A stretch of DNA of 53,837 nt from an uncultured Lachnospiraceae bacterium (GTDB lineage: Bacteria > Bacillota > Clostridia > Christensenellales > UBA1242), in NCBI GenBank assembly GCA_964541365.1, contig CAZIPJ010000002.1, positions 1 to 53,837 on the forward strand. The letters run 5' to 3'. Under the pieces are notes generated by a model, which searched no databases, was not told where the DNA came from, and saw nothing but the letters and a program-made list of their open reading frames with translations. Position numbers and translations under genes: made by a program. Of this stretch, positions 1 through 53,837 are shown one piece after another. The number at the start of each line of letters is the position of its first letter. The first letter of the stretch is position 1.

Positions 1-866
1 TCTCCAATTTGCACATCTTCAAGACCAGCAACACAAACAATTTCTCCAACGCCAGCGCTCTCAACAGGAACTCTTTTAAGTCCTTCATACACAAAAAGGC
101 TGACAATCTTTGACCTTTTCTTTTTGTCTGTTTCGTGATAGTTGCAAACAATCACACTTTGTCCAACTTTAACTGTTCCCCTTTCAATCTTTCCAACTGC
201 AAGCTTTCCAACATATTCATTATGCTCAGCAGAAGAAATCAACATCTTGAAAGGCTGAGAGTCATCACCAACAGGTGCTGGGATGTGGTTTATGATTGTT
301 TCAAAGAGTGGCTTCATATCTGTACCAGTTACATTTTGGTCAATAGATGAAATACCCTGTCTTGCAGACGCAAAAACAAATGGAGAGTTGAGTTGCTCTT
401 CATCTGCATCAAGGTCCAAGAACAATTCCAAAACTTCATCAACAACTTCTTTGATTCTGGCGTCTGGCCTGTCAATTTTGTTTACAACAACAACGACTTT
501 AAGTTTGAGTGAGAGAGCTTTTTCAAGCACAAATCTTGTCTGTGGCATAGGTCCTTCATAAGCGTCAACAACAAGCAAAACGCCATCAACCATTTTCAAA
601 ACTCTTTCAACTTCTCCACCGAAGTCAGCGTGTCCAGGTGTGTCCACAACATTGATTTTTACGCCATCGTAAAAACAAGAAGTGTTCTTAGAAAGGATTG
701 TAATCCCCCTTTCTCTTTCAATGTCGTTTGAGTCCATAACTCTGTCTTCAACAACTTGGTTGTCTCTGAAAACATTACCCTGTTTCAAAAGTTCATTAAC
801 AAGCGATGTCTTGCCGTGGTCAACGTGGGCAATAATCGCAACATTTCTAATATTTTTGTTCTCCAT
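1..866 (-). CDS. typA: Translational GTPase TypA/BipA, N-terminal part (rest of gene lies beyond window start)
   Basis: Absent from the ORF track because it runs off the window. Minus-strand translation from ATG at 866-864 gives [62 protein letters not shown]...[17 protein letters not shown]...[13 protein letters not shown]1 (AHVDHGKT), G3 (DTPGH) and G4 (NKID) motifs sit in BipA-typical context. Confidence 0.9.
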
Positions 867-957
867 AGTCTTTTATCCTTTTCTTAAATAACTTTAACAG
901 TTTATCATTTTTTAAGACAAAAGACAATAAAAATTTGAAAAATAATCTAAACTATTT

Positions 958-1812
958 TTATTTTGAATGACATTTTTTCTTGTTTTTGCGTACTTTTGCA
1001 AAGAACCAAACCAAAAACATTCCGCCACTGACAACTACAATCGCACCAATATACCAAACTGGTGTGTTGACACTTGTCACCCAAAACGAAATTTTTTGCT
1101 CTTGTTCAAGCTCATCAAGAGTTTTGATGAAAACATTGTGATAGAAATTTTCGTCTTGATACATAACTTCTGACTTCAAACCCCTTGTCTGCGTTGCAAA
1201 GTCATAGACAAAAACAGAGTCGGCATAATTTGACACAACAAGTTGTTTTTTATCATCAGACATTTCAGAGTTGTTTGCCCAAGATGACACTGCCAAAAGA
1301 CAGACCATTTTCAAGTCGCCCGCACTCTTTTTGGAAGACACTGGAAAAGTGGTGAATATTTGTGTCTTTCTTATGAAGAAACCTGATTTCTTTTGTTTGT
1401 TTTTGGAGTCGCTTTTGTCCGAGTCCACGCCGAAAAATCTTTGCTGAGCATCCAAATTTTCAAAGACAATCGAAAATCCAACCCCGTCAACATCAGTGAA
1501 GTATTTTGCATTTTCAACGCTTACATCGTCACACTTTTTATCTGAATTTGACTTGGCAAGTGCATTGACATAACTCGTCAGATAAAATCTGAAAATTTCA
1601 GTTTGCCCATCTGAAAACCCTTGCTGTTTCAACAGTTTTGAGTTGAGCGGGAAAACATAGGTCAAAGAAATATGCCCGTCATCATAACTTTTTCTAACGA
1701 TTCTGAAAGCGTTTTCTTCAAACACATTTTCCGTTTTTGCGTACGCACTGCCAAAAGGCAAGCACAAAAAGCACATCAGCAATAAAAAAAGAGTATAAAA
1801 AGTTTTTTTCAT
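958..1812 (-). CDS. Secreted protein with C-terminal membrane anchor, function unknown
   Basis: 284-aa ORF. N-terminal signal peptide MKKTFYTLFLLLMCFLCLPFGSAYA. C-terminal hydrophobic segment WYIGAIVVVSGGMFLVWFFA followed by a basic tail KVRKNKKK. Lies directly downstream of the giant surface protein gene. Confidence 0.5.
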   Translation of the reverse strand: MKKTFYTLFLLLMCFLCLPFGSAYAKTENVFEENAFRIVRKSYDDGHISLTYVFPLNSKLLKQQGFSDGQTEIFRFYLTSYVNALAKSNSDKKCDDVSVENAKYFTDVDGVGFSIVFENLDAQQRFFGVDSDKSDSKNKQKKSGFFIRKTQIFTTFPVSSKKSAGDLKMVCLLAVSSWANNSEMSDDKKQLVVSNYADSVFVYDFATQTRGLKSEVMYQDENFYHNVFIKTLDELEQEQKISFWVTSVNTPVWYIGAIVVVSGGMFLVWFFAKVRKNKKKCHSK

Positions 1813-1837
1813 ACTCTATTTATACTCTTTTGATTTT

Positions 1838-4800
1838 TTAGTATTCGTCATTTGGATAAATGTTTCCCTTGTGAAGATTCTTATCCAGAATATTTGTTGC
1901 AGTAATCTTGCCGTTGTTTTGGTTGTTTTGAACTGTCCCGTTTGCCAGAGCTGTGACGCCAGCTATGTAGACAACAAAGTTGTCATTGTCATACTGTGCA
2001 GAGACGGTTATGTTAGCGTAGTTTTTGCAACCTGCAAGTTTTGAATAACCTGCGTTTGTAACAACGATTCCAGCCACCTGAACAACATCAGATTCGCTAA
2101 GTCCAACAACGCTGATTGTCTTTGCAGAAGTTGCGTCTCCCGCAGTGCAATTTTCAATGCTTGCATAATTTGTAAACGCAATACCACCGAAAAAAATCAA
2201 TTGTGCTGTGTTTAAGTCATTAAATTCCATATTTGTATTTGCACTGCAATTTGTGATGACTGCATCTCGCCCAATGTTGATTGAAGCGATACCGCTGTAA
2301 ATCATCATTATTCTGGTTCTGTTGCTTCCAATTCCCACAAAGTTTGTTCGCAGACCAGTCAAGTTTACATTTTCAATCTTTCCTGAGTTTGTGATTGCAA
2401 GCCCAGAGATGAGAGAGTTCCTTGTCACATAAGGTGTTGAAGAACCCGCACTGAGCGTCACTTTCAAATTCAAATCCTTGACAACCGCTGTTGATGAAAG
2501 GGTTTCAAAGAGTGCTGCGCCGTAGCTTATCACTGTGCTGTCAGCATCTGTCGAACTTACAACATTGCCTTCTGACACTGTCACATCGCCATTTGAAAGT
2601 TTTGAAACTGTGCTGTTTACATATTCAATGGTATAACCATTTCCCCTGATTTCGCCGGTGAAAACTCCGTCAAACAAAATACCTTGAAGTTCTGATGAAA
2701 GGACAATATCTCGTTGGAGAGAGAAGTAATACTTTTCTTCTTCATTCTTTATGTTTCCATTCTCAGTAAATCTTTTCAAACTCTCATCCTTTGACAATCT
2801 GTGAAGTATATTTTTAAATTGTGTTTCGGTTGAGATGAGATATGGACTTTGCGCTGTCCCTTGCCCCGCTGCAAACAAGTTGTAATTTACCGTTTGACCA
2901 TTGTTATATTCAAGCGCTTGTGATTGGATGTTTGCTTCACCAAGCTTAATCTTAACTTTAATTGCAACTTTTCCAATTATCGTTGGAGTGAAATAATTTT
3001 TTGTTGTAGTGTAAGTTCTAACAATTGCAGATGCGCCTTCGCCGTATGTCGCTTCAACAATGTAAACAGGCTTAACGATTGACTCTTTTGCAATTGTGTA
3101 AAGAGCCCCGTCTTCTGTTTGAATAATGCTTTCAGTTCCACTACCGGCATCGACAATTTTGAAAAGTGTTCCGGCAGAAAGAGTCGTTGTTTCAACAGCT
3201 TTAATCGCATCACGGTAATCGGAATTGCTGATGAAATATGTATTTCCTTCATAAGAAATCTCACTGCTGTTTTCATAGATATTTTCAACAACAATTTCTG
3301 TGCCTTCCGCAAGTTTCAATTGTTCGTCGCCAACAATAGTTCCTATTTCCAAATCTCTGTCTTGGTAAAGAACTGTCTCTTTACTTGTCTCAATGATTTG
3401 CTCAATTTTTGTAACTTGATGTTTTTGTTGTAAAGCATTGAATCCATTGTAGCTCCACTCAAAGCGTTGTGCTTGTGAATTCCAAGTGATTCTGCCATCG
3501 CCCCAAGAAGAACGCTGCAAAATCAAATCGTCGCTCACATCACTGTACAAGCAGTTTTCAAGGCTGAGATTTTTAACATTGAAATTCATAATTGTTCTGC
3601 TGTTTTGTCCAACAACAAACTTCCCCACATATTCATTGTCCGCTGTAATTGCTTCGTCTTCTTGCTCCAAGATATAAAGTTTGCTCTTTGTTGCGTTGAA
3701 AACAAACTTTGTTGGAGTGTCTGTTTTGTCATCATTTTGATAGATTGACAATTCAATTACATTTGATGCATTGCTTTCAAAGTAGTTTGTGAAATCCAAG
3801 ATTTCAATATTTGAATCTCTTTCATTTGAAGAAATCACAAAGTCATTTGAATCAATTGCTTTAAGTTTTGTAATTTCAATTTCTTTTCCAAATGATTTGA
3901 TTACACTGTTTTGTGTCGATACTTTTGTCATATAAACAGTCAAAGCTTGTGTTTTTGCTGAAAGTTGTCCTTTGCTTTCACTGAATTTAACAACCACTTG
4001 TCTGTCAGTCATTCCTTGCTCAAAAGTAAAGTCGCCTTCAATTTCTTTGAAGTTTTCATCTACAACAGAGAATTTGTAAGTTTCGCCGAAGTTTTCTGTT
4101 GCACTTGTGGCAGAATCAAAAGTCACTGTCCAAGTAAGTCCACCATCAACAACTGCCAAAGAGTCTTCATCGATTGATTGACATCTTTCGATTGACTTGA
4201 TTGTTTCGCCGTTCCCCATAAGCACAAAACTGTCAGTTCCTGCAAATTTAACATTTCCATATGCATAGCCACCTTCAACCAAATTCAAGTAGGTTGGGAA
4301 TGCTGGAATAACATTTGAAACATTCATTGCAAAAGCCTGAACTGTTGCTTTCATAAACTTGGCAGACTTGTTAAGTTTTTCTTCTGGGATTCTTGCAAAG
4401 TCAAACTTTGTTTCAAGCGTGTAGTATTCAAGCTTGTTTGCGTATTCGTTTTCACTTTCGCCATCGTCCACATAAGACAAGTCATATTGCACAACCGTAA
4501 CTTTGTAAACAATCTTTTCTCTATTAGAGATTGTCAAATTACCTTCTGTCCTGCCTTCAACACTGTTCCAAGTCAAAACACCGTCTCTGATACTAAGTCC
4601 ACTTGCTGTGTCAAGCATCTTTGCATCAAACTCTTCAAAGTTGCTTCTAAGTGCAACTCCGAGCATTTTGTCACTGTCACCTTCAACAGTGTTTGGATAC
4701 TTAACATTTTTCAAGTAATATCTTGTTGGGTCATTGTTGTTTTCAATTTCAAATGTTGCAGTAGTACCAAGACTTGCAATATAGAATTTTGAAGCACTGT

Positions 4801-7800
4801 ATTCTGAATATTTATAGTTGTATTCTGGTGCATTTTGTGACAAGTCAGTTACACCAACTTCGTAATAGATTGGCTTTTCTGCATTGTTGCTATCAATAAA
4901 TTGAATTGATTCTGATGAAACATCATTATAAACTTTGTAGTTGTACAAATCCAAATCAGAATAGCACCCGTCAAGTCCTTCAAATTCTTTGTTGTTTGTG
5001 TCATCAATCTGAATTAATCCATTCACATTTGAGACGCTTGGAGTCATAAGTTTGTAAACATTTTCAATGTGATATACTTCACTGTCTACAAAAATGTTGT
5101 TTGCGTAAACATCACCCACAACCAAGAAGTCAACATAGTCATAAAGTCCATAGCCGGCTTCATCAAGGCTGTATCTTGCTGTGTTTGATGTGGTTTCAAT
5201 TGGCTCTGCAATGGTCTCACTTACGCTTGAATGTTTTTTGTAAATCACTGTTGTCTTAACATTCTTCTGTGGAGTCCAAGAGAATTCTCCGTTGTTGAGT
5301 GAGAAGTCATCTTTAAATCCGTAGAGAGTGAGATTAAATAGTGCTGACTTACTTGAAAATGAATAGTCATTTCCTGTCGCAAAGATTTGCATCTTGTAAG
5401 CGCCTTTTTTGATTTCCATTCCATATCTTCCAAGGATAGAATTTCCTTCATTTTGGTTGATATAGAACATCAAATAATCTCCGTCAACTGTTTCTTTCCC
5501 AAATTCATCTGTTTCATAAACCGAAACGCTTACGCCGTCCTTTCCATTAAAAAGTGTCAAACTGTAAGCAGTTGATATTTTTGAAATTGAGAATGCATAA
5601 TATTCGTTTGCGTCATTGTAAATTTTTAGGATGTAATTTTTTGCGATTTCGCTTGTCAAAACGCCATCTTGTTTTGAGTAAATCTCACTCTTTTTCAAGA
5701 TAACCTTATAAGAATTTGCACTATTGTATCCGTCAACGGCACTGGTTTTTATTGCTTGAACCGTAGGCTCGTTGTTTACATAAATACTGTTTTCGCCGTT
5801 GTTTTTAAAGCTGTACCAAGCTGATGTCAAGCTTGAAGAATTTCCAAGCAAACAGTAATCAAGTTTGTATTCTCCTGTTTGCAAAGATTCAAATCTGTCA
5901 TCAAAAAGAGTTTTGTAGTTTCCAACACCAAAGCTTCCGTCTTCCATCAAAGCACTGAACGCTCTAAGTGTTGCGCCACCACCACGATTTTCCAAAATTC
6001 CAAGTTTTGCTTTATAATCATATCCGTCATCAAGAGCAAACAAACTTGAAATCAAATATCTTGCATCCACATCAAATGTTTGGCTTCTGCCTTCAACAGA
6101 ATTTGCAAGAGATGTAAATCTAAGTCTAACAAAAATTCTTCCATAAACAAGGTCTGAAAGTTTGAATGTGAATGGCACTTTAAATGTTGTGTTCAAAAGT
6201 GTGTTCACTGCTTCGGTTGATTCTCCGCAGTTTCTGATGTAATCAACAAAGTCTCTGCCGTCACCACTGCTAAGTTTCAAAGTTTCATCTTCGCCTTCTG
6301 CAAATTCGATAAACACTTTTCCATTTTCAATTTTCAATGGAGCTTTAATTTCATTCTTTTCAATCTTGACTGGCTTTCCTTCTGACATCACAAATTGCAA
6401 CTGTGATGGAAGGACATAAGCATCTTCATTGACACTTCTTACTGCCAAGTAATAACCCTTTTCAAGCCCGATAAATTCAGAAGCGTTGTATCTGTTTGTA
6501 TTTGCAACATCATAGACATAAGTATCTCCAATCTGCAAATTGTCATTGACACTTTCAATGAAGTATACATAGTATTTTTGAGCATTTTCGTCAATGTTTG
6601 TCCAAGTCAAACTTCCTGACATCAAATCCAATCTGTCGATATCTCTGAGTTTGTTAAACACAAATTGTTTTCCATTGTCAGAGCCAATCCAGTCACTGAG
6701 AACAAATTGTTTTTCTCCGTCAAGAGCCTTGACAGAAAGCACTGAAAATTCAAAGCTAAACTTTCCATAAAGGTCAGCAAATTCACTTTCTTCAAAAAGT
6801 TTTGTCAAATTGATTTCAAAGCAGTCTTCATCAAGGAAATAATCCCCACTGAGAAGCGTCTGTCTATCAACAAACATAACCACTGGTGATATATCTTCAT
6901 TTCCTGCTTCCAATGGTGAAATCTTTACATAGATTCCAAAAGTTGTTTTATTTTCTGAAATATCATTGTTTTCAAACAAAGCAAATGAATTTGCATAATC
7001 TTCAATGAATTTTGAATCTTCCGCCAATTCTTTTCCAAGTTTTCTTATTCCAATAAAGTCTATTTTGTTTTCATATGTGAAACTGCAACTTGAAGAATGT
7101 GAAATTGTGTAACAGTTTTGAAGGTCACTTTCGTCAATATCCTTGCACGCCCAGAAGTAAAGGTCTATATCTTGGTTGTTTGCAGAAATTGTTTGCCCGA
7201 GCTCTTTAAGTTTGTCAATGATTGTTGGAAGTTTGTAAGTACAAATTTCTTGTTCGTTTGTTGAGCCCTGTGCAATGTGAAGTGGAATAATGCTAACCAC
7301 TTGTTCATTTAAAAGAGCATCTTCGCTAAGTCCAACATAAATCCTTGTGTAAGTTCCGATAACAAGTTCAAATGACAAATCTGTGTTGCCTTCGCTTTCA
7401 ATGTATCCAACTTCCACAATATCTGTGCCGACAACAAATGTCCTGTCAGTTCCGCGTGTTGTAAAGGTGATTGAATCCACAACCAAACCATCTTGCTTAG
7501 TTGAGATTTCGTCTGCAATGTTGTTTCCAACAACGGTAACTTCCATATTGTAATATGTTCCACCCTGTGCAGTGAGCTTGCTTGTGTCAATCTTAACACT
7601 GTCGCTCTCTGCATAAAGTTTTGTCCAGTTTTGAAGCACTGTTCCATCAGATGTTGTAAATCTGTAAAGATAAGTCTCTCCTGCTGTGCAGTTGAAAACG
7701 ATATTTCCAAATGCATTCACTTCAAAGTTTTGCACTTCAAGACTGTTTCCTTTGATGGTTGCATTGAAAGTGAATGTGTCAGAGTCATTTACACCTTCGC

Positions 7801-10800
7801 TTCCCCTTACAAAGACATCAAACACAAAATTCTTATCTGACATCAATGTAAAGATATCAACCTTGCCTCCTTCCAAAAGTTTAACAAAACCTTCGCCAAA
7901 CATATCTGTAAGTGTGCAAGAGTTTACTATTGTGGATGAGCCGTTTGTTCTTTCTTCAACATACTCATAAATCAAATTCGCTCTTGTTTCGTCTCCGGCT
8001 TCATACATTCTAAACACATATCCTGTTGCACCAGAAACCGAATCCCAAGAAAGTGTTATGGCTGACAAATCATCAGCATCTCTTTGAATCATCACATCTG
8101 AAAGTGGAGTGAGTTTGTTTAAAACAAAATCAATTTCAGTTGCAATAGCTCTAAGTTTTCCATCTTCTTTTGCATAGACAGTAAGCGTGTAAGTTCCGTT
8201 TGCCCATTGTCCGCCGTGTGGGAATTCAAAATAGAATTTTCCATTTTCATAAGTCACTTCAAAAGTCGTGTTGTTGCATTCAACAATATAAGTTGTCAAG
8301 GTTGAGTTGGTGTCTGCATCAATAACAAATCCACCAGATGTTTTTTCAACTTCTTCAACTGTTGCCAAAATTTGATACTCATCACTTTCAGTCCAAACTG
8401 AGCAAGCCAAAGAGTATTTGTTTGCACTTGAAACGCTTGCAACAAAAGCAGACAATTTCACTTTTCCACCTTTTGCAAGGATTCTCTTTCCGCTTTCAGT
8501 CTTTGAAAGTGTTTCAGTCAAATCGTATTCAATCTCCGTCAAAACTTCGTTCACAGGGACAAGCACATATTCGTCTTTCAGAGCATCACCAGTTTCCTGA
8601 TATGTAACTTTCACAACCACACCGCCACTCGTCTGGGTTTCGGCTGGCAACTTTATTTTGAGCTTATGTGTGAAACCGAGCTGAGAATCCTCAACAAACT
8701 CAATTTCTTCCACTTGCTTTACTCTTACAATCTCAACACTTGCAATTGATGAAAGGATGTCAGTGTCGCTGAGCGCACAAACTCCAACTGTCAAAGTTTC
8801 TCCAATGTCCACTTTGCTGTTGTAATCAACTGGCGAAAGCACAAAAGAGTATTTTCCGTCAGCAAGTGTGATATTTTCTGTTCTGTAAAATTCTCCATTT
8901 AGGAATATATCAAAGTTTCTTGAAGTGCCGTAGTTTCCTTCAAAAACGATTTTCACATCAGGAAGTTGAGCATTTGCCAAGTCATCCGCAACAAATTCAA
9001 CATTCTTAATGTTTGGAGTTGCAAATTTATTGACTGTTGCTGTACCACTGTAAAGATAGTGATTATTCTCTGTCATTCCAGCTTGCAAAGGAAGTTCAAC
9101 TGCTTTTGAATAATATACAGTTCCGCCAGCAGCAACGCTATAAGTTGGCTTGTCTGTCAAATCATCAACAATTGGGAATGTTTCAAGATATGCAGAAACA
9201 TAAATTGTAACTTCTCCGGAGAGAGCATTTAAAGCATTGTAAAGTTCTTTATTTGTTGTCAAATTTTCACTTGTTGATGCAGTCTTGTATCTTGCAGTGT
9301 TTCCATTTTCATCAACAAACATCAAAATATATCTCAAACAATGTAGATTTTGTGATGAAGCAAACTCATTCCAAGAAATCGTATTGTTTTGGTAAGTTAC
9401 ACTTTCGTCGGCAGGCTTCAATGCGCTCATCTGTGAAACTGTCCAACTGCTTTCTTCGCTGTCCACATAATAAGTCTTTTTGTTTCCTTCACTTTCAACG
9501 GCTTTCTTTCCAACAACTTTAAGTGTGTATCTTCCGTTTTCTGTAATGTCGACCTTTCCTGTTTTGTTATTGTCAAAACTGCTTGCAGTGACAACCTTTA
9601 CATAGTCCACAAAGTCTTTTTCAATTGAACTAATTTCGTATCCAAGTTGTGCAGTTTCAAAAAGTTTAAGTTGTGAAATTGCACCAAGTTTATAAATTCT
9701 GATTATGTTTGAACTGTCAGATTGAACATAGTATGGGTTTGTTACCACAACTGAGAATTCGTAATAAGTTGACACATCAAAATCTGTTCTTGCAAAGCTT
9801 TTCGTAAGTGCTGAGATTTCATCTCCAACTTCAACTCCGTCAAGCAAAACTTGATATCTTGTTTCGCTTTCATAAGAAGCGTTTGATGCAGCCGCACTCC
9901 ATTTCAAAATGTAATCAGTATCAGATGTTTCAAGGTCAATTTCAAGAATAGTCTCTGGCATTTTCTCAACAACGCAAACGACTTTTGAGTTGTCAAGAGA
10001 TGTTGTTGCAAAGTTTGAAGAGATTGTCACAATCCCGCCTTCAAGTCTGTCTTGTTCCGCATAAACTGCAAAACCAACTTTATCGCTTTGGTTGTAAACA
10101 TTTGCAATTTTTCCAATAGATTGAATTTGCTCAATAATATTTTCAAAGTCAATAGTGACAACATTTGCATTGATAGAAACAAACTCAGAATCACTTCCAA
10201 TATTTTCTTCAATGTCCTGATAACAAGCAGTAGTGTTTCTTGCAAGTTTAACAGTAATGTTTTCTTCTTTTCCATTCAATCCCACACATACGATTGTCAA
10301 AACATAGTAAGCTGTTGAAGTTGTTGCAGTGTGTTCAAATCTCAGAGCCCCATCATAGTAAGAAAGTTCTGTTGGAGTTTGCAAACGAGTAAATCTGTAA
10401 GTTGAAATCTCCCCTGACAAATATACTTTCCCGCTTTCCATTGCAAAAACTGAATCTTTTTGTGCTGAACCATAATATCTGAAATTGTACTCAACATTTG
10501 ATTGGTTTGAAATTGAAAGTTTTGCAACTGTTTCATTTTCACTTCCTGCGGTTGTTCCGTTTCCATCCCAAATTCTCACGCCCTTTGCACCCGCAACTGC
10601 ACTGATGCTAAGTTCTTGTGAAATGCTGTTTGCAGAAAGGTCGGTTGTGTCCACTTGCAAAGTCAATTCTCCAATTTGAATGTCTTCACGAGCAACCTTT
10701 GGCAATCTCTCTACAACAAACTCAAAAGCGTCACTTTCGTTGTAAAGCTGTTCATTGTCTGAATGTGCAACAACTGAAATCGTGTATTCTTGTCCAGCGG

Positions 10801-13072
10801 TTTCAAATTTGTCGGATATCAAAAATTCTGTTGAGTCGCCCTGTGCAATCTCTGGCGTTCCGAGCGAAACATCATTTAAAAAGACTTCATAACTTGAAAT
10901 GTTTTCGGCATTCTTGATTGATATGTAATAATTGCTTCCATTGTCTGCAAACTTGACATCTTCAACTTCAAGCTTCTCGCAAATGTAGAAGACTTCTTCC
11001 AGTGCATTTTGTGATGCTATGTTTTTGTCCGCATCCAAACTAAGTGAATAGACTTTTGCGTAATAGTATCCAACTTTTGTGACATCAATACTTGTTTCTT
11101 CAACTACTCCACCAAGGTCAACTAAGCCTGTTGTGTCAATGTTGATTTGTTCAGCGTCTTTATTTTGCTCATACACAGTCTTGTCAATTTCAAAAAGTTC
11201 AACCTTATAACTTCCAGCACCAGCTACGCTTGCCCAAGAAAACTCTTTCTTTGTTGAGTTTCCAGCATTTGCTGTCTGTGGCACGTCCAAAACTTCAATT
11301 CTCTTTGTTTTTGAAGAGCCAATTGAAAGTGTGTCATCTTCCGTCTTCGCAACAATTCTCAAATCGAAAACGCTTTTGCCGCCTATCTGATAAGGCTCAA
11401 CCAAATCTTCCAATTTACCTACAAGAGTGATTGCAACAGTTTCTTCTCCAATGCTGACATTGTATTTTTCTGACTCAACATCCACAAACTCTGACTCACC
11501 ACGGGTTTGCAAAGTATAACTCGTTGCAAATTCAGTTTTTGAGAAAGTCAAAACAGATTTCCCATCCACATAAGAGTGAACAACATTTCCACTGATTGTA
11601 TCAACCTTTGTTGCAACGATACTGTTTGATGCGTTTGAGTTAATAACCAAAACATTTTGTCCAGAAATTGTGTTTTGTGCTGAAACAGGAATCTGCTTCA
11701 AAGAAATTGTGTGACTGCCACTCTGCGTTAAAGCGATTTCAAAGTTGAAGTTTTCATTGCCAGCTTCAAAACCTTCAACAGATGTTTTCACGCCAGCAAC
11801 ATCAACACTAAGCAAAACATCAACAGGATTTGCTTGTGAACTCAAATTCATTCCAAAACTTGTTCTGTCAACAGTGTTTCCGCCAGCTCCTTCAATGTGA
11901 GCGGTTGGCAATTTATAAATCTTTCCAAGTTCAAGTTCTTCACTTTGGAAGAAGAATCCTGTTTCTGTCTTTGGCAGAGCCACAACTTTCACATTGTAAA
12001 GTCCAGCATCCACATCTTCAAAAGTCTCAAAGATTTGTTCTGCATCATTTGAAACAAAAATGCTTGCCTTGTTTGCTGAATTTGAAGCATCAACAAAGTC
12101 GAAACGATAACTTGTTGCATTTGCGTCTGTAACAATTTTCACCCTTCCGCCATTGGTTGAGTCATAAACATACTGTGCATTTGCAGTTGCAAGCTTGTTG
12201 ATTGTCACAGTTTCGCTCTCTGTTGCCAAAAGCATACCTTTTTGGTCATAAGCAACAACGCTTACTGTATGTGCCCCTGCTGATGATGCACTCAAACGCT
12301 CAAAAAGTGAGATTGAGTTTACTGTCTGTCTTTGTGCAAGTTCGACGCCGTCAAATTTAATTGCATAATTTGAGTTGTCTGCTCCATCCCAAGACAACTC
12401 CCCTTTCTGTTCATCCCAAGCAAAGTTGGTTGGTGCTTGCATATAGCCATAGTGAAGTGTCACTGGCTGTGATGGATTGCTGTCAGCAAAATAGCCTGTT
12501 CCAAGTGCAGTGACTGTCAGCTTGTAAACACCGCTTCTTGAAAGAGCATAGCTTGTTGACGCAACTGTTTCATTGATTTGCACTGTGTCAGTCACAACAG
12601 ATGGGTCAGTTGCAGAGTAAACTGTGCAGAACCCTTCCACTTTGTATTCATTGGCAGAGACAACTTGTCCGTTAAAATATGAGTAGACTGGGTTCCAACT
12701 GAATACCCCGTCAGATGAGAGTGGGCTGTCGGAGAATGTTGGACTTGTGAATTGAGTTCTGACAACAATCTGCATTGAAGCAAGAACATTTTTCTTGTAA
12801 GTTGCGTGAACATATGATTTTCCAGATTTGACAGCAGTGAGAGTCTTGCCGTCAAAATCAAATAAGTCTGGGTTTTCAAGTTTGTATGTAATGCTTTTCT
12901 TTTCAACTTTCTTGACTGACAAATATTCGTCAAGGCTTATGGAATCATTGATAGAGATAACAATCTCCTTTTTGTCGAAGGTTGCTTCGGGTTTTTTAAA
13001 ATCGCACGCCATTAAAACCGTGCCAAGTGTCAACATAAAAATTGACATAATGAAAATCTTCAACTTCTTCAT
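1838..13072 (-). CDS. Giant (3744 aa) cell-surface lipoprotein with many Fn3/Ig-like repeats and a C-terminal GLUG-type beta-helix module; putative adhesin
   Basis: Uninterrupted 11.2-kb ORF. Lipobox signal MKKLKIFIMSIFMLTLGTVLMAC. SD GGAGAGGAG 8 nt upstream of the ATG. Recurrent Fn3-like module starts: FSWASVAGAGSYKVELFE, LSWDSVSGATGYVFRMYE, LTWNSVEGRTEG, LSWDGADNSNYAIKF, LTWTNIDENAQKYYVYF. C-terminus has FTGEIRGNGYTI followed by G-[LI]-A/G-x-x-N repeats (SGLAITNSGKIENV, GGIAFTNYASIENC, AGIVVTNAGYSKLAGC). Confidence 0.85.
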   Translation of the reverse strand: MKKLKIFIMSIFMLTLGTVLMACDFKKPEATFDKKEIVISINDSISLDEYLSVKKVEKKSITYKLENPDLFDFDGKTLTAVKSGKSYVHATYKKNVLASMQIVVRTQFTSPTFSDSPLSSDGVFSWNPVYSYFNGQVVSANEYKVEGFCTVYSATDPSVVTDTVQINETVASTSYALSRSGVYKLTVTALGTGYFADSNPSQPVTLHYGYMQAPTNFAWDEQKGELSWDGADNSNYAIKFDGVELAQRQTVNSISLFERLSASSAGAHTVSVVAYDQKGMLLATESETVTINKLATANAQYVYDSTNGGRVKIVTDANATSYRFDFVDASNSANKASIFVSNDAEQIFETFEDVDAGLYNVKVVALPKTETGFFFQSEELELGKIYKLPTAHIEGAGGNTVDRTSFGMNLSSQANPVDVLLSVDVAGVKTSVEGFEAGNENFNFEIALTQSGSHTISLKQIPVSAQNTISGQNVLVINSNASNSIVATKVDTISGNVVHSYVDGKSVLTFSKTEFATSYTLQTRGESEFVDVESEKYNVSIGEETVAITLVGKLEDLVEPYQIGGKSVFDLRIVAKTEDDTLSIGSSKTKRIEVLDVPQTANAGNSTKKEFSWASVAGAGSYKVELFEIDKTVYEQNKDAEQINIDTTGLVDLGGVVEETSIDVTKVGYYYAKVYSLSLDADKNIASQNALEEVFYICEKLEVEDVKFADNGSNYYISIKNAENISSYEVFLNDVSLGTPEIAQGDSTEFLISDKFETAGQEYTISVVAHSDNEQLYNESDAFEFVVERLPKVAREDIQIGELTLQVDTTDLSANSISQELSISAVAGAKGVRIWDGNGTTAGSENETVAKLSISNQSNVEYNFRYYGSAQKDSVFAMESGKVYLSGEISTYRFTRLQTPTELSYYDGALRFEHTATTSTAYYVLTIVCVGLNGKEENITVKLARNTTACYQDIEENIGSDSEFVSINANVVTIDFENIIEQIQSIGKIANVYNQSDKVGFAVYAEQDRLEGGIVTISSNFATTSLDNSKVVCVVEKMPETILEIDLETSDTDYILKWSAAASNASYESETRYQVLLDGVEVGDEISALTKSFARTDFDVSTYYEFSVVVTNPYYVQSDSSNIIRIYKLGAISQLKLFETAQLGYEISSIEKDFVDYVKVVTASSFDNNKTGKVDITENGRYTLKVVGKKAVESEGNKKTYYVDSEESSWTVSQMSALKPADESVTYQNNTISWNEFASSQNLHCLRYILMFVDENGNTARYKTASTSENLTTNKELYNALNALSGEVTIYVSAYLETFPIVDDLTDKPTYSVAAGGTVYYSKAVELPLQAGMTENNHYLYSGTATVNKFATPNIKNVEFVADDLANAQLPDVKIVFEGNYGTSRNFDIFLNGEFYRTENITLADGKYSFVLSPVDYNSKVDIGETLTVGVCALSDTDILSSIASVEIVRVKQVEEIEFVEDSQLGFTHKLKIKLPAETQTSGGVVVKVTYQETGDALKDEYVLVPVNEVLTEIEYDLTETLSKTESGKRILAKGGKVKLSAFVASVSSANKYSLACSVWTESDEYQILATVEEVEKTSGGFVIDADTNSTLTTYIVECNNTTFEVTYENGKFYFEFPHGGQWANGTYTLTVYAKEDGKLRAIATEIDFVLNKLTPLSDVMIQRDADDLSAITLSWDSVSGATGYVFRMYEAGDETRANLIYEYVEERTNGSSTIVNSCTLTDMFGEGFVKLLEGGKVDIFTLMSDKNFVFDVFVRGSEGVNDSDTFTFNATIKGNSLEVQNFEVNAFGNIVFNCTAGETYLYRFTTSDGTVLQNWTKLYAESDSVKIDTSKLTAQGGTYYNMEVTVVGNNIADEISTKQDGLVVDSITFTTRGTDRTFVVGTDIVEVGYIESEGNTDLSFELVIGTYTRIYVGLSEDALLNEQVVSIIPLHIAQGSTNEQEICTYKLPTIIDKLKELGQTISANNQDIDLYFWACKDIDESDLQNCYTISHSSSCSFTYENKIDFIGIRKLGKELAEDSKFIEDYANSFALFENNDISENKTTFGIYVKISPLEAGNEDISPVVMFVDRQTLLSGDYFLDEDCFEINLTKLFEESEFADLYGKFSFEFSVLSVKALDGEKQFVLSDWIGSDNGKQFVFNKLRDIDRLDLMSGSLTWTNIDENAQKYYVYFIESVNDNLQIGDTYVYDVANTNRYNASEFIGLEKGYYLAVRSVNEDAYVLPSQLQFVMSEGKPVKIEKNEIKAPLKIENGKVFIEFAEGEDETLKLSSGDGRDFVDYIRNCGESTEAVNTLLNTTFKVPFTFKLSDLVYGRIFVRLRFTSLANSVEGRSQTFDVDARYLISSLFALDDGYDYKAKLGILENRGGGATLRAFSALMEDGSFGVGNYKTLFDDRFESLQTGEYKLDYCLLGNSSSLTSAWYSFKNNGENSIYVNNEPTVQAIKTSAVDGYNSANSYKVILKKSEIYSKQDGVLTSEIAKNYILKIYNDANEYYAFSISKISTAYSLTLFNGKDGVSVSVYETDEFGKETVDGDYLMFYINQNEGNSILGRYGMEIKKGAYKMQIFATGNDYSFSSKSALFNLTLYGFKDDFSLNNGEFSWTPQKNVKTTVIYKKHSSVSETIAEPIETTSNTARYSLDEAGYGLYDYVDFLVVGDVYANNIFVDSEVYHIENVYKLMTPSVSNVNGLIQIDDTNNKEFEGLDGCYSDLDLYNYKVYNDVSSESIQFIDSNNAEKPIYYEVGVTDLSQNAPEYNYKYSEYSASKFYIASLGTTATFEIENNNDPTRYYLKNVKYPNTVEGDSDKMLGVALRSNFEEFDAKMLDTASGLSIRDGVLTWNSVEGRTEGNLTISNREKIVYKVTVVQYDLSYVDDGESENEYANKLEYYTLETKFDFARIPEEKLNKSAKFMKATVQAFAMNVSNVIPAFPTYLNLVEGGYAYGNVKFAGTDSFVLMGNGETIKSIERCQSIDEDSLAVVDGGLTWTVTFDSATSATENFGETYKFSVVDENFKEIEGDFTFEQGMTDRQVVVKFSESKGQLSAKTQALTVYMTKVSTQNSVIKSFGKEIEITKLKAIDSNDFVISSNERDSNIEILDFTNYFESNASNVIELSIYQNDDKTDTPTKFVFNATKSKLYILEQEDEAITADNEYVGKFVVGQNSRTIMNFNVKNLSLENCLYSDVSDDLILQRSSWGDGRITWNSQAQRFEWSYNGFNALQQKHQVTKIEQIIETSKETVLYQDRDLEIGTIVGDEQLKLAEGTEIVVENIYENSSEISYEGNTYFISNSDYRDAIKAVETTTLSAGTLFKIVDAGSGTESIIQTEDGALYTIAKESIVKPVYIVEATYGEGASAIVRTYTTTKNYFTPTIIGKVAIKVKIKLGEANIQSQALEYNNGQTVNYNLFAAGQGTAQSPYLISTETQFKNILHRLSKDESLKRFTENGNIKNEEEKYYFSLQRDIVLSSELQGILFDGVFTGEIRGNGYTIEYVNSTVSKLSNGDVTVSEGNVVSSTDADSTVISYGAALFETLSSTAVVKDLNLKVTLSAGSSTPYVTRNSLISGLAITNSGKIENVNLTGLRTNFVGIGSNRTRIMMIYSGIASINIGRDAVITNCSANTNMEFNDLNTAQLIFFGGIAFTNYASIENCTAGDATSAKTISVVGLSESDVVQVAGIVVTNAGYSKLAGCKNYANITVSAQYDNDNFVVYIAGVTALANGTVQNNQNNGKITATNILDKNLHKGNIYPNDEY

Positions 13073-13133
13073 AAGAAAATCTCCTCTCCCAAGTTTCTCT
13101 TGCCAGTGAAAGTATCCAAATTAATCTAAAAAT

Positions 13134-13163
13134 ATTCTACCACTCTTGCGTCGAATTTATCAA
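13134..13163 (-). promoter_or_regulatory. Sigma-A-like promoter for the giant lipoprotein gene
   Basis: Minus strand reads TTGATA-N18-TAGAAT with TGg immediately upstream of the -10 (extended -10). About 60 nt upstream of the start codon, with AT-rich DNA upstream. Confidence 0.4.
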
Positions 13164-13254
13164 ATAAATAGACAAGAAAAAATTTATTTATATAATATAT
13201 ATAAAAAAGCGACAAACGCCACATCGCCCTAAAATAAAGGCAGAAAAATACAAC

Positions 13255-13288
13255 AAAAAATAAAAAACTGCATTGGAGTGCAGTTTTA
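13255..13288 (-). terminator. Rho-independent terminator after the 13293-13760 gene
   Basis: Hairpin ACTGCA-ttggag-TGCAGT (13267-13284) flanked by A-runs on the plus strand, which are T-runs on the minus strand. Confidence 0.55.
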
Positions 13289-13292
13289 ATGC

Positions 13293-13760
13293 CTATTTGA
13301 GCATATTATTTTTGAAAAATGTTTCTTTCAGTGTTTTTAATTCATTTTTTTTGTTTTCCAAAATTTTTTTCAAATTCTCTTTAATAATGCGGTCTTCAAT
13401 CTTTTGAATGGCGTTTTTGACATCAATTATTCCAATCTCCAAAAGCTCAACATCGCAAACAAACATCTTGGAATGGGCTTTTGAGTAGTCTATATTGAAG
13501 CCCGAAAGATACTTTTTCGAGCTGGAATAGAAGCGATTATCTCCACCAATACAAATCAGAATATGAGACAGAATTTCACAATTTTGAAGTTCTGTTTCAT
13601 AGAGCATTTTCATACACTGACAGTTTTCAGGGCAAAACTCTTTCACTTGATTGTACTGATAAAAAAAAGTCATAAAGTTTGAAAAACAACCTTTTGAGCC
13701 ACCAAAAAGATTTTGAATCAACCCTTCATAATAGGAATTGATTTTCAGCATTTCACTCAT
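13293..13760 (-). CDS. Helical-bundle protein, possibly a degenerate ferritin-like/CotJC-like family member
   Basis: 155-aa ORF. The pattern ...FFYQY...ETELQNCEILSHILICIGG...DVELLEIGIIDVKNAIQKIEDRIIKENL resembles ferritin-like/Mn-catalase-like four-helix proteins, but the metal ligands are not clearly conserved. The assignment is weak. Confidence 0.35.
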   Translation of the reverse strand: MSEMLKINSYYEGLIQNLFGGSKGCFSNFMTFFYQYNQVKEFCPENCQCMKMLYETELQNCEILSHILICIGGDNRFYSSSKKYLSGFNIDYSKAHSKMFVCDVELLEIGIIDVKNAIQKIEDRIIKENLKKILENKKNELKTLKETFFKNNMLK

Positions 13761-13791
13761 AGCCTTTTATATGACAAAAAAGTGAAAGTTG

Positions 13792-14610
13792 TTAAAACTT
13801 CCACCAGTTTGGTTTTTTAGTAAATGTTTTTCCATTCAGTTTCTCAATCCCCACATCATCAAAACAAAGTTTGAAACACGCAAGTTTCTGTCTGTACTGT
13901 CCAAAGCGTTTGTTGTCTTCGTTTTTTCCATACTTTCCGTCACCAATAATCGGATAACCAAGGTGAGCCAAGTGAGCTCTTATTTGATGAGTTTTGCCAG
14001 TAAGCAATTCAATTTCAACAAGACTGCTCTCTGTTCCCGCTTTGATTGTGGTTATTTTTGTCTGGATTTTGACGCAATCAGGCTTTTTCTTGTCAAATAT
14101 CTTCACAAAAGAGCTTTCGCTGTCTTTTTGAAGATACGCATCAAAAACCTTCCCACCACAATTCAAATTTCCAACCACTTCTGCCACATAAAACTTGTGG
14201 ATGGTTTTATTTTTGAAACCTGCAAGCAATCTTTCTTCTGTTTCAGCCGATTTTGCAAATACGACAAGTCCTTCTGTGTTTCTGTCAAGTCTGTGTACTG
14301 CGATACATCCTTTAAGCACACTTTCCAGTCCATTTTCGCCAGCGGTCTCAATCCCAGCTTTTTTATAAACGAGCAAAACATTGTCATTTTCAAAAACAAT
14401 ATCAAACTTCTTGTCCAACATTTCATCAGAATAGAAAAAGCTTACAACACTTCCAGCTTCCACTTGCACATTATTTTTTTCAACTTTTCCGTCAACTCTG
14501 ACATCTTTGTTTCTCAGCATCTTGCTTACATCTGCAAAAGAAAAACCAAAGTCTTGCAAAAGCGATACAAGTTTTTTATTTTTTTCTACTATTATCTCTT
14601 TCTTGTTCAT
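13792..14610 (-). CDS. RluA-family 23S rRNA/tRNA pseudouridine synthase with N-terminal S4-like domain
   Basis: 272 aa. Catalytic motif HRLDRNTEGLVVFAK. C-terminal GKTHQIRAHLAHLGYPIIGDGKYG is typical of the RluA/RluD family. N-terminal S4-like region is LRNKDVRVDGKV. Confidence 0.85.
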   Translation of the reverse strand: MNKKEIIVEKNKKLVSLLQDFGFSFADVSKMLRNKDVRVDGKVEKNNVQVEAGSVVSFFYSDEMLDKKFDIVFENDNVLLVYKKAGIETAGENGLESVLKGCIAVHRLDRNTEGLVVFAKSAETEERLLAGFKNKTIHKFYVAEVVGNLNCGGKVFDAYLQKDSESSFVKIFDKKKPDCVKIQTKITTIKAGTESSLVEIELLTGKTHQIRAHLAHLGYPIIGDGKYGKNEDNKRFGQYRQKLACFKLCFDDVGIEKLNGKTFTKKPNWWKF

Positions 14611-14664
14611 ATTTTATATTATAACTTAACTGGCAAATTTTTCAAACAAAAAAGGAGACTTATT

Positions 14665-14913
14665 ATGCAACTCATCACAATTGAAGAGCGTTCACTTATG
14701 ACAATTAAAGGTGCAACAAAAATGATTTCTTCCACAGAGACTCAATCGGTGGTGGAAGTTGGCGATTGCAACTTAATTATTTCTGGACAAAAACTTGAAA
14801 TAACAAAATTAGATTTGGAAAATAAAGAAGTAAATATTAAAGGAATAATAAATTCATTAAAATATTCACAAAAAACAGAAAAAACTAATTTAATTAAAAG
14901 GATATTTAAATAA
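14665..14913 (+). CDS. yabP: Sporulation protein YabP
   Basis: 82 aa starting at ATG 14665, with SD AAAGGAG 7 nt upstream. MQLITIEERSLMTIKGATKMISSTETQSVVEVGDCNLIISGQKLEITKLDLENKEVNIKGIINSLKY matches the YabP beta-rich pattern (...L.+.GV..V.SFD......T..G.L.I.G..L.+..L.+E.G.+.+.G.I..L.Y). Followed by a YabQ-like gene. The rest of track ORF 13789..14913 is antisense shadow. Confidence 0.75.
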   Translation: MQLITIEERSLMTIKGATKMISSTETQSVVEVGDCNLIISGQKLEITKLDLENKEVNIKGIINSLKYSQKTEKTNLIKRIFK

Positions 14914-14917
14914 AAAT

Positions 14918-15277
14918 ATGCTTTATCAATCATTATCTCAACCATTTATTTCCCTTATATTATCGTGCGTTGGGCTATTTTGCGGAATAATTTTTGATTT
15001 AAAAAATATTATTTTAAATTTATTTAAAAAAAATAAAATAATAAAACAAATATTATTATTTATTTCAATTTTAATTATTTTTTTAATTTTTTATTTTATT
15101 AATTTAAAAATAAATTATGGAGAATTTCGTTTTTTCACTATTTTAATTTTTTCTCTTGCTTTTGCGCTCGAAAGATTTTTTGCACAAAATTTTCTTGCAA
15201 ATAAAATTTCAAGATGTTACAATAGAGCAAAGGAAAAAAGAGATGAAAGAAGAAAGAAAACTGTGGAAAAAGTTTAG
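14918..15277 (+). CDS. yabQ: Spore cortex biosynthesis protein YabQ-like small membrane protein
   Basis: 119 aa with three hydrophobic segments and a basic tail. Starts 4 nt after the yabP stop, matching the conserved yabP-yabQ-divIC synteny of endospore formers. Confidence 0.6.
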   Translation: MLYQSLSQPFISLILSCVGLFCGIIFDLKNIILNLFKKNKIIKQILLFISILIIFLIFYFINLKINYGEFRFFTILIFSLAFALERFFAQNFLANKISRCYNRAKEKRDERRKKTVEKV

Positions 15278-15497
15278 CATCTATCAAATTGTTTCTTTTG
15301 TCTTGATTGTTTTGTTTGTTATCGGAATCATAGTTACAATTCCAATAATGGTAAGTATAAAAAATAAAACAGACGATGCCAAAAAGAAAAACGAAGAGAT
15401 TGAAGATGTTTTGGATAAAAATAAACCAAGTGAATCAACATCATCAACTGCTTGGAGAGCCGTATATGAAAAAGAGCTAATCGACCTTAGACTATAA
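15243..15497 (+). CDS. Septum formation initiator (DivIC/FtsB-like) single-pass membrane protein
   Basis: Internal ATG at 15243 gives MKEERKLWKKFSIYQIVSFVLIVLFVIGIIVTIPIMV, followed by a charged helical segment. Position after yabP-yabQ matches B. subtilis divIC. Assigned by synteny and topology only. Confidence 0.45.
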   Translation: MKEERKLWKKFSIYQIVSFVLIVLFVIGIIVTIPIMVSIKNKTDDAKKKNEEIEDVLDKNKPSESTSSTAWRAVYEKELIDLRL

Positions 15498-15512
15498 GGT
15501 CGATTATTTTTT
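15481..15512. terminator. Bidirectional hairpin terminator overlapping two convergent stop codons
   Basis: 9-bp stem TCGACCTTA-gacta-TAAGGTCGA (15481-15503), followed by TTATTTTTT on the plus strand. Confidence 0.6.
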
Positions 15513-16152
15513 CAACAACATTTTTATATAAAAAGCCTGACACTTTCCCGCTTGTCACAAATCTTAAAATACTCTCTTGAAGAAGCAGGTTTGAAAAGAC
15601 AGTTAAAATGAGCATTAAAAGTAATACAAAAACAAAAGCTTTAATCAATCCAAAAAAGCTTCCTATGCACCTATCAACTCCTTGCAGTGCACTTTTTCTT
15701 ATAAGCTTCAAGATAACTGACTTCAATAATGAAAGTAAAAGATAAAATACAATAAAGAGTATTAAGAAAGAAATGACAGTGAAAAACAGGCTTGCAACAG
15801 TGTCACCCAAAATTTCCCCACTTGTCAAATTTCCATCAATTTCAATGGGCGTAATCAATTTGGATATAAAGAAATAAAGTAACGGTTGTTTTATTGCGAC
15901 AAATTCCAAAAGTTGTTTCGTGTTTGAAAAGTCGCCTAGAAGTTTCTTGTCAAAAAGTTTTGCAAGTTTGTTTTCTGCAAAGTCGTTTAGAAACCCAACC
16001 CCCTGCAAAATCTCCGCTCCATATCCACACAACTTTAAGGCAAGAATAATAGACAACAAAAATGCCACAAGAGAAAAGAAGGAGAAGAAAAATCCCTTTC
16101 TCCATCCCCTAATTCCGAAAAAGACCAAGACAACAATTATAATGATATCCAC
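15487..16152 (-). CDS. cvpA: CvpA-family membrane protein
   Basis: 221 aa with four to five TM segments. The N-terminus MDIIIIVVLVFFGIRGWRKGFFFSFFSLVAFLLS is typical of the colicin V production (CvpA) family. Confidence 0.7.
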   Translation of the reverse strand: MDIIIIVVLVFFGIRGWRKGFFFSFFSLVAFLLSIILALKLCGYGAEILQGVGFLNDFAENKLAKLFDKKLLGDFSNTKQLLEFVAIKQPLLYFFISKLITPIEIDGNLTSGEILGDTVASLFFTVISFLILFIVFYLLLSLLKSVILKLIRKSALQGVDRCIGSFFGLIKAFVFVLLLMLILTVFSNLLLQESILRFVTSGKVSGFLYKNVVEKIIDLIV

Positions 16153-16199
16153 ATTACAATTTTTGTCAGTTCACTTCCTTTATAAACAAAAAAAGATTT

Positions 16200-16730
16200 C
16201 TAATCTGAAATCTTTTCTTCAATTTGCTCTTCTGGTTGGCTCTCAGCTTGACTAGGCTGTGAAATGGCAGTTTCTTTTGCTTGCGACAAATTGGTCACAA
16301 AGTTATAAAGTTCATCCATATTTCCGTCTTCCAGTGAAATATAAATACATCTGCCTTCAAACACTCCATCAATCCCCCTAAGCAAGTTAAAACCAGAGTG
16401 TCCCTTATTTACTCCAAAGACAAGTTCATCAAATGGAAGCTCGTTTATTGTGACAATGTTATCAAATTTGATTGATACATAAAACCCGTCTTTAATTGAC
16501 TCTTGGTAAATATCTTGTGTCACCACACCAAAAGCTGGCATTGTGTGTGATTTTTCAAGCAAGAGTTCAACTTGCGTTCTGAGTTGTTCCTTTTCATCAA
16601 CCGTCAGCTCAATAGTTTTTCCATCTATCAATACATTGTAATCTGATGCAAATGGCAAAGCATCATAAGCGTGAAAGAATGACATAATCATCATTGGCAC
16701 TCCCATAAAAAAGAAAAGCATTCTCAACAT
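16200..16730 (-). CDS. Membrane-anchored hypothetical protein
   Basis: 176 aa. N-terminal hydrophobic segment MLRMLFFFMGVPMMIMSFF and an acidic C-terminal tail. No recognisable motif. Confidence 0.4.
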   Translation of the reverse strand: MLRMLFFFMGVPMMIMSFFHAYDALPFASDYNVLIDGKTIELTVDEKEQLRTQVELLLEKSHTMPAFGVVTQDIYQESIKDGFYVSIKFDNIVTINELPFDELVFGVNKGHSGFNLLRGIDGVFEGRCIYISLEDGNMDELYNFVTNLSQAKETAISQPSQAESQPEEQIEEKISD

Positions 16731-16785
16731 ATCAAATCTCCTTTGGGATTATTGTGCTGTAATACTTTCCTTTCTATTCATATTT

Positions 16786-18612
16786 TTAAGTTTCGTTAAA
16801 TTGGCTGTTGTAAAGGTCAGCATAGAAGCCACCTTTTTCCAAAAGCTCTTCGTGATTTCCGCTTTCCACAATATCTCCGTCCTTCAAAACAAGGATAATA
16901 TCCGAATTTTTGATTGTTGAAAGTCTGTGTGCAATCACAAAAGTTGTTCTTCCTTCTGACACCTTATCCATAGCCTTTTGAATAAGTTCTTCTGTTCTTG
17001 TATCAACAGAACTTGTTGCTTCATCCAAAATCAGCATTGGAGAGTTGTTTACCATAACTCTTGCAATAGTCAAAAGTTGGCGTTGTCCTTGGCTTATGTT
17101 TGCCTTTTCATCAATCACCATATCATAACCGTTTGGTAGTGACCTGATGAAGTGGTCGATGTGTGCAAAACAGCAAGCATTTTCAATTTGTTCGTTTGAA
17201 AGCCCATAAGTTCCATAACTAATGTTCTCTCTGATTGTTCCTTCAAAAAGCCAAGCATCCTGCAAAACCATTCCAAAATAGCCACGCACTTCTTCTCTTG
17301 ACATATCCTTGATTGAAATTCCGTCAATCAAAATATCTCCGCTATTTACTTCATAAAATCTCATCAAAAGGTTAACCAGCGTCGTTTTTCCAGCTCCTGT
17401 TGGACCAACAATCGCAACTTTCTGACCAGCCTTAATGTTTGCACTGAAATTGTGAATGATTACTTTTTCTCTTTCATAACCGAAGCAAACATTCTTAAAT
17501 TCCACATTCCCAGACACTTTTTGAAGTTGTCTCTCTTTGTGTTCTTCTTCCTGTTCTTCCGCATCCAAAAACTCAAAAAGTCTTTCACTTGCAGCGGCAG
17601 TTGATTGAAGCGTGCTTGAAATGTTTGCGACATTGCTCACCTGCATATTAAATGTTCTCATATATGTTATGAAAGTCACAATTGTTGCAGCATAGACTGG
17701 GTCACTGTTTTTGATTGCAATATATCCACCCAAAATGCAAATCACAACATATGAAACATTTCCGATGAAATTCATAACTGGGTGCATAAGTCCACTTAAA
17801 AAGTTTGCTTTAAATGAAGACTTGAACAGCTCCTTATTTGTCTTGTCAAATTTTGCCTGTTCTTTCTCTTCTCCGCTGAACACCTTGACAACATTATGTG
17901 CTGAATAGATTTCTTCAATCTGTCCGTTAATTTCGCCAAGCTCTCTCTGCTGTCTGACAAAGTGTTTTTGTGAAAATTTGACAATAAGAAGCACAAGTCC
18001 CATTGATATTGGCATAATTCCAATTACAACCAGTGTCAAAAGCCAGCTGTTGACAAACATCATAATAACAGCACCGATAATCATTGTGACGCTTGAAATA
18101 ACACTGCTTAAACTGTTGCTCAGACTTTGACCGAGTGTGTCGACATCGTTTGTCACACGACTGAGAGTGTCGCCGATTGAGTTGCTGTCAAAGTATTTAA
18201 GTGGAAGACGATTGATTTTTTTGCTGATGCCTTCTCTGTATCTTCTTGTGATGACAGCAGTAACTTTTGACATAATGAAACCTTGAAAAAAGTTTAAGAT
18301 TCCACTGCCAACATACATACAAATCAGAATTATTCCAAAGTAAGTAATTTTTGCCATATCAACAGCGATACCTGCAAAACCTGCTTTGACAATTACTTCT
18401 GAAAGTTTCTTAATAATAGTTGGAGCAACAATATTTAAAGTTGTGCTGGAAATGGCAAAGGTAAAAGCAATAATAATCAGCCATTTAAAACCTGACAAAG
18501 ATTTTGCAAGTCTTGCAAAACTCTTTTTAAAATTCTTTGCCTTATCTGTGGTGTGCATACCCCTTCCCATTGGGCCACGCATCTGTCTTGGTTTAGTATT
18601 TTTCTGTTCCAT
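16786..18612 (-). CDS. ABC exporter, fused permease/ATPase subunit (consensus ATP site)
   Basis: 608 aa. Six-TM N-domain, Walker A GPTGAGKTT, signature ISQGQRQL, Walker B LILDEATS. Its start overlaps the upstream partner's stop (TAATG). Confidence 0.9.
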   Translation of the reverse strand: MEQKNTKPRQMRGPMGRGMHTTDKAKNFKKSFARLAKSLSGFKWLIIIAFTFAISSTTLNIVAPTIIKKLSEVIVKAGFAGIAVDMAKITYFGIILICMYVGSGILNFFQGFIMSKVTAVITRRYREGISKKINRLPLKYFDSNSIGDTLSRVTNDVDTLGQSLSNSLSSVISSVTMIIGAVIMMFVNSWLLTLVVIGIMPISMGLVLLIVKFSQKHFVRQQRELGEINGQIEEIYSAHNVVKVFSGEEKEQAKFDKTNKELFKSSFKANFLSGLMHPVMNFIGNVSYVVICILGGYIAIKNSDPVYAATIVTFITYMRTFNMQVSNVANISSTLQSTAAASERLFEFLDAEEQEEEHKERQLQKVSGNVEFKNVCFGYEREKVIIHNFSANIKAGQKVAIVGPTGAGKTTLVNLLMRFYEVNSGDILIDGISIKDMSREEVRGYFGMVLQDAWLFEGTIRENISYGTYGLSNEQIENACCFAHIDHFIRSLPNGYDMVIDEKANISQGQRQLLTIARVMVNNSPMLILDEATSSVDTRTEELIQKAMDKVSEGRTTFVIAHRLSTIKNSDIILVLKDGDIVESGNHEELLEKGGFYADLYNSQFNET

Positions 18613-20336
18613 TATTCAAGTTCCTCCTTTGACAATTGTGAAAGGGCGATTTCTTGATATACTTCACAAGTCTTCATCAACTCTGTATGAGTCCCCACGC
18701 CAACCATTTTTCCATTATCCAATACGATAATTTTGTCAGCATCCATAATAGTCCCAACTCTTTGAGCGACGATAATCTTTGTTGCATCCTTGGTGTGTTT
18801 TGAAAGAGCTTTACGAAGTTTTTTGTCTGTCTTGTAATCGAGTGCTGAGAAACTGTCGTCAAAAACATAAATTTCTGGATTTTTCACAACTGCTCTGGCA
18901 ATACACAATCTCTGTCTCTGACCACCAGAAACATTTGTTCCGCCTTGTGCAACTTGGTATGCAAGCCCACCGTCAAGTTTTTCAACAAAGTTTGCCTGAG
19001 CAACTTTGAGTGCCTTTTGCACATCTTCGTCTGTGCTTTCTTCTGCACCATACTTAATGTTTTCTTCAACTGTCCCGCTGAACAAGACACCTTTTTGTGG
19101 AACAAAGCCAAGTTTATCATTCAGTGCTTTGCTTGAATAATTTTTCACATCCACATCATCAATCAAAACCTGCCCAAATGTAGCATCAAAGAAACGTGGA
19201 ATAAGGTTGACAAGGGTTGACTTTCCGCTTCCGGTCGAACCAATGAAAGCCACTGTTTCCCCTTTGTTTGCCACAAAGTTGATGTTTTCCAAAACATTCA
19301 TCTCTGCATCTGGATATCTAAAAGAAACATTCCTGAATTCAAGTTTTCCTTTGACTTGTGTCTGTCCGTCAAAATTACCTGGGACAATTTTTGTCTTGGT
19401 CTTCAAAACTTCACCGATTCTCTTTCCGCTGACAACAGCTCTTGGTGTCATCATCACAACAGCAGAAAGGAACATAAAGCTCATCAAAATATGCATTCCG
19501 TATTGAGTAAATTCAACGATGTCACTAAACACGATTGTACCTTTGTTTATAAAGTGAGCTCCAACCCAATAAATAGCAAGCGTCAAGCCGTTGAAAATCA
19601 AATTCATAAATGGGCTCATAAGGCTCATAACCCTTCCAACAAAAAGGTTGAGTTTTGTAATTTCGCCGTTTACATTATCAAACTTTTTCTCTTGCAACGC
19701 TTCGGTGTTATATGCTCTGACAACTCTAAGTCCAGTAAGATTTTCTCTTGTGACAGAGTTGAGCCTATCTGTTTTCTTCTGTATCTTTGAAAATGCTGGC
19801 ATTGCAAAACCAAATATAATTGCAAATACAACAAACATTACCACAACAGAAATGGCTGTAATCCAACTGAATGTTGCACTGCTGTTCACCATATTAACGA
19901 TTGAGAAGATTGCCATTGCCGGAGCCATAACACCCATACGCAAAACCATTTGCAAGATGTTTTGAATTTGTGTAACATCGTTTGTGCTTCTGGTAATCAA
20001 GCTGGCAGTAGAGAATTTGTTGATTTCTTCCTGAGAAAAACCGTTAACCGTTCTAAATATGTCAGCTCTAAGTCTTCTTGAAAACATTGAAGCAATATAA
20101 GAAACCAACAAAGACGCCAGAATCGCAGTAGCCATAATCACTGCCGAATAAATCAGCATCCACTTTCCAGTGTCCCAAATGGAAGCCACAGGAGCAACTG
20201 CCTGCACCTTCCCAATCAATTCTGCCATTTTCTTAATCAGTTCCATTTCAAAATAAACCTGAGTGACAGTGATGGCAGCGCTAAGCAGAACAATGAAATA
20301 TTCATACCATTTTAAATTTCTGAAAACCTTAGACAT
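18612..20336 (-). CDS. ABC exporter, fused permease/ATPase subunit (degenerate-site partner)
   Basis: Start taken at MSKVFRNLKWYEY (ATG 20336, SD AAGGAGAG upstream) rather than the track start. Walker A GSTGSGKST, signature VSGGQRQR. Walker B is IYVFDDSFS, with Asp replacing the catalytic Glu, as in heterodimeric exporters of the LmrCD/BmrCD/TM287-288 type. Confidence 0.9.
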   Translation of the reverse strand: MSKVFRNLKWYEYFIVLLSAAITVTQVYFEMELIKKMAELIGKVQAVAPVASIWDTGKWMLIYSAVIMATAILASLLVSYIASMFSRRLRADIFRTVNGFSQEEINKFSTASLITRSTNDVTQIQNILQMVLRMGVMAPAMAIFSIVNMVNSSATFSWITAISVVVMFVVFAIIFGFAMPAFSKIQKKTDRLNSVTRENLTGLRVVRAYNTEALQEKKFDNVNGEITKLNLFVGRVMSLMSPFMNLIFNGLTLAIYWVGAHFINKGTIVFSDIVEFTQYGMHILMSFMFLSAVVMMTPRAVVSGKRIGEVLKTKTKIVPGNFDGQTQVKGKLEFRNVSFRYPDAEMNVLENINFVANKGETVAFIGSTGSGKSTLVNLIPRFFDATFGQVLIDDVDVKNYSSKALNDKLGFVPQKGVLFSGTVEENIKYGAEESTDEDVQKALKVAQANFVEKLDGGLAYQVAQGGTNVSGGQRQRLCIARAVVKNPEIYVFDDSFSALDYKTDKKLRKALSKHTKDATKIIVAQRVGTIMDADKIIVLDNGKMVGVGTHTELMKTCEVYQEIALSQLSKEELE

Positions 20337-20417
20337 TTTCACTCTCCTTATTTTTGATTTCGTTTTTTGCAAAGGGCAAAAAAAGAAAAATTGCAAGAAA
20401 CCTTGCGAGTTGCCATA

Positions 20418-20449
20418 ATGATATCAAAAATCCCGTTGACTTGTCAACG
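20418..20449 (-). promoter_or_regulatory. Sigma-A-like promoter of the ABC operon overlapping a perfect 7-2-7 palindrome (candidate operator)
   Basis: Minus strand reads TTGACA (20447-20442)-N18-TATCAT (20423-18). The -35 lies inside the palindrome CGTTGAC-tt-GTCAACG (20434-20449). Confidence 0.45.
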
Positions 20450-20490
20450 AAATGCTGGCACAATCCTTAAACTAAATATGCTCAATAAAT

Positions 20491-20510
20491 AAAAAAAGTT
20501 CAAAAGAACT
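20491..20510 (-). terminator. Rho-independent terminator ending the ESCRT-like operon
   Basis: Hairpin AGTTC-aaaa-GAACT (20497-20510) 4 nt after the stop of the 1279-aa gene. On the minus strand it is followed by a T7 run (plus-strand A-run 20491-20497). Confidence 0.55.
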
Positions 20511-20514
20511 TTTC

Positions 20515-23500
20515 TTATTTTAATGTTGGAAGTCCGTCACCAGACAAATTCCAAATTTTTGAATTAAAGTTAAAAATTGAGCTATATGCTTTCACTTCAT
20601 TTCTTACTGCAACAGTGGCATCTGCAAAAGCACTAATAACTTCTCCGACCACTTTTCTGTCTGATGTGCAAAAACTGTATTTCACAACTCCACCAAGTGT
20701 ACCTACAAGTCCGCCAACTTTCATTGTATTTTCACAGTTTATGACAACTGCACTGTAACTGTGACTTATTGAAATACCTGTTTCACTGTTAACGTACTTG
20801 CCATAAAGCCCACCAACAGAGACATTTGTAAATGTTGAAGCAATGCCTATTGTGCCAGTGGAGTAATTGTTTTCACTTCCACTTTTTCCATCACCAACAA
20901 GTCCACCAACAAAAAGCTGTTCTGCATTTCCGCTAATTTGTAAACCTGCCAAATTTGCAGAGTTCTGTTCCAAGAGCAGTTTCTTTTCTTCAAAGTTATC
21001 AAGTGTTCCGACAAGCCCACCAACATTTGCAGTCATCAAACTCTTTCCCGTCAGATTCAAATAAATAGAACAACGATTTGATTTTATTGTGGAAGTCCCG
21101 CCAACTTTCACTGCCCCAGCAAGTCCGCCAAAGTCAATATTATTTTTTGACGCATCAATTCTTATATTTAAATTTACTTCGCAATCTGAAATAGCTCCAC
21201 CTTTGTTTTGTGATGCAATCCCACCAAAAACAAAGTCTTTGCTTGTTTCAATCCAAACTGTTCCATTGCAGAATATCTTACATTCTTTGATTTTTCCGCT
21301 GTTTTTTACTGCAATGCCTGCAAAATTTGATATACCACTCAATTTCTTTGTTGTGTAATAAACTTGAAGTTTTTTCACTTCTCCCGAGTTGCTTGAAAAG
21401 AGTGCAATTTTCTTTTTTGCTCTAACATTAAGATTTGAAACCGTAAACCCGTTGCCGTCAAGAGTTCCGCTGAAAGCACAAGGCTTCCAATTGACGTTCT
21501 CCATATCCACATCATTTTCCAGACGAAGCTCAGCATAAGGAGCATTGTGCAAAAGCGTTTTAAATTCTTTTGCGTTGTTGATTGTCACAACTGTTGGCAT
21601 AAGGTAGAACCCAATGCACATAAGAGCAACATTTAAAAATCCAAAGAACATCAAAACCAAATTTGCGGTTTTCCAATTTTTGTGCAATTTGTTTTTCTTT
21701 ATAAGAAAATAAACCAAATTCACTAGGGAAACAGCCGCACTTAGACAAACAAGTGCAATCACAAAATTCTGGTTGAAGTACATATACACTTCTTTTGGGA
21801 TTGCAATAATAACAGCCAGAAGAAGCGTCGTAAACAAAATAGGAAACATCTCCAAAAAGGCATATAAGTACCTTTTCATAAACTTTTTGTGTTTATCATA
21901 TTCAACTTCAACTTCAACCGATGGAGCAGTTTTCTCTTTCTGTTTCTTTGGAGTCTTAACAGCAAGCTTTTCAACTTTTGCAGCCTTCAAGCCCGCTTCC
22001 CTTCCTTCAAGCTTTGCCACATTAACTGACATATCAAGAGTCAAATCAAGAAGATTGAGCCTTGTCGCAATCTTATTGGCAACATCTTGATACTCTTCCA
22101 AAGTGATATTCCCTTTAAGCTTGTTTACATAGTTTTCAAAAGGTTCAAGTTGCAGTTTGAAATAGTTTGCGCCACGAAGTACATTTTTCCCTTCTTCACT
22201 TACCATTTCAAGCAAAATCTTGTTGTTTCTTAAAACAAAGTCATTCAGTTTTTCGGTCAAAACTTTCTTATCTAACCATTCATCAGCAATGTCTGATTTC
22301 TCTCCTGAATAGAGATTTGATTTGCTGATGACTGCACCATATTTTTCTGCTTGTGCACTGTCTGCACAGGCAAGCAAACTTTCCCATTCTGGCATCTGAG
22401 AAATCTTAACTTTGCTCTTAACCAGTTTTGCTTCTGAATTGCAGTGACATTTGATTTGAATCAATTTCCAATACAACTGAGCATCTGTCTTATCTTTTGA
22501 AATTGCAATCGTGATATATTTCTCAGCTGCGGTGTAAAATCTCATCTGTTGGAAATAATCTGCCACTGCTTTCAAAATCTCAGCCAGACTCTTGTCGTCT
22601 TCCACATAAGCAAGATAAAAATCAAGTTGTTGCTGTGCTTTTTGAAGGTCAATATATGACACCGGCAAAATAATGTTCACAATAGAAGAAATCAGCTTTG
22701 CACGTTTCTCCTTGGAAAGATATTTAAGAGTATCTTCAACAATATCTTTCTTCCTAAATTCAAGTTTTGAATTGCTGTCTTTAAAGTTTTTCAAAAGCAT
22801 TGCAATATTGCTTTGCTCGTGTCCAGCATCAATATCCAAAACCTTTTTGTAATAATTGTCATCCCCGCTCTTTTGTGCAAGCATAAAATAGAAGTCAACA
22901 AATCTATCAACATCGTCATTTTGAAAACATTTAAGCACTTTGTCAATTAGAGATGGGTCAAGTGTTTCAAGAGCTTTTGTTTCAGCCGCAGAAATAAGTC
23001 TCTCCCTGTTTGGAGTGTTATATTGTGCCAAGTATAAAAGGAAAGAGTTGTAATATTCCACACTGTCAAGTCTCATAACCAGATTTCCCCAGTTATCAAC
23101 TATCATTTCAGCAAACTCTTTTGGTGCAAATTTAAGGATGTTGTCAATTCTTTCTTTTTCTTTCAAGTTTGCAATGTCAAGGAAAAATTCCCCTGCTGTT
23201 CTGACTTTATAGTCACAAAGCAGTGTTGCAAACAAAAGTTCCGCATTGTTTGGGTCACTTTGAAGTTCCTTTTCAGCCATCTCCCTTGCGGACTGAAAAT
23301 CACCATTTTTAAGACTGATGAAAATCCACTTAATTTTGTTGGCTTCACTCATCTCCAAATTTTCAACTTTATAGTTTCCAAGTTCGGCCGCATTGATGCT
23401 CTCAACTTCAACCTTTTTCTTCTTTACGGAAGAAACTTTCTTGACGCTAACTTTTTCAATTTTTGCCACTTCAAGCAAGGCTTTTTCTTTCTCTGCTTTG

Positions 23501-24354
23501 ACTTTAAGTGCAAGCTCATCAACCTGCCCATCGCCTGATAAGTCAATAATATTTTTAATGCTTGTTAAGTCTTTTGGCAAAACATCTTCTGTTACGCCAT
23601 TGTCAAAAGCGACAACAAAACTTGTCGCACTTTTTTGTTTCTCTGATATAAAATATCTATACCTATCAAACAGATTCTTGACTTCGCTGTCATTAAATCC
23701 AGTAGTTTTATTTGCATACAAAACAAAAACACTTGCAGTTTTTAAAGCATTAAAAGTCTCTTCTTCTGTCTCTTTTTCTCTTTCCTGAACAAAATAGGTT
23801 GACAGACCTTTTTCTTCAAATGCTCTAACAGTATCCAAAAGCTTATCATTTGGATTGGTTCTGTCAAAGTTCATTGCACAAAGCACAACATCATATGTTT
23901 TTGCTCCTGCAACATTTTTATAGCTTTCAGCGATTTTTTCAATCAGCTTGGCAGTTTCGGTATAGGTTCTTGCCGACTCAGCTGGTGCATTTTCCACTGC
24001 ACTTACAAAATCAGGGTCGTCATTTATTTTGCAAATTTCATCGCCAAAAAAACGGGGCTTTTTGCTGGAAGTCCCTCTTCTGGAATAAAGTACGATTTTG
24101 TGCTTTGCCAAAACCTTACCAAAATATGCTTCGAAAGACATTGGATAGAGTGCCAAAATCTTGTCAAACTCATCCAATGCTTCGTCAAATTTAAACTGTC
24201 TTAATTTTTCATATGCCCAAACTGTGAGAGTTTCTTCTTCTTTTGAAGCGTGTTCGTCCACGTAAAGAGTACCACAAAACTGGCATTTAACCATATTTTG
24301 CCCAACAACTGCATATTGTCTGCCCCCACAGTTTTTACAAACACGTTCTCTCAA
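20515..24354 (-). CDS. 1279-aa multidomain membrane protein: N-terminal zinc ribbon, possible TIR-like/flavodoxin-like module, long TPR-like helical region, 3 TM segments, extracellular GLUG-type beta-helix
   Basis: TTG start at 24354 with AGGGG 6 nt upstream.
- Zinc ribbon: CKNCGG...CQFCG.
- TIR-like: YDVVLCAMNF...EEKGLSTYFVQ...ASVFVLYANKT (tentative).
- Repeated TPR-like units: EAYFGKVLAKHKIV, AELLFATLLCDYKV, AQLYWKLIQIKCHC.
- TM segments: FPILFTTLLLAVIIAI, FVIALVCLSAAVSLVNLVYFLI, LVLMFFGFLNVALMCIGFYLM.
- C-terminus: FSGTLDGNGFTV, then AGIAVKNSGKIKEC, GGIASQNKGGAISDC, GGLAGAV, GGLVGTL, GGLVGDG, GGLYGKY. Confidence 0.8.
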   Translation of the reverse strand: MRERVCKNCGGRQYAVVGQNMVKCQFCGTLYVDEHASKEEETLTVWAYEKLRQFKFDEALDEFDKILALYPMSFEAYFGKVLAKHKIVLYSRRGTSSKKPRFFGDEICKINDDPDFVSAVENAPAESARTYTETAKLIEKIAESYKNVAGAKTYDVVLCAMNFDRTNPNDKLLDTVRAFEEKGLSTYFVQEREKETEEETFNALKTASVFVLYANKTTGFNDSEVKNLFDRYRYFISEKQKSATSFVVAFDNGVTEDVLPKDLTSIKNIIDLSGDGQVDELALKVKAEKEKALLEVAKIEKVSVKKVSSVKKKKVEVESINAAELGNYKVENLEMSEANKIKWIFISLKNGDFQSAREMAEKELQSDPNNAELLFATLLCDYKVRTAGEFFLDIANLKEKERIDNILKFAPKEFAEMIVDNWGNLVMRLDSVEYYNSFLLYLAQYNTPNRERLISAAETKALETLDPSLIDKVLKCFQNDDVDRFVDFYFMLAQKSGDDNYYKKVLDIDAGHEQSNIAMLLKNFKDSNSKLEFRKKDIVEDTLKYLSKEKRAKLISSIVNIILPVSYIDLQKAQQQLDFYLAYVEDDKSLAEILKAVADYFQQMRFYTAAEKYITIAISKDKTDAQLYWKLIQIKCHCNSEAKLVKSKVKISQMPEWESLLACADSAQAEKYGAVISKSNLYSGEKSDIADEWLDKKVLTEKLNDFVLRNNKILLEMVSEEGKNVLRGANYFKLQLEPFENYVNKLKGNITLEEYQDVANKIATRLNLLDLTLDMSVNVAKLEGREAGLKAAKVEKLAVKTPKKQKEKTAPSVEVEVEYDKHKKFMKRYLYAFLEMFPILFTTLLLAVIIAIPKEVYMYFNQNFVIALVCLSAAVSLVNLVYFLIKKNKLHKNWKTANLVLMFFGFLNVALMCIGFYLMPTVVTINNAKEFKTLLHNAPYAELRLENDVDMENVNWKPCAFSGTLDGNGFTVSNLNVRAKKKIALFSSNSGEVKKLQVYYTTKKLSGISNFAGIAVKNSGKIKECKIFCNGTVWIETSKDFVFGGIASQNKGGAISDCEVNLNIRIDASKNNIDFGGLAGAVKVGGTSTIKSNRCSIYLNLTGKSLMTANVGGLVGTLDNFEEKKLLLEQNSANLAGLQISGNAEQLFVGGLVGDGKSGSENNYSTGTIGIASTFTNVSVGGLYGKYVNSETGISISHSYSAVVINCENTMKVGGLVGTLGGVVKYSFCTSDRKVVGEVISAFADATVAVRNEVKAYSSIFNFNSKIWNLSGDGLPTLK

Positions 24355-24363
24355 TTTAGACCC

Positions 24364-25503
24364 CTAATCTTTCTTCTTTTTAATGTATCCGCTGACTTCA
24401 TTGTTATAGTCATCGAAAAGTTTGATTTCGCTTGGTGTCACGCTTGGTGGCATAACAGCCAAAACTCTGTCAAAATCAGCGTTTGTGATTTTAACGATTG
24501 AATCAGTGGCAATTGCCTGCAAAAGTGGTTCATCTTTTGCTCTGTCACAAAGTTCTTCAATGTCAGCACCACTGTAATTTTCTGTCTGCTCAACAATCTT
24601 GTCAATATCAAAATCGTCAGCAACAGGAACATTTTTCATATTTTTGTTAAGCATAAACTTTCTTGCAGGAGCATCAGGAAGTGGCAAATAAATCTTCTGT
24701 GAAAATCTTCCAGAACGCATTGCTGCACTGTCAATGTCCCAAGGTCTGTTTGTTGCACCCAAAAGCAAAAGGTTTTGGTTTCTTCCAGCAAAACCATCAA
24801 TCTGTTGCAAAAACTCGTTTACTCTCTTGTTGTTGTGAGTGTCATCCCCACGCTTACCCAAAAGGTTGTCCATTTCGTCGATGAAGATGATTGCTCTGTC
24901 TTGCTTGTTTGCTTCTGCAAAAAGGGAGTTGATATTCTTCTCACTGTCACCAACCCACTTGCTGACAATGTCAGAACCTTTGACTGCATAAAACTTTGCA
25001 CCAACTTCATTTGCAATAGCTTTTGCAATCATCGTCTTTCCTGTCCCTGGTGGTCCATACAAAAGCACGCCACCACCGCTCTTTTTGCCATACATCTTGT
25101 ATTTTTCTGGGTATTTGACAGGATTTATCATTCTGATTGTAATCGCTTTCTTGACTTCATCAAGTCCAGCAACATCAGAAAACTTTATGTCAGGCACTTT
25201 TGCCGCCTGCCATTTCTTGATATCGTCATCTTCACCTTCTGACTTGCTGTCATCTTTCTTTTCCACTTTCATTGGTTTCTTTCCAAGATTTTCAGACAAA
25301 TCAACAAGATTTCTTGCTCTTTCCATTCTCGCTTCTTTAAGCTTGCCTTGGCTTTGCTTTGCCATTTGCATCATCGTCTCACCAGCAAGCAAAAAGTTTC
25401 TTTTTGCAAGAGTCAAATTTCCTTTTTCCTTTGCTTCTTTTCCCTTTCTCATATAAAGGTCAAAAGTGTCGGACAAAACAGTCATATTTGGTTGTTCTTT
25501 CAC
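24364..25503 (-). CDS. Vps4/katanin/spastin-clade (meiotic clade) AAA+ ATPase with MIT-like N-terminal three-helix domain
   Basis: 379 aa. GTG start at 25503 with GGGAGA 6-7 nt upstream.
- Walker A: LLYGPPGTGKT.
- Pore-loop region: SDIVSKWVGDSEKNINSLF (compare yeast Vps4 SDLVSKWMGESEKLVKQLF).
- Walker B: IIFIDEMD.
- Sensor and Arg-finger region: LLGATNRPWDIDSAAMRSGRFSQKIYLPLPD (compare Vps4 [29 protein letters not shown]).
- N-terminal 75 aa: helical, MIT-like (YMRKGKEAKEKGNLTLAKRNFLLAGETMMQMAKQSQGKLKEARMERARNLVDLSENL), followed by an acidic/Lys linker. Confidence 0.85.
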   Translation of the reverse strand: MKEQPNMTVLSDTFDLYMRKGKEAKEKGNLTLAKRNFLLAGETMMQMAKQSQGKLKEARMERARNLVDLSENLGKKPMKVEKKDDSKSEGEDDDIKKWQAAKVPDIKFSDVAGLDEVKKAITIRMINPVKYPEKYKMYGKKSGGGVLLYGPPGTGKTMIAKAIANEVGAKFYAVKGSDIVSKWVGDSEKNINSLFAEANKQDRAIIFIDEMDNLLGKRGDDTHNNKRVNEFLQQIDGFAGRNQNLLLLGATNRPWDIDSAAMRSGRFSQKIYLPLPDAPARKFMLNKNMKNVPVADDFDIDKIVEQTENYSGADIEELCDRAKDEPLLQAIATDSIVKITNADFDRVLAVMPPSVTPSEIKLFDDYNNEVSGYIKKKKD

Positions 25504-25525
25504 CGTTCGTCTCCCGTTTAAAAAT

Positions 25526-25988
25526 TTAGTACATTGTTTTATCTTTGATTTTCATATAATCTTCAAAGAGTTTCAAACACTCTTTGTGGTCAACTTGAAT
25601 AATTTTATCTTTCATCTTTTCGGTCGAGATTGAAAGGTTTTTATAGAATATTTCATCCCTAAAACCAATCATATCATTCTCTGCAATCGTGCAACCGTAA
25701 TAAATCTTATTGATGTTTGCCCACAAGATTGCACCCAAACACATTGGACAAGGTTCGCCAGTTGTGTAAATGTCTGCACCACTCAAATCAAATGTGTTCA
25801 AATTCTTGCAAGCATTTCTGATTGCGTCAATTTCTCCGTGACAGGTTGGGTCATTATTTACCACAACGTGGTTGTGCCCCCCCGATTACTTTTCCATCCT
25901 TCACGACAACTGCACCAAAAGGTCCACCATCATTATGGCTGATGCCCTGTCTCGCTTCTTGGATGGCGATTTTCATAAACTTATTCAT
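25526..25988 (-). pseudogene. CDA-fold guanine deaminase-like (GuaD/TadA superfamily) gene interrupted by a frameshift in a G7 tract
   Basis: Two track ORFs (25854-26126, 25526-25864). From ATG 25988: MNKFMKIAIQEARQGISHNDGGPFGAVVVKDGKVIGG, then a frame change at plus-strand C7 (about 25870-25876), then ...NNDPTCHGEIDAIRNA...GEPCPMCLGAILWA. These are the CDA zinc motifs (C/H)AE and PCxxC. Removing one G restores KVIGGHNHVVVNNDPTCHGE. Confidence 0.75.
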
Positions 25989-26010
25989 AGTTTTTTCACC
26001 CCTAAATTTA

Positions 26011-26607
26011 TTACTCAGAAGCAGAATCAATTTTCTTTCTGAGTTCTTCCATTTCCTTGTCAATGCTTTCACTTGAAAGACTGTCAAGACTTGCTTGTTC
26101 TTCAATAAACTTTGCAAATTCTGCATCTGTCATCTCTGCGCCCTTCTTGTCTTTTCCAGCATTGTAGAATGTCTCTTGGCTCATTTCCATAAAGTTGTCC
26201 ATTTGGTCAGTTTGAGTTTCAACTGCTGTCATTGCAGCTTCAAACTGAGCTTGGATTTTTGCAAATTCTTTTGCATCTGCAAGTTTTGTCATTTCCTTGC
26301 TGATGTCGCTCATTCCCCTAAGGAAATCAGATGTCATCATTGTCACATCTTTCATCTGTGCAGTGATTTCAAAGTTGAGAAGCATTTCTTGTGCTCTTCT
26401 TTGTTGTTGAACAGTCATTTTATAACCGCTGAGTGCAAGTTTGTATTGTGCATCCAAAGACTTTTCTTTTGCTCTCTTTGCAGCATCAATAAACACCTGC
26501 TTTTGGTCTTCAAGCTTGTTGATTTGCTTGTTCATTGTGTTGATAGTTCTTTTAACCAACATCTTCTTTTCAATTTCTTTTTGCTGTTTTGTTTTAAACA
26601 ATCCCAT
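26011..26607 (-). CDS. Snf7/ESCRT-III-like protein (CHMP2/Vps2-like pattern) with acidic C-terminal MIM-like helix
   Basis: 198 aa, all-helical by composition. Starts MGLFKTKQQKEIEKK. Basic N-half and acidic C-half. The segment QMKDVTMMTSDFLRGMSDISKEMTKLADAKEFAKIQAQFEAAMTAVETQTDQMDNFMEMS parallels CHMP2A LKSNNSMAQAMKGVTKAMGTMNRQLKLPQIQKIMMEFERQSEIMDMKEEMMNDAIDDA. The C-terminus SIDKEMEELRKKIDSASE parallels CHMP2A DLEERLKNLRRD. SD GGAGG lies within the upstream gene's end, and the ATG is 1 nt after the upstream stop. Confidence 0.7.
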   Translation of the reverse strand: MGLFKTKQQKEIEKKMLVKRTINTMNKQINKLEDQKQVFIDAAKRAKEKSLDAQYKLALSGYKMTVQQQRRAQEMLLNFEITAQMKDVTMMTSDFLRGMSDISKEMTKLADAKEFAKIQAQFEAAMTAVETQTDQMDNFMEMSQETFYNAGKDKKGAEMTDAEFAKFIEEQASLDSLSSESIDKEMEELRKKIDSASE

Positions 26608-26608
26608 T

Positions 26609-27223
26609 TTATTCCTCCATCATCATTTTTTTCTTTTTCTTCTCAGCAGTTTCTCTCTGTCCTTCAACATAGAGTTCCTGTTCATCAGCCAATTGATTTT
26701 CTTTCTCAAAAATCGTCAACAAATCTTCTTCGTTCTTGCCCATTCCATAAATCGTTTGATTAACATCGTAAGCAGATTGAACTTCTGAAAACACTTCGTC
26801 TGCACTTGTCAAGACATCTTCGCTTGCAATCCTTGTTTCAAGCGCCTTGTTTAAAAACTTTGCAAGTCCAAGCTGGTCTTTAAGAAGCTCTGAAAGTGGC
26901 ACTTTGGTTTGTGTTTTGAAGAATGTGTTGCTGTCATACGCATCTTTGAGCTTTGTCATAAGTCTGATGTTGTAGAGCAGGTACATTCCCCTTTCCATAC
27001 AAGTCTGTTTTTCTTCGTTAAGATGTGAAATTTTCTTCGCATAGAAAAGTTGCAAATCTTTGTTCTTTTCCTTTTTGCCTTTTTCCATAAGAGCATCAAT
27101 CTCTTTGACCTTCTGGAAAACTTCCGCTTCCACCGTGCGTTCTTGTCTTTCAAGTTCGCAAATGGAGTTGACTAAGTCTTCACGGTTAAGTTTTTTAAAT
27201 TTGTTTCTTCTAAATAACCACAT
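26609..27223 (-). CDS. Second ESCRT-III-superfamily-like coiled-coil protein (Snf7/PspA-like), tentative
   Basis: Start taken at ATG 27223 (MWLFRRNKFKKLNREDL) with SD GAAGGAGC 7 nt upstream; the track ORF extension has no SD. 204 aa. Basic N-terminal helices (EIDALMEKGKKEKNKDLQLFYAKKISHLNEEKQTCMERGMYLLYNIRLMTKLKDA), acidic C-half, Lys-rich tail AEKKKKKMMMEE. Confidence 0.5.
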   Translation of the reverse strand: MWLFRRNKFKKLNREDLVNSICELERQERTVEAEVFQKVKEIDALMEKGKKEKNKDLQLFYAKKISHLNEEKQTCMERGMYLLYNIRLMTKLKDAYDSNTFFKTQTKVPLSELLKDQLGLAKFLNKALETRIASEDVLTSADEVFSEVQSAYDVNQTIYGMGKNEEDLLTIFEKENQLADEQELYVEGQRETAEKKKKKMMMEE

Positions 27224-27236
27224 TTTCTTGCTCCTT

Positions 27237-27599
27237 CTAATAGTTCTCGCCAGCGACGATTGCATTGATGCCTTCCAAGAAATCTTCATAGACCTTCTTT
27301 TGTCCATCGTCGGCAAAGGTGAATGCATTTTGACATTCTTGCATCGACATAACATCTTTGTAAGCGACAGGGTCTTTCAGCAATTGGTCTTCCGTTTTGA
27401 TGCGAAGTTTGTACAACATCAATCCCCAATAAGCATCAGCACATTTGCTGTCATATTGCAACGCCAACAGGAAATTGATTTTAGCTTGTTCAAACATCCC
27501 TTCGCTTAAATTCAAATAGCCAAGACGAAGTTCTTTCAAGACATTTGTCTTCTCGCTTTCTCCAAGCGTATCTGATGCTTGATAAAACCTTCCTATCAT
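27237..27599 (-). CDS. Small TPR-like protein
   Basis: 120 aa. LRLGYLNLSEGMFEQAKINFLLALQYDSKCADAYWGLMLYKLRIKTEDQL resembles TPR pairs. It shares the A-x-Y/L-W/F-x-x-L-L-x-x-Y/H-K motif with the 1279-aa protein. Confidence 0.5.
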   Translation of the reverse strand: MIGRFYQASDTLGESEKTNVLKELRLGYLNLSEGMFEQAKINFLLALQYDSKCADAYWGLMLYKLRIKTEDQLLKDPVAYKDVMSMQECQNAFTFADDGQKKVYEDFLEGINAIVAGENY

Positions 27600-28012
27600 A
27601 CTTGTTCTTCCTTCTTTCTTTGAACAATGAAGCCTTCAACTTCTTCCAGCATTCTCATACAAGTTTCTTGTGTGTTGTCTTTTGCAACAATAATTTTCAA
27701 GTCGTCAAGCTTGTTTGAAAGTTTTGCATCCACCGCCAAAACCTTTTGATTTGTTGTTGGATTAAAGAATCTGATGTCATCTTTCGCTTGAACAAGTCTT
27801 CTGCAAAGAGCATCGTTTCCATCTGCATAAACCAAAATGCTTTCAACATTTGCAACCATATTTTCAATGCTCTTTTTGTTTTTAAGCACACCACGACTTC
27901 CGATGTCTTCATTTCCGCTTTCTTTTTTGGTTTTCTTGCCGTACTCTCTCCAAATGAAGAATCCTGCAAGTCCAACAACCGCCAACATAATGATAATATA
28001 AACAGCAATCAT
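27596..28012 (-). CDS. Single-pass (N-terminal TM) helical protein, function unknown
   Basis: 138 aa. MIAVYIIIMLAVVGLAGFFIW TM segment followed by a charged helical region. 4-nt ATGA overlap with the next gene. SD GGAGAAAAA upstream. Confidence 0.5.
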   Translation of the reverse strand: MIAVYIIIMLAVVGLAGFFIWREYGKKTKKESGNEDIGSRGVLKNKKSIENMVANVESILVYADGNDALCRRLVQAKDDIRFFNPTTNQKVLAVDAKLSNKLDDLKIIVAKDNTQETCMRMLEEVEGFIVQRKKEEQV

Positions 28013-28024
28013 ATTTTTTTCTCC

Positions 28025-28858
28025 TTAGATTTTCTTTCCACAATTCTGGCAAAACTTTGCACTAGCACTGTTTTCAGTATTGCAATCTGGGCAGACCTTA
28101 ACTGTTCCAATTCTTCTTCCGCAGTTGTAACAGAATTTTGCACTTGCAGAAAGTTCTTCTCCGCAGTCTGGGCAAATCACAACATCCGCAGGTTTCTTGT
28201 TTCCGCTTTTGAAATTTCCAGAAAGTTTGGCATAATCAGCTTCGTCAATGATAATATTTGCAATATTGAAAGAATAAACAGCAATTCCGTATTCTCCCAT
28301 AAGTTTTTGATTAAGTTTCGTCAAAACTTTGGATGAGATTTCTCTTTTCTTGACTGTGACTTGGTTGAACAAAATTTCTTGCGAACTTACATATTCAACA
28401 ACCACGTTCTCCACAACAGAAACAACTGTAGTTTGAAGTCTGTCTTGAAGGTCATCGGTTGTCAAATCATTGTCAGCACCAATCAAATACAAATAGCATT
28501 TTCTTGGGTCGCCAATCTGCACATCATAATCTCCGCTCATCCCCACTTTGTAATTTTCTTGCAAATTTGCATCATACATAAGGAATTTCTGAGCCGTCCC
28601 CCACAAAAGATTAAGTTTTGCAGTCTTGGACATAAAAAGAACTTCCAAATTGCTGTCAAACTCATTTTTCACATCCACAAACTTGCTGACAAGATATTTG
28701 CCAGAAGAAAGTGTTTGAAGCATTTGCCCGTCCTTAATCAAAATTGCATTGTGAGTTTCAGGGACCAGAAGTGTCAGTTTTGCAGTCAGACTTTCAATCT
28801 TGTGTCTGCTGAAAAGGCTCTTGTTGTCACCAGAAAATGTAATAATGTTTTGTTCCAT
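28025..28858 (-). CDS. SPFH (band-7)-like YdjI-type protein fused to two C-terminal zinc ribbons
   Basis: The body (...LLVPETHNAILIKDGQMLQTLSSGKYLV...LLWGTAQKFLMYDANLQENYKVGMSGDYDVQIGDPRKCYLYL...LMGEYGIAVYSFNIANIIID) matches the YdjI/virion-core-like SPFH pattern. C-terminus is CPDCGEELSASAKFCYNCG and CPDCNTENSASAKFCQNCG. Start is ATG 28858 (or GTG 28861); the SD is weak. Confidence 0.75.
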   Translation of the reverse strand: MEQNIITFSGDNKSLFSRHKIESLTAKLTLLVPETHNAILIKDGQMLQTLSSGKYLVSKFVDVKNEFDSNLEVLFMSKTAKLNLLWGTAQKFLMYDANLQENYKVGMSGDYDVQIGDPRKCYLYLIGADNDLTTDDLQDRLQTTVVSVVENVVVEYVSSQEILFNQVTVKKREISSKVLTKLNQKLMGEYGIAVYSFNIANIIIDEADYAKLSGNFKSGNKKPADVVICPDCGEELSASAKFCYNCGRRIGTVKVCPDCNTENSASAKFCQNCGKKI

Positions 28859-28902
28859 CACAGCTTCATCTTCTTTCAGAAGATACTCTCCTTCATAATG
28901 AT

Positions 28903-28930
28903 ATTATCACAAACATTTTTCAAAAGTCAA
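28903..28930 (-). promoter_or_regulatory. Sigma-A-like promoter for the 8-gene operon
   Basis: Minus strand reads TTGACT (28930-25)-N16-GATAAT (28908-03), with TGT immediately upstream of the -10 (extended -10). Confidence 0.45.
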
Positions 28931-29170
28931 AGATAACGCAAAACAAACACAAAAAACCATCAAAAAATAATGGATTGCAGTCATTTTTTAAAGAGCACCA
29001 AACTCGAAAAATATTGAAAAAGTGGATAGTTCGCCGTAAGAACTGCCCACAATTTACAAAGAGTTTTTTTTGAAACATTCACATTTTGGGAAAAGTTTTA
29101 ATACATTGTTAATGTGTAGATGTTATCGCACATAAAAGTCGTACATAAGAAAATTTTTTAGGAGGCACAA

Positions 29171-29371
29171 ATGAACTTTTTCGGAGGCTCAAATTGTGGA
29201 GATGTAAGCAGAGATAACTGTGGCTGCGGAAATGACTGCTGCTCACTCATCTTCTTGCTTTTACTCTTACAAAACTGTGGCTGTGGGTTTATGAAAGACG
29301 GCATCAGTGTTGACTGTGGAACAATTTTGTTCTTGCTCTTGCTTTCAAACTGCGGATGTGGCTGTAAATAA
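29171..29371 (+). CDS. 66-aa Cys/Gly-rich hydrophobic peptide with internal duplication
   Basis: Strong SD AGGAGG 5 nt upstream of the ATG, plus its own terminator. MNFFGGSNCGDVSRDNCGCGNDCCSLIFLLLLLQNCGCGFMKDGISVDCGTILFLLLLSNCGCGCK has 13 Cys and two copies of a [LI]-[IL]-F-L-L-L-L-x-N-C-G-C-G unit. Confidence 0.6.
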   Translation: MNFFGGSNCGDVSRDNCGCGNDCCSLIFLLLLLQNCGCGFMKDGISVDCGTILFLLLLSNCGCGCK

Positions 29372-29403
29372 TCACCCACTCTTTAAACCCAAAACCTGAA
29401 AAT

Positions 29404-29437
29404 AAAGTCCCAGACTATGTTTTGGGGCTTTATTTTT
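29404..29437 (+). terminator. Rho-independent terminator after the Cys-rich peptide gene
   Basis: AAAGTCCCA-10 nt loop-TGGGGCTTT (one G-U pair), followed by ATTTTT. Confidence 0.7.
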
Positions 29438-29553
29438 GTCGTAAAGATTGTAAAAACTGCACAAATTTTGTCACTTTTCAAAAAAATATCTTTCCAAACC
29501 GTTTACTTTTTGTTCAATTTGTTGTAAAATGTCTACGAAAAGGAGTTTTACCT

Positions 29554-29955
29554 ATGAACGTAGTTAAGAAATATGGAGAAGGGGCAGAACTTATTTGGTC
29601 TGACAGAAAGAGATTTTGGGGAATGCCACTTTCATTCACTAGATATAGATTGATTAGAAAACCTGGCGCTTGGTTTAAGCTTTTCGCTGACGTTGGATTT
29701 ACTTACTCTGAAATTGAAGAAGTAAACCTTTATCGTATTTGTGATATCTCTTTCAGACAATCACTTTTCGGCAAAATGCTTGACACCGGAACAGTTATTT
29801 TGAAAAGCAACGATGTTTCAAGACCTACATTCATTCTCAGAAATATCAAAAATCCATTCAGAGTAAGAGATATGCTTTCTGAATACATTGAACAAGAAAG
29901 AAAAATCCACAATGTTCGCTTGACAGAGTTCCACGGACACGACGGAGATTTTTAA
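29554..29955 (+). CDS. Bacterial PH-domain (YdbS/bPH_2-like) protein
   Basis: Start at ATG 29554 with SD AAAGGAG. IWSDRKRFWGMPLSFTRYRLIRKPGAWFKLFADVGFTYSEIEEVNLYRICDISFRQSLFGKMLDTGTVILKSND...FILRNIKNPFRVRDMLSEYIEQER follows the bPH pattern (...Y.L....L....G......E.+.L.RI.D+...Q....R+...G.+.+...D......+..+..P......+). Confidence 0.6.
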   Translation: MNVVKKYGEGAELIWSDRKRFWGMPLSFTRYRLIRKPGAWFKLFADVGFTYSEIEEVNLYRICDISFRQSLFGKMLDTGTVILKSNDVSRPTFILRNIKNPFRVRDMLSEYIEQERKIHNVRLTEFHGHDGDF

Positions 29956-29970
29956 TCAAACATAATAACC

Positions 29971-29998
29971 GCCTGCATACGCAGGCTTTTTTCTTTTT
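29971..29998 (+). terminator. Rho-independent terminator
   Basis: GCCTGC-atac-GCAGGC followed by TTTTTTCTTTTT. Confidence 0.8.
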
Positions 29999-30021
29999 CA
30001 TAAAAAATTTTAAAAATTTTC

Positions 30022-30050
30022 TTGACATACGCCTTTCAAAATGGTAATAT
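30022..30050 (+). promoter_or_regulatory. Consensus sigma-A promoter for tRNA-Ala
   Basis: TTGACA (30022-27)-N17-TAATAT (30045-50) with a TGg extended -10. About 12 nt upstream of the tRNA 5' end. Confidence 0.65.
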
Positions 30051-30062
30051 TTAAAAGCGTAT

Positions 30063-30139
30063 GGGGGTATGGCTCAGTTGGCTAGAGCACCTGCCTTGCA
30101 AGCAGGGGGTCATCGGTTCGAATCCGATTATCTCCACCA
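30063..30139 (+). tRNA. tRNA-Ala (anticodon UGC), CCA encoded
   Basis: Hand-folded cloverleaf: acceptor GGGGGTA/TATCTCC with G3:U70 (Ala identity); D-arm GCTC-AGTTGGCTA-GAGC; anticodon arm CCTGC-CTTGCAA-GCAGG; T-arm ATCGG-TTCGAAT-CCGAT; then ACCA. Confidence 0.92.
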
Positions 30140-30146
30140 AAATAAA

Positions 30147-30175
30147 AAGACTGTGAAATTCACAGTCTTTTTTAT
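30147..30175. terminator. Bidirectional hairpin terminator
   Basis: 9-bp stem AAGACTGTG-aaatt-CACAGTCTT with a T-run downstream and an A-run upstream. Lies between the tRNA (+) and a convergent minus-strand gene. Confidence 0.8.
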
Positions 30176-30205
30176 TCTCAAAATATGTCAGTCAATAAAT
30201 CTAAA

Positions 30206-30637
30206 TCAATAATTGGCAGGGTTCTTTTCTTTGTGCAGTCCAATCAAAATTGTAATTGAACAAGCTGTGGATAACAATCCAAAAACAAAATATGGCACTC
30301 CCACAATATAACCCCCTTCGGCAAGGTAATATACTCCAAACGCCACCACAAGAAGTCCATATATCAAATTAAAGATTGAAAATTTTTTAAAAAAATTGCT
30401 TTGGTCTCCATTTTTCCTTACCCCAAAACTTTTGCAACTGCAAATAAACATCGCCACACACAAAATCAAAAGTACAACGAGAAAAATAACAAATAATATT
30501 AAATTGGTATTTGTAGACATTTTTTTTCTTGCAAGCCCATACACAAGCACAATACCAATAATCAGCGACACAAAGAAATTTGCAAGAGTTGCAAGCAAAT
30601 TGGCTATTAGCGCAGTTTTCCATACTCCATTTTTCAT
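30206..30637 (-). CDS. Four-TM membrane protein, unknown function
   Basis: 143-aa ORF with four long hydrophobic segments. No motif recognised. Confidence 0.5.
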   Translation of the reverse strand: MKNGVWKTALIANLLATLANFFVSLIIGIVLVYGLARKKMSTNTNLILFVIFLVVLLILCVAMFICSCKSFGVRKNGDQSNFFKKFSIFNLIYGLLVVAFGVYYLAEGGYIVGVPYFVFGLLSTACSITILIGLHKEKNPANY

Positions 30638-30713
30638 AACATCTCTCCTAATTTAATACAAAATATTATTAACAAAAAAGTAAGTTATGTCAAGCACAAC
30701 TTACATCCTTTCT

Positions 30714-31385
30714 TTATTTGGTTTCAGTTTTCTTAGATTTCTTAGGTTTTTCAGTTTTTGGTTCTGCTGAAACTTCTTCAACAGTTTCTACTTTTTCAGC
30801 GTTTTGTTTTCTAAGTTCTTCCAAAATACTTGTCAAGAGTTCTTCTTGTGTTGGCTTTGGTGGAACTGGTGCAGGCTTGTTTGCTTCACGGAGCTCTGCT
30901 GTTGCAGCTGTAACTGCTTTGTAGTCCTTCATATTTACGCCTTGTTCTTTAAGAACTTTCTTTTCTTCTCTTGTTGGTCTTGCACTTTTTGCTTCCTTCA
31001 AATAGCCAGATGCGCTCATAGCGATTTTCAAAATCATAAACAATGTGAATGCAATAATCAAGAAATCAAGAACAGCTGTGATAAATGCACCCCAGTCAAT
31101 ATAGATGGTAGACTCCCAGTTGATGTTTTTCGTTGCTACACCTTCAACGATTTCATAAACAGGTTTGCCGATGATTGTTCTTGCCCCTTCAAGTCCATTT
31201 CCGCCAGTAATAACTGCCAAAAGTGCATTGATAAGTGGCATAATGATTTTGTTTGTGAATGCGGTCACGATTGCTGAGAACGCACCACCTACGATAACGC
31301 CGACAGCCATATCAAGAATATTGCCACGGCTTATGAATTTTTTGAAATCACTGAAAAAACCTTTCACTCTTCCTTTCTTTTTCAT
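30714..31385 (-). CDS. mscL: Large-conductance mechanosensitive channel MscL with extended loop and long charged C-terminal tail
   Basis: Start at ATG 31385 with SD AAAGGAGAT. GFFSDFKKFISRGNILDMAVGVIVGGAFSAIVTAFTNKIIMPLI is the MscL TM1 signature. The second TM is FITAVLDFLIIAFTLFMILKI. The 223-aa length exceeds the usual roughly 130-150 aa. Confidence 0.85.
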   Translation of the reverse strand: MKKKGRVKGFFSDFKKFISRGNILDMAVGVIVGGAFSAIVTAFTNKIIMPLINALLAVITGGNGLEGARTIIGKPVYEIVEGVATKNINWESTIYIDWGAFITAVLDFLIIAFTLFMILKIAMSASGYLKEAKSARPTREEKKVLKEQGVNMKDYKAVTAATAELREANKPAPVPPKPTQEELLTSILEELRKQNAEKVETVEEVSAEPKTEKPKKSKKTETK

Positions 31386-31523
31386 TTTTATCTCCTTTGT
31401 TAAATCTACCCATATAATAAAACATTTTGATTTTTTAGGCAAGCAAAAATATGTCATTTTTTGAATGAAAATTATTTTTTTAACCAACAGCAATATATTT
31501 GACAAAACATTAGTAAAAGTGTA

Positions 31524-31660
31524 TTCTTAGGATAACCATAAAGAGTGTGTAAGGGACAAGCCCGTTGACCACACAGCAACCTGCTTTTCGTAAGGTGCTA
31601 ATGCTTGAAACGATGGACAATAGCCGCCTGTTGTATCCATCGTCTGCGATGGATTTTTTA
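31524..31660 (+). promoter_or_regulatory. SAM-I (S-box) riboswitch with intrinsic terminator, leader of metK
   Basis: Conserved core strings are present in order: AGUGUGU-AAGGGA-CAAGCCC-GUUGA-CCACACA, GCAACC, GGUGCUAA. Terminator ATCCATCG-tctg-CGATGGAT plus T6 (31634-31660). A competing upstream CGATGGA (31611-17) could form an antiterminator. I could not fold the P1/P4 pairing cleanly by hand. Confidence 0.6.
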
Positions 31661-31756
31661 TGGAAAAGAGAAGAAGCCGTTTGTTTCTTCACAAATATAA
31701 TTTGTCTGTACGCAAAAAAAATGCGTCACGGACTCACAGACGCAAGGAGAAAAGAT

Positions 31757-32839
31757 ATGAAAAGAATAGTAACTAGCGAAAGCGTAAACATCGGTCACCC
31801 AGACAAAACCTGTGATTGCATAGCAGATGCCTTTTTGGACGAAGCACTAAGGCAAGACCCAAACAGCCAAATGGCAGTCGAGTGTGCAATAAAAAACAAC
31901 CGCCTGTTTATCTATGGCGAAGCGACCACAAAGGCAAAAATTGATTATAAAAAGATTGCAAGACAAGTCTTGGAAGATGTGGGTTATAAAACAAAGTTCA
32001 AAATCAAAACCGAGCTTTCAACTCAAAGTCCGGACATCAACCAAGCAGTAGTCAAGACAAAACTTTGTGCAAATGACCAAGGTATTGTCTTTGGTTATGC
32101 AACCAATGAAACCAAAGAATGTATGCCACTCCCAATTTTGGTCGCACATAAATTGATGAAAAAGTATGATGAATATCGTAGAACTACTGATGATTTTTTT
32201 GCAGATGCAAAAAGCCAAGTTTCGGTTTTGTATGAAGATGACAAACCTGTCTCTTTTGACACAATTCTTATAAGCGTCAGTCACAGCGAAGACTGCCAAG
32301 ACCTGCAAAAGAAGATTATGGATAATGTAATCACCCCCGTCCTTGACGAATACAAAAAGTATGTTAAAAAATCAACAAAATACATAATAAATCCAAGTGG
32401 AAAGTTTACAATTTGGGGAAGCTTTGGAGATAGCGGTTGTGTTGGCAGAAAAATCGTTGTAGACACCTACGGTGGCGTAGGCAAAGTTGGTGGTGGATGT
32501 TTCAGCTCCAAAAATGCAACCAAGGTGGACAGAAGTGGTGCTTATTACGCCCGCTATGTTGCCAAAAACCTTGTTGCAAACGGATTTTGTGATAGATGCG
32601 AAATTGAAGTCTCCTACGGCATAGGTCTTGAAAAGCCATTGTCCGTAAACATCAATTGTTTTGGAACAGAAAAAGTCCCACTTTCAAAAATCTATCAGAC
32701 TGTTGAACAACACTTTGATTTCTCCCCAGACAATATCATCAAAGAGTTGAACCTACTTCGACCAATATACAAGCAAACGGCTTGCTATGGGCACTTCGGC
32801 AGAAGCGAATTCCCTTGGGAGACACTCGTGTCACTCTAA
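31757..32839 (+). CDS. metK: S-adenosylmethionine synthetase
   Basis: Start at ATG 31757 with SD AAGGAG. ESVNIGHPDKTCDCIADAFLDEAL, ...GAGDQG-equivalent NDQGIVFGYA, GGGCFSSKNATKVDRSGAYYARYVAKN and ...TACYGHFGR are MetK signatures. Confidence 0.92.
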   Translation: MKRIVTSESVNIGHPDKTCDCIADAFLDEALRQDPNSQMAVECAIKNNRLFIYGEATTKAKIDYKKIARQVLEDVGYKTKFKIKTELSTQSPDINQAVVKTKLCANDQGIVFGYATNETKECMPLPILVAHKLMKKYDEYRRTTDDFFADAKSQVSVLYEDDKPVSFDTILISVSHSEDCQDLQKKIMDNVITPVLDEYKKYVKKSTKYIINPSGKFTIWGSFGDSGCVGRKIVVDTYGGVGKVGGGCFSSKNATKVDRSGAYYARYVAKNLVANGFCDRCEIEVSYGIGLEKPLSVNINCFGTEKVPLSKIYQTVEQHFDFSPDNIIKELNLLRPIYKQTACYGHFGRSEFPWETLVSL

Positions 32840-32901
32840 GGGAACTGCGCCTCTTTCTAAGTAAGTTTCCAGCTTATTTAAAGTAAATATAAAATAGAAA
32901 A

Positions 32902-32927
32902 AGAAGCAAAGCTCGCTTCTTTTTTTA
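32902..32927. terminator. Hairpin terminator between convergent metK and MGMT-family gene
   Basis: AGAAGC-aaagctc-GCTTCT followed by T7; A-rich upstream. Confidence 0.55.
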
Positions 32928-33269
32928 CAACATTAAATCATTCAGCGGACAGCCATCCGTTTCTGGCTTCCAAAGATATTTCTTCAAATCCACAACGCCG
33001 TCTTTGTCAACTTTCACCCCTTCACTTTCAAGAAGTTTTCTCTGTGCCTTTTCTCCACCGAAAGCAAAGCCTGTGCAAATCCTACCTTCTCGATTTACAA
33101 CTCTGTGGCAAGGGATTGTTGCCGTGTCTGGATTTGAGTGAAGTGCAAATCCAACAATTTGTGAAAAGCGCGGTGCGTTTAACATTTTTGCAATCTGACC
33201 ATAAGTCGCCACTTTCCCTTTTGGAATCTCTTTGACAACCGAATAAACTTTCTTAAAAAATCCTTCCAT
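32925..33269 (-). CDS. MGMT-family (methylated-DNA-protein-cysteine methyltransferase C-terminal domain) protein
   Basis: 114 aa. IPKGKVATYGQIAKML...IPCHRVVNREGRI contains the PCHR active-site motif of the Ogt/Ada C-domain. Confidence 0.7.
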   Translation of the reverse strand: MEGFFKKVYSVVKEIPKGKVATYGQIAKMLNAPRFSQIVGFALHSNPDTATIPCHRVVNREGRICTGFAFGGEKAQRKLLESEGVKVDKDGVVDLKKYLWKPETDGCPLNDLML

Positions 33270-33272
33270 AGT

Positions 33273-35210
33273 TCACCCCAACAAAGATACAAATTCCACA
33301 CTCTGTTTTTCAACTGGCTGCAAATCTGTCACCACATATCTAAACTCTGTGTAAAGCACACCGTTTTGAGTATAAGACTCAACCTTATCTTTTTTCAAAA
33401 CACCACTGCCCATTTGTACATCAAACGCAGTTTCAGAGAAATAGATACTTCCAGAAACTCTGAACGCAATTGTTTCTTCTGACTTGACGGTTTTGATTAT
33501 CTGTGAATTTCTTTGCAGCAAAGTCCAATCTGTATCTTCCGAAATCACTGCGAACTCAACGCCGCTCACTCTTGAATCTTGGAAATCATAAGAAATTTTT
33601 AAGTCCTGAGCGAAATTCTTGAATTCAGTAAAACTTATTTCCTTATCAATTTCGCAATCAAATTCAAGCTGAAAACTTAAATAACGGTTTCGTGTTTCAT
33701 CATAGAACGCAGTCAAAATATAGCCATCTGAAAGTTCAACGCTCTGGTTTTCTGTCTTGGTCAAATCGATTTTGTTCTTTAATGAAAGTGTGGTTGTTAC
33801 AATATCATACTTAGGAGTTTCAGGTTCTTCCAGATTAGGCTCAGTCTCTTCATCTACCAAATTTGGAGTTTCTTCAAGCAAATGAATGTTCCCGACCTGA
33901 ATGTTAAAATCATAAAGGTCGTACTTTGAAACAACACCATTCAATGCTGAGTCAAAGCTATACTTCCAAAAGAGCGCAACTTTCTCACCTTTCACCACTG
34001 AAAGTTTGCCATCTTCATTAGGGATTTCTCCAATCTTTTCTCCATCTCCATCAAGCAAATAAAGTTTTGGATTTAATCCTTGTGTTTGCTCGTCATCTGA
34101 TATGGAAACTTGATAAACTGTGTCATTGTAAGATATATCTTTTACTTTGATTGTATAGTTTACTTCTCCAAATTCTGATGTTGAAAATGGAGTGATTCCG
34201 CTAGGGATAACATAACGCAATACGCTGTCTGTTTGCAAATTGGATTCTTCTGCAAGTTCAAGTTGAAGGTCATTTAGAAAGACTTTCATATTGTCATACA
34301 CAAGAGTATCTCTAACTGTGCTTTTTGCAACATTCACAATTCCGCCCGTCAAATAATCTATTATACTTGGTGCGGTAACCGTGTAATTTATATTTGCTTG
34401 TGGGGCATTTATAGTATATCGCCTGTAAGACAAATCTTTGAAGTTTACAACAATTGTGTAGTTTTGTTCTTTCACATTTGGCAAAGTCACTGTGTAATAG
34501 CCCAAGCTTGCCGACAAAGTGCAACTTGCAACAGTCTCGTTTCCATTTTCATCACGAAGCTTAAAAGGTTGAGCATTGAATAAATCAAAAATGTCATCCC
34601 CCTTTTCAGCATCGCCAAATCTAATTCTGAAAGAATTGAAATTCTCGTCTGAAAAAGCTCTTTCAAACTTTGGTTCTTCTGATGAAACAAAGTCATAAAA
34701 ACTTTCAAATGTTCCATCTTCGTCAATGTCAATAAATGTGTTTTGCATATTCAATTTTGCAGTTTCATCTTCCGCATTTTCAACTTCAAACGCATAGCTT
34801 ACAGAGACCTGCTTCACGCCAGCAATTGAGACTTTCAAGTCGTCATTTATGTTTGCCAGAGTGAAATTTCCATACACCAGATTGTCGCTTCCAATTGCGC
34901 AATCATAATCTCTGTTTTTAATTACGGTCTTATCTTTTCCGTCTACTTTCACGACCAACCCTGAAAAATCAACGCCATACTTGGACGCAACGAGCTCAAC
35001 CCGCAGATTAAGCCCTTTTTTAAGGTTGTAATTGTTTCCCCTGCCTTCAATTGTTTTATCGCCTTGCTTGACAACAATTTCAACATAGTCAGAACTTTCT
35101 CTGTCCACTGAAAAAGAAAGTTTTACATTGTCAGAACCACACGCAGAAAGCGTCAATCCGGCAACAAACAGACACACTGCCATCGCCAAACAAACAAAAA
35201 GTTTTTTCAT
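33273..35210 (-). CDS. 645-aa surface lipoprotein, unknown function
   Basis: Lipobox signal MKKLFVCLAMAVCLFVAGLTLSAC. Beta-rich, Asn/Asp/Val-rich sequence with no catalytic motif. Confidence 0.6.
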   Translation of the reverse strand: MKKLFVCLAMAVCLFVAGLTLSACGSDNVKLSFSVDRESSDYVEIVVKQGDKTIEGRGNNYNLKKGLNLRVELVASKYGVDFSGLVVKVDGKDKTVIKNRDYDCAIGSDNLVYGNFTLANINDDLKVSIAGVKQVSVSYAFEVENAEDETAKLNMQNTFIDIDEDGTFESFYDFVSSEEPKFERAFSDENFNSFRIRFGDAEKGDDIFDLFNAQPFKLRDENGNETVASCTLSASLGYYTVTLPNVKEQNYTIVVNFKDLSYRRYTINAPQANINYTVTAPSIIDYLTGGIVNVAKSTVRDTLVYDNMKVFLNDLQLELAEESNLQTDSVLRYVIPSGITPFSTSEFGEVNYTIKVKDISYNDTVYQVSISDDEQTQGLNPKLYLLDGDGEKIGEIPNEDGKLSVVKGEKVALFWKYSFDSALNGVVSKYDLYDFNIQVGNIHLLEETPNLVDEETEPNLEEPETPKYDIVTTTLSLKNKIDLTKTENQSVELSDGYILTAFYDETRNRYLSFQLEFDCEIDKEISFTEFKNFAQDLKISYDFQDSRVSGVEFAVISEDTDWTLLQRNSQIIKTVKSEETIAFRVSGSIYFSETAFDVQMGSGVLKKDKVESYTQNGVLYTEFRYVVTDLQPVEKQSVEFVSLLG

Positions 35211-35271
35211 ACTTTTCTCCTATGCTTTTGTTATATTTAGTATAGCACAGAACAAAAAAATCTTCCTAGCA

Positions 35272-35303
35272 AATCAAATAAAAATGATGCAATTTCTTGC
35301 ATC
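35272..35303 (-). terminator. Rho-independent terminator after the Rrf2 regulator gene
   Basis: GATGCAA-tttc-TTGCATC (35286-35303), followed on the minus strand by a T-rich run. Confidence 0.55.
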
Positions 35304-35325
35304 ACATTTTAAAATTTTAAAGTTT

Positions 35326-35745
35326 TTATTTTTGGATTTTTCTTTCACAAGTCTGTTCCACCAAGTCTTTAAGGGTGACACTTTCCAAATAACTGTTGAT
35401 TATATTGTTGAGCGTATTCCAAACTCCAATCGTGTCGCACTTGTCTGCCTTTGGACAATCTTCACCAACAGTGCAAGTTGAGACTTTGATGCTATCGCCT
35501 GTCGCGTCCAAAATCTGCTTGACGCTGATATCCTTGGTGTCCTTTGAAAGCTTGTATCCGCCGTTCGCTCCACGCATACTCTCAACCAACTTGGCTTTTG
35601 AAAGCATCGCGATGATTTTTTCAAGATATTTTATTGAAATTTGCTGTCTCTGCGCAATATCACCAAGTGACACAAATCCTTCCTTGCATTTTGCAATATC
35701 TGCCATAACTCTTACGGCATATCTTCCTTTTGTTGTTATTTCCAT
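35326..35745 (-). CDS. Rrf2-family transcriptional regulator (IscR/CymR-like)
   Basis: MEITTKGRYAVRVMADIAK...VSLGDIAQRQQISIKYLEKIIAMLSKAKLVESMRGANGGYKL is the canonical Rrf2 wHTH. The Cys cluster CTVGEDCPKADKC suggests Fe-S binding. Confidence 0.85.
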   Translation of the reverse strand: MEITTKGRYAVRVMADIAKCKEGFVSLGDIAQRQQISIKYLEKIIAMLSKAKLVESMRGANGGYKLSKDTKDISVKQILDATGDSIKVSTCTVGEDCPKADKCDTIGVWNTLNNIINSYLESVTLKDLVEQTCERKIQK

Positions 35746-35757
35746 CCGTTTCTCCTG

Positions 35758-36660
35758 TCAATTTTGATAAAATGCAAGGATATCTGCATACACCTTTTTG
35801 TTGTCTTTTTCGTTCAAAATTTCGTGTCTCATCCCAGCATATCCAATTTGTTTAATATTTTTAAATCCAGCTTTTTCCAAAGTCTTACGAGACTGTGCTC
35901 TGCCCCTGTCTCCTTTTGTGCAAGGGTCATCTTCTCCCGCAATAAGAAGCAGTGGCATATCGGCATTGACATCAACGAAAGCTTCACTTTTGTTCATCTG
36001 CATAACAAGCTCAAACAAGTCATTGAAAGCAGAAATTGTGAATCCAACTCCGCAAAGCGGGTCATTTAGATACTCTTTGACTGTTTCTTCATTTGCACAA
36101 ACCCAGTCAACTTCCGTCTTTGGATTTTTGATGTCATTGTTAAACATCCCCACGCCAAGTTTTTCAATCAGTTTTGATTTGTATTTTGCACCTTTAAGCA
36201 CTTGAATCACATCTGTCAAGAAAACTCCAAATCCTGCACCAGATTGGTAGGCAGGATATCCACTCAAAACAACCTTGTCGTATTTTTTTGAATAGCTTTG
36301 GAGTACCACACGAGAAATGATTGTCCCCATTGAGTGTGCAAAAAGGTAGACTGGAAGTGAAGCAAACTTTTCTCCAATGAAATCACGGATTTGCTTATGG
36401 TCAGAAACAAGAAGTTTGTCTCCGCCTTTGCCAGAGAAGAAACCAAGCTCCTGAGCATTCTGTCCGTGCCCACGCATATCGGCAGAGACCACAGTAAAGC
36501 CGTTGGCATTTAAAAAATTGGCAAAGTCTTCATAGCGCTCTTGATGTTCTTCCATACCGTGTGCAATTTGCACAACAGCTTTTGCGTCTTTGACTTGAAA
36601 GATATGCAAATCAAGTTGATAGCCATCTTTTGCTTTCAAAAACACTTGTTCCATAAACAT
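35758..36660 (-). CDS. Alpha/beta hydrolase (lysophospholipase/monoacylglycerol lipase-like)
   Basis: 300 aa. HGMEEH oxyanion region, nucleophile elbow AHSMGT (GxSxG). C-terminal GEDDP...MRHEI is consistent with a Ser-Asp-His triad. Confidence 0.75.
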   Translation of the reverse strand: MFMEQVFLKAKDGYQLDLHIFQVKDAKAVVQIAHGMEEHQERYEDFANFLNANGFTVVSADMRGHGQNAQELGFFSGKGGDKLLVSDHKQIRDFIGEKFASLPVYLFAHSMGTIISRVVLQSYSKKYDKVVLSGYPAYQSGAGFGVFLTDVIQVLKGAKYKSKLIEKLGVGMFNNDIKNPKTEVDWVCANEETVKEYLNDPLCGVGFTISAFNDLFELVMQMNKSEAFVDVNADMPLLLIAGEDDPCTKGDRGRAQSRKTLEKAGFKNIKQIGYAGMRHEILNEKDNKKVYADILAFYQN

Positions 36661-36779
36661 CTCCCATTCACAATTATTTTAATATAATCTGCAAATAAAA
36701 AGCAAATATTTATAAACCACACATTTCAGATAAACATTATTTCATTTTTAGCTAACCTAGAATAAAGTTTATTTTCTTG

Positions 36780-37562
36780 TCACTTTACAAGCGAATCCAA
36801 GAATTTCGCAACGCCGTCATCATCCACACTTTCCACAACAATGTCTGCAACACTTTTCAATCCATCAACCGCATTTGAAACAGCAACACTACATTTCGTT
36901 GCAGAAAACATTGGAAGGTCATTGAGTCCATCCCCAATTGAAATTGTGTCATTATAATTTGCCTTCAAATGTTGCATAAGTTTTTTCACTGCCACGCCCT
37001 TGTTTGCAACTTCTGACGCAAAATCAATGTAATTCTCACCCTTGTGGATGCCATAGTTTGCAACGGTAATCCCTTTTATTCCGTATATTATATTTTTCAT
37101 CTCTTCCACTAATTTGTCTGGAATTCCAATAAAAAATCCCCCGACAACTTTATGTTTTTCAAAGACTTCATCCAAACTTGCAAATTCTCTTTCAGTTTCG
37201 TCAAACCTTGTTCTCTTTGACGCAAAACGAAAATCTGCATCAATGTTTAAAACAAGCCTAAACCCGTATTTTTTGGAAACCTTAAAAAGTTTTTCAATAT
37301 TTTCTCTTGAAATCTCTGATGCAAAAACACTCTTTCTTGTTTTAGTGTCAAAAACTTCTCCACCATTTGAATCGATGATATATCTAAATCCGCCAAACCT
37401 TTGCGCATACTCTTCTGTTTTGCTTCGGTTTCTTCCTGTTGTCAAAACAAAGACATTACCCGCAGCAACAAATCTTTTGACAGATTCTATACACTCTTGT
37501 GAAAAATTCCCAACTTTTGGTTTTATTGTGTTGTCAATATCACTAAAAACTATAAGTCCCAT
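36780..37562 (-). CDS. Cof-type HAD-IIB phosphatase
   Basis: MGLIVFSDIDNTI (DxDxT), TGR, and the C-terminal GDGLNDLPMF motif. Confidence 0.8.
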   Translation of the reverse strand: MGLIVFSDIDNTIKPKVGNFSQECIESVKRFVAAGNVFVLTTGRNRSKTEEYAQRFGGFRYIIDSNGGEVFDTKTRKSVFASEISRENIEKLFKVSKKYGFRLVLNIDADFRFASKRTRFDETEREFASLDEVFEKHKVVGGFFIGIPDKLVEEMKNIIYGIKGITVANYGIHKGENYIDFASEVANKGVAVKKLMQHLKANYNDTISIGDGLNDLPMFSATKCSVAVSNAVDGLKSVADIVVESVDDDGVAKFLDSLVK

Positions 37563-37575
37563 CTCGTCTCCCGCT

Positions 37576-38142
37576 TTATTTGTTTTTGTTTAATGAATTT
37601 ACATAATTTTGTGCTTTATCAAGGTATCTAAGCATTGAATCTGATGGCACAAGTTTTCTTGCTTTTGAAATTGGCATCCAAGCAATCTCTGAACTTTCGT
37701 CCGAAATCTTAAATTTTTTATCATCAACAATAAACAAAAATCTTATGTCATAATGCAAGTGCTCTGGCTCTTTCTTCTTTGGATTTTCCGGAATAATGTG
37801 TACATCAACATCCATTATCTTTCCGCCAGCATCATCAAACTTTGCGATTCCACTTTCTTCAAAAACTTCTCTTTTTGCAACATTTAAAGAGTCTTCTTCT
37901 CCGTCGCTGTGTCCGCCAAAGTGCAACCACTTGTTTAAAGCTTTGTGATGATTGAGAAGGACATTTCCCTTTTTGTCCACAACAAGTGCACCTGCAACAA
38001 TATGCCCAGCAAGCCTTGTTCTTCGGAAACAATCTCCATTTTTATCATCCGCAATAAGTTTTTTAATCTTTTCAAGACTCTCCGCTTCGCTTTGGTCACT
38101 TGGAATAAACTCTGAGAGTGCTTTTCTCAAATCAAATTTCAT
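37576..38142 (-). CDS. NUDIX hydrolase
   Basis: Start at ATG 38142 (MKFDLRKAL). Nudix box GGHSDGEEDSLNVAKREVFEESGI. Confidence 0.75.
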   Translation of the reverse strand: MKFDLRKALSEFIPSDQSEAESLEKIKKLIADDKNGDCFRRTRLAGHIVAGALVVDKKGNVLLNHHKALNKWLHFGGHSDGEEDSLNVAKREVFEESGIAKFDDAGGKIMDVDVHIIPENPKKKEPEHLHYDIRFLFIVDDKKFKISDESSEIAWMPISKARKLVPSDSMLRYLDKAQNYVNSLNKNK

Positions 38143-38231
38143 ATTCTTTTCAAAATCTCCTTTATATTTTTGATTATACCACACCCAATAAAAAACATAA
38201 AATAAAAACACGGCATATCTTCGCCGTGTTT

Positions 38232-38573
38232 TTATTTAAATTCACTTTCATCCAAAAGCGGAACGATGTCTATTGCAGGCTCTTCGTAAGGATGTGCTTT
38301 TCTTAAAGCATCAACAACTTTTTTCACTTTTGACACATCACAAACTACTTCCAATTTTTCTTCTTCAACAAACTCCAATTTTCCACAAATCCCAATGTGT
38401 GGTTCTGCATTTTCATTTGGCAGAAATGTCCCTACACTTTTCACACTTGTGGTACAAAAGGAATAATTGCCAATAACCCCTGCACCAGCATCACATACAG
38501 CTTGTCTCACCTTTTCCAAATCTTCAACTGGCACAGTCACAAAAATCTTAACTCTCTTCACATTAAATTTCAT
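38232..38573 (-). CDS. Stand-alone Nif3 (YbgI/YqfO) insertion-domain-like protein (PII/CutA-like fold)
   Basis: 113 aa. VKIFVTVPVEDLEKVRQAVCDAGAGVIGNYSFCTTSVKSVGTFLPNENAEPHIGICGKLEFVEEEKLEVVC...ALRKAHPYEEPAIDIVPL follows the pattern of the inserted domain of Nif3-family proteins (...AGAG.IGNY..C.F...G.G.F.P.....P.IG..G....V.E.++E..........+...+.+HPYEE.AYD+.P). Confidence 0.55.
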   Translation of the reverse strand: MKFNVKRVKIFVTVPVEDLEKVRQAVCDAGAGVIGNYSFCTTSVKSVGTFLPNENAEPHIGICGKLEFVEEEKLEVVCDVSKVKKVVDALRKAHPYEEPAIDIVPLLDESEFK

Positions 38574-38574
38574 A

Positions 38575-39003
38575 TTATTTAAACCCCTTAGATTTCAACC
38601 AGTCAATAACTGGCTTGCTGTCGGTCTCATCCACTGGAACATTGTATCTGACAGAGATTTCTTCAAGTCTTCCTTGAAATGAAACATAATTGCCAACACT
38701 GTCGATGTGCATATCTGCCCAGTTTAAAATGTCCAACAATTCGCTTTCATATTCTGGAGCAACTTCTCCGTGGTAATAAACTTCTTTCCAGTGTTTATAA
38801 CCAAGCCTTTTTAAAATACCCCCCCGGATAACTTTATGTTTTAGTTATTCTTTTAGATCATCAAATTCCTAGCCATGATCTTGAAAAATTCCCAACATAT
38901 AATAGTCTTCAACTTCTTCCTTTGACATATGTTTTTCTTCTGCATACTTTTTCATAAATTCAGCGACACCCCAAATGTGTCCTTTTCTATCTTGTGAAAT
39001 CAT
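38575..39003 (-). pseudogene. Disrupted small gene (two in-frame stops, G7 tract), function unknown
   Basis: Minus-strand translation from ATG 39003: MISQDRKGHIWGVAEFMKKYAEEKHMSKEEVEDYYMLGIFQDHG-TAG-EFDDLKE-TAA-LKHKVIRGGILKRLGYKHWKEVYYHGEVAPEYESELLDILNWADMHIDSVGNYVSFQGRLEEISVRYNVPVDETDSKPVIDWLKSKGFK. All of this is in one frame. Confidence 0.35.
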
Positions 39004-39011
39004 AAATCCCC

Positions 39012-39484
39012 CTAATTATTCTTTTCTGCCCACTCTCTAAGCACTTTGACAGCCAATTCTCTTTCCACTTCTGACACAACTTCAATGTCACAATTTGAAA
39101 GTCTTGCCAGTTCCTTCGTGTCTGTTTCAACTTCTTGAACAACATACTTGCTGGAATCCTGCAAGGTCGCACCGTAAACAATTCTCTTAAAGTTTTTATT
39201 CAGAACAAATCCCATACAAATCATACAAGGCTGACAACTTGTGTAAAGTGTGCAATCTTCCAGTCCACCGTAAATCCATCCATAATTACCCCCCCCAAGC
39301 CAGATTCAATAGCATTTTGTATTGCTCTGTATTCTGCGTGGGGATAAACCCTAAGTCCACTTTCTTGAATTTTCTTGTCGCTTCTTCCGACAATCTTGCC
39401 ATCCTTAACAATAATCGCACCAAAAGGATATTCTTCTTTGCTTGATATATCAATCGCAATTTTCATAAAATCGCTGTCTGTCAT
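39012..39484 (-). pseudogene. CDA-fold nucleoside/nucleotide deaminase gene interrupted by a frameshift in a G8 tract
   Basis: Track ORFs 39221-39484 (MTDSDFMKIAIDIS...PFGAIIVKDGKIVG...YPHAEYRAIQNAIESGLGG) and 39012-39224 (...MICMGFVLNKNFKRIVYGATL). In the third frame just after the plus-strand C8 (39286-39293) I read NYGWIYGGLEDCTLYTSCQPCMICMGF. HAE and PCxxC are therefore both present but out of frame, and a 1-nt change in tract length rejoins them. Confidence 0.7.
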
Positions 39485-39605
39485 TTTTTGGTTTCCCCTT
39501 TTTCAAGATTATAAAACTTGAAGTAATATCCAAGTCAAGCAATTTGTTGTTTTTTCAAAAAATCATCGAGAAAAAGATAAAAGCGTCAGAAAATCTGACA
39601 CTTTT

Positions 39606-40163
39606 TTACTCTTCAATAATATTCACCCACTTGAACGCTTCGTGCTGACGGAGCGAAATCTTCTCGCCTTTCTCGTAATAGTTATATGAATAGGTTGTGA
39701 TAACTTTTTCATCCATCTGCACTTTGACTCTGTACACAGCTGAGACGAGTTCCACTTCTCCTTTGCCGTTTTTAACTTTCTTCATATTTGCGATTTCTGT
39801 TGAAAGTGTGCAAGAAAGCACAACGCCAGTTTTTGCAGGAATATCAAGATTCATACGGTACCTTTGCAAATATGCTTTTTCAACAAGCTTTGCAGTCAAA
39901 ATGACAGTCCAAACAAAGACGAACAGCACGCCAAAGAGAATAATCATTACAATATACTCTTTCAAGAAAAACATAACAGTCATCGTGATTATTCCGCCAC
40001 CAACAATCACAGAAAGAACAATCATCCACAGCTTCATCCAAAAGCCACCTTCTTGCCAATTTTTTGCAGCTTGCGACCTAAGGTGTCTTCCATATTCTTG
40101 GTTTTCCATAACAACCTTTTCTTCGTTTTCTTTCTGTTGTTCTTGTTCAAGATTTTCTTCCAT
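39606..40163 (-). CDS. Two-TM membrane protein, unknown function
   Basis: 185 aa. Acidic N-terminus, two adjacent hydrophobic segments (LWMIVLSVIVGGGIITMTVMFF, IVMIILFGVLFVFVWTVILTA), beta-rich C-domain. A hairpin GTCAGA-aaa-TCTGAC (39585-39599) follows. Confidence 0.5.
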   Translation of the reverse strand: MEENLEQEQQKENEEKVVMENQEYGRHLRSQAAKNWQEGGFWMKLWMIVLSVIVGGGIITMTVMFFLKEYIVMIILFGVLFVFVWTVILTAKLVEKAYLQRYRMNLDIPAKTGVVLSCTLSTEIANMKKVKNGKGEVELVSAVYRVKVQMDEKVITTYSYNYYEKGEKISLRQHEAFKWVNIIEE

Positions 40164-40221
40164 AGAACTCTCCTATCTCAATTATATCACAAATTTTGCA
40201 TTTTCAAATCATTTTGCTTTA

Positions 40222-40803
40222 TTATTTACCAAAAACTTTGTTTATAAATTTCTCAACTTCCGCCCAGTTGTTTACTCTAACTATGTTCAATTTCTTCAAC
40301 TCAGCATCAGGAATATTCTTGTTATGAAAACAAGTGAAAAGCAACTTATACTTTATGTCTCCGCCCATATTTTGCACTCTGTCATCAATAATCATATCTG
40401 CTTTAAAAACATCTTTCTGAGCAGAGAATATGATGTTGTCAGGTGGGAAGAAAGGAAGAGTTGTAAGCAAATATTTCCACTTGTCAAAAAACTGTCTTCC
40501 CATATCAAGTTCTCTCTCATAATGACAAGCATTCGTAAGAAATAGCACTCTGTATTTGTTTGTCAGTTTTTCCAAAACTTCATAAGCCCCATCTTTCAGC
40601 GGTAAATTTTCATAGGAATCCACCGTTGTAAAAAAGTCATAAAACTTGTTTATTTCTTCATCTGTGGGGAAAAGTTCCTTTTCATATTTAATAGTATTGA
40701 AGTCATTTTCTGTATACTCCCTCCCCCGCAAATATTTATTTATGACGGGGATAAAATGGTTTTTGCAGATTACATCATCAACATCAATCAAAATTGTTTT
40801 CAT
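40222..40803 (-). CDS. HAD-superfamily 5'(3')-deoxyribonucleotidase-like (NT5C/YorS-like) protein
   Basis: MKTILIDVDDVI (DxDxV motif I), LFLTNA (motif II-like), MIIDDR (motif IV-like). The size and pattern fit the NT5C family. Confidence 0.55.
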   Translation of the reverse strand: MKTILIDVDDVICKNHFIPVINKYLRGREYTENDFNTIKYEKELFPTDEEINKFYDFFTTVDSYENLPLKDGAYEVLEKLTNKYRVLFLTNACHYERELDMGRQFFDKWKYLLTTLPFFPPDNIIFSAQKDVFKADMIIDDRVQNMGGDIKYKLLFTCFHNKNIPDAELKKLNIVRVNNWAEVEKFINKVFGK

Positions 40804-41003
40804 AGAGCCACCTTCACTTTTTCACTTATTTTGGGAATTCTTTGCAGAAACATCATCTGCAACTGTTTTTATTTTTAAACATTTTAACAAACTTGAACGA
40901 AAATTGCAATTTAATCTGAAAGTTTATTCGACATTTTCAGACACTTTGTTTGACTTATGAAAAACCGAGTTGTATAATCAAGAAAGAAACAAAGGAGAAA
41001 TAT

Positions 41004-42053
41004 ATGAATTGGAAGAAAATTTGGGGCGACATTTGCAACTATTTCAAAGCTAATGTTTGGAATATAGTTTGGTTTTTCGCTATCCTTATCATTGGAATCA
41101 TTGTCATAAAAATTCTGTTGACAGTGACAAGAAAAATTTTGAAACATACGAAAATGGAAAAAATTGCTCAGCAATTTATTTGCACTATACTTAAATTTTT
41201 GCTGTGGCTTGTGCTGATTTTGCTGTTGTTGTCTCAACTCGGCGTGGAAATAACAGGTATTTTGACTGCTTGCAGTGCTGTTATATTGGCTGTTGGTATG
41301 GCATTGCAAAATGCAATCGCAAATGTGGCAAACGGAATCATCATTATTTCAAGCCATATGTTTAAAAAAGGTGATTACATTATCACAAACGGCGTTGAAG
41401 GCAATATCACTGACATCAATTTTATGTTTACAACATTGATTACCCCTGACAACAAAAGAGTCACTTTGCCAAACAGCAACCTAATCAACAACAATGTAAC
41501 AAACCTTGGAGCATATCCAAAGCGTAGAGTTGATTTCACTTTCTCAGTTGCATACGAAAGTGATGTTGAATTGGTAAAGAAAATCGTTACAGATGTTATG
41601 GCAAGCAATGGAAAAGTTTACCTTGACCCAGCACCATTTTGCAGACTTAAAGTTTTGAATGCAAGCAGCATTGATTTCTTTGCAAACTGCTGGTGTGACA
41701 ATGCTGACTATTGGGATGTTTACTATTATATTATTGAAAATGTTTACAACGAATTTAAACGTAAAAACATCTCTGTTCCTTACAATCAACTTGAAGTGCG
41801 TGAACGTAAAGATAAAGTGGTTATGCCTGTTGAAGGTAAAGGACTTCCAAAGCGTGTTGAAAAGGTAAGACCAGAACACGAAGAACGCCCAATTGAATCA
41901 TTCACAAAGATTTTCAACCACAAGAAAAAAGAAAAGAAATCTAAAAAAGAAAAACAAAGCGAGACTCCAAAAGTTGAAGAAACAGTAGTTTCTGAAAAAC
42001 CGGAAGAAACAGTTGAAGAAGTTAAAACTAAACCAACAAAAAAGAAGAAATAA
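41004..42053 (+). CDS. MscS-family small-conductance mechanosensitive channel
   Basis: Start at ATG 41004 with SD AAAGGAG. Three TM segments, then ...LTACSAVILAVGMALQNAIANVANGIIIISSHMFKKGDYIITNGVEGNITDINFMFTTLITPDNKRVTLPNSNL, the MscS pore helix/beta-domain signature. Lys/Glu-rich tail. Confidence 0.85.
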   Translation: MNWKKIWGDICNYFKANVWNIVWFFAILIIGIIVIKILLTVTRKILKHTKMEKIAQQFICTILKFLLWLVLILLLLSQLGVEITGILTACSAVILAVGMALQNAIANVANGIIIISSHMFKKGDYIITNGVEGNITDINFMFTTLITPDNKRVTLPNSNLINNNVTNLGAYPKRRVDFTFSVAYESDVELVKKIVTDVMASNGKVYLDPAPFCRLKVLNASSIDFFANCWCDNADYWDVYYYIIENVYNEFKRKNISVPYNQLEVRERKDKVVMPVEGKGLPKRVEKVRPEHEERPIESFTKIFNHKKKEKKSKKEKQSETPKVEETVVSEKPEETVEEVKTKPTKKKK

Positions 42054-42058
42054 TAAAG

Positions 42059-42088
42059 AGGACTTTTCATAGTCCTTTTATTTTTTAT
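42059..42088 (+). terminator. Rho-independent terminator after the mscS-like gene
   Basis: AGGACT-tttcat-AGTCCT followed by TTTTATTTTTT. Confidence 0.75.
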
Positions 42089-42100
42089 TGCCTGACGCTT

Positions 42101-42571
42101 CTACATATCCTTCAAAAGCTTCACATCGTTTCTGAGACTTCTTCCATTCGCCTTAAAATCAGAAACAAACGAACTTGCAACTTCTGGCGGCATAAGTGGA
42201 AGAGTAGGAATTTTATCAATCTCCAAAAGCATTGGTTTGTACACCCCACGGTCTCTGTTTGCTTGAAACTCTTCTCCTACGCCAGTTCCAAATTCTCCTG
42301 CAACCCACTCGCAAATAAAGAAATGCTCCACACTTCTTTCATTCTCGTAAATGTAGACTTTTTTGAGCGGTCTGACAGTAAGTCCAAATTCTTCAAGTAC
42401 TTCTCTTACCACACATTCTTCGTATGTCTCACCAGATTCTTTCCCGCCACCAGGAAATGTGTAAAATATCCGTCCATTAAACTCACGATACATAGAAACA
42501 ATCTTATTGTCAAAATAAATAATTGCTCTCGCTCTATCTCTCTTTACATCACTCATTTTTCCTTCTCCCAA
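42101..42571 (-). CDS. NUDIX hydrolase
   Basis: Nudix box GGGKESGETYEECVVREVLEEFGL. The true start may be the internal MSDVKRD (ATG 42556). Confidence 0.75.
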   Translation of the reverse strand: MGEGKMSDVKRDRARAIIYFDNKIVSMYREFNGRIFYTFPGGGKESGETYEECVVREVLEEFGLTVRPLKKVYIYENERSVEHFFICEWVAGEFGTGVGEEFQANRDRGVYKPMLLEIDKIPTLPLMPPEVASSFVSDFKANGRSLRNDVKLLKDM

Positions 42572-42615
42572 TTTTGTAGTCGGTGCTCATTTAATTTTGT
42601 AAAAATTAAAGTACT

Positions 42616-43706
42616 TTACTTATTTGTTGATATTATTTTAAGCATATCTATTAAAAGCTCATTGTATCTTTTATATTGTCTTAATTCTAAATACTCATTT
42701 GGCTTATGAGACAAAGAAAGGTTTCCAGCACCAAACAGAAAAGCGGTAGAATTTAATCCATCTTGAAACCTACCAGCTTCTGCATCTGCATTAAATTTTC
42801 CTTCTTCCAAATTTAATTTTGAAATCAATTTAGCAATAATATCAGAATTTTGCTTTTCCAATGGTTTAGACTCGCTGTAACGAGAATATTCAAGTTTAGC
42901 GCCGGCATACAGTCTTTCAAGTTTTTTTATTTCCTTTTCAATCAATTTGTCTAACATTTTGGCAGCTTTTAAAGTCGAACATCTCATATCGAATTCAATA
43001 CAGGCGTTCCCTGCAACAACATTAAAATCTTTTCCACCTGAGATTACGCCAACCGATAGTGTAGTCCCCTTATATTTGTTACTCAATTTTTCAATGAATA
43101 AACTAAATCGAGATGCAATGTAAATCGCATTTACGCCATCCGATGGGTTGGCGCTATGACACGATTTTCCTGTAATATTAACTTTACAAACACTGCAAGA
43201 CCTAGACGATGTACAAATTTTAAGATTTGTTGGCTCTCCAACTATGGTGCATAAAGAGTTTATGTTTTTAGTTTTTAAATATTTGATTATCTGTTCCACA
43301 CCATTTTGTTCTGTTTCTTCATCGGACGAGATGCACACAACTATTGGCGTTTGCATCTTTTTTATTTCTTGAATATTATCAATTATGGAAGAAAAAAACA
43401 TTTCATATCAATCACGCCTAGTCCATAAATTTTCCCATCTTTTTCAGTAGCCACGTACGGATTGGTTAAGTATTCACCTTCGTCTGCTTCCACCGTGTCA
43501 ATATGCCCTGACAAAATTATCGCATCAATATTTTCAAGTTCACAATTTATTCCAATAATAAGATTTTCTTTCTTACTGTCAGTATTTTTAATTCTAACGA
43601 TTTGTTTCGCATACGAACTAAACCTAGATTCAAGATATTCAATTATCTCTTTGTTTTGATTTGTATCAGTGCTTTTTATTCCTATCAAATCACTTAACGT
43701 GCTCAT
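42616..43706 (-). pseudogene. M20-family metallopeptidase (ArgE/DapE-like) interrupted by a frameshift in a T7 tract
   Basis: Track ORFs 43383-43706 (…LSGHIDTVEADEG…GKIYGLGVIDMKCFFLP-stop) and 42616-43401 (MFFSSIIDNIQ…ISSDEETEQNG…). The HxD, GxGxxDMK and DEE motifs are M20 hallmarks. The two frames join at ATGAAATGTTTTTTTCTTCC (plus-strand A7 at 43392-43398). One extra T gives MKCFFSSIIDNIQ. Confidence 0.75.
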
Positions 43707-43985
43707 ATATTTCCCCCCCCAAAAAAACTATTTATCTTGCAATATAAAGTGCATCGAAGCTGACTCCCCTTAATAGAAACCAAAACTTCTTTTTTAATCT
43801 GAATTTCTCGTTTAATTTCTATAATTCTAACACAAAAATTAAGATAATTCAAAATTGTTTTGATTGAATGTATCTCAGTCTTGCAAAGAATTATTTAAGG
43901 ACTGTACTGAGCACTTCCCAAGAAAAGTCATTAAAAAGTTTGTTTTTATGTGGAGTAATCCTTATAATATATAGGTGGAGTTAAT

Positions 43986-44450
43986 ATGATTGTAGATAAA
44001 CAAGGGCTTGAACAGATTGATGAGTTGATAAATATTGAAAAAAACAAACTTAGAGAAGCAGTTAAACAGAAAGCCATCGCATTTCAGAATGATACCAATG
44101 CTTGGCACGACAATGCTGCTTATGATGCAGCACTTGAAAGAGAAAATGAAGCCATTGAAGAAATAAATAGACTTATTGATATAAAAATGACTGTGGAAGT
44201 AATTTCAAAGCATAACATTCCAGAGCAAATCGATATTGGAGACATTGTTACCGTTGAAATGAATAATGATGAAATTTTTGATGTTGTATTAACAGGAAAA
44301 TTCCAAGCAAACAGCAAAGACAGTGAAGTCACCTTAAATAGCCCAATCGGAGAAGCAATTTACAAAAAACAGATTGGCGACACCATAAGTTACCTTTCCC
44401 ACGGCAAAAACAAATGCTTAATAAAAATTTTGGCTGTCAAGAAATCTTGA
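43986..44450 (+). CDS. GreA/GreB-family transcription elongation factor-like protein
   Basis: 154 aa with SD AGGTGGAG. N-terminal coiled coil with ...NAWHDNAAYDAA...; C-terminal IDIGDIVTVEM…VTLNSPIGEAIYKKQIGDTISY resembles the GreA C-terminal domain (…S..SP+G.AL+G+..GD.+). Confidence 0.6.
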   Translation: MIVDKQGLEQIDELINIEKNKLREAVKQKAIAFQNDTNAWHDNAAYDAALERENEAIEEINRLIDIKMTVEVISKHNIPEQIDIGDIVTVEMNNDEIFDVVLTGKFQANSKDSEVTLNSPIGEAIYKKQIGDTISYLSHGKNKCLIKILAVKKS

Positions 44451-44480
44451 AGCAAAGACTATAAAGCTTGAAAAAAACTC

Positions 44481-44523
44481 CTTGTAGATGATATTTGTAT
44501 CAAAATACAAGAAGTCTTTTTTT
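44481..44523 (+). terminator. Probable terminator after the greA-like gene
   Basis: Nested stem CTTGTA..TGATA-tttg-TATCA..TACAAG, then AAGTC plus T7. Confidence 0.45.
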
Positions 44524-44579
44524 ATTTTGTGGAATTTTCATTGTTTTTAAATCTTTTTAGAAAACAAATCAAAGCCGAA

Positions 44580-47500
44580 TCAATATAAAGCAAATGAGTC
44601 AATGTAGGTATCACCCGTACATCTTATTTCCACTTTATGCTTACCTTTCGACAGCTCTGGCGAAAGATAAGTAATTGAAGAGTTGCCCGTAGTCCGCAGA
44701 ACGTCAATTGAATCTACTTTCTTTCCGTCAATATATACGTTGAAGTGGCTATCTTTCTGAGTGGAAGTAACAACAGCAACACGAGTCCCCGTAAACTGGA
44801 AGTTTACTTTGCTGCCGTTTTTGCCGTGATAGTACAAACCAAAGTAAGCAGTGCCTTGTTCAGCTTTCCAGTTGCCGGTGAAAATTATTGAGTCGTTGTG
44901 TGGCGAGATGCGGTTTGCACCGTTTCCCGTGAGACTTAATGTATACGAGAATTCTATACCACTGAGAATTATACGCCCTGTATTGCTGTGCGATGAAGCC
45001 ATAGTTATTTTTACATAGCGGAACTTGTAAACATTATTTAAATTCACCGTTGCACTGTGCGCTGCACCCGTCCCGTTTGTATACTCGCCAGCACTGGTAT
45101 ATTTTACGCCATCTGTACTGATTTCAACGGTAAATTTCTTTGGAAGCCCCTGCTGTGCGGTGTTTGCCGCATTAGGCGTTCTTCCACGGAAAGTTACTTT
45201 GTTGGCAGTAATCATTTTGCCCATATCCAAAGTGAAATACATACCGTTGGCTGTATTTGCTCTTGGGTGGATAAATGTAGTAGTGCCTTCAACAAACAGA
45301 TTGTCTATTTTGTAAGCTGCATTTTCTGCAACGAAGTTGGTTTCAACCAGTTTGGCACTCTCGTCCCAAGTGGAATAAGTTTCAGTCCTTCCAGTGTAGT
45401 TGATGTTGTAATCCCTTAAATAGAAGTAATCGCTTTCAAAGTCTCCGTTGTCAGGGAAGTTGTAGTCAGTTCTGTAAGCGTTGATATAAGGCTGACTGTT
45501 ATTGGTAATTGTTGGTGGAGTCCTTTGCGCCGACATCACTTCTTCTTCGGAAACTTCCTGTCCTGCGCTGTTCAAGTAGTAAGTTTTTGTATAAAGTGCC
45601 AGTTTTTCTTCGTCGCTCATTTCATCGTATTCCGCAGAAGTAACTTGCTCTGTGCGAGCTTCATCGTAGTAGTAGTTTATTTCCTGCGTGAATTGTGGGT
45701 CATCCCACTGCTTCATACCCACGCCAATATAGGAGCACGAATTGCCGAAGTTTTCCACGAGCATAACTTCCTTGATATACAACCAGTTTTCAATCAATTC
45801 GCCTTGTGCAGGTTCGATTTTATAGATTGGAGTAGTGCTGCCGTTGATGTAGACATTGCCTTCGTCAAACTCAATGTCAAAATAAGTCTTTGAATCATTT
45901 GGACGGAACAAGTGACTGGTGCTTGATGCAATTGTATCTTTGATGGTTGCACCAAGATAATATTTTTTACCATTCAGTGAGTAGTACAATGCACAGTTCA
46001 GTCGTCCACGAAGATATACTCGATATTTGCCGTCGCTTGCGAAATACAGCTTGCCGTCTACGACATCAATTGTATTGTTATGCGCAAAATATGAGTCAGG
46101 GTCATTTGGATAACTTGTGTGATATTTCTCAGTGTCAGGACGATACCAAATGTCAGTGTTTGCGTTCTGAGTGAAGTTAACGTGATTCTTTACAACAGAT
46201 GTGCCGCCTGCAAATTTATTGTTGAAAGCGGTTTCTGCATCTGAGTACATATTTTGTTCTGTGTAGGTGTATGTGGTTCTCGTCAAAGTTGTTCTGTTAA
46301 CTTCTTGCGAAATTTGGAATTCAAGTATTAAAGTAACATCGTCAACCTTAAATGCACCGTCGTCCTTGGTTATTTCAAGTGTTACGAGAATTTCTCCGGA
46401 AGTGCTGCCAGTCTTTGCGTCCTTGGCAGGTGTATATTTAAGTTTGTTTTTGTTTATAAATTCAATTGAGCCATTGGCTGGTTTAGTTACGCTCTTGACT
46501 TTGTAAGTGAAGCCGTTTGGAATAACTATACTTCCACTCTCATACTGCCCGCCAGATGTGGTGGTGTATCGAGAAAGGTCAATATCAAAGGTATCTTTTG
46601 CGATTACATATGGCTGCATTGTCTTAAAGTATTTCTTTTCGCCGTTGTACATATAGCTTCTGCCCGTCTGGTATACGCACGAAACAGGCACAAACATAGG
46701 ATAGTCAGCAGGAGCGTTGTTTGTTATACCCGTACCGTGCAATATGTCGTTAAAGTAGTAGTACATATTGTTGTGGGTATAGTTCTGCCACGCACCCATA
46801 TAGCCTGCATAACTCTGTCCGCCTTTTCTCGTATTGGTAAAAGCAGCAGCACCGAAATTGTGTAAAAGTGTTGCATAGAGCGGCAGACTCTTTTGGCTGC
46901 TCGTTGCTTTAAGAGTTTCATTCAAAGCCCAAGATGCACTTGTGTATCTGTTCCAGCCGCTTAATCCCTGCGCACCATAGTTTCCTATTCCCCTATTTGA
47001 AGAAATTTTAGTAAACAGTGCATATGATACGAGCGTAAGAGCATTGTTGGTAACTTCTCCGCCGGCACCTACTCCGTACCCTTGGAAATTGTGGTGGTAT
47101 TCGTGGAAGTTTCCCCAGCTGCCAGAAGTAACTATGCCGTTGTAGTTGAGAGATTGTGACATCCAGCCCAAAGGACAATTGACTGAGCTTCTGCCTGGGA
47201 ATGCAACCGCTGCACCTGCCGCAACAAAAGGGTCATAAAGGAATACTATGCCTTGATTGCTGCTGACAGCTGTCACCGATGCCACCTTATCCCAAAGCAT
47301 AGCTGCCTTGTAAAGTTTTTCGTATGAAAAAGTCTCAGCATAATATCTTGGACCTGAGTGGAGCACGCCACGGTGCCACACTTCCAAATCGAAATAAGGT
47401 ACCTTTGACTGTGTTTTAAGTCTGTTGAATTCTTCTTCGGTTGTGTAACCTAAAATGTAGTGTAGGTATTCAAGACCGCCAGAAATTTTAATCTTAGCGT

Positions 47501-48770
47501 TTGTGTTTTTGTTTCGGATGTAAATAGGTCCGCCGATAAACGAGCCAACATATCCCGTCCAAGTGTCCGTAGTTGCATTGTATTCGCAAGTGGATTTGTT
47601 TAAATTGAGTGTAGTCAAAAGATAAGGGAAACGCTGCATTTGATTCTTCGAAACCCAAATATTGTTCGCCTGTCCATTGTACAATGCCTGCCCGATATGA
47701 ATGGTAATGCCGTTTGTAGAGTTCATATCTGCACCACTTATTTCCACTTTAATTACTTCGCCAGCTGGGGCATATAGACCAGTAATGCCGTAACCATACG
47801 CACGCGAACGCATAGTTATTTCTTTAACTACACCTGGTGCGTCATCGGATACTTCATATTTCACACCGTTTCTGGTGTAACCTTCCATATACATTCCATT
47901 TGCGGCACTATGCTTATAAAGTTGTCTCCATTCTGTTCCATAGCCAGAAGCCGTCTTTTCAAGCGAGTGAATCCACTCTCCATCTTTGTATTGATAGAGA
48001 TAGCCATCCTTATCAATTCTGGTGTATTTATCGGCAGTTTGTGCACCACCCCTGTTAGCGCCAGCCGTTCCCCAGGCACACAGATAGCCTGCTTCCTGTA
48101 TAATCGCCGCCCTTGCGGCAACCTGAGCTTCGCCTGTGCCGATTGTGTGTTTTAATGTAGAGCCGTATTTAGGATAACGCTGAGCATTGTTCGCAAAAAC
48201 ATTACCAGTGGCAGGGACAAAAGCATCTCTTTCGTCTTTTGTTTCTTCAACAGGCTTGACTCTTTTATATTCGCCTGTAACTTCTGCGTAATAGTCAACC
48301 ATAGTAGCGTTTGAATATTCGTACTTGTATGCGTTTTGTGGGATGCTGTCGGAGTTGACAGGAGACAAAAGTTGTTCAGATTTCGGAGTTGGTTTATCGG
48401 TTAAAACGGTTCTTGTATTCAACAAACCAGAATTATTGCCATTTGGGTTAATGTCTCTCATTCCAAAGGCTAATCCAGCCCCCAAGGAAATTGACAAAAT
48501 CAGCGACACAACAAATGTCGCTACAAGCTTAAATTTTCTGGAACTCAGCACCGCAGCCAGCTTTTCCTTGCGCGGACTTTTTTCTCTTGACACGCGTGAT
48601 TTTTCAGCTTTTTTAGGTTCGGCTTTAATCGTCTCAGTTTTCGCAGCTGTTTTTGTCGCAGTTGTGCTTTTTGACTTGTTTGTTGCCGCAGGTTTTGCTG
48701 TCACTTGCGAACGCTGCTTTGAAGCTGTTTTCTTAGGCGTCACCTTAGGTTTAGCATTTTTATCTGCCAT
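44580..48770 (-). CDS. Membrane-anchored M60-like (enhancin/TCAF-like) zinc metallopeptidase with PA14-like and F5/8 type C (CBM32)-like carbohydrate-binding domains
   Basis: 1396 aa. About 85-aa Lys/Thr/Ala-rich N-terminal tail, then a TM anchor LVATFVVSLILSISLGAGLAFG. Zinc motif WGNFHEYHHNFQGYG (HEXXH) sits in M60-like context. C-terminal discoidin-like segment is PKKFTVEISTDGVKYTSAGEY…YKFRYVKITM, followed by a final beta-sandwich domain. Confidence 0.8.
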   Translation of the reverse strand: MADKNAKPKVTPKKTASKQRSQVTAKPAATNKSKSTTATKTAAKTETIKAEPKKAEKSRVSREKSPRKEKLAAVLSSRKFKLVATFVVSLILSISLGAGLAFGMRDINPNGNNSGLLNTRTVLTDKPTPKSEQLLSPVNSDSIPQNAYKYEYSNATMVDYYAEVTGEYKRVKPVEETKDERDAFVPATGNVFANNAQRYPKYGSTLKHTIGTGEAQVAARAAIIQEAGYLCAWGTAGANRGGAQTADKYTRIDKDGYLYQYKDGEWIHSLEKTASGYGTEWRQLYKHSAANGMYMEGYTRNGVKYEVSDDAPGVVKEITMRSRAYGYGITGLYAPAGEVIKVEISGADMNSTNGITIHIGQALYNGQANNIWVSKNQMQRFPYLLTTLNLNKSTCEYNATTDTWTGYVGSFIGGPIYIRNKNTNAKIKISGGLEYLHYILGYTTEEEFNRLKTQSKVPYFDLEVWHRGVLHSGPRYYAETFSYEKLYKAAMLWDKVASVTAVSSNQGIVFLYDPFVAAGAAVAFPGRSSVNCPLGWMSQSLNYNGIVTSGSWGNFHEYHHNFQGYGVGAGGEVTNNALTLVSYALFTKISSNRGIGNYGAQGLSGWNRYTSASWALNETLKATSSQKSLPLYATLLHNFGAAAFTNTRKGGQSYAGYMGAWQNYTHNNMYYYFNDILHGTGITNNAPADYPMFVPVSCVYQTGRSYMYNGEKKYFKTMQPYVIAKDTFDIDLSRYTTTSGGQYESGSIVIPNGFTYKVKSVTKPANGSIEFINKNKLKYTPAKDAKTGSTSGEILVTLEITKDDGAFKVDDVTLILEFQISQEVNRTTLTRTTYTYTEQNMYSDAETAFNNKFAGGTSVVKNHVNFTQNANTDIWYRPDTEKYHTSYPNDPDSYFAHNNTIDVVDGKLYFASDGKYRVYLRGRLNCALYYSLNGKKYYLGATIKDTIASSTSHLFRPNDSKTYFDIEFDEGNVYINGSTTPIYKIEPAQGELIENWLYIKEVMLVENFGNSCSYIGVGMKQWDDPQFTQEINYYYDEARTEQVTSAEYDEMSDEEKLALYTKTYYLNSAGQEVSEEEVMSAQRTPPTITNNSQPYINAYRTDYNFPDNGDFESDYFYLRDYNINYTGRTETYSTWDESAKLVETNFVAENAAYKIDNLFVEGTTTFIHPRANTANGMYFTLDMGKMITANKVTFRGRTPNAANTAQQGLPKKFTVEISTDGVKYTSAGEYTNGTGAAHSATVNLNNVYKFRYVKITMASSHSNTGRIILSGIEFSYTLSLTGNGANRISPHNDSIIFTGNWKAEQGTAYFGLYYHGKNGSKVNFQFTGTRVAVVTSTQKDSHFNVYIDGKKVDSIDVLRTTGNSSITYLSPELSKGKHKVEIRCTGDTYIDSFALY

Positions 48771-48954
48771 ATAAACTCCTTACAATTTTAAATTATCTTA
48801 TAAATAGAATTCCCGTAGACTTAGTAATTACACTTATTTATAATATACCATTAGAATTTACTTATTGTCAACTTCGAACAGTCAACACCGAATAAATATA
48901 CTGTCGAAATTTTTTCATAAACTTTAAACATATCGCAAATACTGTCCAAACTTT

Positions 48955-48993
48955 ACAAAAAACGGTGGAGAAGTCTTTTTGACCTTTCCACCG
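48955..48993 (-). terminator. Rho-independent terminator after the acetyltransferase gene
   Basis: Minus strand reads CGGTGGAAAGGTC-aaaaa-GACTTCTCCACCG (one bulge), followed by TTTTTTG. Confidence 0.6.
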
Positions 48994-49036
48994 ATATACT
49001 TTAAGCAACATCCAGCTGAGTTTTTTCTCCATTAAG

Positions 49037-49582
49037 TTACTTAATTTTCTTTATAAATTTTGCAGGTACTCCCCCAACCACTGTATATGGCTCGACATCC
49101 TTGTTGACAACAGCTCCCGCCGCAACAATAGCGCCTTTCCCTATCTTAACACCTGGCAAGATTACCGCACCAGCACAAATCCAAGCACCGTCTTCAATTG
49201 CTACACTCTTCCCAATCTGTCCGGCTCTTTCATCAGCATCAAGATTATGTGTTACAGTCGAAATGACCACATTTGGTGCAATAAGAACTCTATCTCCAAT
49301 GCTCACCTTAAAGCTATCCAATATAACTGCATTAAAATTTATAAAGCAGTTGTTCCCAATAGAAATGTTAAAACCAAATGTACACTTAAAACCTTCTTTT
49401 ATTATGTTATTTTGTCCTATGCTTGCAAACAATTTTTTAAACATTTTGTCCCGCTTGCAATTTCCATAAGGTAGAAAATCCAATTTCTTCAAGAGCTTTG
49501 CACAATCTTTTTGTAAGTTGTCAAGCTTTGTATCAAAATGATATGGCTGATTTTTAGCCATCAATTCAAGTTGTTCAATCAT
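49037..49582 (-). CDS. Maltose/galactoside O-acetyltransferase-like hexapeptide-repeat (LbH) acetyltransferase
   Basis: 181 aa. The N-terminal Mac domain pattern (…YHFDTKLDNLQKDCAKLLKKLDFLP…) is followed by hexapeptide repeats (IGNNCFINFNAVILD…IGDRVLIAPNVVI…IEDGAWICAGAVILPGVKIGKGAIVAAGAVV). Confidence 0.8.
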   Translation of the reverse strand: MIEQLELMAKNQPYHFDTKLDNLQKDCAKLLKKLDFLPYGNCKRDKMFKKLFASIGQNNIIKEGFKCTFGFNISIGNNCFINFNAVILDSFKVSIGDRVLIAPNVVISTVTHNLDADERAGQIGKSVAIEDGAWICAGAVILPGVKIGKGAIVAAGAVVNKDVEPYTVVGGVPAKFIKKIK

Positions 49583-49690
49583 ATAAGCATTCTCCTTTAT
49601 TAAGGCTTTTTATAAAACATATTTGCGTCAGCATTACAAAAAGTCTCTTTTTTATTTTTCGACAGACCCTTGGTTATGCAATAGTAAAAA

Positions 49691-50410
49691 CTATCTCTTC
49701 CAAGGACGCTTATTCGCCAACCAACCTTGTTCTGTCCAATATTTATAATCAAGCGTTTCCGCCTGCTTTTTGTGAATTGACTTTTGTATCATTCGACACA
49801 TATAAAATTTCAATTTCGTTTTGAACTTTGTATGTGCTGGTTTTTCATAGTTTATTCTTGCAAATTTATTTGATAATCTTTTTATCTTTTTCGTTATCTT
49901 GCCTTGTTTCTTTTGTGGCAATTTATCCCAAGAAATATCACTCATCAAGTTTGTAGTAAAAATCCCAATCTTTGAAATCCCCCACCAAGCAAGGCTGTCT
50001 TTAATGTCTTTCGCTGCCGACTTTGCTCCTGCTCCAAGACACTGAGTTATTACAACTGCTCTTTTTGAAAACATTGCTGGATGTGGCCTGTGTGGCATCC
50101 AGCGAAAAGCCATATGGTCAAGAAATGATTTTATTGCACCTGTTGTATGCATAACATAAGCTGGCGAAGTGAACACAAGTAAATCTGCACTCTCAATTGA
50201 TTCTCTTATTGGTTTTGAATGCTCAATATTTTTACAATTATTCTCGCCTTTTACAAAACAAGTGGTGCATCCAGTGCAAAATACCCCGCAATCTTTTGGA
50301 AGATAAAATTCTGAAATCTCCGCATTGTCACGAAATCGCTCCAAGAACATCTCTTTTAATTTGAATGTAACACCTTTTTTCTCTGTACCATTTATAACTG
50401 CTATTTTCAT
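49691..50410 (-). CDS. Flavodoxin-fold NAD(P)H-dependent FMN reductase / iron-sulfur flavoprotein-like protein
   Basis: MKIAVINGTEKKG…CTGCTTCF…ADLLVFTSPAYVMHTTGAIKSFLD matches the NADPH-dependent FMN reductase pattern with a Cys cluster. Confidence 0.6.
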   Translation of the reverse strand: MKIAVINGTEKKGVTFKLKEMFLERFRDNAEISEFYLPKDCGVFCTGCTTCFVKGENNCKNIEHSKPIRESIESADLLVFTSPAYVMHTTGAIKSFLDHMAFRWMPHRPHPAMFSKRAVVITQCLGAGAKSAAKDIKDSLAWWGISKIGIFTTNLMSDISWDKLPQKKQGKITKKIKRLSNKFARINYEKPAHTKFKTKLKFYMCRMIQKSIHKKQAETLDYKYWTEQGWLANKRPWKR

Positions 50411-50420
50411 AGGCTATCCT

Positions 50421-50834
50421 TTAAAATTCTATTTTTTCAATCTTAAAGTCACAATAATATTCGGCTTCTTGTGCTGTAAATTTTAGCACACAATAATCTG
50501 GGTCTGTTACACCCTGTTTATAAAACAACTTGTCGCCAAATCTCCAAATCTTGTCTTTTGTTGGTTGGTCGGTGCAAACTTGCATTGTTCCTTTGATTGT
50601 TACTCCTTGATACTTAAATCTGCCACGCTCATAAAAATAAACACAAGCCTTGTTGTTCTTTATGTATTGCTCCACTTTCTTGCTTGAAGTGTTGGTTGAG
50701 AAATAAATGTCATTGTCGTCAATTTCTCTTGGACAAAGCATCGCCCTTGTTACTGGATAGCCTTTCTCATCTACCGAAGAAATGAATGCAGTCTTTTGTT
50801 TTTTGATAAATTCAAACAATTTTTCTTTGGTCAT
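50421..50834 (-). CDS. Pyridoxamine 5'-phosphate oxidase-family (general stress protein 26-like) FMN-binding split-barrel protein
   Basis: 137 aa. …FISSVDEKGYPVTRAMLCPREIDDNDIYFSTNTSSKKVEQIKNN-type pattern, typical of PNPOx-like proteins. Confidence 0.65.
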   Translation of the reverse strand: MTKEKLFEFIKKQKTAFISSVDEKGYPVTRAMLCPREIDDNDIYFSTNTSSKKVEQYIKNNKACVYFYERGRFKYQGVTIKGTMQVCTDQPTKDKIWRFGDKLFYKQGVTDPDYCVLKFTAQEAEYYCDFKIEKIEF

Positions 50835-50852
50835 TTTTATTTTCTCCTTGTT

Positions 50853-51413
50853 TTACATAGGTTTCAAGTTTTTGTTAAGCCTATCAACTATCCAAGCGAT
50901 TCTCTTCGCTTTGCCTGCATCTGTTTTTGCATCAAAGTATGCTCGTGTATATGTCTTTTTTGCTGACAAGGGCATTGCTTGAAAGTTGGCGTGTGCTGGT
51001 TCGTATTCTTTCAAGATTTCATCCAGCACTTTGATTTGTTCTTCTGTAAATGTCATAGGGTCTATGGCATCCCATTGTCCATTTTTCTTTGCTTCTTCAA
51101 TTTTCTTTCTGCCAAAGTCGGTCATCAGTCCTCGTTCTTCTAAGTTTTTAACAAGTGCTTTATTTTTCTCCGACCACTTGCTGTTTGCTCTTCGCATTGC
51201 AAAATATTTCCTATATGATTTCTCATCAATGCTTTGCATCTGTCCATCTATCCATCCAAAGCAAAGGGCTTCTTCAAGTGCTTCGGCTGCTTTTAATGTT
51301 TTTTGGCCTTTGGATTTACCAAATAAAAGCCAAGCACCTTCACTAGTCATACAATGCTCAGATAGCCATTTTCTAAATTCTTCCCTATTAGTAAATGTCA
51401 ATATATCTTTCAT
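50853..51413 (-). CDS. YdeI/OmpD-associated family protein
   Basis: Start at ATG 51413 (MKDILTFTNREEFRKWLSEH…GAWLLFGK…EALCFGWIDGQMQSIDEKSYRKYFAMRRANSKWSEKNKALVKNLEERGLMTDFG). No SD. TGgTATAAT lies 6 nt upstream of the ATG, so the mRNA may be leaderless. The 59-codon track extension is Lys-rich and falls in the repeat region. Confidence 0.7.
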   Translation of the reverse strand: MKDILTFTNREEFRKWLSEHCMTSEGAWLLFGKSKGQKTLKAAEALEEALCFGWIDGQMQSIDEKSYRKYFAMRRANSKWSEKNKALVKNLEERGLMTDFGRKKIEEAKKNGQWDAIDPMTFTEEQIKVLDEILKEYEPAHANFQAMPLSAKKTYTRAYFDAKTDAGKAKRIAWIVDRLNKNLKPM

Positions 51414-51461
51414 AGTTTTATTATACCACAACACTTTGCAATCTGTATCGGTTTTATTGAC

Positions 51462-51526
51462 TTTTTGATTTTTATTTTTGATTTTGCGACAGAGTTTTGA
51501 TTTTTTTATGAAAATTTTTGATTTTT
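51462..51526. repeat. Cluster of four TTTTGATTTT iteron-like units (one extended to TTTTGATTTTGCGACA)
   Basis: Units are centred on G at 51467, 51480, 51499 and 51520. Flanked by a direct repeat GTGGCAC-aaa-GTGGCAC (51534-51550). Confidence 0.55.
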
Positions 51527-51733
51527 CAAAATTGTGGCACAAAGTGGCACACGACTGGCTTTTCAAATAAGACTTGGAAAGCCTTTTCATTTTTACTGGT
51601 TTTTATGTATATCTGTATATTGTGGTTGGTATACCCATTTTAGCACTGTATATTGTGTTTTTATAATAAAAAAGGTGTTGCATAAAATAAGACATTTTAT
51701 ACAACACACTTGTGCCAGCATTACAAGAAGTCT

Positions 51734-51778
51734 TTTTTTGATTTCTACTTTTTGATTTTGCGAAACTTTTGATTTTTT
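51734..51778. repeat. Second cluster of three TTTTGATTT units (middle one TTTTGATTTTGCGAAA)
   Basis: Units are centred on G at 51740, 51754 and 51771. Confidence 0.55.
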
Positions 51779-51902
51779 ACCATTTCTAACAAAAATTCAA
51801 AGAAGCATCAATGTCTCTCTTTTAAACTCCATCATAGAAAGAACATCAATCATTTATTACCTCGCAAGTGTTATTTGTTTCTATAATAATTAATTTCTTC
51901 CA

Positions 51903-53072
51903 TTAAATATCTTTTAGAAGATTTAACCTTTTTTCATCACACAAGTAATTGTTTATAACAATCTTTGTAAATTTATATACATCATCAAACAAATATTCTA
52001 AAGAATCTTCTGGCGCAACATAAGATATATCAGTTTCACCGATATTTATATCATATATTGCACAAATTTTCATATAAATCTTTTCTAATTTTTCAAAGTC
52101 GCCATGTGCTATTACACTACGTAAATCATATATAATTTTTAAAACATCTTTGACACGTTCAGTATCTATAGTCCTCTCCTCTTCATAAATCAATAAAGTT
52201 AATTTCCGAGTGAATTGTCGGGTAATAGAGTTTTCCACGTTGAACCTATTTTGCTCTGGATTGTGTGTTAACAACATTTCTATTAATCCAACCAAGATTA
52301 ATAACGCTTGTTTTTTACTGCTTACACAAACATCTGATAGGTTTGACATTAGTGAACAAATATAATTAAATTTTTCAGTTTTATATTTATCTCCAACTTT
52401 TTTTATAATGTCGTAATATTGTTCCCATACCATATAAAAAGGTAAAGACCTTGTACTTTGCCTCTCTTGAACTTTGCAAAACGAACCTACGTAAAATTCC
52501 AACAAACACATACTTATTTTTCTTATTTGGATATTTGTCGTATTGTTAATAAGTATCGTATTTGGCAACTCCTCTTCATTAAAAGTAAAAAATCTTAAAA
52601 AATCCATGTAACTTTTTATCTTTTCAAAGTTCGCCTCATTTAAATATCTGTAACTTTGTCTCTCTTTTTCAAAATCTATATCTTCTACTTTGACATCTGG
52701 TGACAATATCCAATTAATCTTTTTTTCTGCCTCTAAATCAATAACGCTATCACAATAGACCACTACCCACATTTTTGCAATTATCTTGTAAACATCTTGT
52801 TCATCTAAATTTGTTTCATAAAACTTCTTAATTGAAGGGCTATTTGAGTTATTGATACAAAAGTTATAAAAAGCCTCTCTTAAGCCAGGATTTTCATATG
52901 ATCCTTCTTCTATAATGTTATAATCTGTTTCATTTGCTTCTCTAATTATTGCCGCAATCTCATCTACTTCTTCTTCAGTTTTAGGGTTTGAAAAATACAA
53001 CCCATCAAAAAAGCATGGGGTTTTCTCTATAGGACATATATAGCTAGTTAAAATTATTCTGGATCTTCTCAC
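51903..53072 (-). CDS. HEPN-like (Rx4H) abortive-infection-type protein, tentative
   Basis: 389 aa. GTG start with SD AGGAG 5 nt upstream. Very AT-rich. The C-terminal helical domain contains KIIYDLRSVIAHGDFEKL, an R-x4-H motif in the hydrophobic-R-x-x-I-A-H-G context typical of HEPN RNase domains. Confidence 0.5.
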   Translation of the reverse strand: MRRSRIILTSYICPIEKTPCFFDGLYFSNPKTEEEVDEIAAIIREANETDYNIIEEGSYENPGLREAFYNFCINNSNSPSIKKFYETNLDEQDVYKIIAKMWVVVYCDSVIDLEAEKKINWILSPDVKVEDIDFEKERQSYRYLNEANFEKIKSYMDFLRFFTFNEEELPNTILINNTTNIQIRKISMCLLEFYVGSFCKVQERQSTRSLPFYMVWEQYYDIIKKVGDKYKTEKFNYICSLMSNLSDVCVSSKKQALLILVGLIEMLLTHNPEQNRFNVENSITRQFTRKLTLLIYEEERTIDTERVKDVLKIIYDLRSVIAHGDFEKLEKIYMKICAIYDINIGETDISYVAPEDSLEYLFDDVYKFTKIVINNYLCDEKRLNLLKDI

Positions 53073-53266
53073 AATTACTCCTGATTCTCATAATCTTATT
53101 TTATCATAAATCTTCGCAGTTTGTATCAACTTCCCTATTATAATTTTGCTTTTGGAGATAAAAAATGAAAAGGTTCACAAAAAAATTAGACTTAATGTTA
53201 TTGAAGAATATAAGGAGTCATCTAAATATAAAGGACAGAGTCTTTATATCCATTTTCATTGTCTAA

Positions 53267-53283
53267 GTTTTGATTTTGCGAAA
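53267..53283. repeat. Third copy of TTTTGATTTTGCGAAA
   Basis: 16-nt string identical to 51750-51765. Lies between the CPCC gene and the HEPN-like gene. Confidence 0.55.
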
Positions 53284-53288
53284 TACCA

Positions 53289-53678
53289 TCATTCTCCTTC
53301 TGTCAATATATTTATACAGTACCAACTATGTTCAAGATTAATATCGTTATTTAATAATTCTGTTACAAACTCTTTTCTAAATTTCCTATGAACTTTTAAC
53401 TTTTCATATTTCCATTTATTATTCTTGAAAAAAGACACTTCGTATTTTTCAATCAAATCGGGCATTATTTTTTCCAATCTATTCCACCACTTTCTATAAG
53501 CATTTAATGAAACTCTATTTGCTCCGCCACAAGATTCTCTATCCAAATCAGGATTATCATATTGCACATCATCATTCTCCCAGAAGCAAACATTACAAAT
53601 ATCTCCTATATCATCAAATTTATATTGTCCGCAAATCGGACATACACACTCAGGTTTCCATTTGTTTTTCTTTTCCAC
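53289..53678 (-). CDS. CPCC-family cysteine-rich protein
   Basis: 129 aa. GTG start with SD AAGGAG 7 nt upstream. CPICGQYKFDDIGDICNVCFWENDDVQYDNPDLDRESCGGANRVSLNAYRKWW matches the Cys_rich_CPCC pattern (CPCCG…F.…YEIC.VCFWEDD..Q..+P…GGAN..SL..AR.N+). Confidence 0.7.
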   Translation of the reverse strand: MEKKNKWKPECVCPICGQYKFDDIGDICNVCFWENDDVQYDNPDLDRESCGGANRVSLNAYRKWWNRLEKIMPDLIEKYEVSFFKNNKWKYEKLKVHRKFRKEFVTELLNNDINLEHSWYCINILTEGE

Positions 53679-53717
53679 CTAACTTCTCCTTAAATAAGAC
53701 TTTTGGTAAAGTATATT

Positions 53718-53760
53718 TGGTGCTCCCGTCAGGATTCGAACCCGAACTAATGGTTCCGAA
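53718..53760 (-). other. Orphan tRNA 3' fragment (T-arm, 3' acceptor strand, CCA)
   Basis: Minus strand reads …TCGGG-TTCGAAT-CCTGA-CGGGAGC-A-CCA, ending at 53718. No matching 5' acceptor strand (GCTCCCG), D-arm or anticodon arm could be found in the remaining 119 nt of window. Upstream there is only a hairpin GTTCCGA-19 nt-TCGGAAC. Confidence 0.5.
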
Positions 53761-53837
53761 GTTGTAAAAACACACTATCGGAACTTCGTGTTTTGCACCG
53801 TTTTTTACCATATTTTATCGTATCGTAAAGTGCCTAA

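Follow-up and report, generated by a model that had tools for sequence, protein, structure and literature searches.

A conserved Clostridia operon pairing a Snf7-type ESCRT-III protein with a Vps4-like AAA ATPase: a candidate bacterial membrane-remodelling system

RESULTS

Gene organization of the locus

The window analysed here is a 53,837-nucleotide stretch of Clostridia DNA; the host organisms are uncultured. Eight open reading frames (g1 to g8) lie densely packed on its minus strand where the original prediction had placed them, and the inter-gene distances that we recomputed (12, -4, 13, 1, 22, 22 and 9 nt) match it exactly. The sigma-70-like promoter proposed upstream of g1 (28903-28930, minus strand) is present as TTGACT-16-GATAAT with TG (10/12). 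However, because 33 promoter-like matches were observed in this AT-rich region against about 20 expected, the site is one of many and only a candidate. Two terminator-like hairpins lie downstream of g8 (20430-20510, minus strand). The one predicted earlier, at 20491-20510, has a weak A/T-rich stem and T-run that are legible in the sequence but fall below the scanner threshold, while the scanner's own candidate, with a 10-bp stem and T-rich tail, is at 20453-20430.

One of the eight genes does not belong with the others. A cytidine/guanine-deaminase-type gene, g6 (25526-25988, minus strand), is frameshifted and split into two ORFs near 25864. A single relative has it intact (L005, a 157-aa copy); of the 35 genome loci, the remaining 33 lack it. 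The same junction is filled by a different 298-aa gene in L020, and L036 and L038 have a same-size gap there. We conclude that g6 is a passenger insertion outside the system, and the predicted eight-gene operon is therefore a system of seven genes.

An SPFH protein and small accessory proteins

The first gene, g1 (28025-28861, minus strand), encodes a YdjI-type cytosolic SPFH protein that ends in a double zinc ribbon, as had been predicted. Pfam identifies Band_7_1 at residues 30-206 (28244-28774; E 4.5e-16) and the zinc ribbons at residues 226-277 (28031-28186; DZR 5.8e-11, Zn_Ribbon_1 4e-14), and no transmembrane segment was found by hydropathy. The gene keeps its syntenic position in 31 species, with 55-88% identity, and Band_7_1 also occurs in the distant loci L001, L043 and L045. 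The small protein g2 (27596-28012, minus strand) combines one N-terminal transmembrane helix, which hydropathy places at residues 2-20 (27953-28009) in agreement with the prediction, and a helical domain in the cytoplasm. A single 310-aa protein of L043 fuses this soluble domain (residues 48-133) to a g4 homologue, and we propose that g2 is a membrane anchor or nucleator for g4. The 120-aa g3 (27237-27599, minus strand), earlier described as TPR-like, has only a weak match (TPR_8, E 0.065). Among the small genes it is the least conserved (42-77% identity), is missing from L031-L034 and L043, and is accessory, outside the core.

A Snf7-type ESCRT-III protein and a probable divergent paralogue

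The 198-aa g5 (26011-26607, minus strand), which starts with MGLF, is a member of a divergent family of Snf7-type ESCRT-III proteins, one that is similar to CHMP2/3/1 and distinct from PspA. This family comprises 302 clusters in the representative library. While g5 of the window alone gave no Pfam match, 15 of 87 family members match Pfam Snf7 (best E 9.6e-7), the only family to be matched repeatedly. The family profile finds CHMP2A over nearly its full length (E 7.5e-6), followed by CHMP1B, CHMP3, Vps24 and CdvB. Further support is provided by hhalign with validated ESCRT-III and PspA reference sequences, in which the family aligned with CHMP2A/3/1B (96.5% probability, E 8e-10) and nothing significant was obtained with PspA. 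An AF2 model of g5 has four long helices (pLDDT 83), and the top 11 Foldseek matches all come from the ESCRT-III superfamily, with individual E-values of 0.05 to 1. The C-terminal helix is MIM1-like (I182-x3-M-x2-L-R190; 26029-26064); the strict pattern is present in g5 of the window and is found in 27 of 87 family members, versus 7.5% of control windows.

The neighbouring 204-aa helical protein g4 (26609-27223, minus strand) has a conserved MW(L/P)F N-terminus (MWLF in the window) and is 75-89% identical over 31 species. No direct match to g4 was found in Pfam, the PDB or the ESCRT-III references. In hhalign, it aligned collinearly with the g5 family (residues 29-178 versus 23-174; probability 62%, P 7.5e-5) with a score of 34.7, compared with 18.3 for the best of 20 column-shuffled controls and 16.3 for the reversed control. 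From this one weak profile-profile match, g4 is probably a very divergent ESCRT-III-like paralogue. The charge asymmetry predicted for both proteins was borne out, with g5 split from basic to acidic. Of the two Snf7-like proteins originally proposed, g5 is thus assigned to Snf7/ESCRT-III, as opposed to an unrelated coiled-coil family, and g4 only tentatively.

A single-domain AAA ATPase related to Vps4

The 379-aa g7 (24364-25503, minus strand) is a Vps4-like AAA ATPase (Pfam AAA, 2.8e-42, plus AAA_lid_3). In the AF2 model, a predicted three-helix bundle (residues 7-71; 25291-25485) and a disordered acidic linker (75-96) precede one classical AAA domain with its lid (~105-350) and a C-terminal helix (357-376). 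The NCBIfam CdvC model covers g7 end to end (residues 16-368 on 13-366/370; 206.8 bits), as it does the L001 and L031 homologues, whereas the CDC48 model covers the AAA part only (219.6 bits). With the AAA core alone, CDC48 scores 220.7 versus 201.9 bits for CdvC, and p97 D2 dominates the Foldseek matches (TM-score ~0.78 to isolated D2, 33-34% identity). Vps4_C is sub-threshold in g7 (E 1.2e-3) and precomputed in many orthologues; g7 is without the Vps4 beta-domain. The pore loop (SKWVGDSEK) is Vps4-like, as predicted, but the arginine finger that had been called Vps4-type actually has the Cdc48-type spacing, RSGRF. By these comparisons, Cdc48-D2 and Vps4 are about equally close to the AAA core of g7. 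More distant family members have the Vps4-type arginine spacing, and in phmmer searches their Vps4/katanin/CdvC scores exceed those to Cdc48-D2. In a rough neighbour-joining tree with only 12 references, all validated, the g7 family clusters with the meiotic clade of Vps4, katanin and spastin (79% bootstrap), consistent with the original prediction.

The N-terminal bundle had been described as MIT-like. A weak similarity to MIT is present (hhalign P 5e-4), and a profile search of the PDB reached one MIT domain at only E 0.21, but a Pfam search for MIT gave no match. An MIT identity is plausible.

A large membrane protein with a degenerate TIR-like domain

The last gene, g8 (20515-24354, minus strand), encodes a 1279-aa membrane protein with TPR matches and a proposed N-in/C-out topology. 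Its cytoplasmic part consists, in order, of a zinc ribbon (residues 6-30), a TPR-like region, a degenerate TIR-like domain (151-265; 23560-23904) that the original prediction had missed, and a long helical/TPR region. Hydropathy agrees with the three transmembrane helices predicted (834-917; 21604-21855). An extracytoplasmic GGLxG-repeat beta-solenoid follows (921-1279; 20518-21594); Pfam detects none of the GLUG repeats proposed for g8, although five GGLxG motifs are present. Over its N-terminal 450 residues, g8 is homologous to the TIR_2-bearing protein of L042 (26% identity, E 8e-32). The catalytic W-x3-E motif and the TIR_2 match (best E 4.9e-11) are kept in L031, L032, L042 and L001, and both are lost in the window clade. 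Conservation along g8 is uneven, at 87% for the zinc ribbon versus 36% for the outside domain.

Conservation of the operon and its distant relatives

The gene linkage on which the original prediction relied is conserved. The seven-gene core keeps its order and chromosomal neighbourhood, with syntenic flanks, in 31 other species-level Clostridia genomes, and g4, g5 and g7 are 75-98% identical where a flanking ABC transporter is ~50% identical. Adjacency of Snf7-like and AAA genes recurs in more distant loci (L001, L039, L040, L042, L043 and L045) and persists at 25-40% identity. Several distant loci have additional genes. L042 holds trypsin and BrxL-like genes; L001, L044, L045 and L046 have an added trypsin gene (Sel1/trypsin in L044-L046) and Snf7 fused to RuvB, FtsK or NERD modules; and L045 adjoins a TerD cluster. 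Such fusions account for 21 of 150 among the family representatives listed, and all 11 of those scanned carry the modules. In P0296, P0301, P0303, P0305 and P0311, the Snf7-like domain takes the place of the membrane anchor of an FtsK-type translocase. The core of L043 is linked to FHA, PP2C and Ser/Thr kinase genes. PADLOC returned no system-level match, only a generic AAA similarity to IetA, and none of the relatives was found on a viral contig.

DISCUSSION

By gene content, the operon is comparable to archaeal ESCRT-III/Vps4 systems (CdvB/CdvC of TACK archaea and the euryarchaeal 'Main', Halo_FHA and Meth_adaptin loci; Makarova et al. 2024, PMC10936438). Both have one or more Snf7-type genes adjoining a gene for an MIT-like single-AAA ATPase and a MIM-like C-terminal helix on ESCRT-III. 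Archaeal ESCRT loci also hold SPFH-plus-zinc-ribbon, FHA, kinase and phosphatase genes (PMC10936438); the first is shared with Meth_adaptin loci, and the L043 relative shares the other three with Halo_FHA and Main loci. Unlike the archaeal systems, the operon has a bacterial host, is without CdvA, ESCRT-II/wH and adaptin-like proteins, and has as partner a zinc-ribbon/TPR/TIR-like transmembrane protein; g7 lacks the beta-domain, and its core is no nearer to Vps4 than to Cdc48-D2. With the PspA-YdjGHI (SamGHI) envelope-stress operon of Bacillus subtilis, it shares a Firmicute host and the combination of an ESCRT-III-superfamily protein, a Band_7_1 (YdjI-type) SPFH protein and small membrane proteins. 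According to work cited in PMC7619361, PspA of B. subtilis is brought to the membrane by YdjI. Here, in contrast, the polymer-forming protein is Snf7-type rather than PspA_IM30, there is a dedicated AAA ATPase, the SPFH protein itself carries the zinc ribbons, and no TPM-domain YdjH homologue was detected. The gene layout also resembles the bacterial dyad of an MIT+Vps4-like AAA and a TPR+6TM protein (Ravi et al. 2024, PMC11237479; e.g. Opitutus ACB74714.1), which was reported in other phyla and not in Firmicutes. In both, the gene for an MIT-like AAA ATPase is directly followed by one for a large TPR-containing membrane protein. However, snf7 is reported to be displaced in the dyad, while g5, the probable ESCRT-III-like g4 and the SPFH gene are retained here, and the membrane protein has six transmembrane helices in the dyad as opposed to three plus a zinc ribbon, TIR-like domain and outside solenoid in g8.

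Taking together the family assignments, architecture and conserved linkage described above, we favour, at a probability of about 60%, a bacterial ESCRT-III/Vps4-like membrane-remodelling machine with a housekeeping envelope role in this lineage. The mechanism, an ESCRT-III polymer recycled with ATP, is well supported, whereas the physiological role may lie in repair, abscission or defence. For this machine we infer polymerisation, MIT-MIM docking and disassembly, and roles for g1, g2 and g8. With its hydrophobic N-terminus and basic N-terminal half, g5 would most likely form polymers on the cytoplasmic side of the membrane, with g4 as a probable partner. The YdjI-type SPFH protein g1 and membrane-anchored g2, whose soluble domain would contact g4, may organise the assembly. 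A g7 hexamer could dock through its MIT-like bundle onto the MIM1-like helix of g5 and thread subunits through the pore, so that ATP drives the polymer to turn over or constrict, as with Vps4/CdvC in archaea and eukaryotes. The cytoplasmic zinc-ribbon/TPR/dead-TIR platform of g8 and its fast-evolving outside domain may act as the sensor or anchor that sets where and when this occurs. The role may be to repair or shed damaged membrane or to close membrane necks; the machine would then be an ATP-recycled analogue of PspA-YdjGHI.

The catalytically intact TIR, trypsin, BrxL-like and NERD modules of the distant relatives point instead to conflict systems, against a housekeeping role. The family could be a membrane-associated anti-phage or abortive-infection system, of which the window holds a reduced or domesticated version. 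The transmembrane TPR-TIR protein would sense envelope attack, the ESCRT-III polymer would recruit effectors (TIR NADase, trypsin-like protease, and Snf7-fused FtsK or RuvB-NERD DNA motors) and the AAA ATPase would reset the polymer. The intact TIR motifs, the Snf7 fusions, the TerD cluster beside L045 and the fast evolution of the g8 outside domain are all consistent with this. We nevertheless consider it unlikely, as the window clade has lost the TIR motif and its operon is without protease or nuclease, the flanks are syntenic in 31 species, and the conservation of g4, g5 and g7 far exceeds that of the housekeeping genes nearby, the opposite of an arms race. The PADLOC result and the absence of relatives from viral contigs also argue against it.

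Snf7-type ESCRT-III works on membrane necks from the cytoplasmic side, and the operon might close necks in cell division or sporulation, in a Cdv-like abscission where Snf7-fused FtsK or RuvB clear or resolve trapped DNA. Replacement of the FtsK-type membrane anchor by a Snf7-like domain, the strong purifying selection with a fixed chromosomal position, and the linkage in L043 to FHA, PP2C and Ser/Thr kinase genes, as in archaeal ESCRT loci (PMC10936438), would fit. Yet the window has no linked division or sporulation gene, the FtsK fusion of L044 adjoins a Sel1/trypsin gene, and the RuvB fusions of L001 and L045 adjoin trypsin and TIR genes, neighbours that are at odds with a role in division. 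We consider this explanation improbable. It is very improbable that g7 is a single-domain Cdc48-like unfoldase with other substrates and that the helical proteins are unrelated coiled-coil adaptors of superficial ESCRT resemblance. The D2 domain of Cdc48/p97/VAT is the best structural and HMM match to the AAA core, slightly ahead in both scores, with RxGRF arginine fingers in both, and g4 is without a direct ESCRT-III match. In contrast to Cdc48/p97/VAT, however, g7 has a single AAA domain, an MIT-like bundle in place of the double-psi barrel N-domain, an SKW pore loop and genomic coupling to ESCRT-III. Moreover, three independent routes (Pfam Snf7, the CHMP2A profile match and hhalign) assign the g5 family to Snf7, its adjacency to the AAA gene is kept in the divergent loci, and the distant ATPases, with their Vps4-type arginine spacing, score best to Vps4, katanin or CdvC.

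According to recent reviews, the pairing of a Snf7-type ESCRT-III protein with a Vps4-like ATPase is restricted to archaea and eukaryotes; here it is encoded in a gut Clostridia bacterium.

A seven-gene system with conserved order in uncultured Clostridia

The ORF listing places eight consecutive minus-strand genes (g1 to g8 in order of transcription) at window 20515-28861, with gaps of 12, -4, 13, 1, 22, 22 and 9 nt, in full agreement with the original prediction. The start of g4 is an internal MWLF methionine at 27223, with which the orthologues are concordant. The proposed promoter site at 28930-28903 is present as a 10/12 match with TG, but it is one of 33 such matches, where about 20 are expected, and lies in an AT-rich stretch. 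The proposed terminator at 20491-20510 does consist of a hairpin plus a T-run, but its stem is weak and built of A/T; a stronger hairpin is found downstream, at 20453-20430.

With the ATPase g7 as query, we searched for related loci in one genome per GTDB species. The 35 loci obtained all lie in genomes of uncultured Clostridia, which carry the labels Caccovivens, Christensenella/Christensenellaceae, Catabacter or 'Clostridia bacterium'. The order g1-g2-g3-g4-g5-g7-g8 is the same in 31 of the 35, so the proposed SPFH-Snf7-AAA linkage is conserved. In most of these 31 loci the flanks are syntenic as well: two paired ABC-transporter genes lie downstream, and the upstream flank has a small protein and a gene that we labelled MscL-like by eye. 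Identity to the window is 75-89% for g4, 77-98% for g5 and 76-94% for g7 in the 31 loci, and is looser (39-88%) for g1, g2, g3 and g8; the flanking ABC transporter is only ~50% identical in most genomes where g4, g5 and g7 reach 75-98%. Four Christensenellaceae genomes, with ATPases 57-59% identical to g7, retain g1, g2, g4, g5 and g7.

Among the 35 genome loci and the window, the deaminase g6 is present only in the window (25526-25988) and in locus L005 (8012-8485). The L005 copy is intact (157 aa), indicating that the window copy is frameshifted. A different ORF of 298 aa, ASKHA/Ppx-like by eye, occupies the g5/g7 junction of L020 (9085-9981), and L036 and L038 have a gap of equal size there; this junction is an insertion hot spot. 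Given its confinement to two loci and the other insert in L020, g6 is a passenger and we reject it as a system component. While all eight ORFs of the predicted operon are in place, the system therefore comprises seven genes.

Elsewhere in the window we noted a tRNA-Ala(TGC) gene (30063-30139), a SAM (S-box) riboswitch (31533-31619) upstream of the plus-strand ORF 31565-32839, and a minus-strand ORF of 3744 aa (1838-13072), the N-terminus of which resembles a signal peptide and which presumably encodes a giant surface protein.

g5 as a Snf7-type ESCRT-III protein

Searched as a single sequence, g5 (26011-26607, minus strand) had no match in Pfam, NCBIfam or the PDB, and only family profiles gave matches. 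An exhaustive HMMER search of 1.84 billion representatives identified 302 g5-family clusters, from which 87 members were aligned (alignment A1). Pfam Snf7 (PF03357) is matched individually by 15 of these 87 (best E 9.6e-7); no other family recurs among them, PspA_IM30 included. Against the PDB, the A1 profile ranks CHMP2A highest (E 7.5e-6, residues 9-150 versus 6-143), with CHMP1B, CHMP3, Vps24 and CdvB lower. Consistent with this, hhalign of A1 to CHMP2A/CHMP3/CHMP1B gave 96.5% probability (E 8e-10) over residues 1-170, and to Snf7/CHMP4B/CHMP6 a P of 8e-4; the ESCRT-III references were validated against PDB chains (~1.9-2.0 bits per residue). The corresponding alignment to E. coli PspA was non-significant, which led us to reject a PspA-type identity for g5, and neither g4 nor g5 has a Pfam match to PspA_IM30. 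HHpred/HMMER-type comparison thus bears out the predicted Snf7 relationship of g5 at the family level, with no significant match to PspA.

The AF2 model of g5 (pLDDT 83) has four long helices (7-48, 52-109, 113-152 and 161-197), and the best 11 Foldseek matches in the PDB all fall within the ESCRT-III superfamily, with individually weak E values of 0.05-0.3. The predicted split in charge is present: the N-half is basic (K+R/D+E 20/11) and the C-half acidic (12/24). The N-terminus, MGLFK, is a hydrophobic membrane motif resembling the start of CHMP3 (MGLFGK), and 18 of the 87 family members begin exactly with MGLFK. At the other end, the C-terminal helix carries a putative MIM1-like amphipathic pattern, I182-x3-M-x2-L-R190, which is found in 27 of 87 family tails and in 7.5% of control windows. 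Judged from its sequence and that of its family, g5 is a Snf7-type ESCRT-III protein.

A probable second subunit and its proposed membrane-anchored partner

The second helical protein, g4 (26609-27223, minus strand), was also predicted to be Snf7-like. Its MW(L/P)F N-terminus is conserved and it has the expected charge asymmetry, milder than that of g5, but an ESCRT-III match is obtained only via the g5 family. No match to g4 was found in Pfam or NCBIfam with the single sequence, among the CHMP/Snf7 references, or in the PDB with profiles included. When the g4 profile was enlarged with homologues from two distant loci, L040 and L043, hhalign gave a collinear match to the g5 family, at 62% probability and P 7.5e-5. 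The score of 34.7 compares with at most 18.3 for 20 column-shuffled controls and 16.3 for the reversed profile. We consider g4 probably a second, very divergent ESCRT-III subunit. One 310-aa protein of L043 joins the g2 soluble domain to a g4 homologue; by Rosetta-stone reasoning, this suggests that g4 is a direct working partner of the membrane-anchored g2.

The ATPase is Vps4-like in architecture and context

The product of g7 (24364-25503, minus strand) has one classical AAA domain (Pfam AAA, E 2.8e-42, plus AAA_lid_3). Walker A/B, the aromatic pore loop and the arginine fingers are all present; inspection of the sequence gave the motifs GPPGTGKT, IIFIDEMD, SKWVGDSEK and RSGRF, which do not vary across the alignment. 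In the AF2 model, an N-terminal three-helix bundle (7-26, 30-50 and 54-71; pLDDT 84-89) is followed by a disordered acidic linker (75-96), the AAA domain and a predicted C-terminal helix (357-376). The model has no Vps4 beta-domain insertion in the small AAA subdomain, with only ~7 residues between helices 312-333 and 341-350.

Profile scores place g7 between Vps4 and Cdc48. The NCBIfam CdvC model aligns end to end with 206.8 bits, far under its cut-off, and the AAA part alone scores 220.7 bits with CDC48 versus 201.9 bits with CdvC, so that the N-terminus contributes only ~5 bits. Vps4_C is sub-threshold (E 1.2e-3, 19.2 bits versus a 21.3-bit cut-off); it is precomputed for many g7 orthologues at 80-83% identity, and the motif in this region is common to Cdc48-D2 too. 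With validated references, phmmer scores g7 at 191.6 to yeast Vps4 versus 195.4 to p97-D2, and Foldseek matches are dominated by p97/VAT D2. More divergent members of the family score best to Vps4, katanin or CdvC by phmmer, and the ATPase of L001 has Vps4-type arginine-finger spacing. A rough NJ tree groups the g7 family with Vps4/CdvC/katanin/spastin/ATAD1 (79% bootstrap), with D2 as next neighbour. In this tree the grouping is with that broader clade and not specifically with Vps4, for which the bootstrap is 0.3%.

For the N-domain, proposed to be of MIT type, a three-helix bundle is predicted, and hhalign to a 5-sequence MIT profile gave a weak match (P 5e-4) covering helices 1-2 only, but Pfam MIT was not matched and the best PDB match of the N-domain profile was non-significant (E 0.21, chitin-synthase chain 2mpk, which we take to be an MIT domain). 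Based on the AF2 layout, the scores, the tree and the N-domain searches, we conclude that g7 is Vps4-like in architecture and context, with an N-domain that may be of MIT type and a possible place in the Vps4 clade proper. Makarova et al. 2024 use gene neighbourhood with ESCRT-III genes as the operational criterion for Vps4/CdvC (PMC10936438), and ESCRT-III genes adjoin g7 both in the window clade and in distant loci. Two Christensenellaceae ATPases (L031 9995-11524 and L032 9989-11584) are 509-531 aa long and have an extra C-terminal extension of ~130-150 aa.

The SPFH protein g1 and the large membrane protein g8

As predicted, g1 is a Band_7_1 (YdjI-type) SPFH protein (PF13421, 59.5 bits versus a 24-bit cut-off); it has a double zinc ribbon and no transmembrane segment. 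The Band_7_1 protein is shared with PspA-YdjGHI; the PspA_IM30 protein of that system has no match in g4 or g5.

The zinc ribbon, TPR-like regions and three transmembrane helices described for the 1279-aa protein g8 (20515-24354) were recovered, but the GLUG domain was not confirmed by Pfam; the fast-evolving outside domain holds five GGLxG motifs. Across 31 species the N-terminal zinc ribbon is 87% identical and the outside domain 36%. The ribbon is probably a key cytoplasmic contact, and the extracytoplasmic domain is diversifying. The first 450 residues of g8 show homology (E 8e-32) to an L042 protein of 1315 aa in which a TIR_2 domain is clear. Homologues in L031, L032, L042 and L001 keep the W-x3-E catalytic motif and the TIR_2 match. 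Both are lost from the g8 proteins of the window clade, where the alignment has KNLF at the motif position, and we therefore reject an active TIR in the window g8.

Distant relatives and fusion proteins

Adjacency of Snf7-like and AAA genes recurs at 25-45% identity in L001, L039, L040, L042, L043 and L045/L046. L039 has two g5-like genes followed by the AAA gene, and L040 two g4-like genes, the AAA gene and a g5-like gene. L043 (7232-15154) encodes, in order, Band_7_1+DZR, the g2-g4 fusion, a g5-like protein, the AAA ATPase, FHA, PP2C and a 958-aa Ser/Thr kinase, a gene content resembling that of archaeal ESCRT loci of the Halo_FHA and Main kinds (PMC10936438). On a 1.06-Mb Eubacteriales scaffold, L042 (9001-17328) combines a g5-like gene, a 498-aa AAA, trypsin, BrxL_N/BrxL_ATPase and the 1315-aa TPR+TIR_2 protein, with no SPFH or g4 gene at the locus. 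L001 has Band_7_1, helical gene(s), AAA, a TIR-bearing protein, trypsin and a Snf7-RuvB-NERD fusion; a 344-aa neighbour there proved unrelated to g5. L045/L046 share Band_7_1, helical genes, two AAA genes, Sel1/trypsin and a Snf7-RuvB fusion. The system is extended in L045 (50-18835, GCA_964368715.1), where it consists of Band_7_1, a TIR protein, three small proteins, a pair of AAA ATPases, Sel1/trypsin and the Snf7-RuvB fusion. Directly downstream of the L045 system are a cation ATPase and a TerD x4 / Ter-associated cluster.

Among the g5-family representatives listed, 21 of 150 have a fusion-like length (350-800 aa). In the 11 fusions scanned, an N-terminal Snf7-like domain precedes either an FtsK/SpoIIIE motor (P0296, P0301, P0303, P0305 and P0311) or a RuvB-like module (P0292, P0294, P0307, P0309, P0353 and P0389), three of the six latter with a NERD nuclease. 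The Snf7 fusion adjoins a trypsin or Sel1/trypsin gene in all four loci examined (L001, L044, L045 and L046). All relatives with names are from Clostridia or Eubacteriales, and no relatives were found on viral contigs. PADLOC-DB v2 gave no system-specific match: g7 resembles IetA (E 2.5e-40) through generic AAA similarity, and with the NCBIfam IteA model it reaches 115 bits where the cut-off is 510 bits; the other six proteins yielded only a marginal match of g1 to a homing-endonuclease model (E 0.0028).

Discussion

The analysis demonstrates the family assignments and the gene linkage. The mechanism with the best support is that of an ESCRT-III polymer recycled by ATP at the cytoplasmic membrane. 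The polymer would be formed by g5, probably with g4, on an SPFH scaffold provided by g1 and anchored by g2; g7 would act as disassemblase, presumably through MIT-MIM docking, and g8 as sensor or anchor. The most far-reaching reading is that a genuine ESCRT-III/Vps4-type machine exists in gut Clostridia of Christensenellales/Eubacteriales type, with Snf7-type subunits (possibly an A/B-type pair of g5 and g4), an MIT-AAA disassemblase, an SPFH scaffold and a transmembrane TIR-family sensor, and that in the relatives the Snf7 domain also targets FtsK/RuvB/NERD motors and proteases to the polymer. We hold this tentatively, at a probability of about 40%.

For the window lineage we favor a housekeeping function in the envelope, because the operon keeps a fixed place in the chromosome, its core is under strong constraint, its TIR is dead and it has no protease or nuclease. 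The distant relatives turn two alternatives into serious ones: an origin of the operon as a conflict system, and a role at membrane necks that contain DNA.

Snf7/CHMP-type ESCRT-III plus Vps4 is held to be restricted to archaea and eukaryotes (PMC10936438), bacteria are held to possess PspA/Vipp1 only (PMC8281802), and Vps4-like ATPases are stated to 'appear absent in bacteria' (PMC7619361). We found partial precedents only in Ravi et al. 2024, where a bacterial MIT-Vps4-like AAA is reported to have a TPR-6TM partner 'displacing' snf7 and some Snf7/PspA + AAA operons are mentioned briefly (PMC11237479). Full-text literature searches found no description of a clostridial SPFH/Snf7/AAA/TIR-like system. 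Because the g7 ATPase is intermediate between Vps4 and Cdc48, the finding also bears on whether Vps4 had a single origin from Cdc48 in archaea.

If our reading is right, the archaea/eukaryote-only line is blurred by a Snf7 plus Vps4-like operon that is both widespread and strongly conserved in gut Clostridia, themselves abundant and uncultured, and ESCRT (ESCRT-III plus Vps4) would become a machinery of three domains. It would offer a two-subunit, biochemically tractable bacterial model of ATP-driven ESCRT-III remodelling and a means of testing how ESCRT-III polymers are fed by SPFH scaffolds. TIR signalling and DNA handling would also turn out to be linked, in a hitherto unknown way, to ESCRT-III polymers at bacterial membranes, and the fused FtsK, RuvB-NERD and TIR relatives may represent a new class of stress or immunity systems anchored in the bacterial membrane.

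Follow-up and report, generated by a model that had tools for sequence, protein, structure and literature searches.

A putative CHMP2-like ESCRT-III subunit of the Snf7 family and its candidate MIT-AAA ATPase partner in a bacterial operon

The minus-strand gene at positions 26011 to 26607 of the window (the whole 53,837-nucleotide stretch of DNA analyzed here) putatively encodes a bacterial Snf7-family, CHMP2/Vps2-like ESCRT-III subunit, and we consider it rather probable that this subunit is remodelled by a partner MIT-AAA ATPase through its C-terminal helix. As judged from sequence comparison, what is new is a conserved bacterial pairing of Snf7-type ESCRT-III with a Vps4-style ATPase, described as missing from bacteria in recent reviews, which assign Snf7-type ESCRT-III and Vps4 to archaea and eukaryotes and grant bacteria PspA/Vipp1 alone, without a Vps4-like partner (PMC7619361, PMC10936438).

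Membership of the Snf7 family

The target gene and its principal elements are as follows.

26011..26607, minus strand: target gene, including the stop codon, for a predicted 198-aa Snf7-family (CHMP2A-like) ESCRT-III protein (ORF, Shine-Dalgarno sequence, stop, homology, AF2 helices)
26593..26607, minus strand: MGLFK motif at the N terminus, before basic helix alpha1; a putative alpha0-like element for membrane insertion (conservation)
26104..26133, minus strand: alpha5 motif, residues 159-168, family consensus Phi-x-D-x-E-I-D-x-L-I (family conservation)
26014..26073, minus strand: C-terminal helix alpha6, residues 179-198, MIM1-like, S-E-S-I182-D-K-E-M186-E-E-L189-R-K-K-I193 (family conservation, AF2)

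Translation of 26011-26607 on the minus strand gives exactly 198 aa and a stop codon, bearing out the reading frame starting MGLFKTKQQKE that the earlier note had described, and every peptide quoted there is found in the protein, from MGLFKTKQQKE and the hairpin segment to the Met/Thr/Gln-rich middle and the terminal SIDKEMEELRKKIDSASE. The ATG is preceded, at a distance of 7 nt, by a Shine-Dalgarno sequence (GGAGGA), and two stop codons in tandem, TAATAA, close the gene. Given 449 close homologues, and 350 clusters in the family at 50% identity, this is a real, conserved gene. It comes from a gut Clostridia genome; a single-protein scan of a genome collection returned close Clostridia relatives only, and the family also occurs in other metagenomic lineages. 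Its members are annotated solely as "hypothetical protein," so the family is at present invisible to standard annotation.

Homology to ESCRT-III is visible only with a diverse 97-member alignment: as a single sequence the target had no match in Pfam, NCBIfam or PDB, and a shallow alignment of close homologues had none in PDB. Searched against PDB, the family profile matched CHMP2A (E = 2.4e-6), with a large composition bias term in that match and designed helical repeats also among the matches. ESCRT-III chains, including CHMP1B, CHMP3, Vps24 and CdvB, make up 10 of the 19 matches and are all colinear from the N terminus; no Snf7/CHMP4 chain and no PspA/Vipp1 chain was found in this search at E < 10. 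In Pfam, Snf7 (PF03357) is matched by 17 of the 97 family members (best E = 1.4e-9). Using hhalign, with a CHMP2A reference sequence whose residues 5-143 match the alignment of the PDB search, the family aligned to CHMP2A with 92.5% probability (E = 4.7e-7), compared to 4.3% for CHMP4B and 0.8% for Escherichia coli PspA. Membership of the Snf7/ESCRT-III superfamily, on which the earlier note had staked its proposal, is thus supported by the CHMP2A and Snf7 matches, and the label "CHMP2-like" by the hhalign scores. A hand alignment of the Met/Thr/Gln-rich middle to CHMP2A helices 3-4 was likewise reproduced by the profile alignments. Within the superfamily, the target family thus falls on the Snf7 side, and these scores suggest that the target is A-type-like (CHMP2/Vps2), with more resemblance to A-type subunits (Vps2/Vps24/Did2; CHMP1-3) than to those of the B-type (Snf7/Vps20; CHMP4-7). 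A PspA-type identity was rejected, with no member matching PspA_IM30 (PF04012) and the low hhalign score against E. coli PspA.

The charge asymmetry characteristic of ESCRT-III is present in the target, with a basic N-terminal core (12 K/R to 6 D/E in alpha1) and an acidic C-terminal half (7 K/R to 19 D/E from alpha4 through alpha6). At the N terminus, F4 and K5 are invariant in close homologues, and the consensus across the diverse homologue set is MxxFKSK. An AF2 model built from the 97-sequence alignment (pLDDT 82.5; the model from the shallow close-homologue alignment was poor, at pLDDT 51) places helices at residues 7-48, 52-109, 113-150, 161-176 and 179-197, with a linker at residues 151-160 before alpha5. 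The predicted fold has the helices alpha1-alpha6 expected for ESCRT-III, including the alpha1-alpha2 hairpin and the tail helix. The best eight Foldseek matches of this model are all ESCRT-III, with E values of at least 0.035 that are not significant by themselves; Vipp1 is among the matches, weakly only.

The C-terminal helix and the partner ATPase

MIM1 motifs, with the consensus (D/E)xxLxxRLxxL(K/R), sit at the extreme C terminus of Vps2/CHMP2-type subunits and bind the Vps4 MIT domain. The C-terminal amphipathic helix described earlier for the target exists, is conserved family-wide and maps to nt 26014-26073 (residues 179-198). It forms the extreme C terminus of the protein (helix 179-197 of 198 residues) and is modeled with a pLDDT of 90-94 in the monomer. 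Across the family, positions 182, 186, 189 and 193 are hydrophobic in 90, 91, 95 and 78% of members, with acidic residues at 179, 181 and 183 and basic residues at 190-192. In the target, residues 182, 186 and 189 and the next basic residue fit MIM1 (I-DKE-M-EE-L-R), and acidic residues precede the motif (E180 in the target; in the family, D179 in 66% and position 181 in 62%). The earlier note had held that the Leu/Arg register differs from MIM1; the hydrophobic spacing, Phi-x3-Phi-x2-Phi-(K/R), proved identical, and only the arginine is missing, its position being taken by Glu185 in the target and by a basic residue (K/R) in 45% of family members. The strict motif is found in 30 of 100 family tails compared to 3.9 in shuffles, and distant members carry the full MIM1 consensus (DEDIERRLQEIRGR in locus L108, IDKQIEQRIGQVR in L109). 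The alpha5 motif is conserved more strongly than alpha6 (D161 in 77 and E163 in 72 of 97 members; hydrophobic occupancy of 99% at position 164 and 96-99% at 167-168).

The candidate docking partner comprises two features.

24364..25503, minus strand: 379-aa MIT-AAA ATPase of Vps4/CdvC-like architecture, whose pore loop reads SKWVGDSEK and whose terminal helix is of Vps4_C type (AAA, AAA_lid_3, CdvC model)
25279..25482, minus strand: MIT-like three-helix N-domain, ATPase residues ~8-75 (profile against PDB; conserved in all orthologues)

That the N-domain is MIT-like, as claimed earlier, agrees with its profile matches to the MIT domains of chitin synthase (E = 5.5e-4), CdvC (2w2u, E = 1.5e-3), Sso Vps4 (E = 0.024), VPS4B (E = 0.17-1.2) and calpain-7 (E = 1.6). 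MIT domains account for 10 of the 26 PDB matches, a moderate similarity in which the best MIT is narrowly outscored by a designed helical repeat protein; single sequences had no match to Pfam MIT. In NCBIfam, the window ATPase scores 219.6 bits over 268 residues against CDC48 compared to 206.8 bits over 353 residues against CdvC, the latter model being aligned over ATPase residues 16-368. The best PDB matches of the AAA module are to p97/Cdc48 D2, with no Vps4 chain among the top 60. Profile scores therefore place the AAA module nearer to Cdc48/p97 D2 than to Vps4, and the ATPase appears not to be a Vps4 orthologue. Its single AAA cassette contains the Lys-Trp pore loop 1 (SKWVGDSEK), and some orthologues have two cassettes. 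Vps4_C is matched in 10 of 11 orthologues (best E = 3.7e-7), over the C-terminal half of the model only (positions 28-59), with the window ATPase at 18.7 bits, under the 21.3-bit cutoff. No insertion corresponding to the eukaryotic Vps4 beta-domain was seen between the lid helices.

Synteny, motif conservation and analogy to MIM1 suggest that the tail may dock on the MIT-like domain of this ATPase. The upstream partner gene described below (E3up) lacks any conserved tail, so only the target subunit carries the candidate ATPase-recruiting motif, like Vps2/CHMP2. In a marine clade, the RKK of the tail has changed to EKLL together with a change in MIT helix 3 from basic to QWEES; as one event, this apparent co-variation is anecdotal.

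Operon context and known systems

The remaining genes of the locus are listed below.

28025..28861, minus strand: SPFH (Band_7_1) protein with two zinc ribbons at its C terminus (Band_7_1 E = 4.5e-16; Zn_Ribbon_1 and DZR)
27596..28012, minus strand: 138-aa protein with one N-terminal TM helix (residues 2-20), a conserved operon member (TM prediction, synteny)
27237..27599, minus strand: 120-aa small TPR-like protein, close clade only (domain search, synteny)
26609..27223, minus strand: E3up, a 204-aa coiled-coil gene, possibly a divergent ESCRT-III paralogue without MIM-like tail (co-occurrence, hhalign)
25526..25988, minus strand: frameshifted cytidine/guanine-type deaminase gene between target and ATPase (synteny, comparison with L002)
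20515..24354, minus strand: giant 1279-aa protein with N-terminal zinc ribbon, TPRs, degenerate TIR-like domain, TM helices and extracellular Gly-rich repeats (domain and TM searches)

The conserved order (SPFH-zinc-ribbon protein, TM protein, possible second ESCRT-III-like gene, target, MIT-AAA ATPase, giant TPR/TIR-like membrane protein) is kept in ~105 loci, down to 34% identity, with the SPFH-zinc-ribbon gene conserved 5' of the target module. Synteny of target and MIT-AAA ATPase extends over 42 genome loci and 64 metagenome loci, plus loci L108-L112, and intergenic gaps in the operon are -4 to ~50 nt. In the window, the ATPase lies two genes 3' of the target, as the earlier note stated. 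The interposed deaminase occurs only in the window genome and at locus L002, where the intact copy reveals the frameshift as a 2-bp deletion in a G-run. It is absent from 40 of the 42 genome loci, in most of which the ATPase directly adjoins the target gene; the deaminase is a lineage-specific insertion outside the system.

E3up is always paired with the target gene in the loci compared and aligns with the target family colinearly over 164 columns (hhalign E = 2.9e-4, probability 41%), making a divergent ESCRT-III paralogue possible. It had no match in PDB or Pfam and scored under 3% by hhalign against CHMP4B, CHMP6 and CHMP2A; a homologue search returned close relatives only, with no added diversity. 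In the giant protein, the TIR-like domain spans aa 174-267, and at least three TM helices lie within 834-917. TIR_2 is matched at the same position in 8 of 10 orthologues, and the window protein matches the orthologue TIR profile (E = 4.5e-13); where the WxxxE motif has its conserved Glu, the window protein has Leu. At distant loci, the module adjoins TIR_2/FHA, PP2C, Ser/Thr kinase, BrxL and Macro genes. Some target-family members are fused to FtsK/SpoIIIE or RuvB+NERD, beside a trypsin-like protease, and those fused to FtsK- or RuvB-type ATPases keep a shortened alpha6-like helix; these fusion loci encode a separate MIT-AAA ATPase as well. An apparent ESCRT-III-FtsH fusion (L099) was rejected as probably chimeric, on a contig of 1.3x coverage.

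Like CHMP2A/Vps2 (A-type, MIM1), the target is ~200 aa long, with colinear profile similarity over alpha1-alpha4, basic N-terminal and acidic C-terminal halves, a short hydrophobic N-terminal tip, an acidic/Leu motif in alpha5 and, at the very C terminus, an amphipathic helix spaced L-x3-L-x2-L-(K/R) with acidic residues before it. In contrast, the target is bacterial and ~17% identical, has Glu for the MIM1 arginine, and is linked not to ESCRT-I/II partners but to SPFH, TM and TIR/TPR membrane proteins, with a partner ATPase that is apparently no Vps4 orthologue. Crenarchaeal CdvB carries a proline-rich MIM2, whereas the target tail is predicted to be helical and MIM1-like. As in archaeal CdvB/CdvC and Asgard ESCRT-IIIA/IIIB-Vps4 operons, one or two ESCRT-III-like genes are coupled to an MIT-AAA ATPase, which the CdvC NCBIfam model spans as a whole and for which the CdvC MIT is among the best MIT matches. 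Unlike archaeal Cdv systems, the target loci showed neither CdvA nor a wHTH/ESCRT-II-like gene, and Cdc48 D2 is the better-scoring match of their AAA cassette. Some archaeal systems contain an SPFH-zinc-ribbon protein, as the target operon does (PMC11188069).

Within bacteria, gene pairs of an MIT+Vps4-like AAA followed by a TPR+TM gene were described by Ravi et al. 2024 (PMC11237479), with the same ATPase architecture and then a large TPR and multi-TM protein. In that survey, the one to have noticed MIT-Vps4-like ATPases in bacteria, the conclusion was that snf7 had undergone displacement (PMC11237479); the target loci differ in having a divergent Snf7-type gene directly upstream of the ATPase, plus SPFH, and in the TIR domains that their TPR-TM proteins also carry. 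The Snf7-type gene escapes a single-sequence Pfam search. The pspA-ydjGHI operon of Bacillus subtilis similarly combines an ESCRT-III-superfamily protein with small membrane proteins and a Band_7_1 SPFH protein with C-terminal zinc ribbons (PMC8581546, PMC11237479), YdjI having the same architecture as the protein at 28025..28861. This SPFH-PspA association is a precedent for an SPFH protein beside an ESCRT-III-type protein (PMC8581546, PMC11188069). The target, in contrast, appears to be Snf7-type and not PspA-type, and its operon includes an MIT-AAA ATPase that is absent from PspA systems.

Proposed mechanism, alternatives and significance

We propose that the target uses its MGLFK tip and basic alpha1 to polymerize on the cytoplasmic side of the membrane, in a polymer that probably includes the paralogue-like E3up. 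The SPFH-zinc-ribbon and single-pass TM proteins would probably organize it, as YdjI organizes PspA in Bacillus. The MIT-like domain of the ATPase could then bind the exposed C-terminal helix of polymerized subunits in a Type-1-like manner, in the H2/H3 groove, and the ATPase would thread the target through its KW pore loop. The resulting remodelling or disassembly of the polymer may drive membrane repair or remodelling, with the giant TPR/TIR-like TM protein as a likely sensor or regulator.

An alternative hypothesis, which we think unlikely, is that the target is an ESCRT-III homologue in which alpha6 is mainly structural, as an autoinhibitory or inter-subunit contact resembling the packing of alpha5/alpha6 against the hairpin in the closed state of ESCRT-III, and that the ATPase engages the polymer via the upstream protein, TPR proteins or the DxEIxxLI motif of alpha5. 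The stronger conservation of alpha5 would fit this arrangement, as would a paralogue without the tail that adjoins the ATPase at locus L110, and the high pLDDT of alpha6 in the monomer model could reflect intramolecular packing. Retention of the shortened helix in FtsK/RuvB-type fusions points the same way, but with a separate MIT-AAA ATPase in those loci it is no argument against MIT docking. Moreover, the motif lies at the extreme C terminus behind a flexible acidic linker, exactly like MIM1, and eukaryotic tails combine autoinhibitory and MIT-binding roles.

The operon might instead be a TIR-linked immune or conflict module, in which the ESCRT-III-like polymer is an effector or scaffold (for membrane disruption or nuclease/translocase recruitment) and the Cdc48-D2-like ATPase an activating unfoldase, not a Vps4-type recycler. 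We give this only a slim chance, despite the TIR_2 matches in most giant-protein orthologues, the TIR_2/FHA, PP2C, kinase, BrxL and Macro neighbors and protease-associated fusions elsewhere, and an AAA module closest to Cdc48 D2. Housekeeping genes (ABC transporter, metK) surround the locus in the window, its TIR-like domain has lost the conserved Glu, and such a module would also fit MIM-MIT docking. A known defense system was rejected, as PADLOC gave no system match beyond generic AAA similarity, and so was a phage or plasmid origin, as no copies were found there. Highly improbable, in our view, is a generic coiled-coil protein whose likeness to ESCRT-III stems from helical, charged composition. 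The unmatched single sequence, the composition bias and designed repeats in the PDB search and the Foldseek E values could be read in that way, but the colinear ESCRT-III chains, the independent Snf7 matches in 17 members, helix boundaries in agreement with alpha1-alpha6, and the hhalign separation of CHMP2A from CHMP4B and PspA, all of them helical and charged, argue against it.

The preferred reading remains a CHMP2/Vps2-like subunit putatively remodelled by its MIT-AAA ATPase. We speculate, more tentatively, that many bacteria carry a complete, unrecognized ESCRT-III/Vps4-like machine, perhaps a membrane-damage-sensing or immune system that couples ESCRT-III remodelling or repair to TIR signaling. 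Its core would consist of an SPFH organizer, two ESCRT-III-like subunits and an MIT-AAA ATPase recruited via a MIM1-type tail. Connected to this core would be membrane proteins shaped like Toll-like receptors (extracellular LRRs or repeats, TM helices, intracellular TIR and TPRs) and, in some lineages, effectors of FtsK or RuvB-NERD type that are fused to an ESCRT-III domain. If true, the logic of MIM-MIT recruitment was not an archaeal or eukaryotic invention. A bacterial operon pairing a CHMP2-like subunit with a MIM1-like tail and an MIT-AAA ATPase would provide a simple model of ATPase-driven ESCRT-III remodelling and bear on when MIM-MIT recruitment arose or how it spread, and its SPFH and TIR partners would link bacterial ESCRT-III function to membrane-stress or immune sensing.

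Identity of the encoded protein

The 198-aa protein described in the earlier note is the exact product of the minus-strand ORF at 26011-26607, which is a real gene. Its ATG has a GGAGGA ribosome-binding site 7 nt on the 5' side and stands one base past the stop codon of the preceding gene; TAATAA terminates the ORF. Close homologs (n = 449, ≥80% identity) come from gut Clostridia MAGs labeled Christensenella, Caccovivens, or Clostridia. An exhaustive profile search (E ≤ 1e-3) gave 350 family clusters at 50% identity, every one of them without annotation.

Neither the single sequence nor a shallow alignment of close homologs matched anything in Pfam, NCBIfam, or the PDB. When 97 diverse full-length relatives (alignment A2; 23 to 53% identity) were used as a profile against the PDB, CHMP2A (7zcg_B) was matched over query residues 8 to 150 (E = 2.4e-6), and ESCRT-III proteins (CHMP2A, CHMP1B, CHMP3, Vps24, and CdvB) made up 10 of the 19 sequences at E < 10, all 10 colinear from the N terminus. 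Scanned one by one, 17 of the 97 A2 members matched Pfam Snf7, with E-values as low as 1.4e-9; that scan gave no other recurrent family and no PspA_IM30 match. In hhalign comparisons with reference sequences (the CHMP2A core being consistent with the PDB alignment), the family profile scored 92.5% against CHMP2A (E = 4.7e-7, 140 columns), 4.3% against CHMP4B, and 0.8% against Escherichia coli PspA. The earlier hand alignment of the middle region with CHMP2A helices 3-4 agrees with these profile alignments.

An AlphaFold2 model built with A2 (pLDDT 82.5) predicts helices at residues 7-48, 52-109, 113-150, 161-176, and 179-197, corresponding in the model to an α1-α2/3 hairpin, α4, a linker, α5, and α6. 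The top eight Foldseek matches of this model in the PDB were ESCRT-III proteins, all with E of at least 0.035 and therefore supportive only, with CdvB, Snf7, and the superfamily member Vipp1 ranked lower. The charge pattern is also ESCRT-III-like, with a basic α1 and acidic α4-α6. These results identify the protein, with high confidence, as a member of the Snf7 family of ESCRT-III proteins that resembles the CHMP1-3/Vps2 type more than it does CHMP4/Snf7 or PspA.

A conserved operon

The gene belongs to a tight minus-strand operon with intergenic gaps of -4 to 22 nt.

Genes of the operon in the window
28861-28025, minus strand: SPFH (Band_7_1) protein with two zinc ribbons
28012-27596, minus strand: 138-aa single-pass membrane protein
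27599-27237, minus strand: small TPR-like protein
27223-26609, minus strand: 204-aa coiled-coil protein
26607-26011, minus strand: ESCRT-III-like protein, 198 aa (target gene)
25988-25526, minus strand: deaminase
25503-24364, minus strand: 379-aa AAA ATPase
24354-20515, minus strand: 1279-aa giant protein

The SPFH, membrane protein, 204-aa, target, ATPase, and giant genes keep this order in 42 of 42 species-level genomes found and in 64 metagenome loci, the latter at identities down to 34% and with marine samples included. The deaminase at the target/ATPase junction was found only in the window's genome and at homologous locus L002; compared with the intact L002 copy, the window gene has lost 2 bp within a G-run, which breaks it in two; it is a pseudogene, or else the assembly has a homopolymer error there. 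Between the target stop codon and the ATPase start, most other genomes have -4 to about 50 nt. The ATPase thus lies two genes downstream in the window, as the earlier note stated, but this is a local accident, direct adjacency being the norm elsewhere. In a few lineages a different 299-aa gene occupies the same junction (L015:8595-9545; also L016, L020, L047, and L048), and in some others one or two TPR/TIR genes lie between target and ATPase. The junction appears permissive for insertions or attractive to them.

The 204-aa gene is a constant companion of the target gene. Its product aligns colinearly with the target family (hhalign E = 2.9e-4, 41%), has no direct similarity to any ESCRT-III protein and no match to a known family, and has no conserved tail; it is possibly a second subunit. 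Its highly conserved motifs (26609-27223, minus strand) are LFYAKKI, an invariant IYG, and LLAMFE, and its N terminus bears an MWPFK tip. The SPFH-zinc-ribbon protein shares the architecture of Bacillus subtilis YdjI, which ties PspA to the membrane (PMC8581546). Pfam TIR_2 was matched at about aa 155-295 in 8 of 10 giant-protein orthologs (TIR_2-bearing orthologs at L041, L061, L064, L065, L084, L096, and L098). In the window giant (20515-24354), aa 174-267 are homologous to this region (E = 4.5e-13), and Leu stands where the WxxxE motif has its conserved Glu, so that the TIR-like domain is probably catalytically dead. The extracellular parts differ among giants (Gly-rich repeats, BspA LRRs, or Listeria-Bacteroides repeats), in a topology resembling that of a Toll-like receptor.

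The partner ATPase and the C-terminal helix

The N-terminal ~75 residues of the ATPase are kept in all orthologs. Searched against the PDB as a 26-sequence profile, they matched the MIT domains of chitin synthase (E = 5.5e-4, spanning all three helices), CdvC (2w2u; E = 1.5e-3), Sulfolobus solfataricus Vps4 (E = 0.024), VPS4B (E = 0.17-1.2), and calpain-7 (E = 1.6); MIT domains were 10 of the 26 matches, each slightly outscored by a designed helical repeat protein. The NCBIfam CdvC model covers residues 16-368, pore loop 1 (SKWVGDSEK) has the Lys-Trp of Vps4 type, and the C-terminal half of Pfam Vps4_C was matched in 10 of 11 orthologs (best E = 3.7e-7), the window protein falling below threshold at 18.7 bits. 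Against these Vps4-like features, no β-domain was found in the ATPase, and Cdc48/p97 D2 outscores every Vps4 chain for the AAA cassette. We therefore assign a Vps4/CdvC architecture and do not file the protein as a Vps4 ortholog. Some orthologs have two AAA cassettes in tandem, with two Walker A motifs; others, at L040, L061, L066, L067, L076, and L080, have an extension of ~100-140 aa.

The MIM1 consensus is (D/E)xxLxxRLxxL(K/R). In A2, 90% of the sequences have a hydrophobic residue at tail position 182, 91% at 186, 95% at 189, and 78% at 193; acidic residues prevail at 179, 181, and 183, and basic ones are frequent at 190-192. This conserved spacing is that of MIM1. The earlier caveat that the tail departs from the MIM1 register does not hold, the hydrophobic register being identical. 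The window tail (E-S-I-DKE-M-EE-L-R-KK-I) misses only the arginine (Glu185 there), at a position that carries K or R in 45% of family members. Two distant tails, DEDIERRLQEIRGR at L108 and IDKQIEQRIGQVR at L109, conform to the consensus throughout. A strict MIM1 regular expression matched 30 of 100 tails, whereas sets of shuffled tails averaged 3.9 matches and never exceeded 11. The α5 motif Φ-x-D-x-E-I-D-x-L-I is conserved still more strongly. The original identification of a Snf7/CHMP2-like protein with a MIM-like tail is thus far supported. Docking of this tail on the MIT-like domain is plausible, and is strengthened by synteny and MIT similarity. In marine members, the basic end of the tail and MIT helix 3 have both changed, a single clade-level event that offers a hint of such docking.

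Distant relatives and a putative mechanism

Loci outside the window
L041:8577-10682, L064:7618-9711, L081:7587-9686: two-cassette ATPases
L084:7567-9606, L085:7566-9686, L095:5318-7405: further two-cassette ATPases
L108:8981-13163, L109:10585-13860, L110:9775-14690: distant ESCRT-III-like/MIT-AAA pairs
L110:7001-8286, L111:7001-9446 and 11316-11897: paralogs of the ESCRT-III-like family
L111:7001-8863, L112:7001-9403: fusion loci

At distant loci, the ESCRT-III-like/MIT-AAA pair adjoins TIR_2/FHA, PP2C phosphatase, Ser/Thr kinase, BrxL, Macro, and proteasome-like genes, neighbors that suggest a conflict or immunity context. No PADLOC defense system matched the system, nor was it found on known phages or plasmids. 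Some loci hold two or three family paralogs, with and without the MIM-like tail, echoing the multi-paralog ESCRT-III sets of archaea and eukaryotes. Some family members (P0176, P0178, P0179, P0186, P0192, P0195, and P0257) are fused C-terminally to FtsK/SpoIIIE or RuvB-like AAA plus NERD nuclease modules, and directly 3' of the fusion genes lies another complete core module (SPFH, coiled-coil, ESCRT-III-like, MIT-AAA, and giant protein) with its own MIT-AAA ATPase. L112 also encodes a trypsin-like protease. At L099:952-1776, an ESCRT-III-like domain cut after α5 is joined directly to an FtsH-type AAA, probably a chimeric assembly (contig coverage of 1.3x).

The analysis shows homology, architecture, motif conservation, and synteny; that the protein polymerizes, binds membranes, and docks through its tail on the MIT-like domain, and what its biological role is, we infer. 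Most likely, the subunit would polymerize into an ESCRT-III polymer at the membrane, where its exposed MIM1-like tail could recruit the MIT-AAA ATPase, which would then use ATP to remodel or disassemble the polymer. The SPFH and TM proteins may serve as organizers and the TIR/TPR membrane protein as a sensor or regulator.

A 2025 review holds that a Vps4-like ATPase seems absent from bacteria (PMC7619361), and Makarova et al. (2024) place ESCRT components in archaea and not bacteria. In five bacterial phyla, Ravi et al. (2024; PMC11237479) described an MIT+Vps4-like ATPase whose downstream neighbor is a TPR plus TM protein, and they stated that snf7 has been displaced at these loci. Among the papers searched, none described a Snf7-type gene from bacteria whose product has a MIM-like tail and which is coupled to an MIT-AAA ATPase, nor the SPFH/TIR context of such a pair. 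An operon joining these elements in bacteria should be of real interest to those who work on ESCRT.
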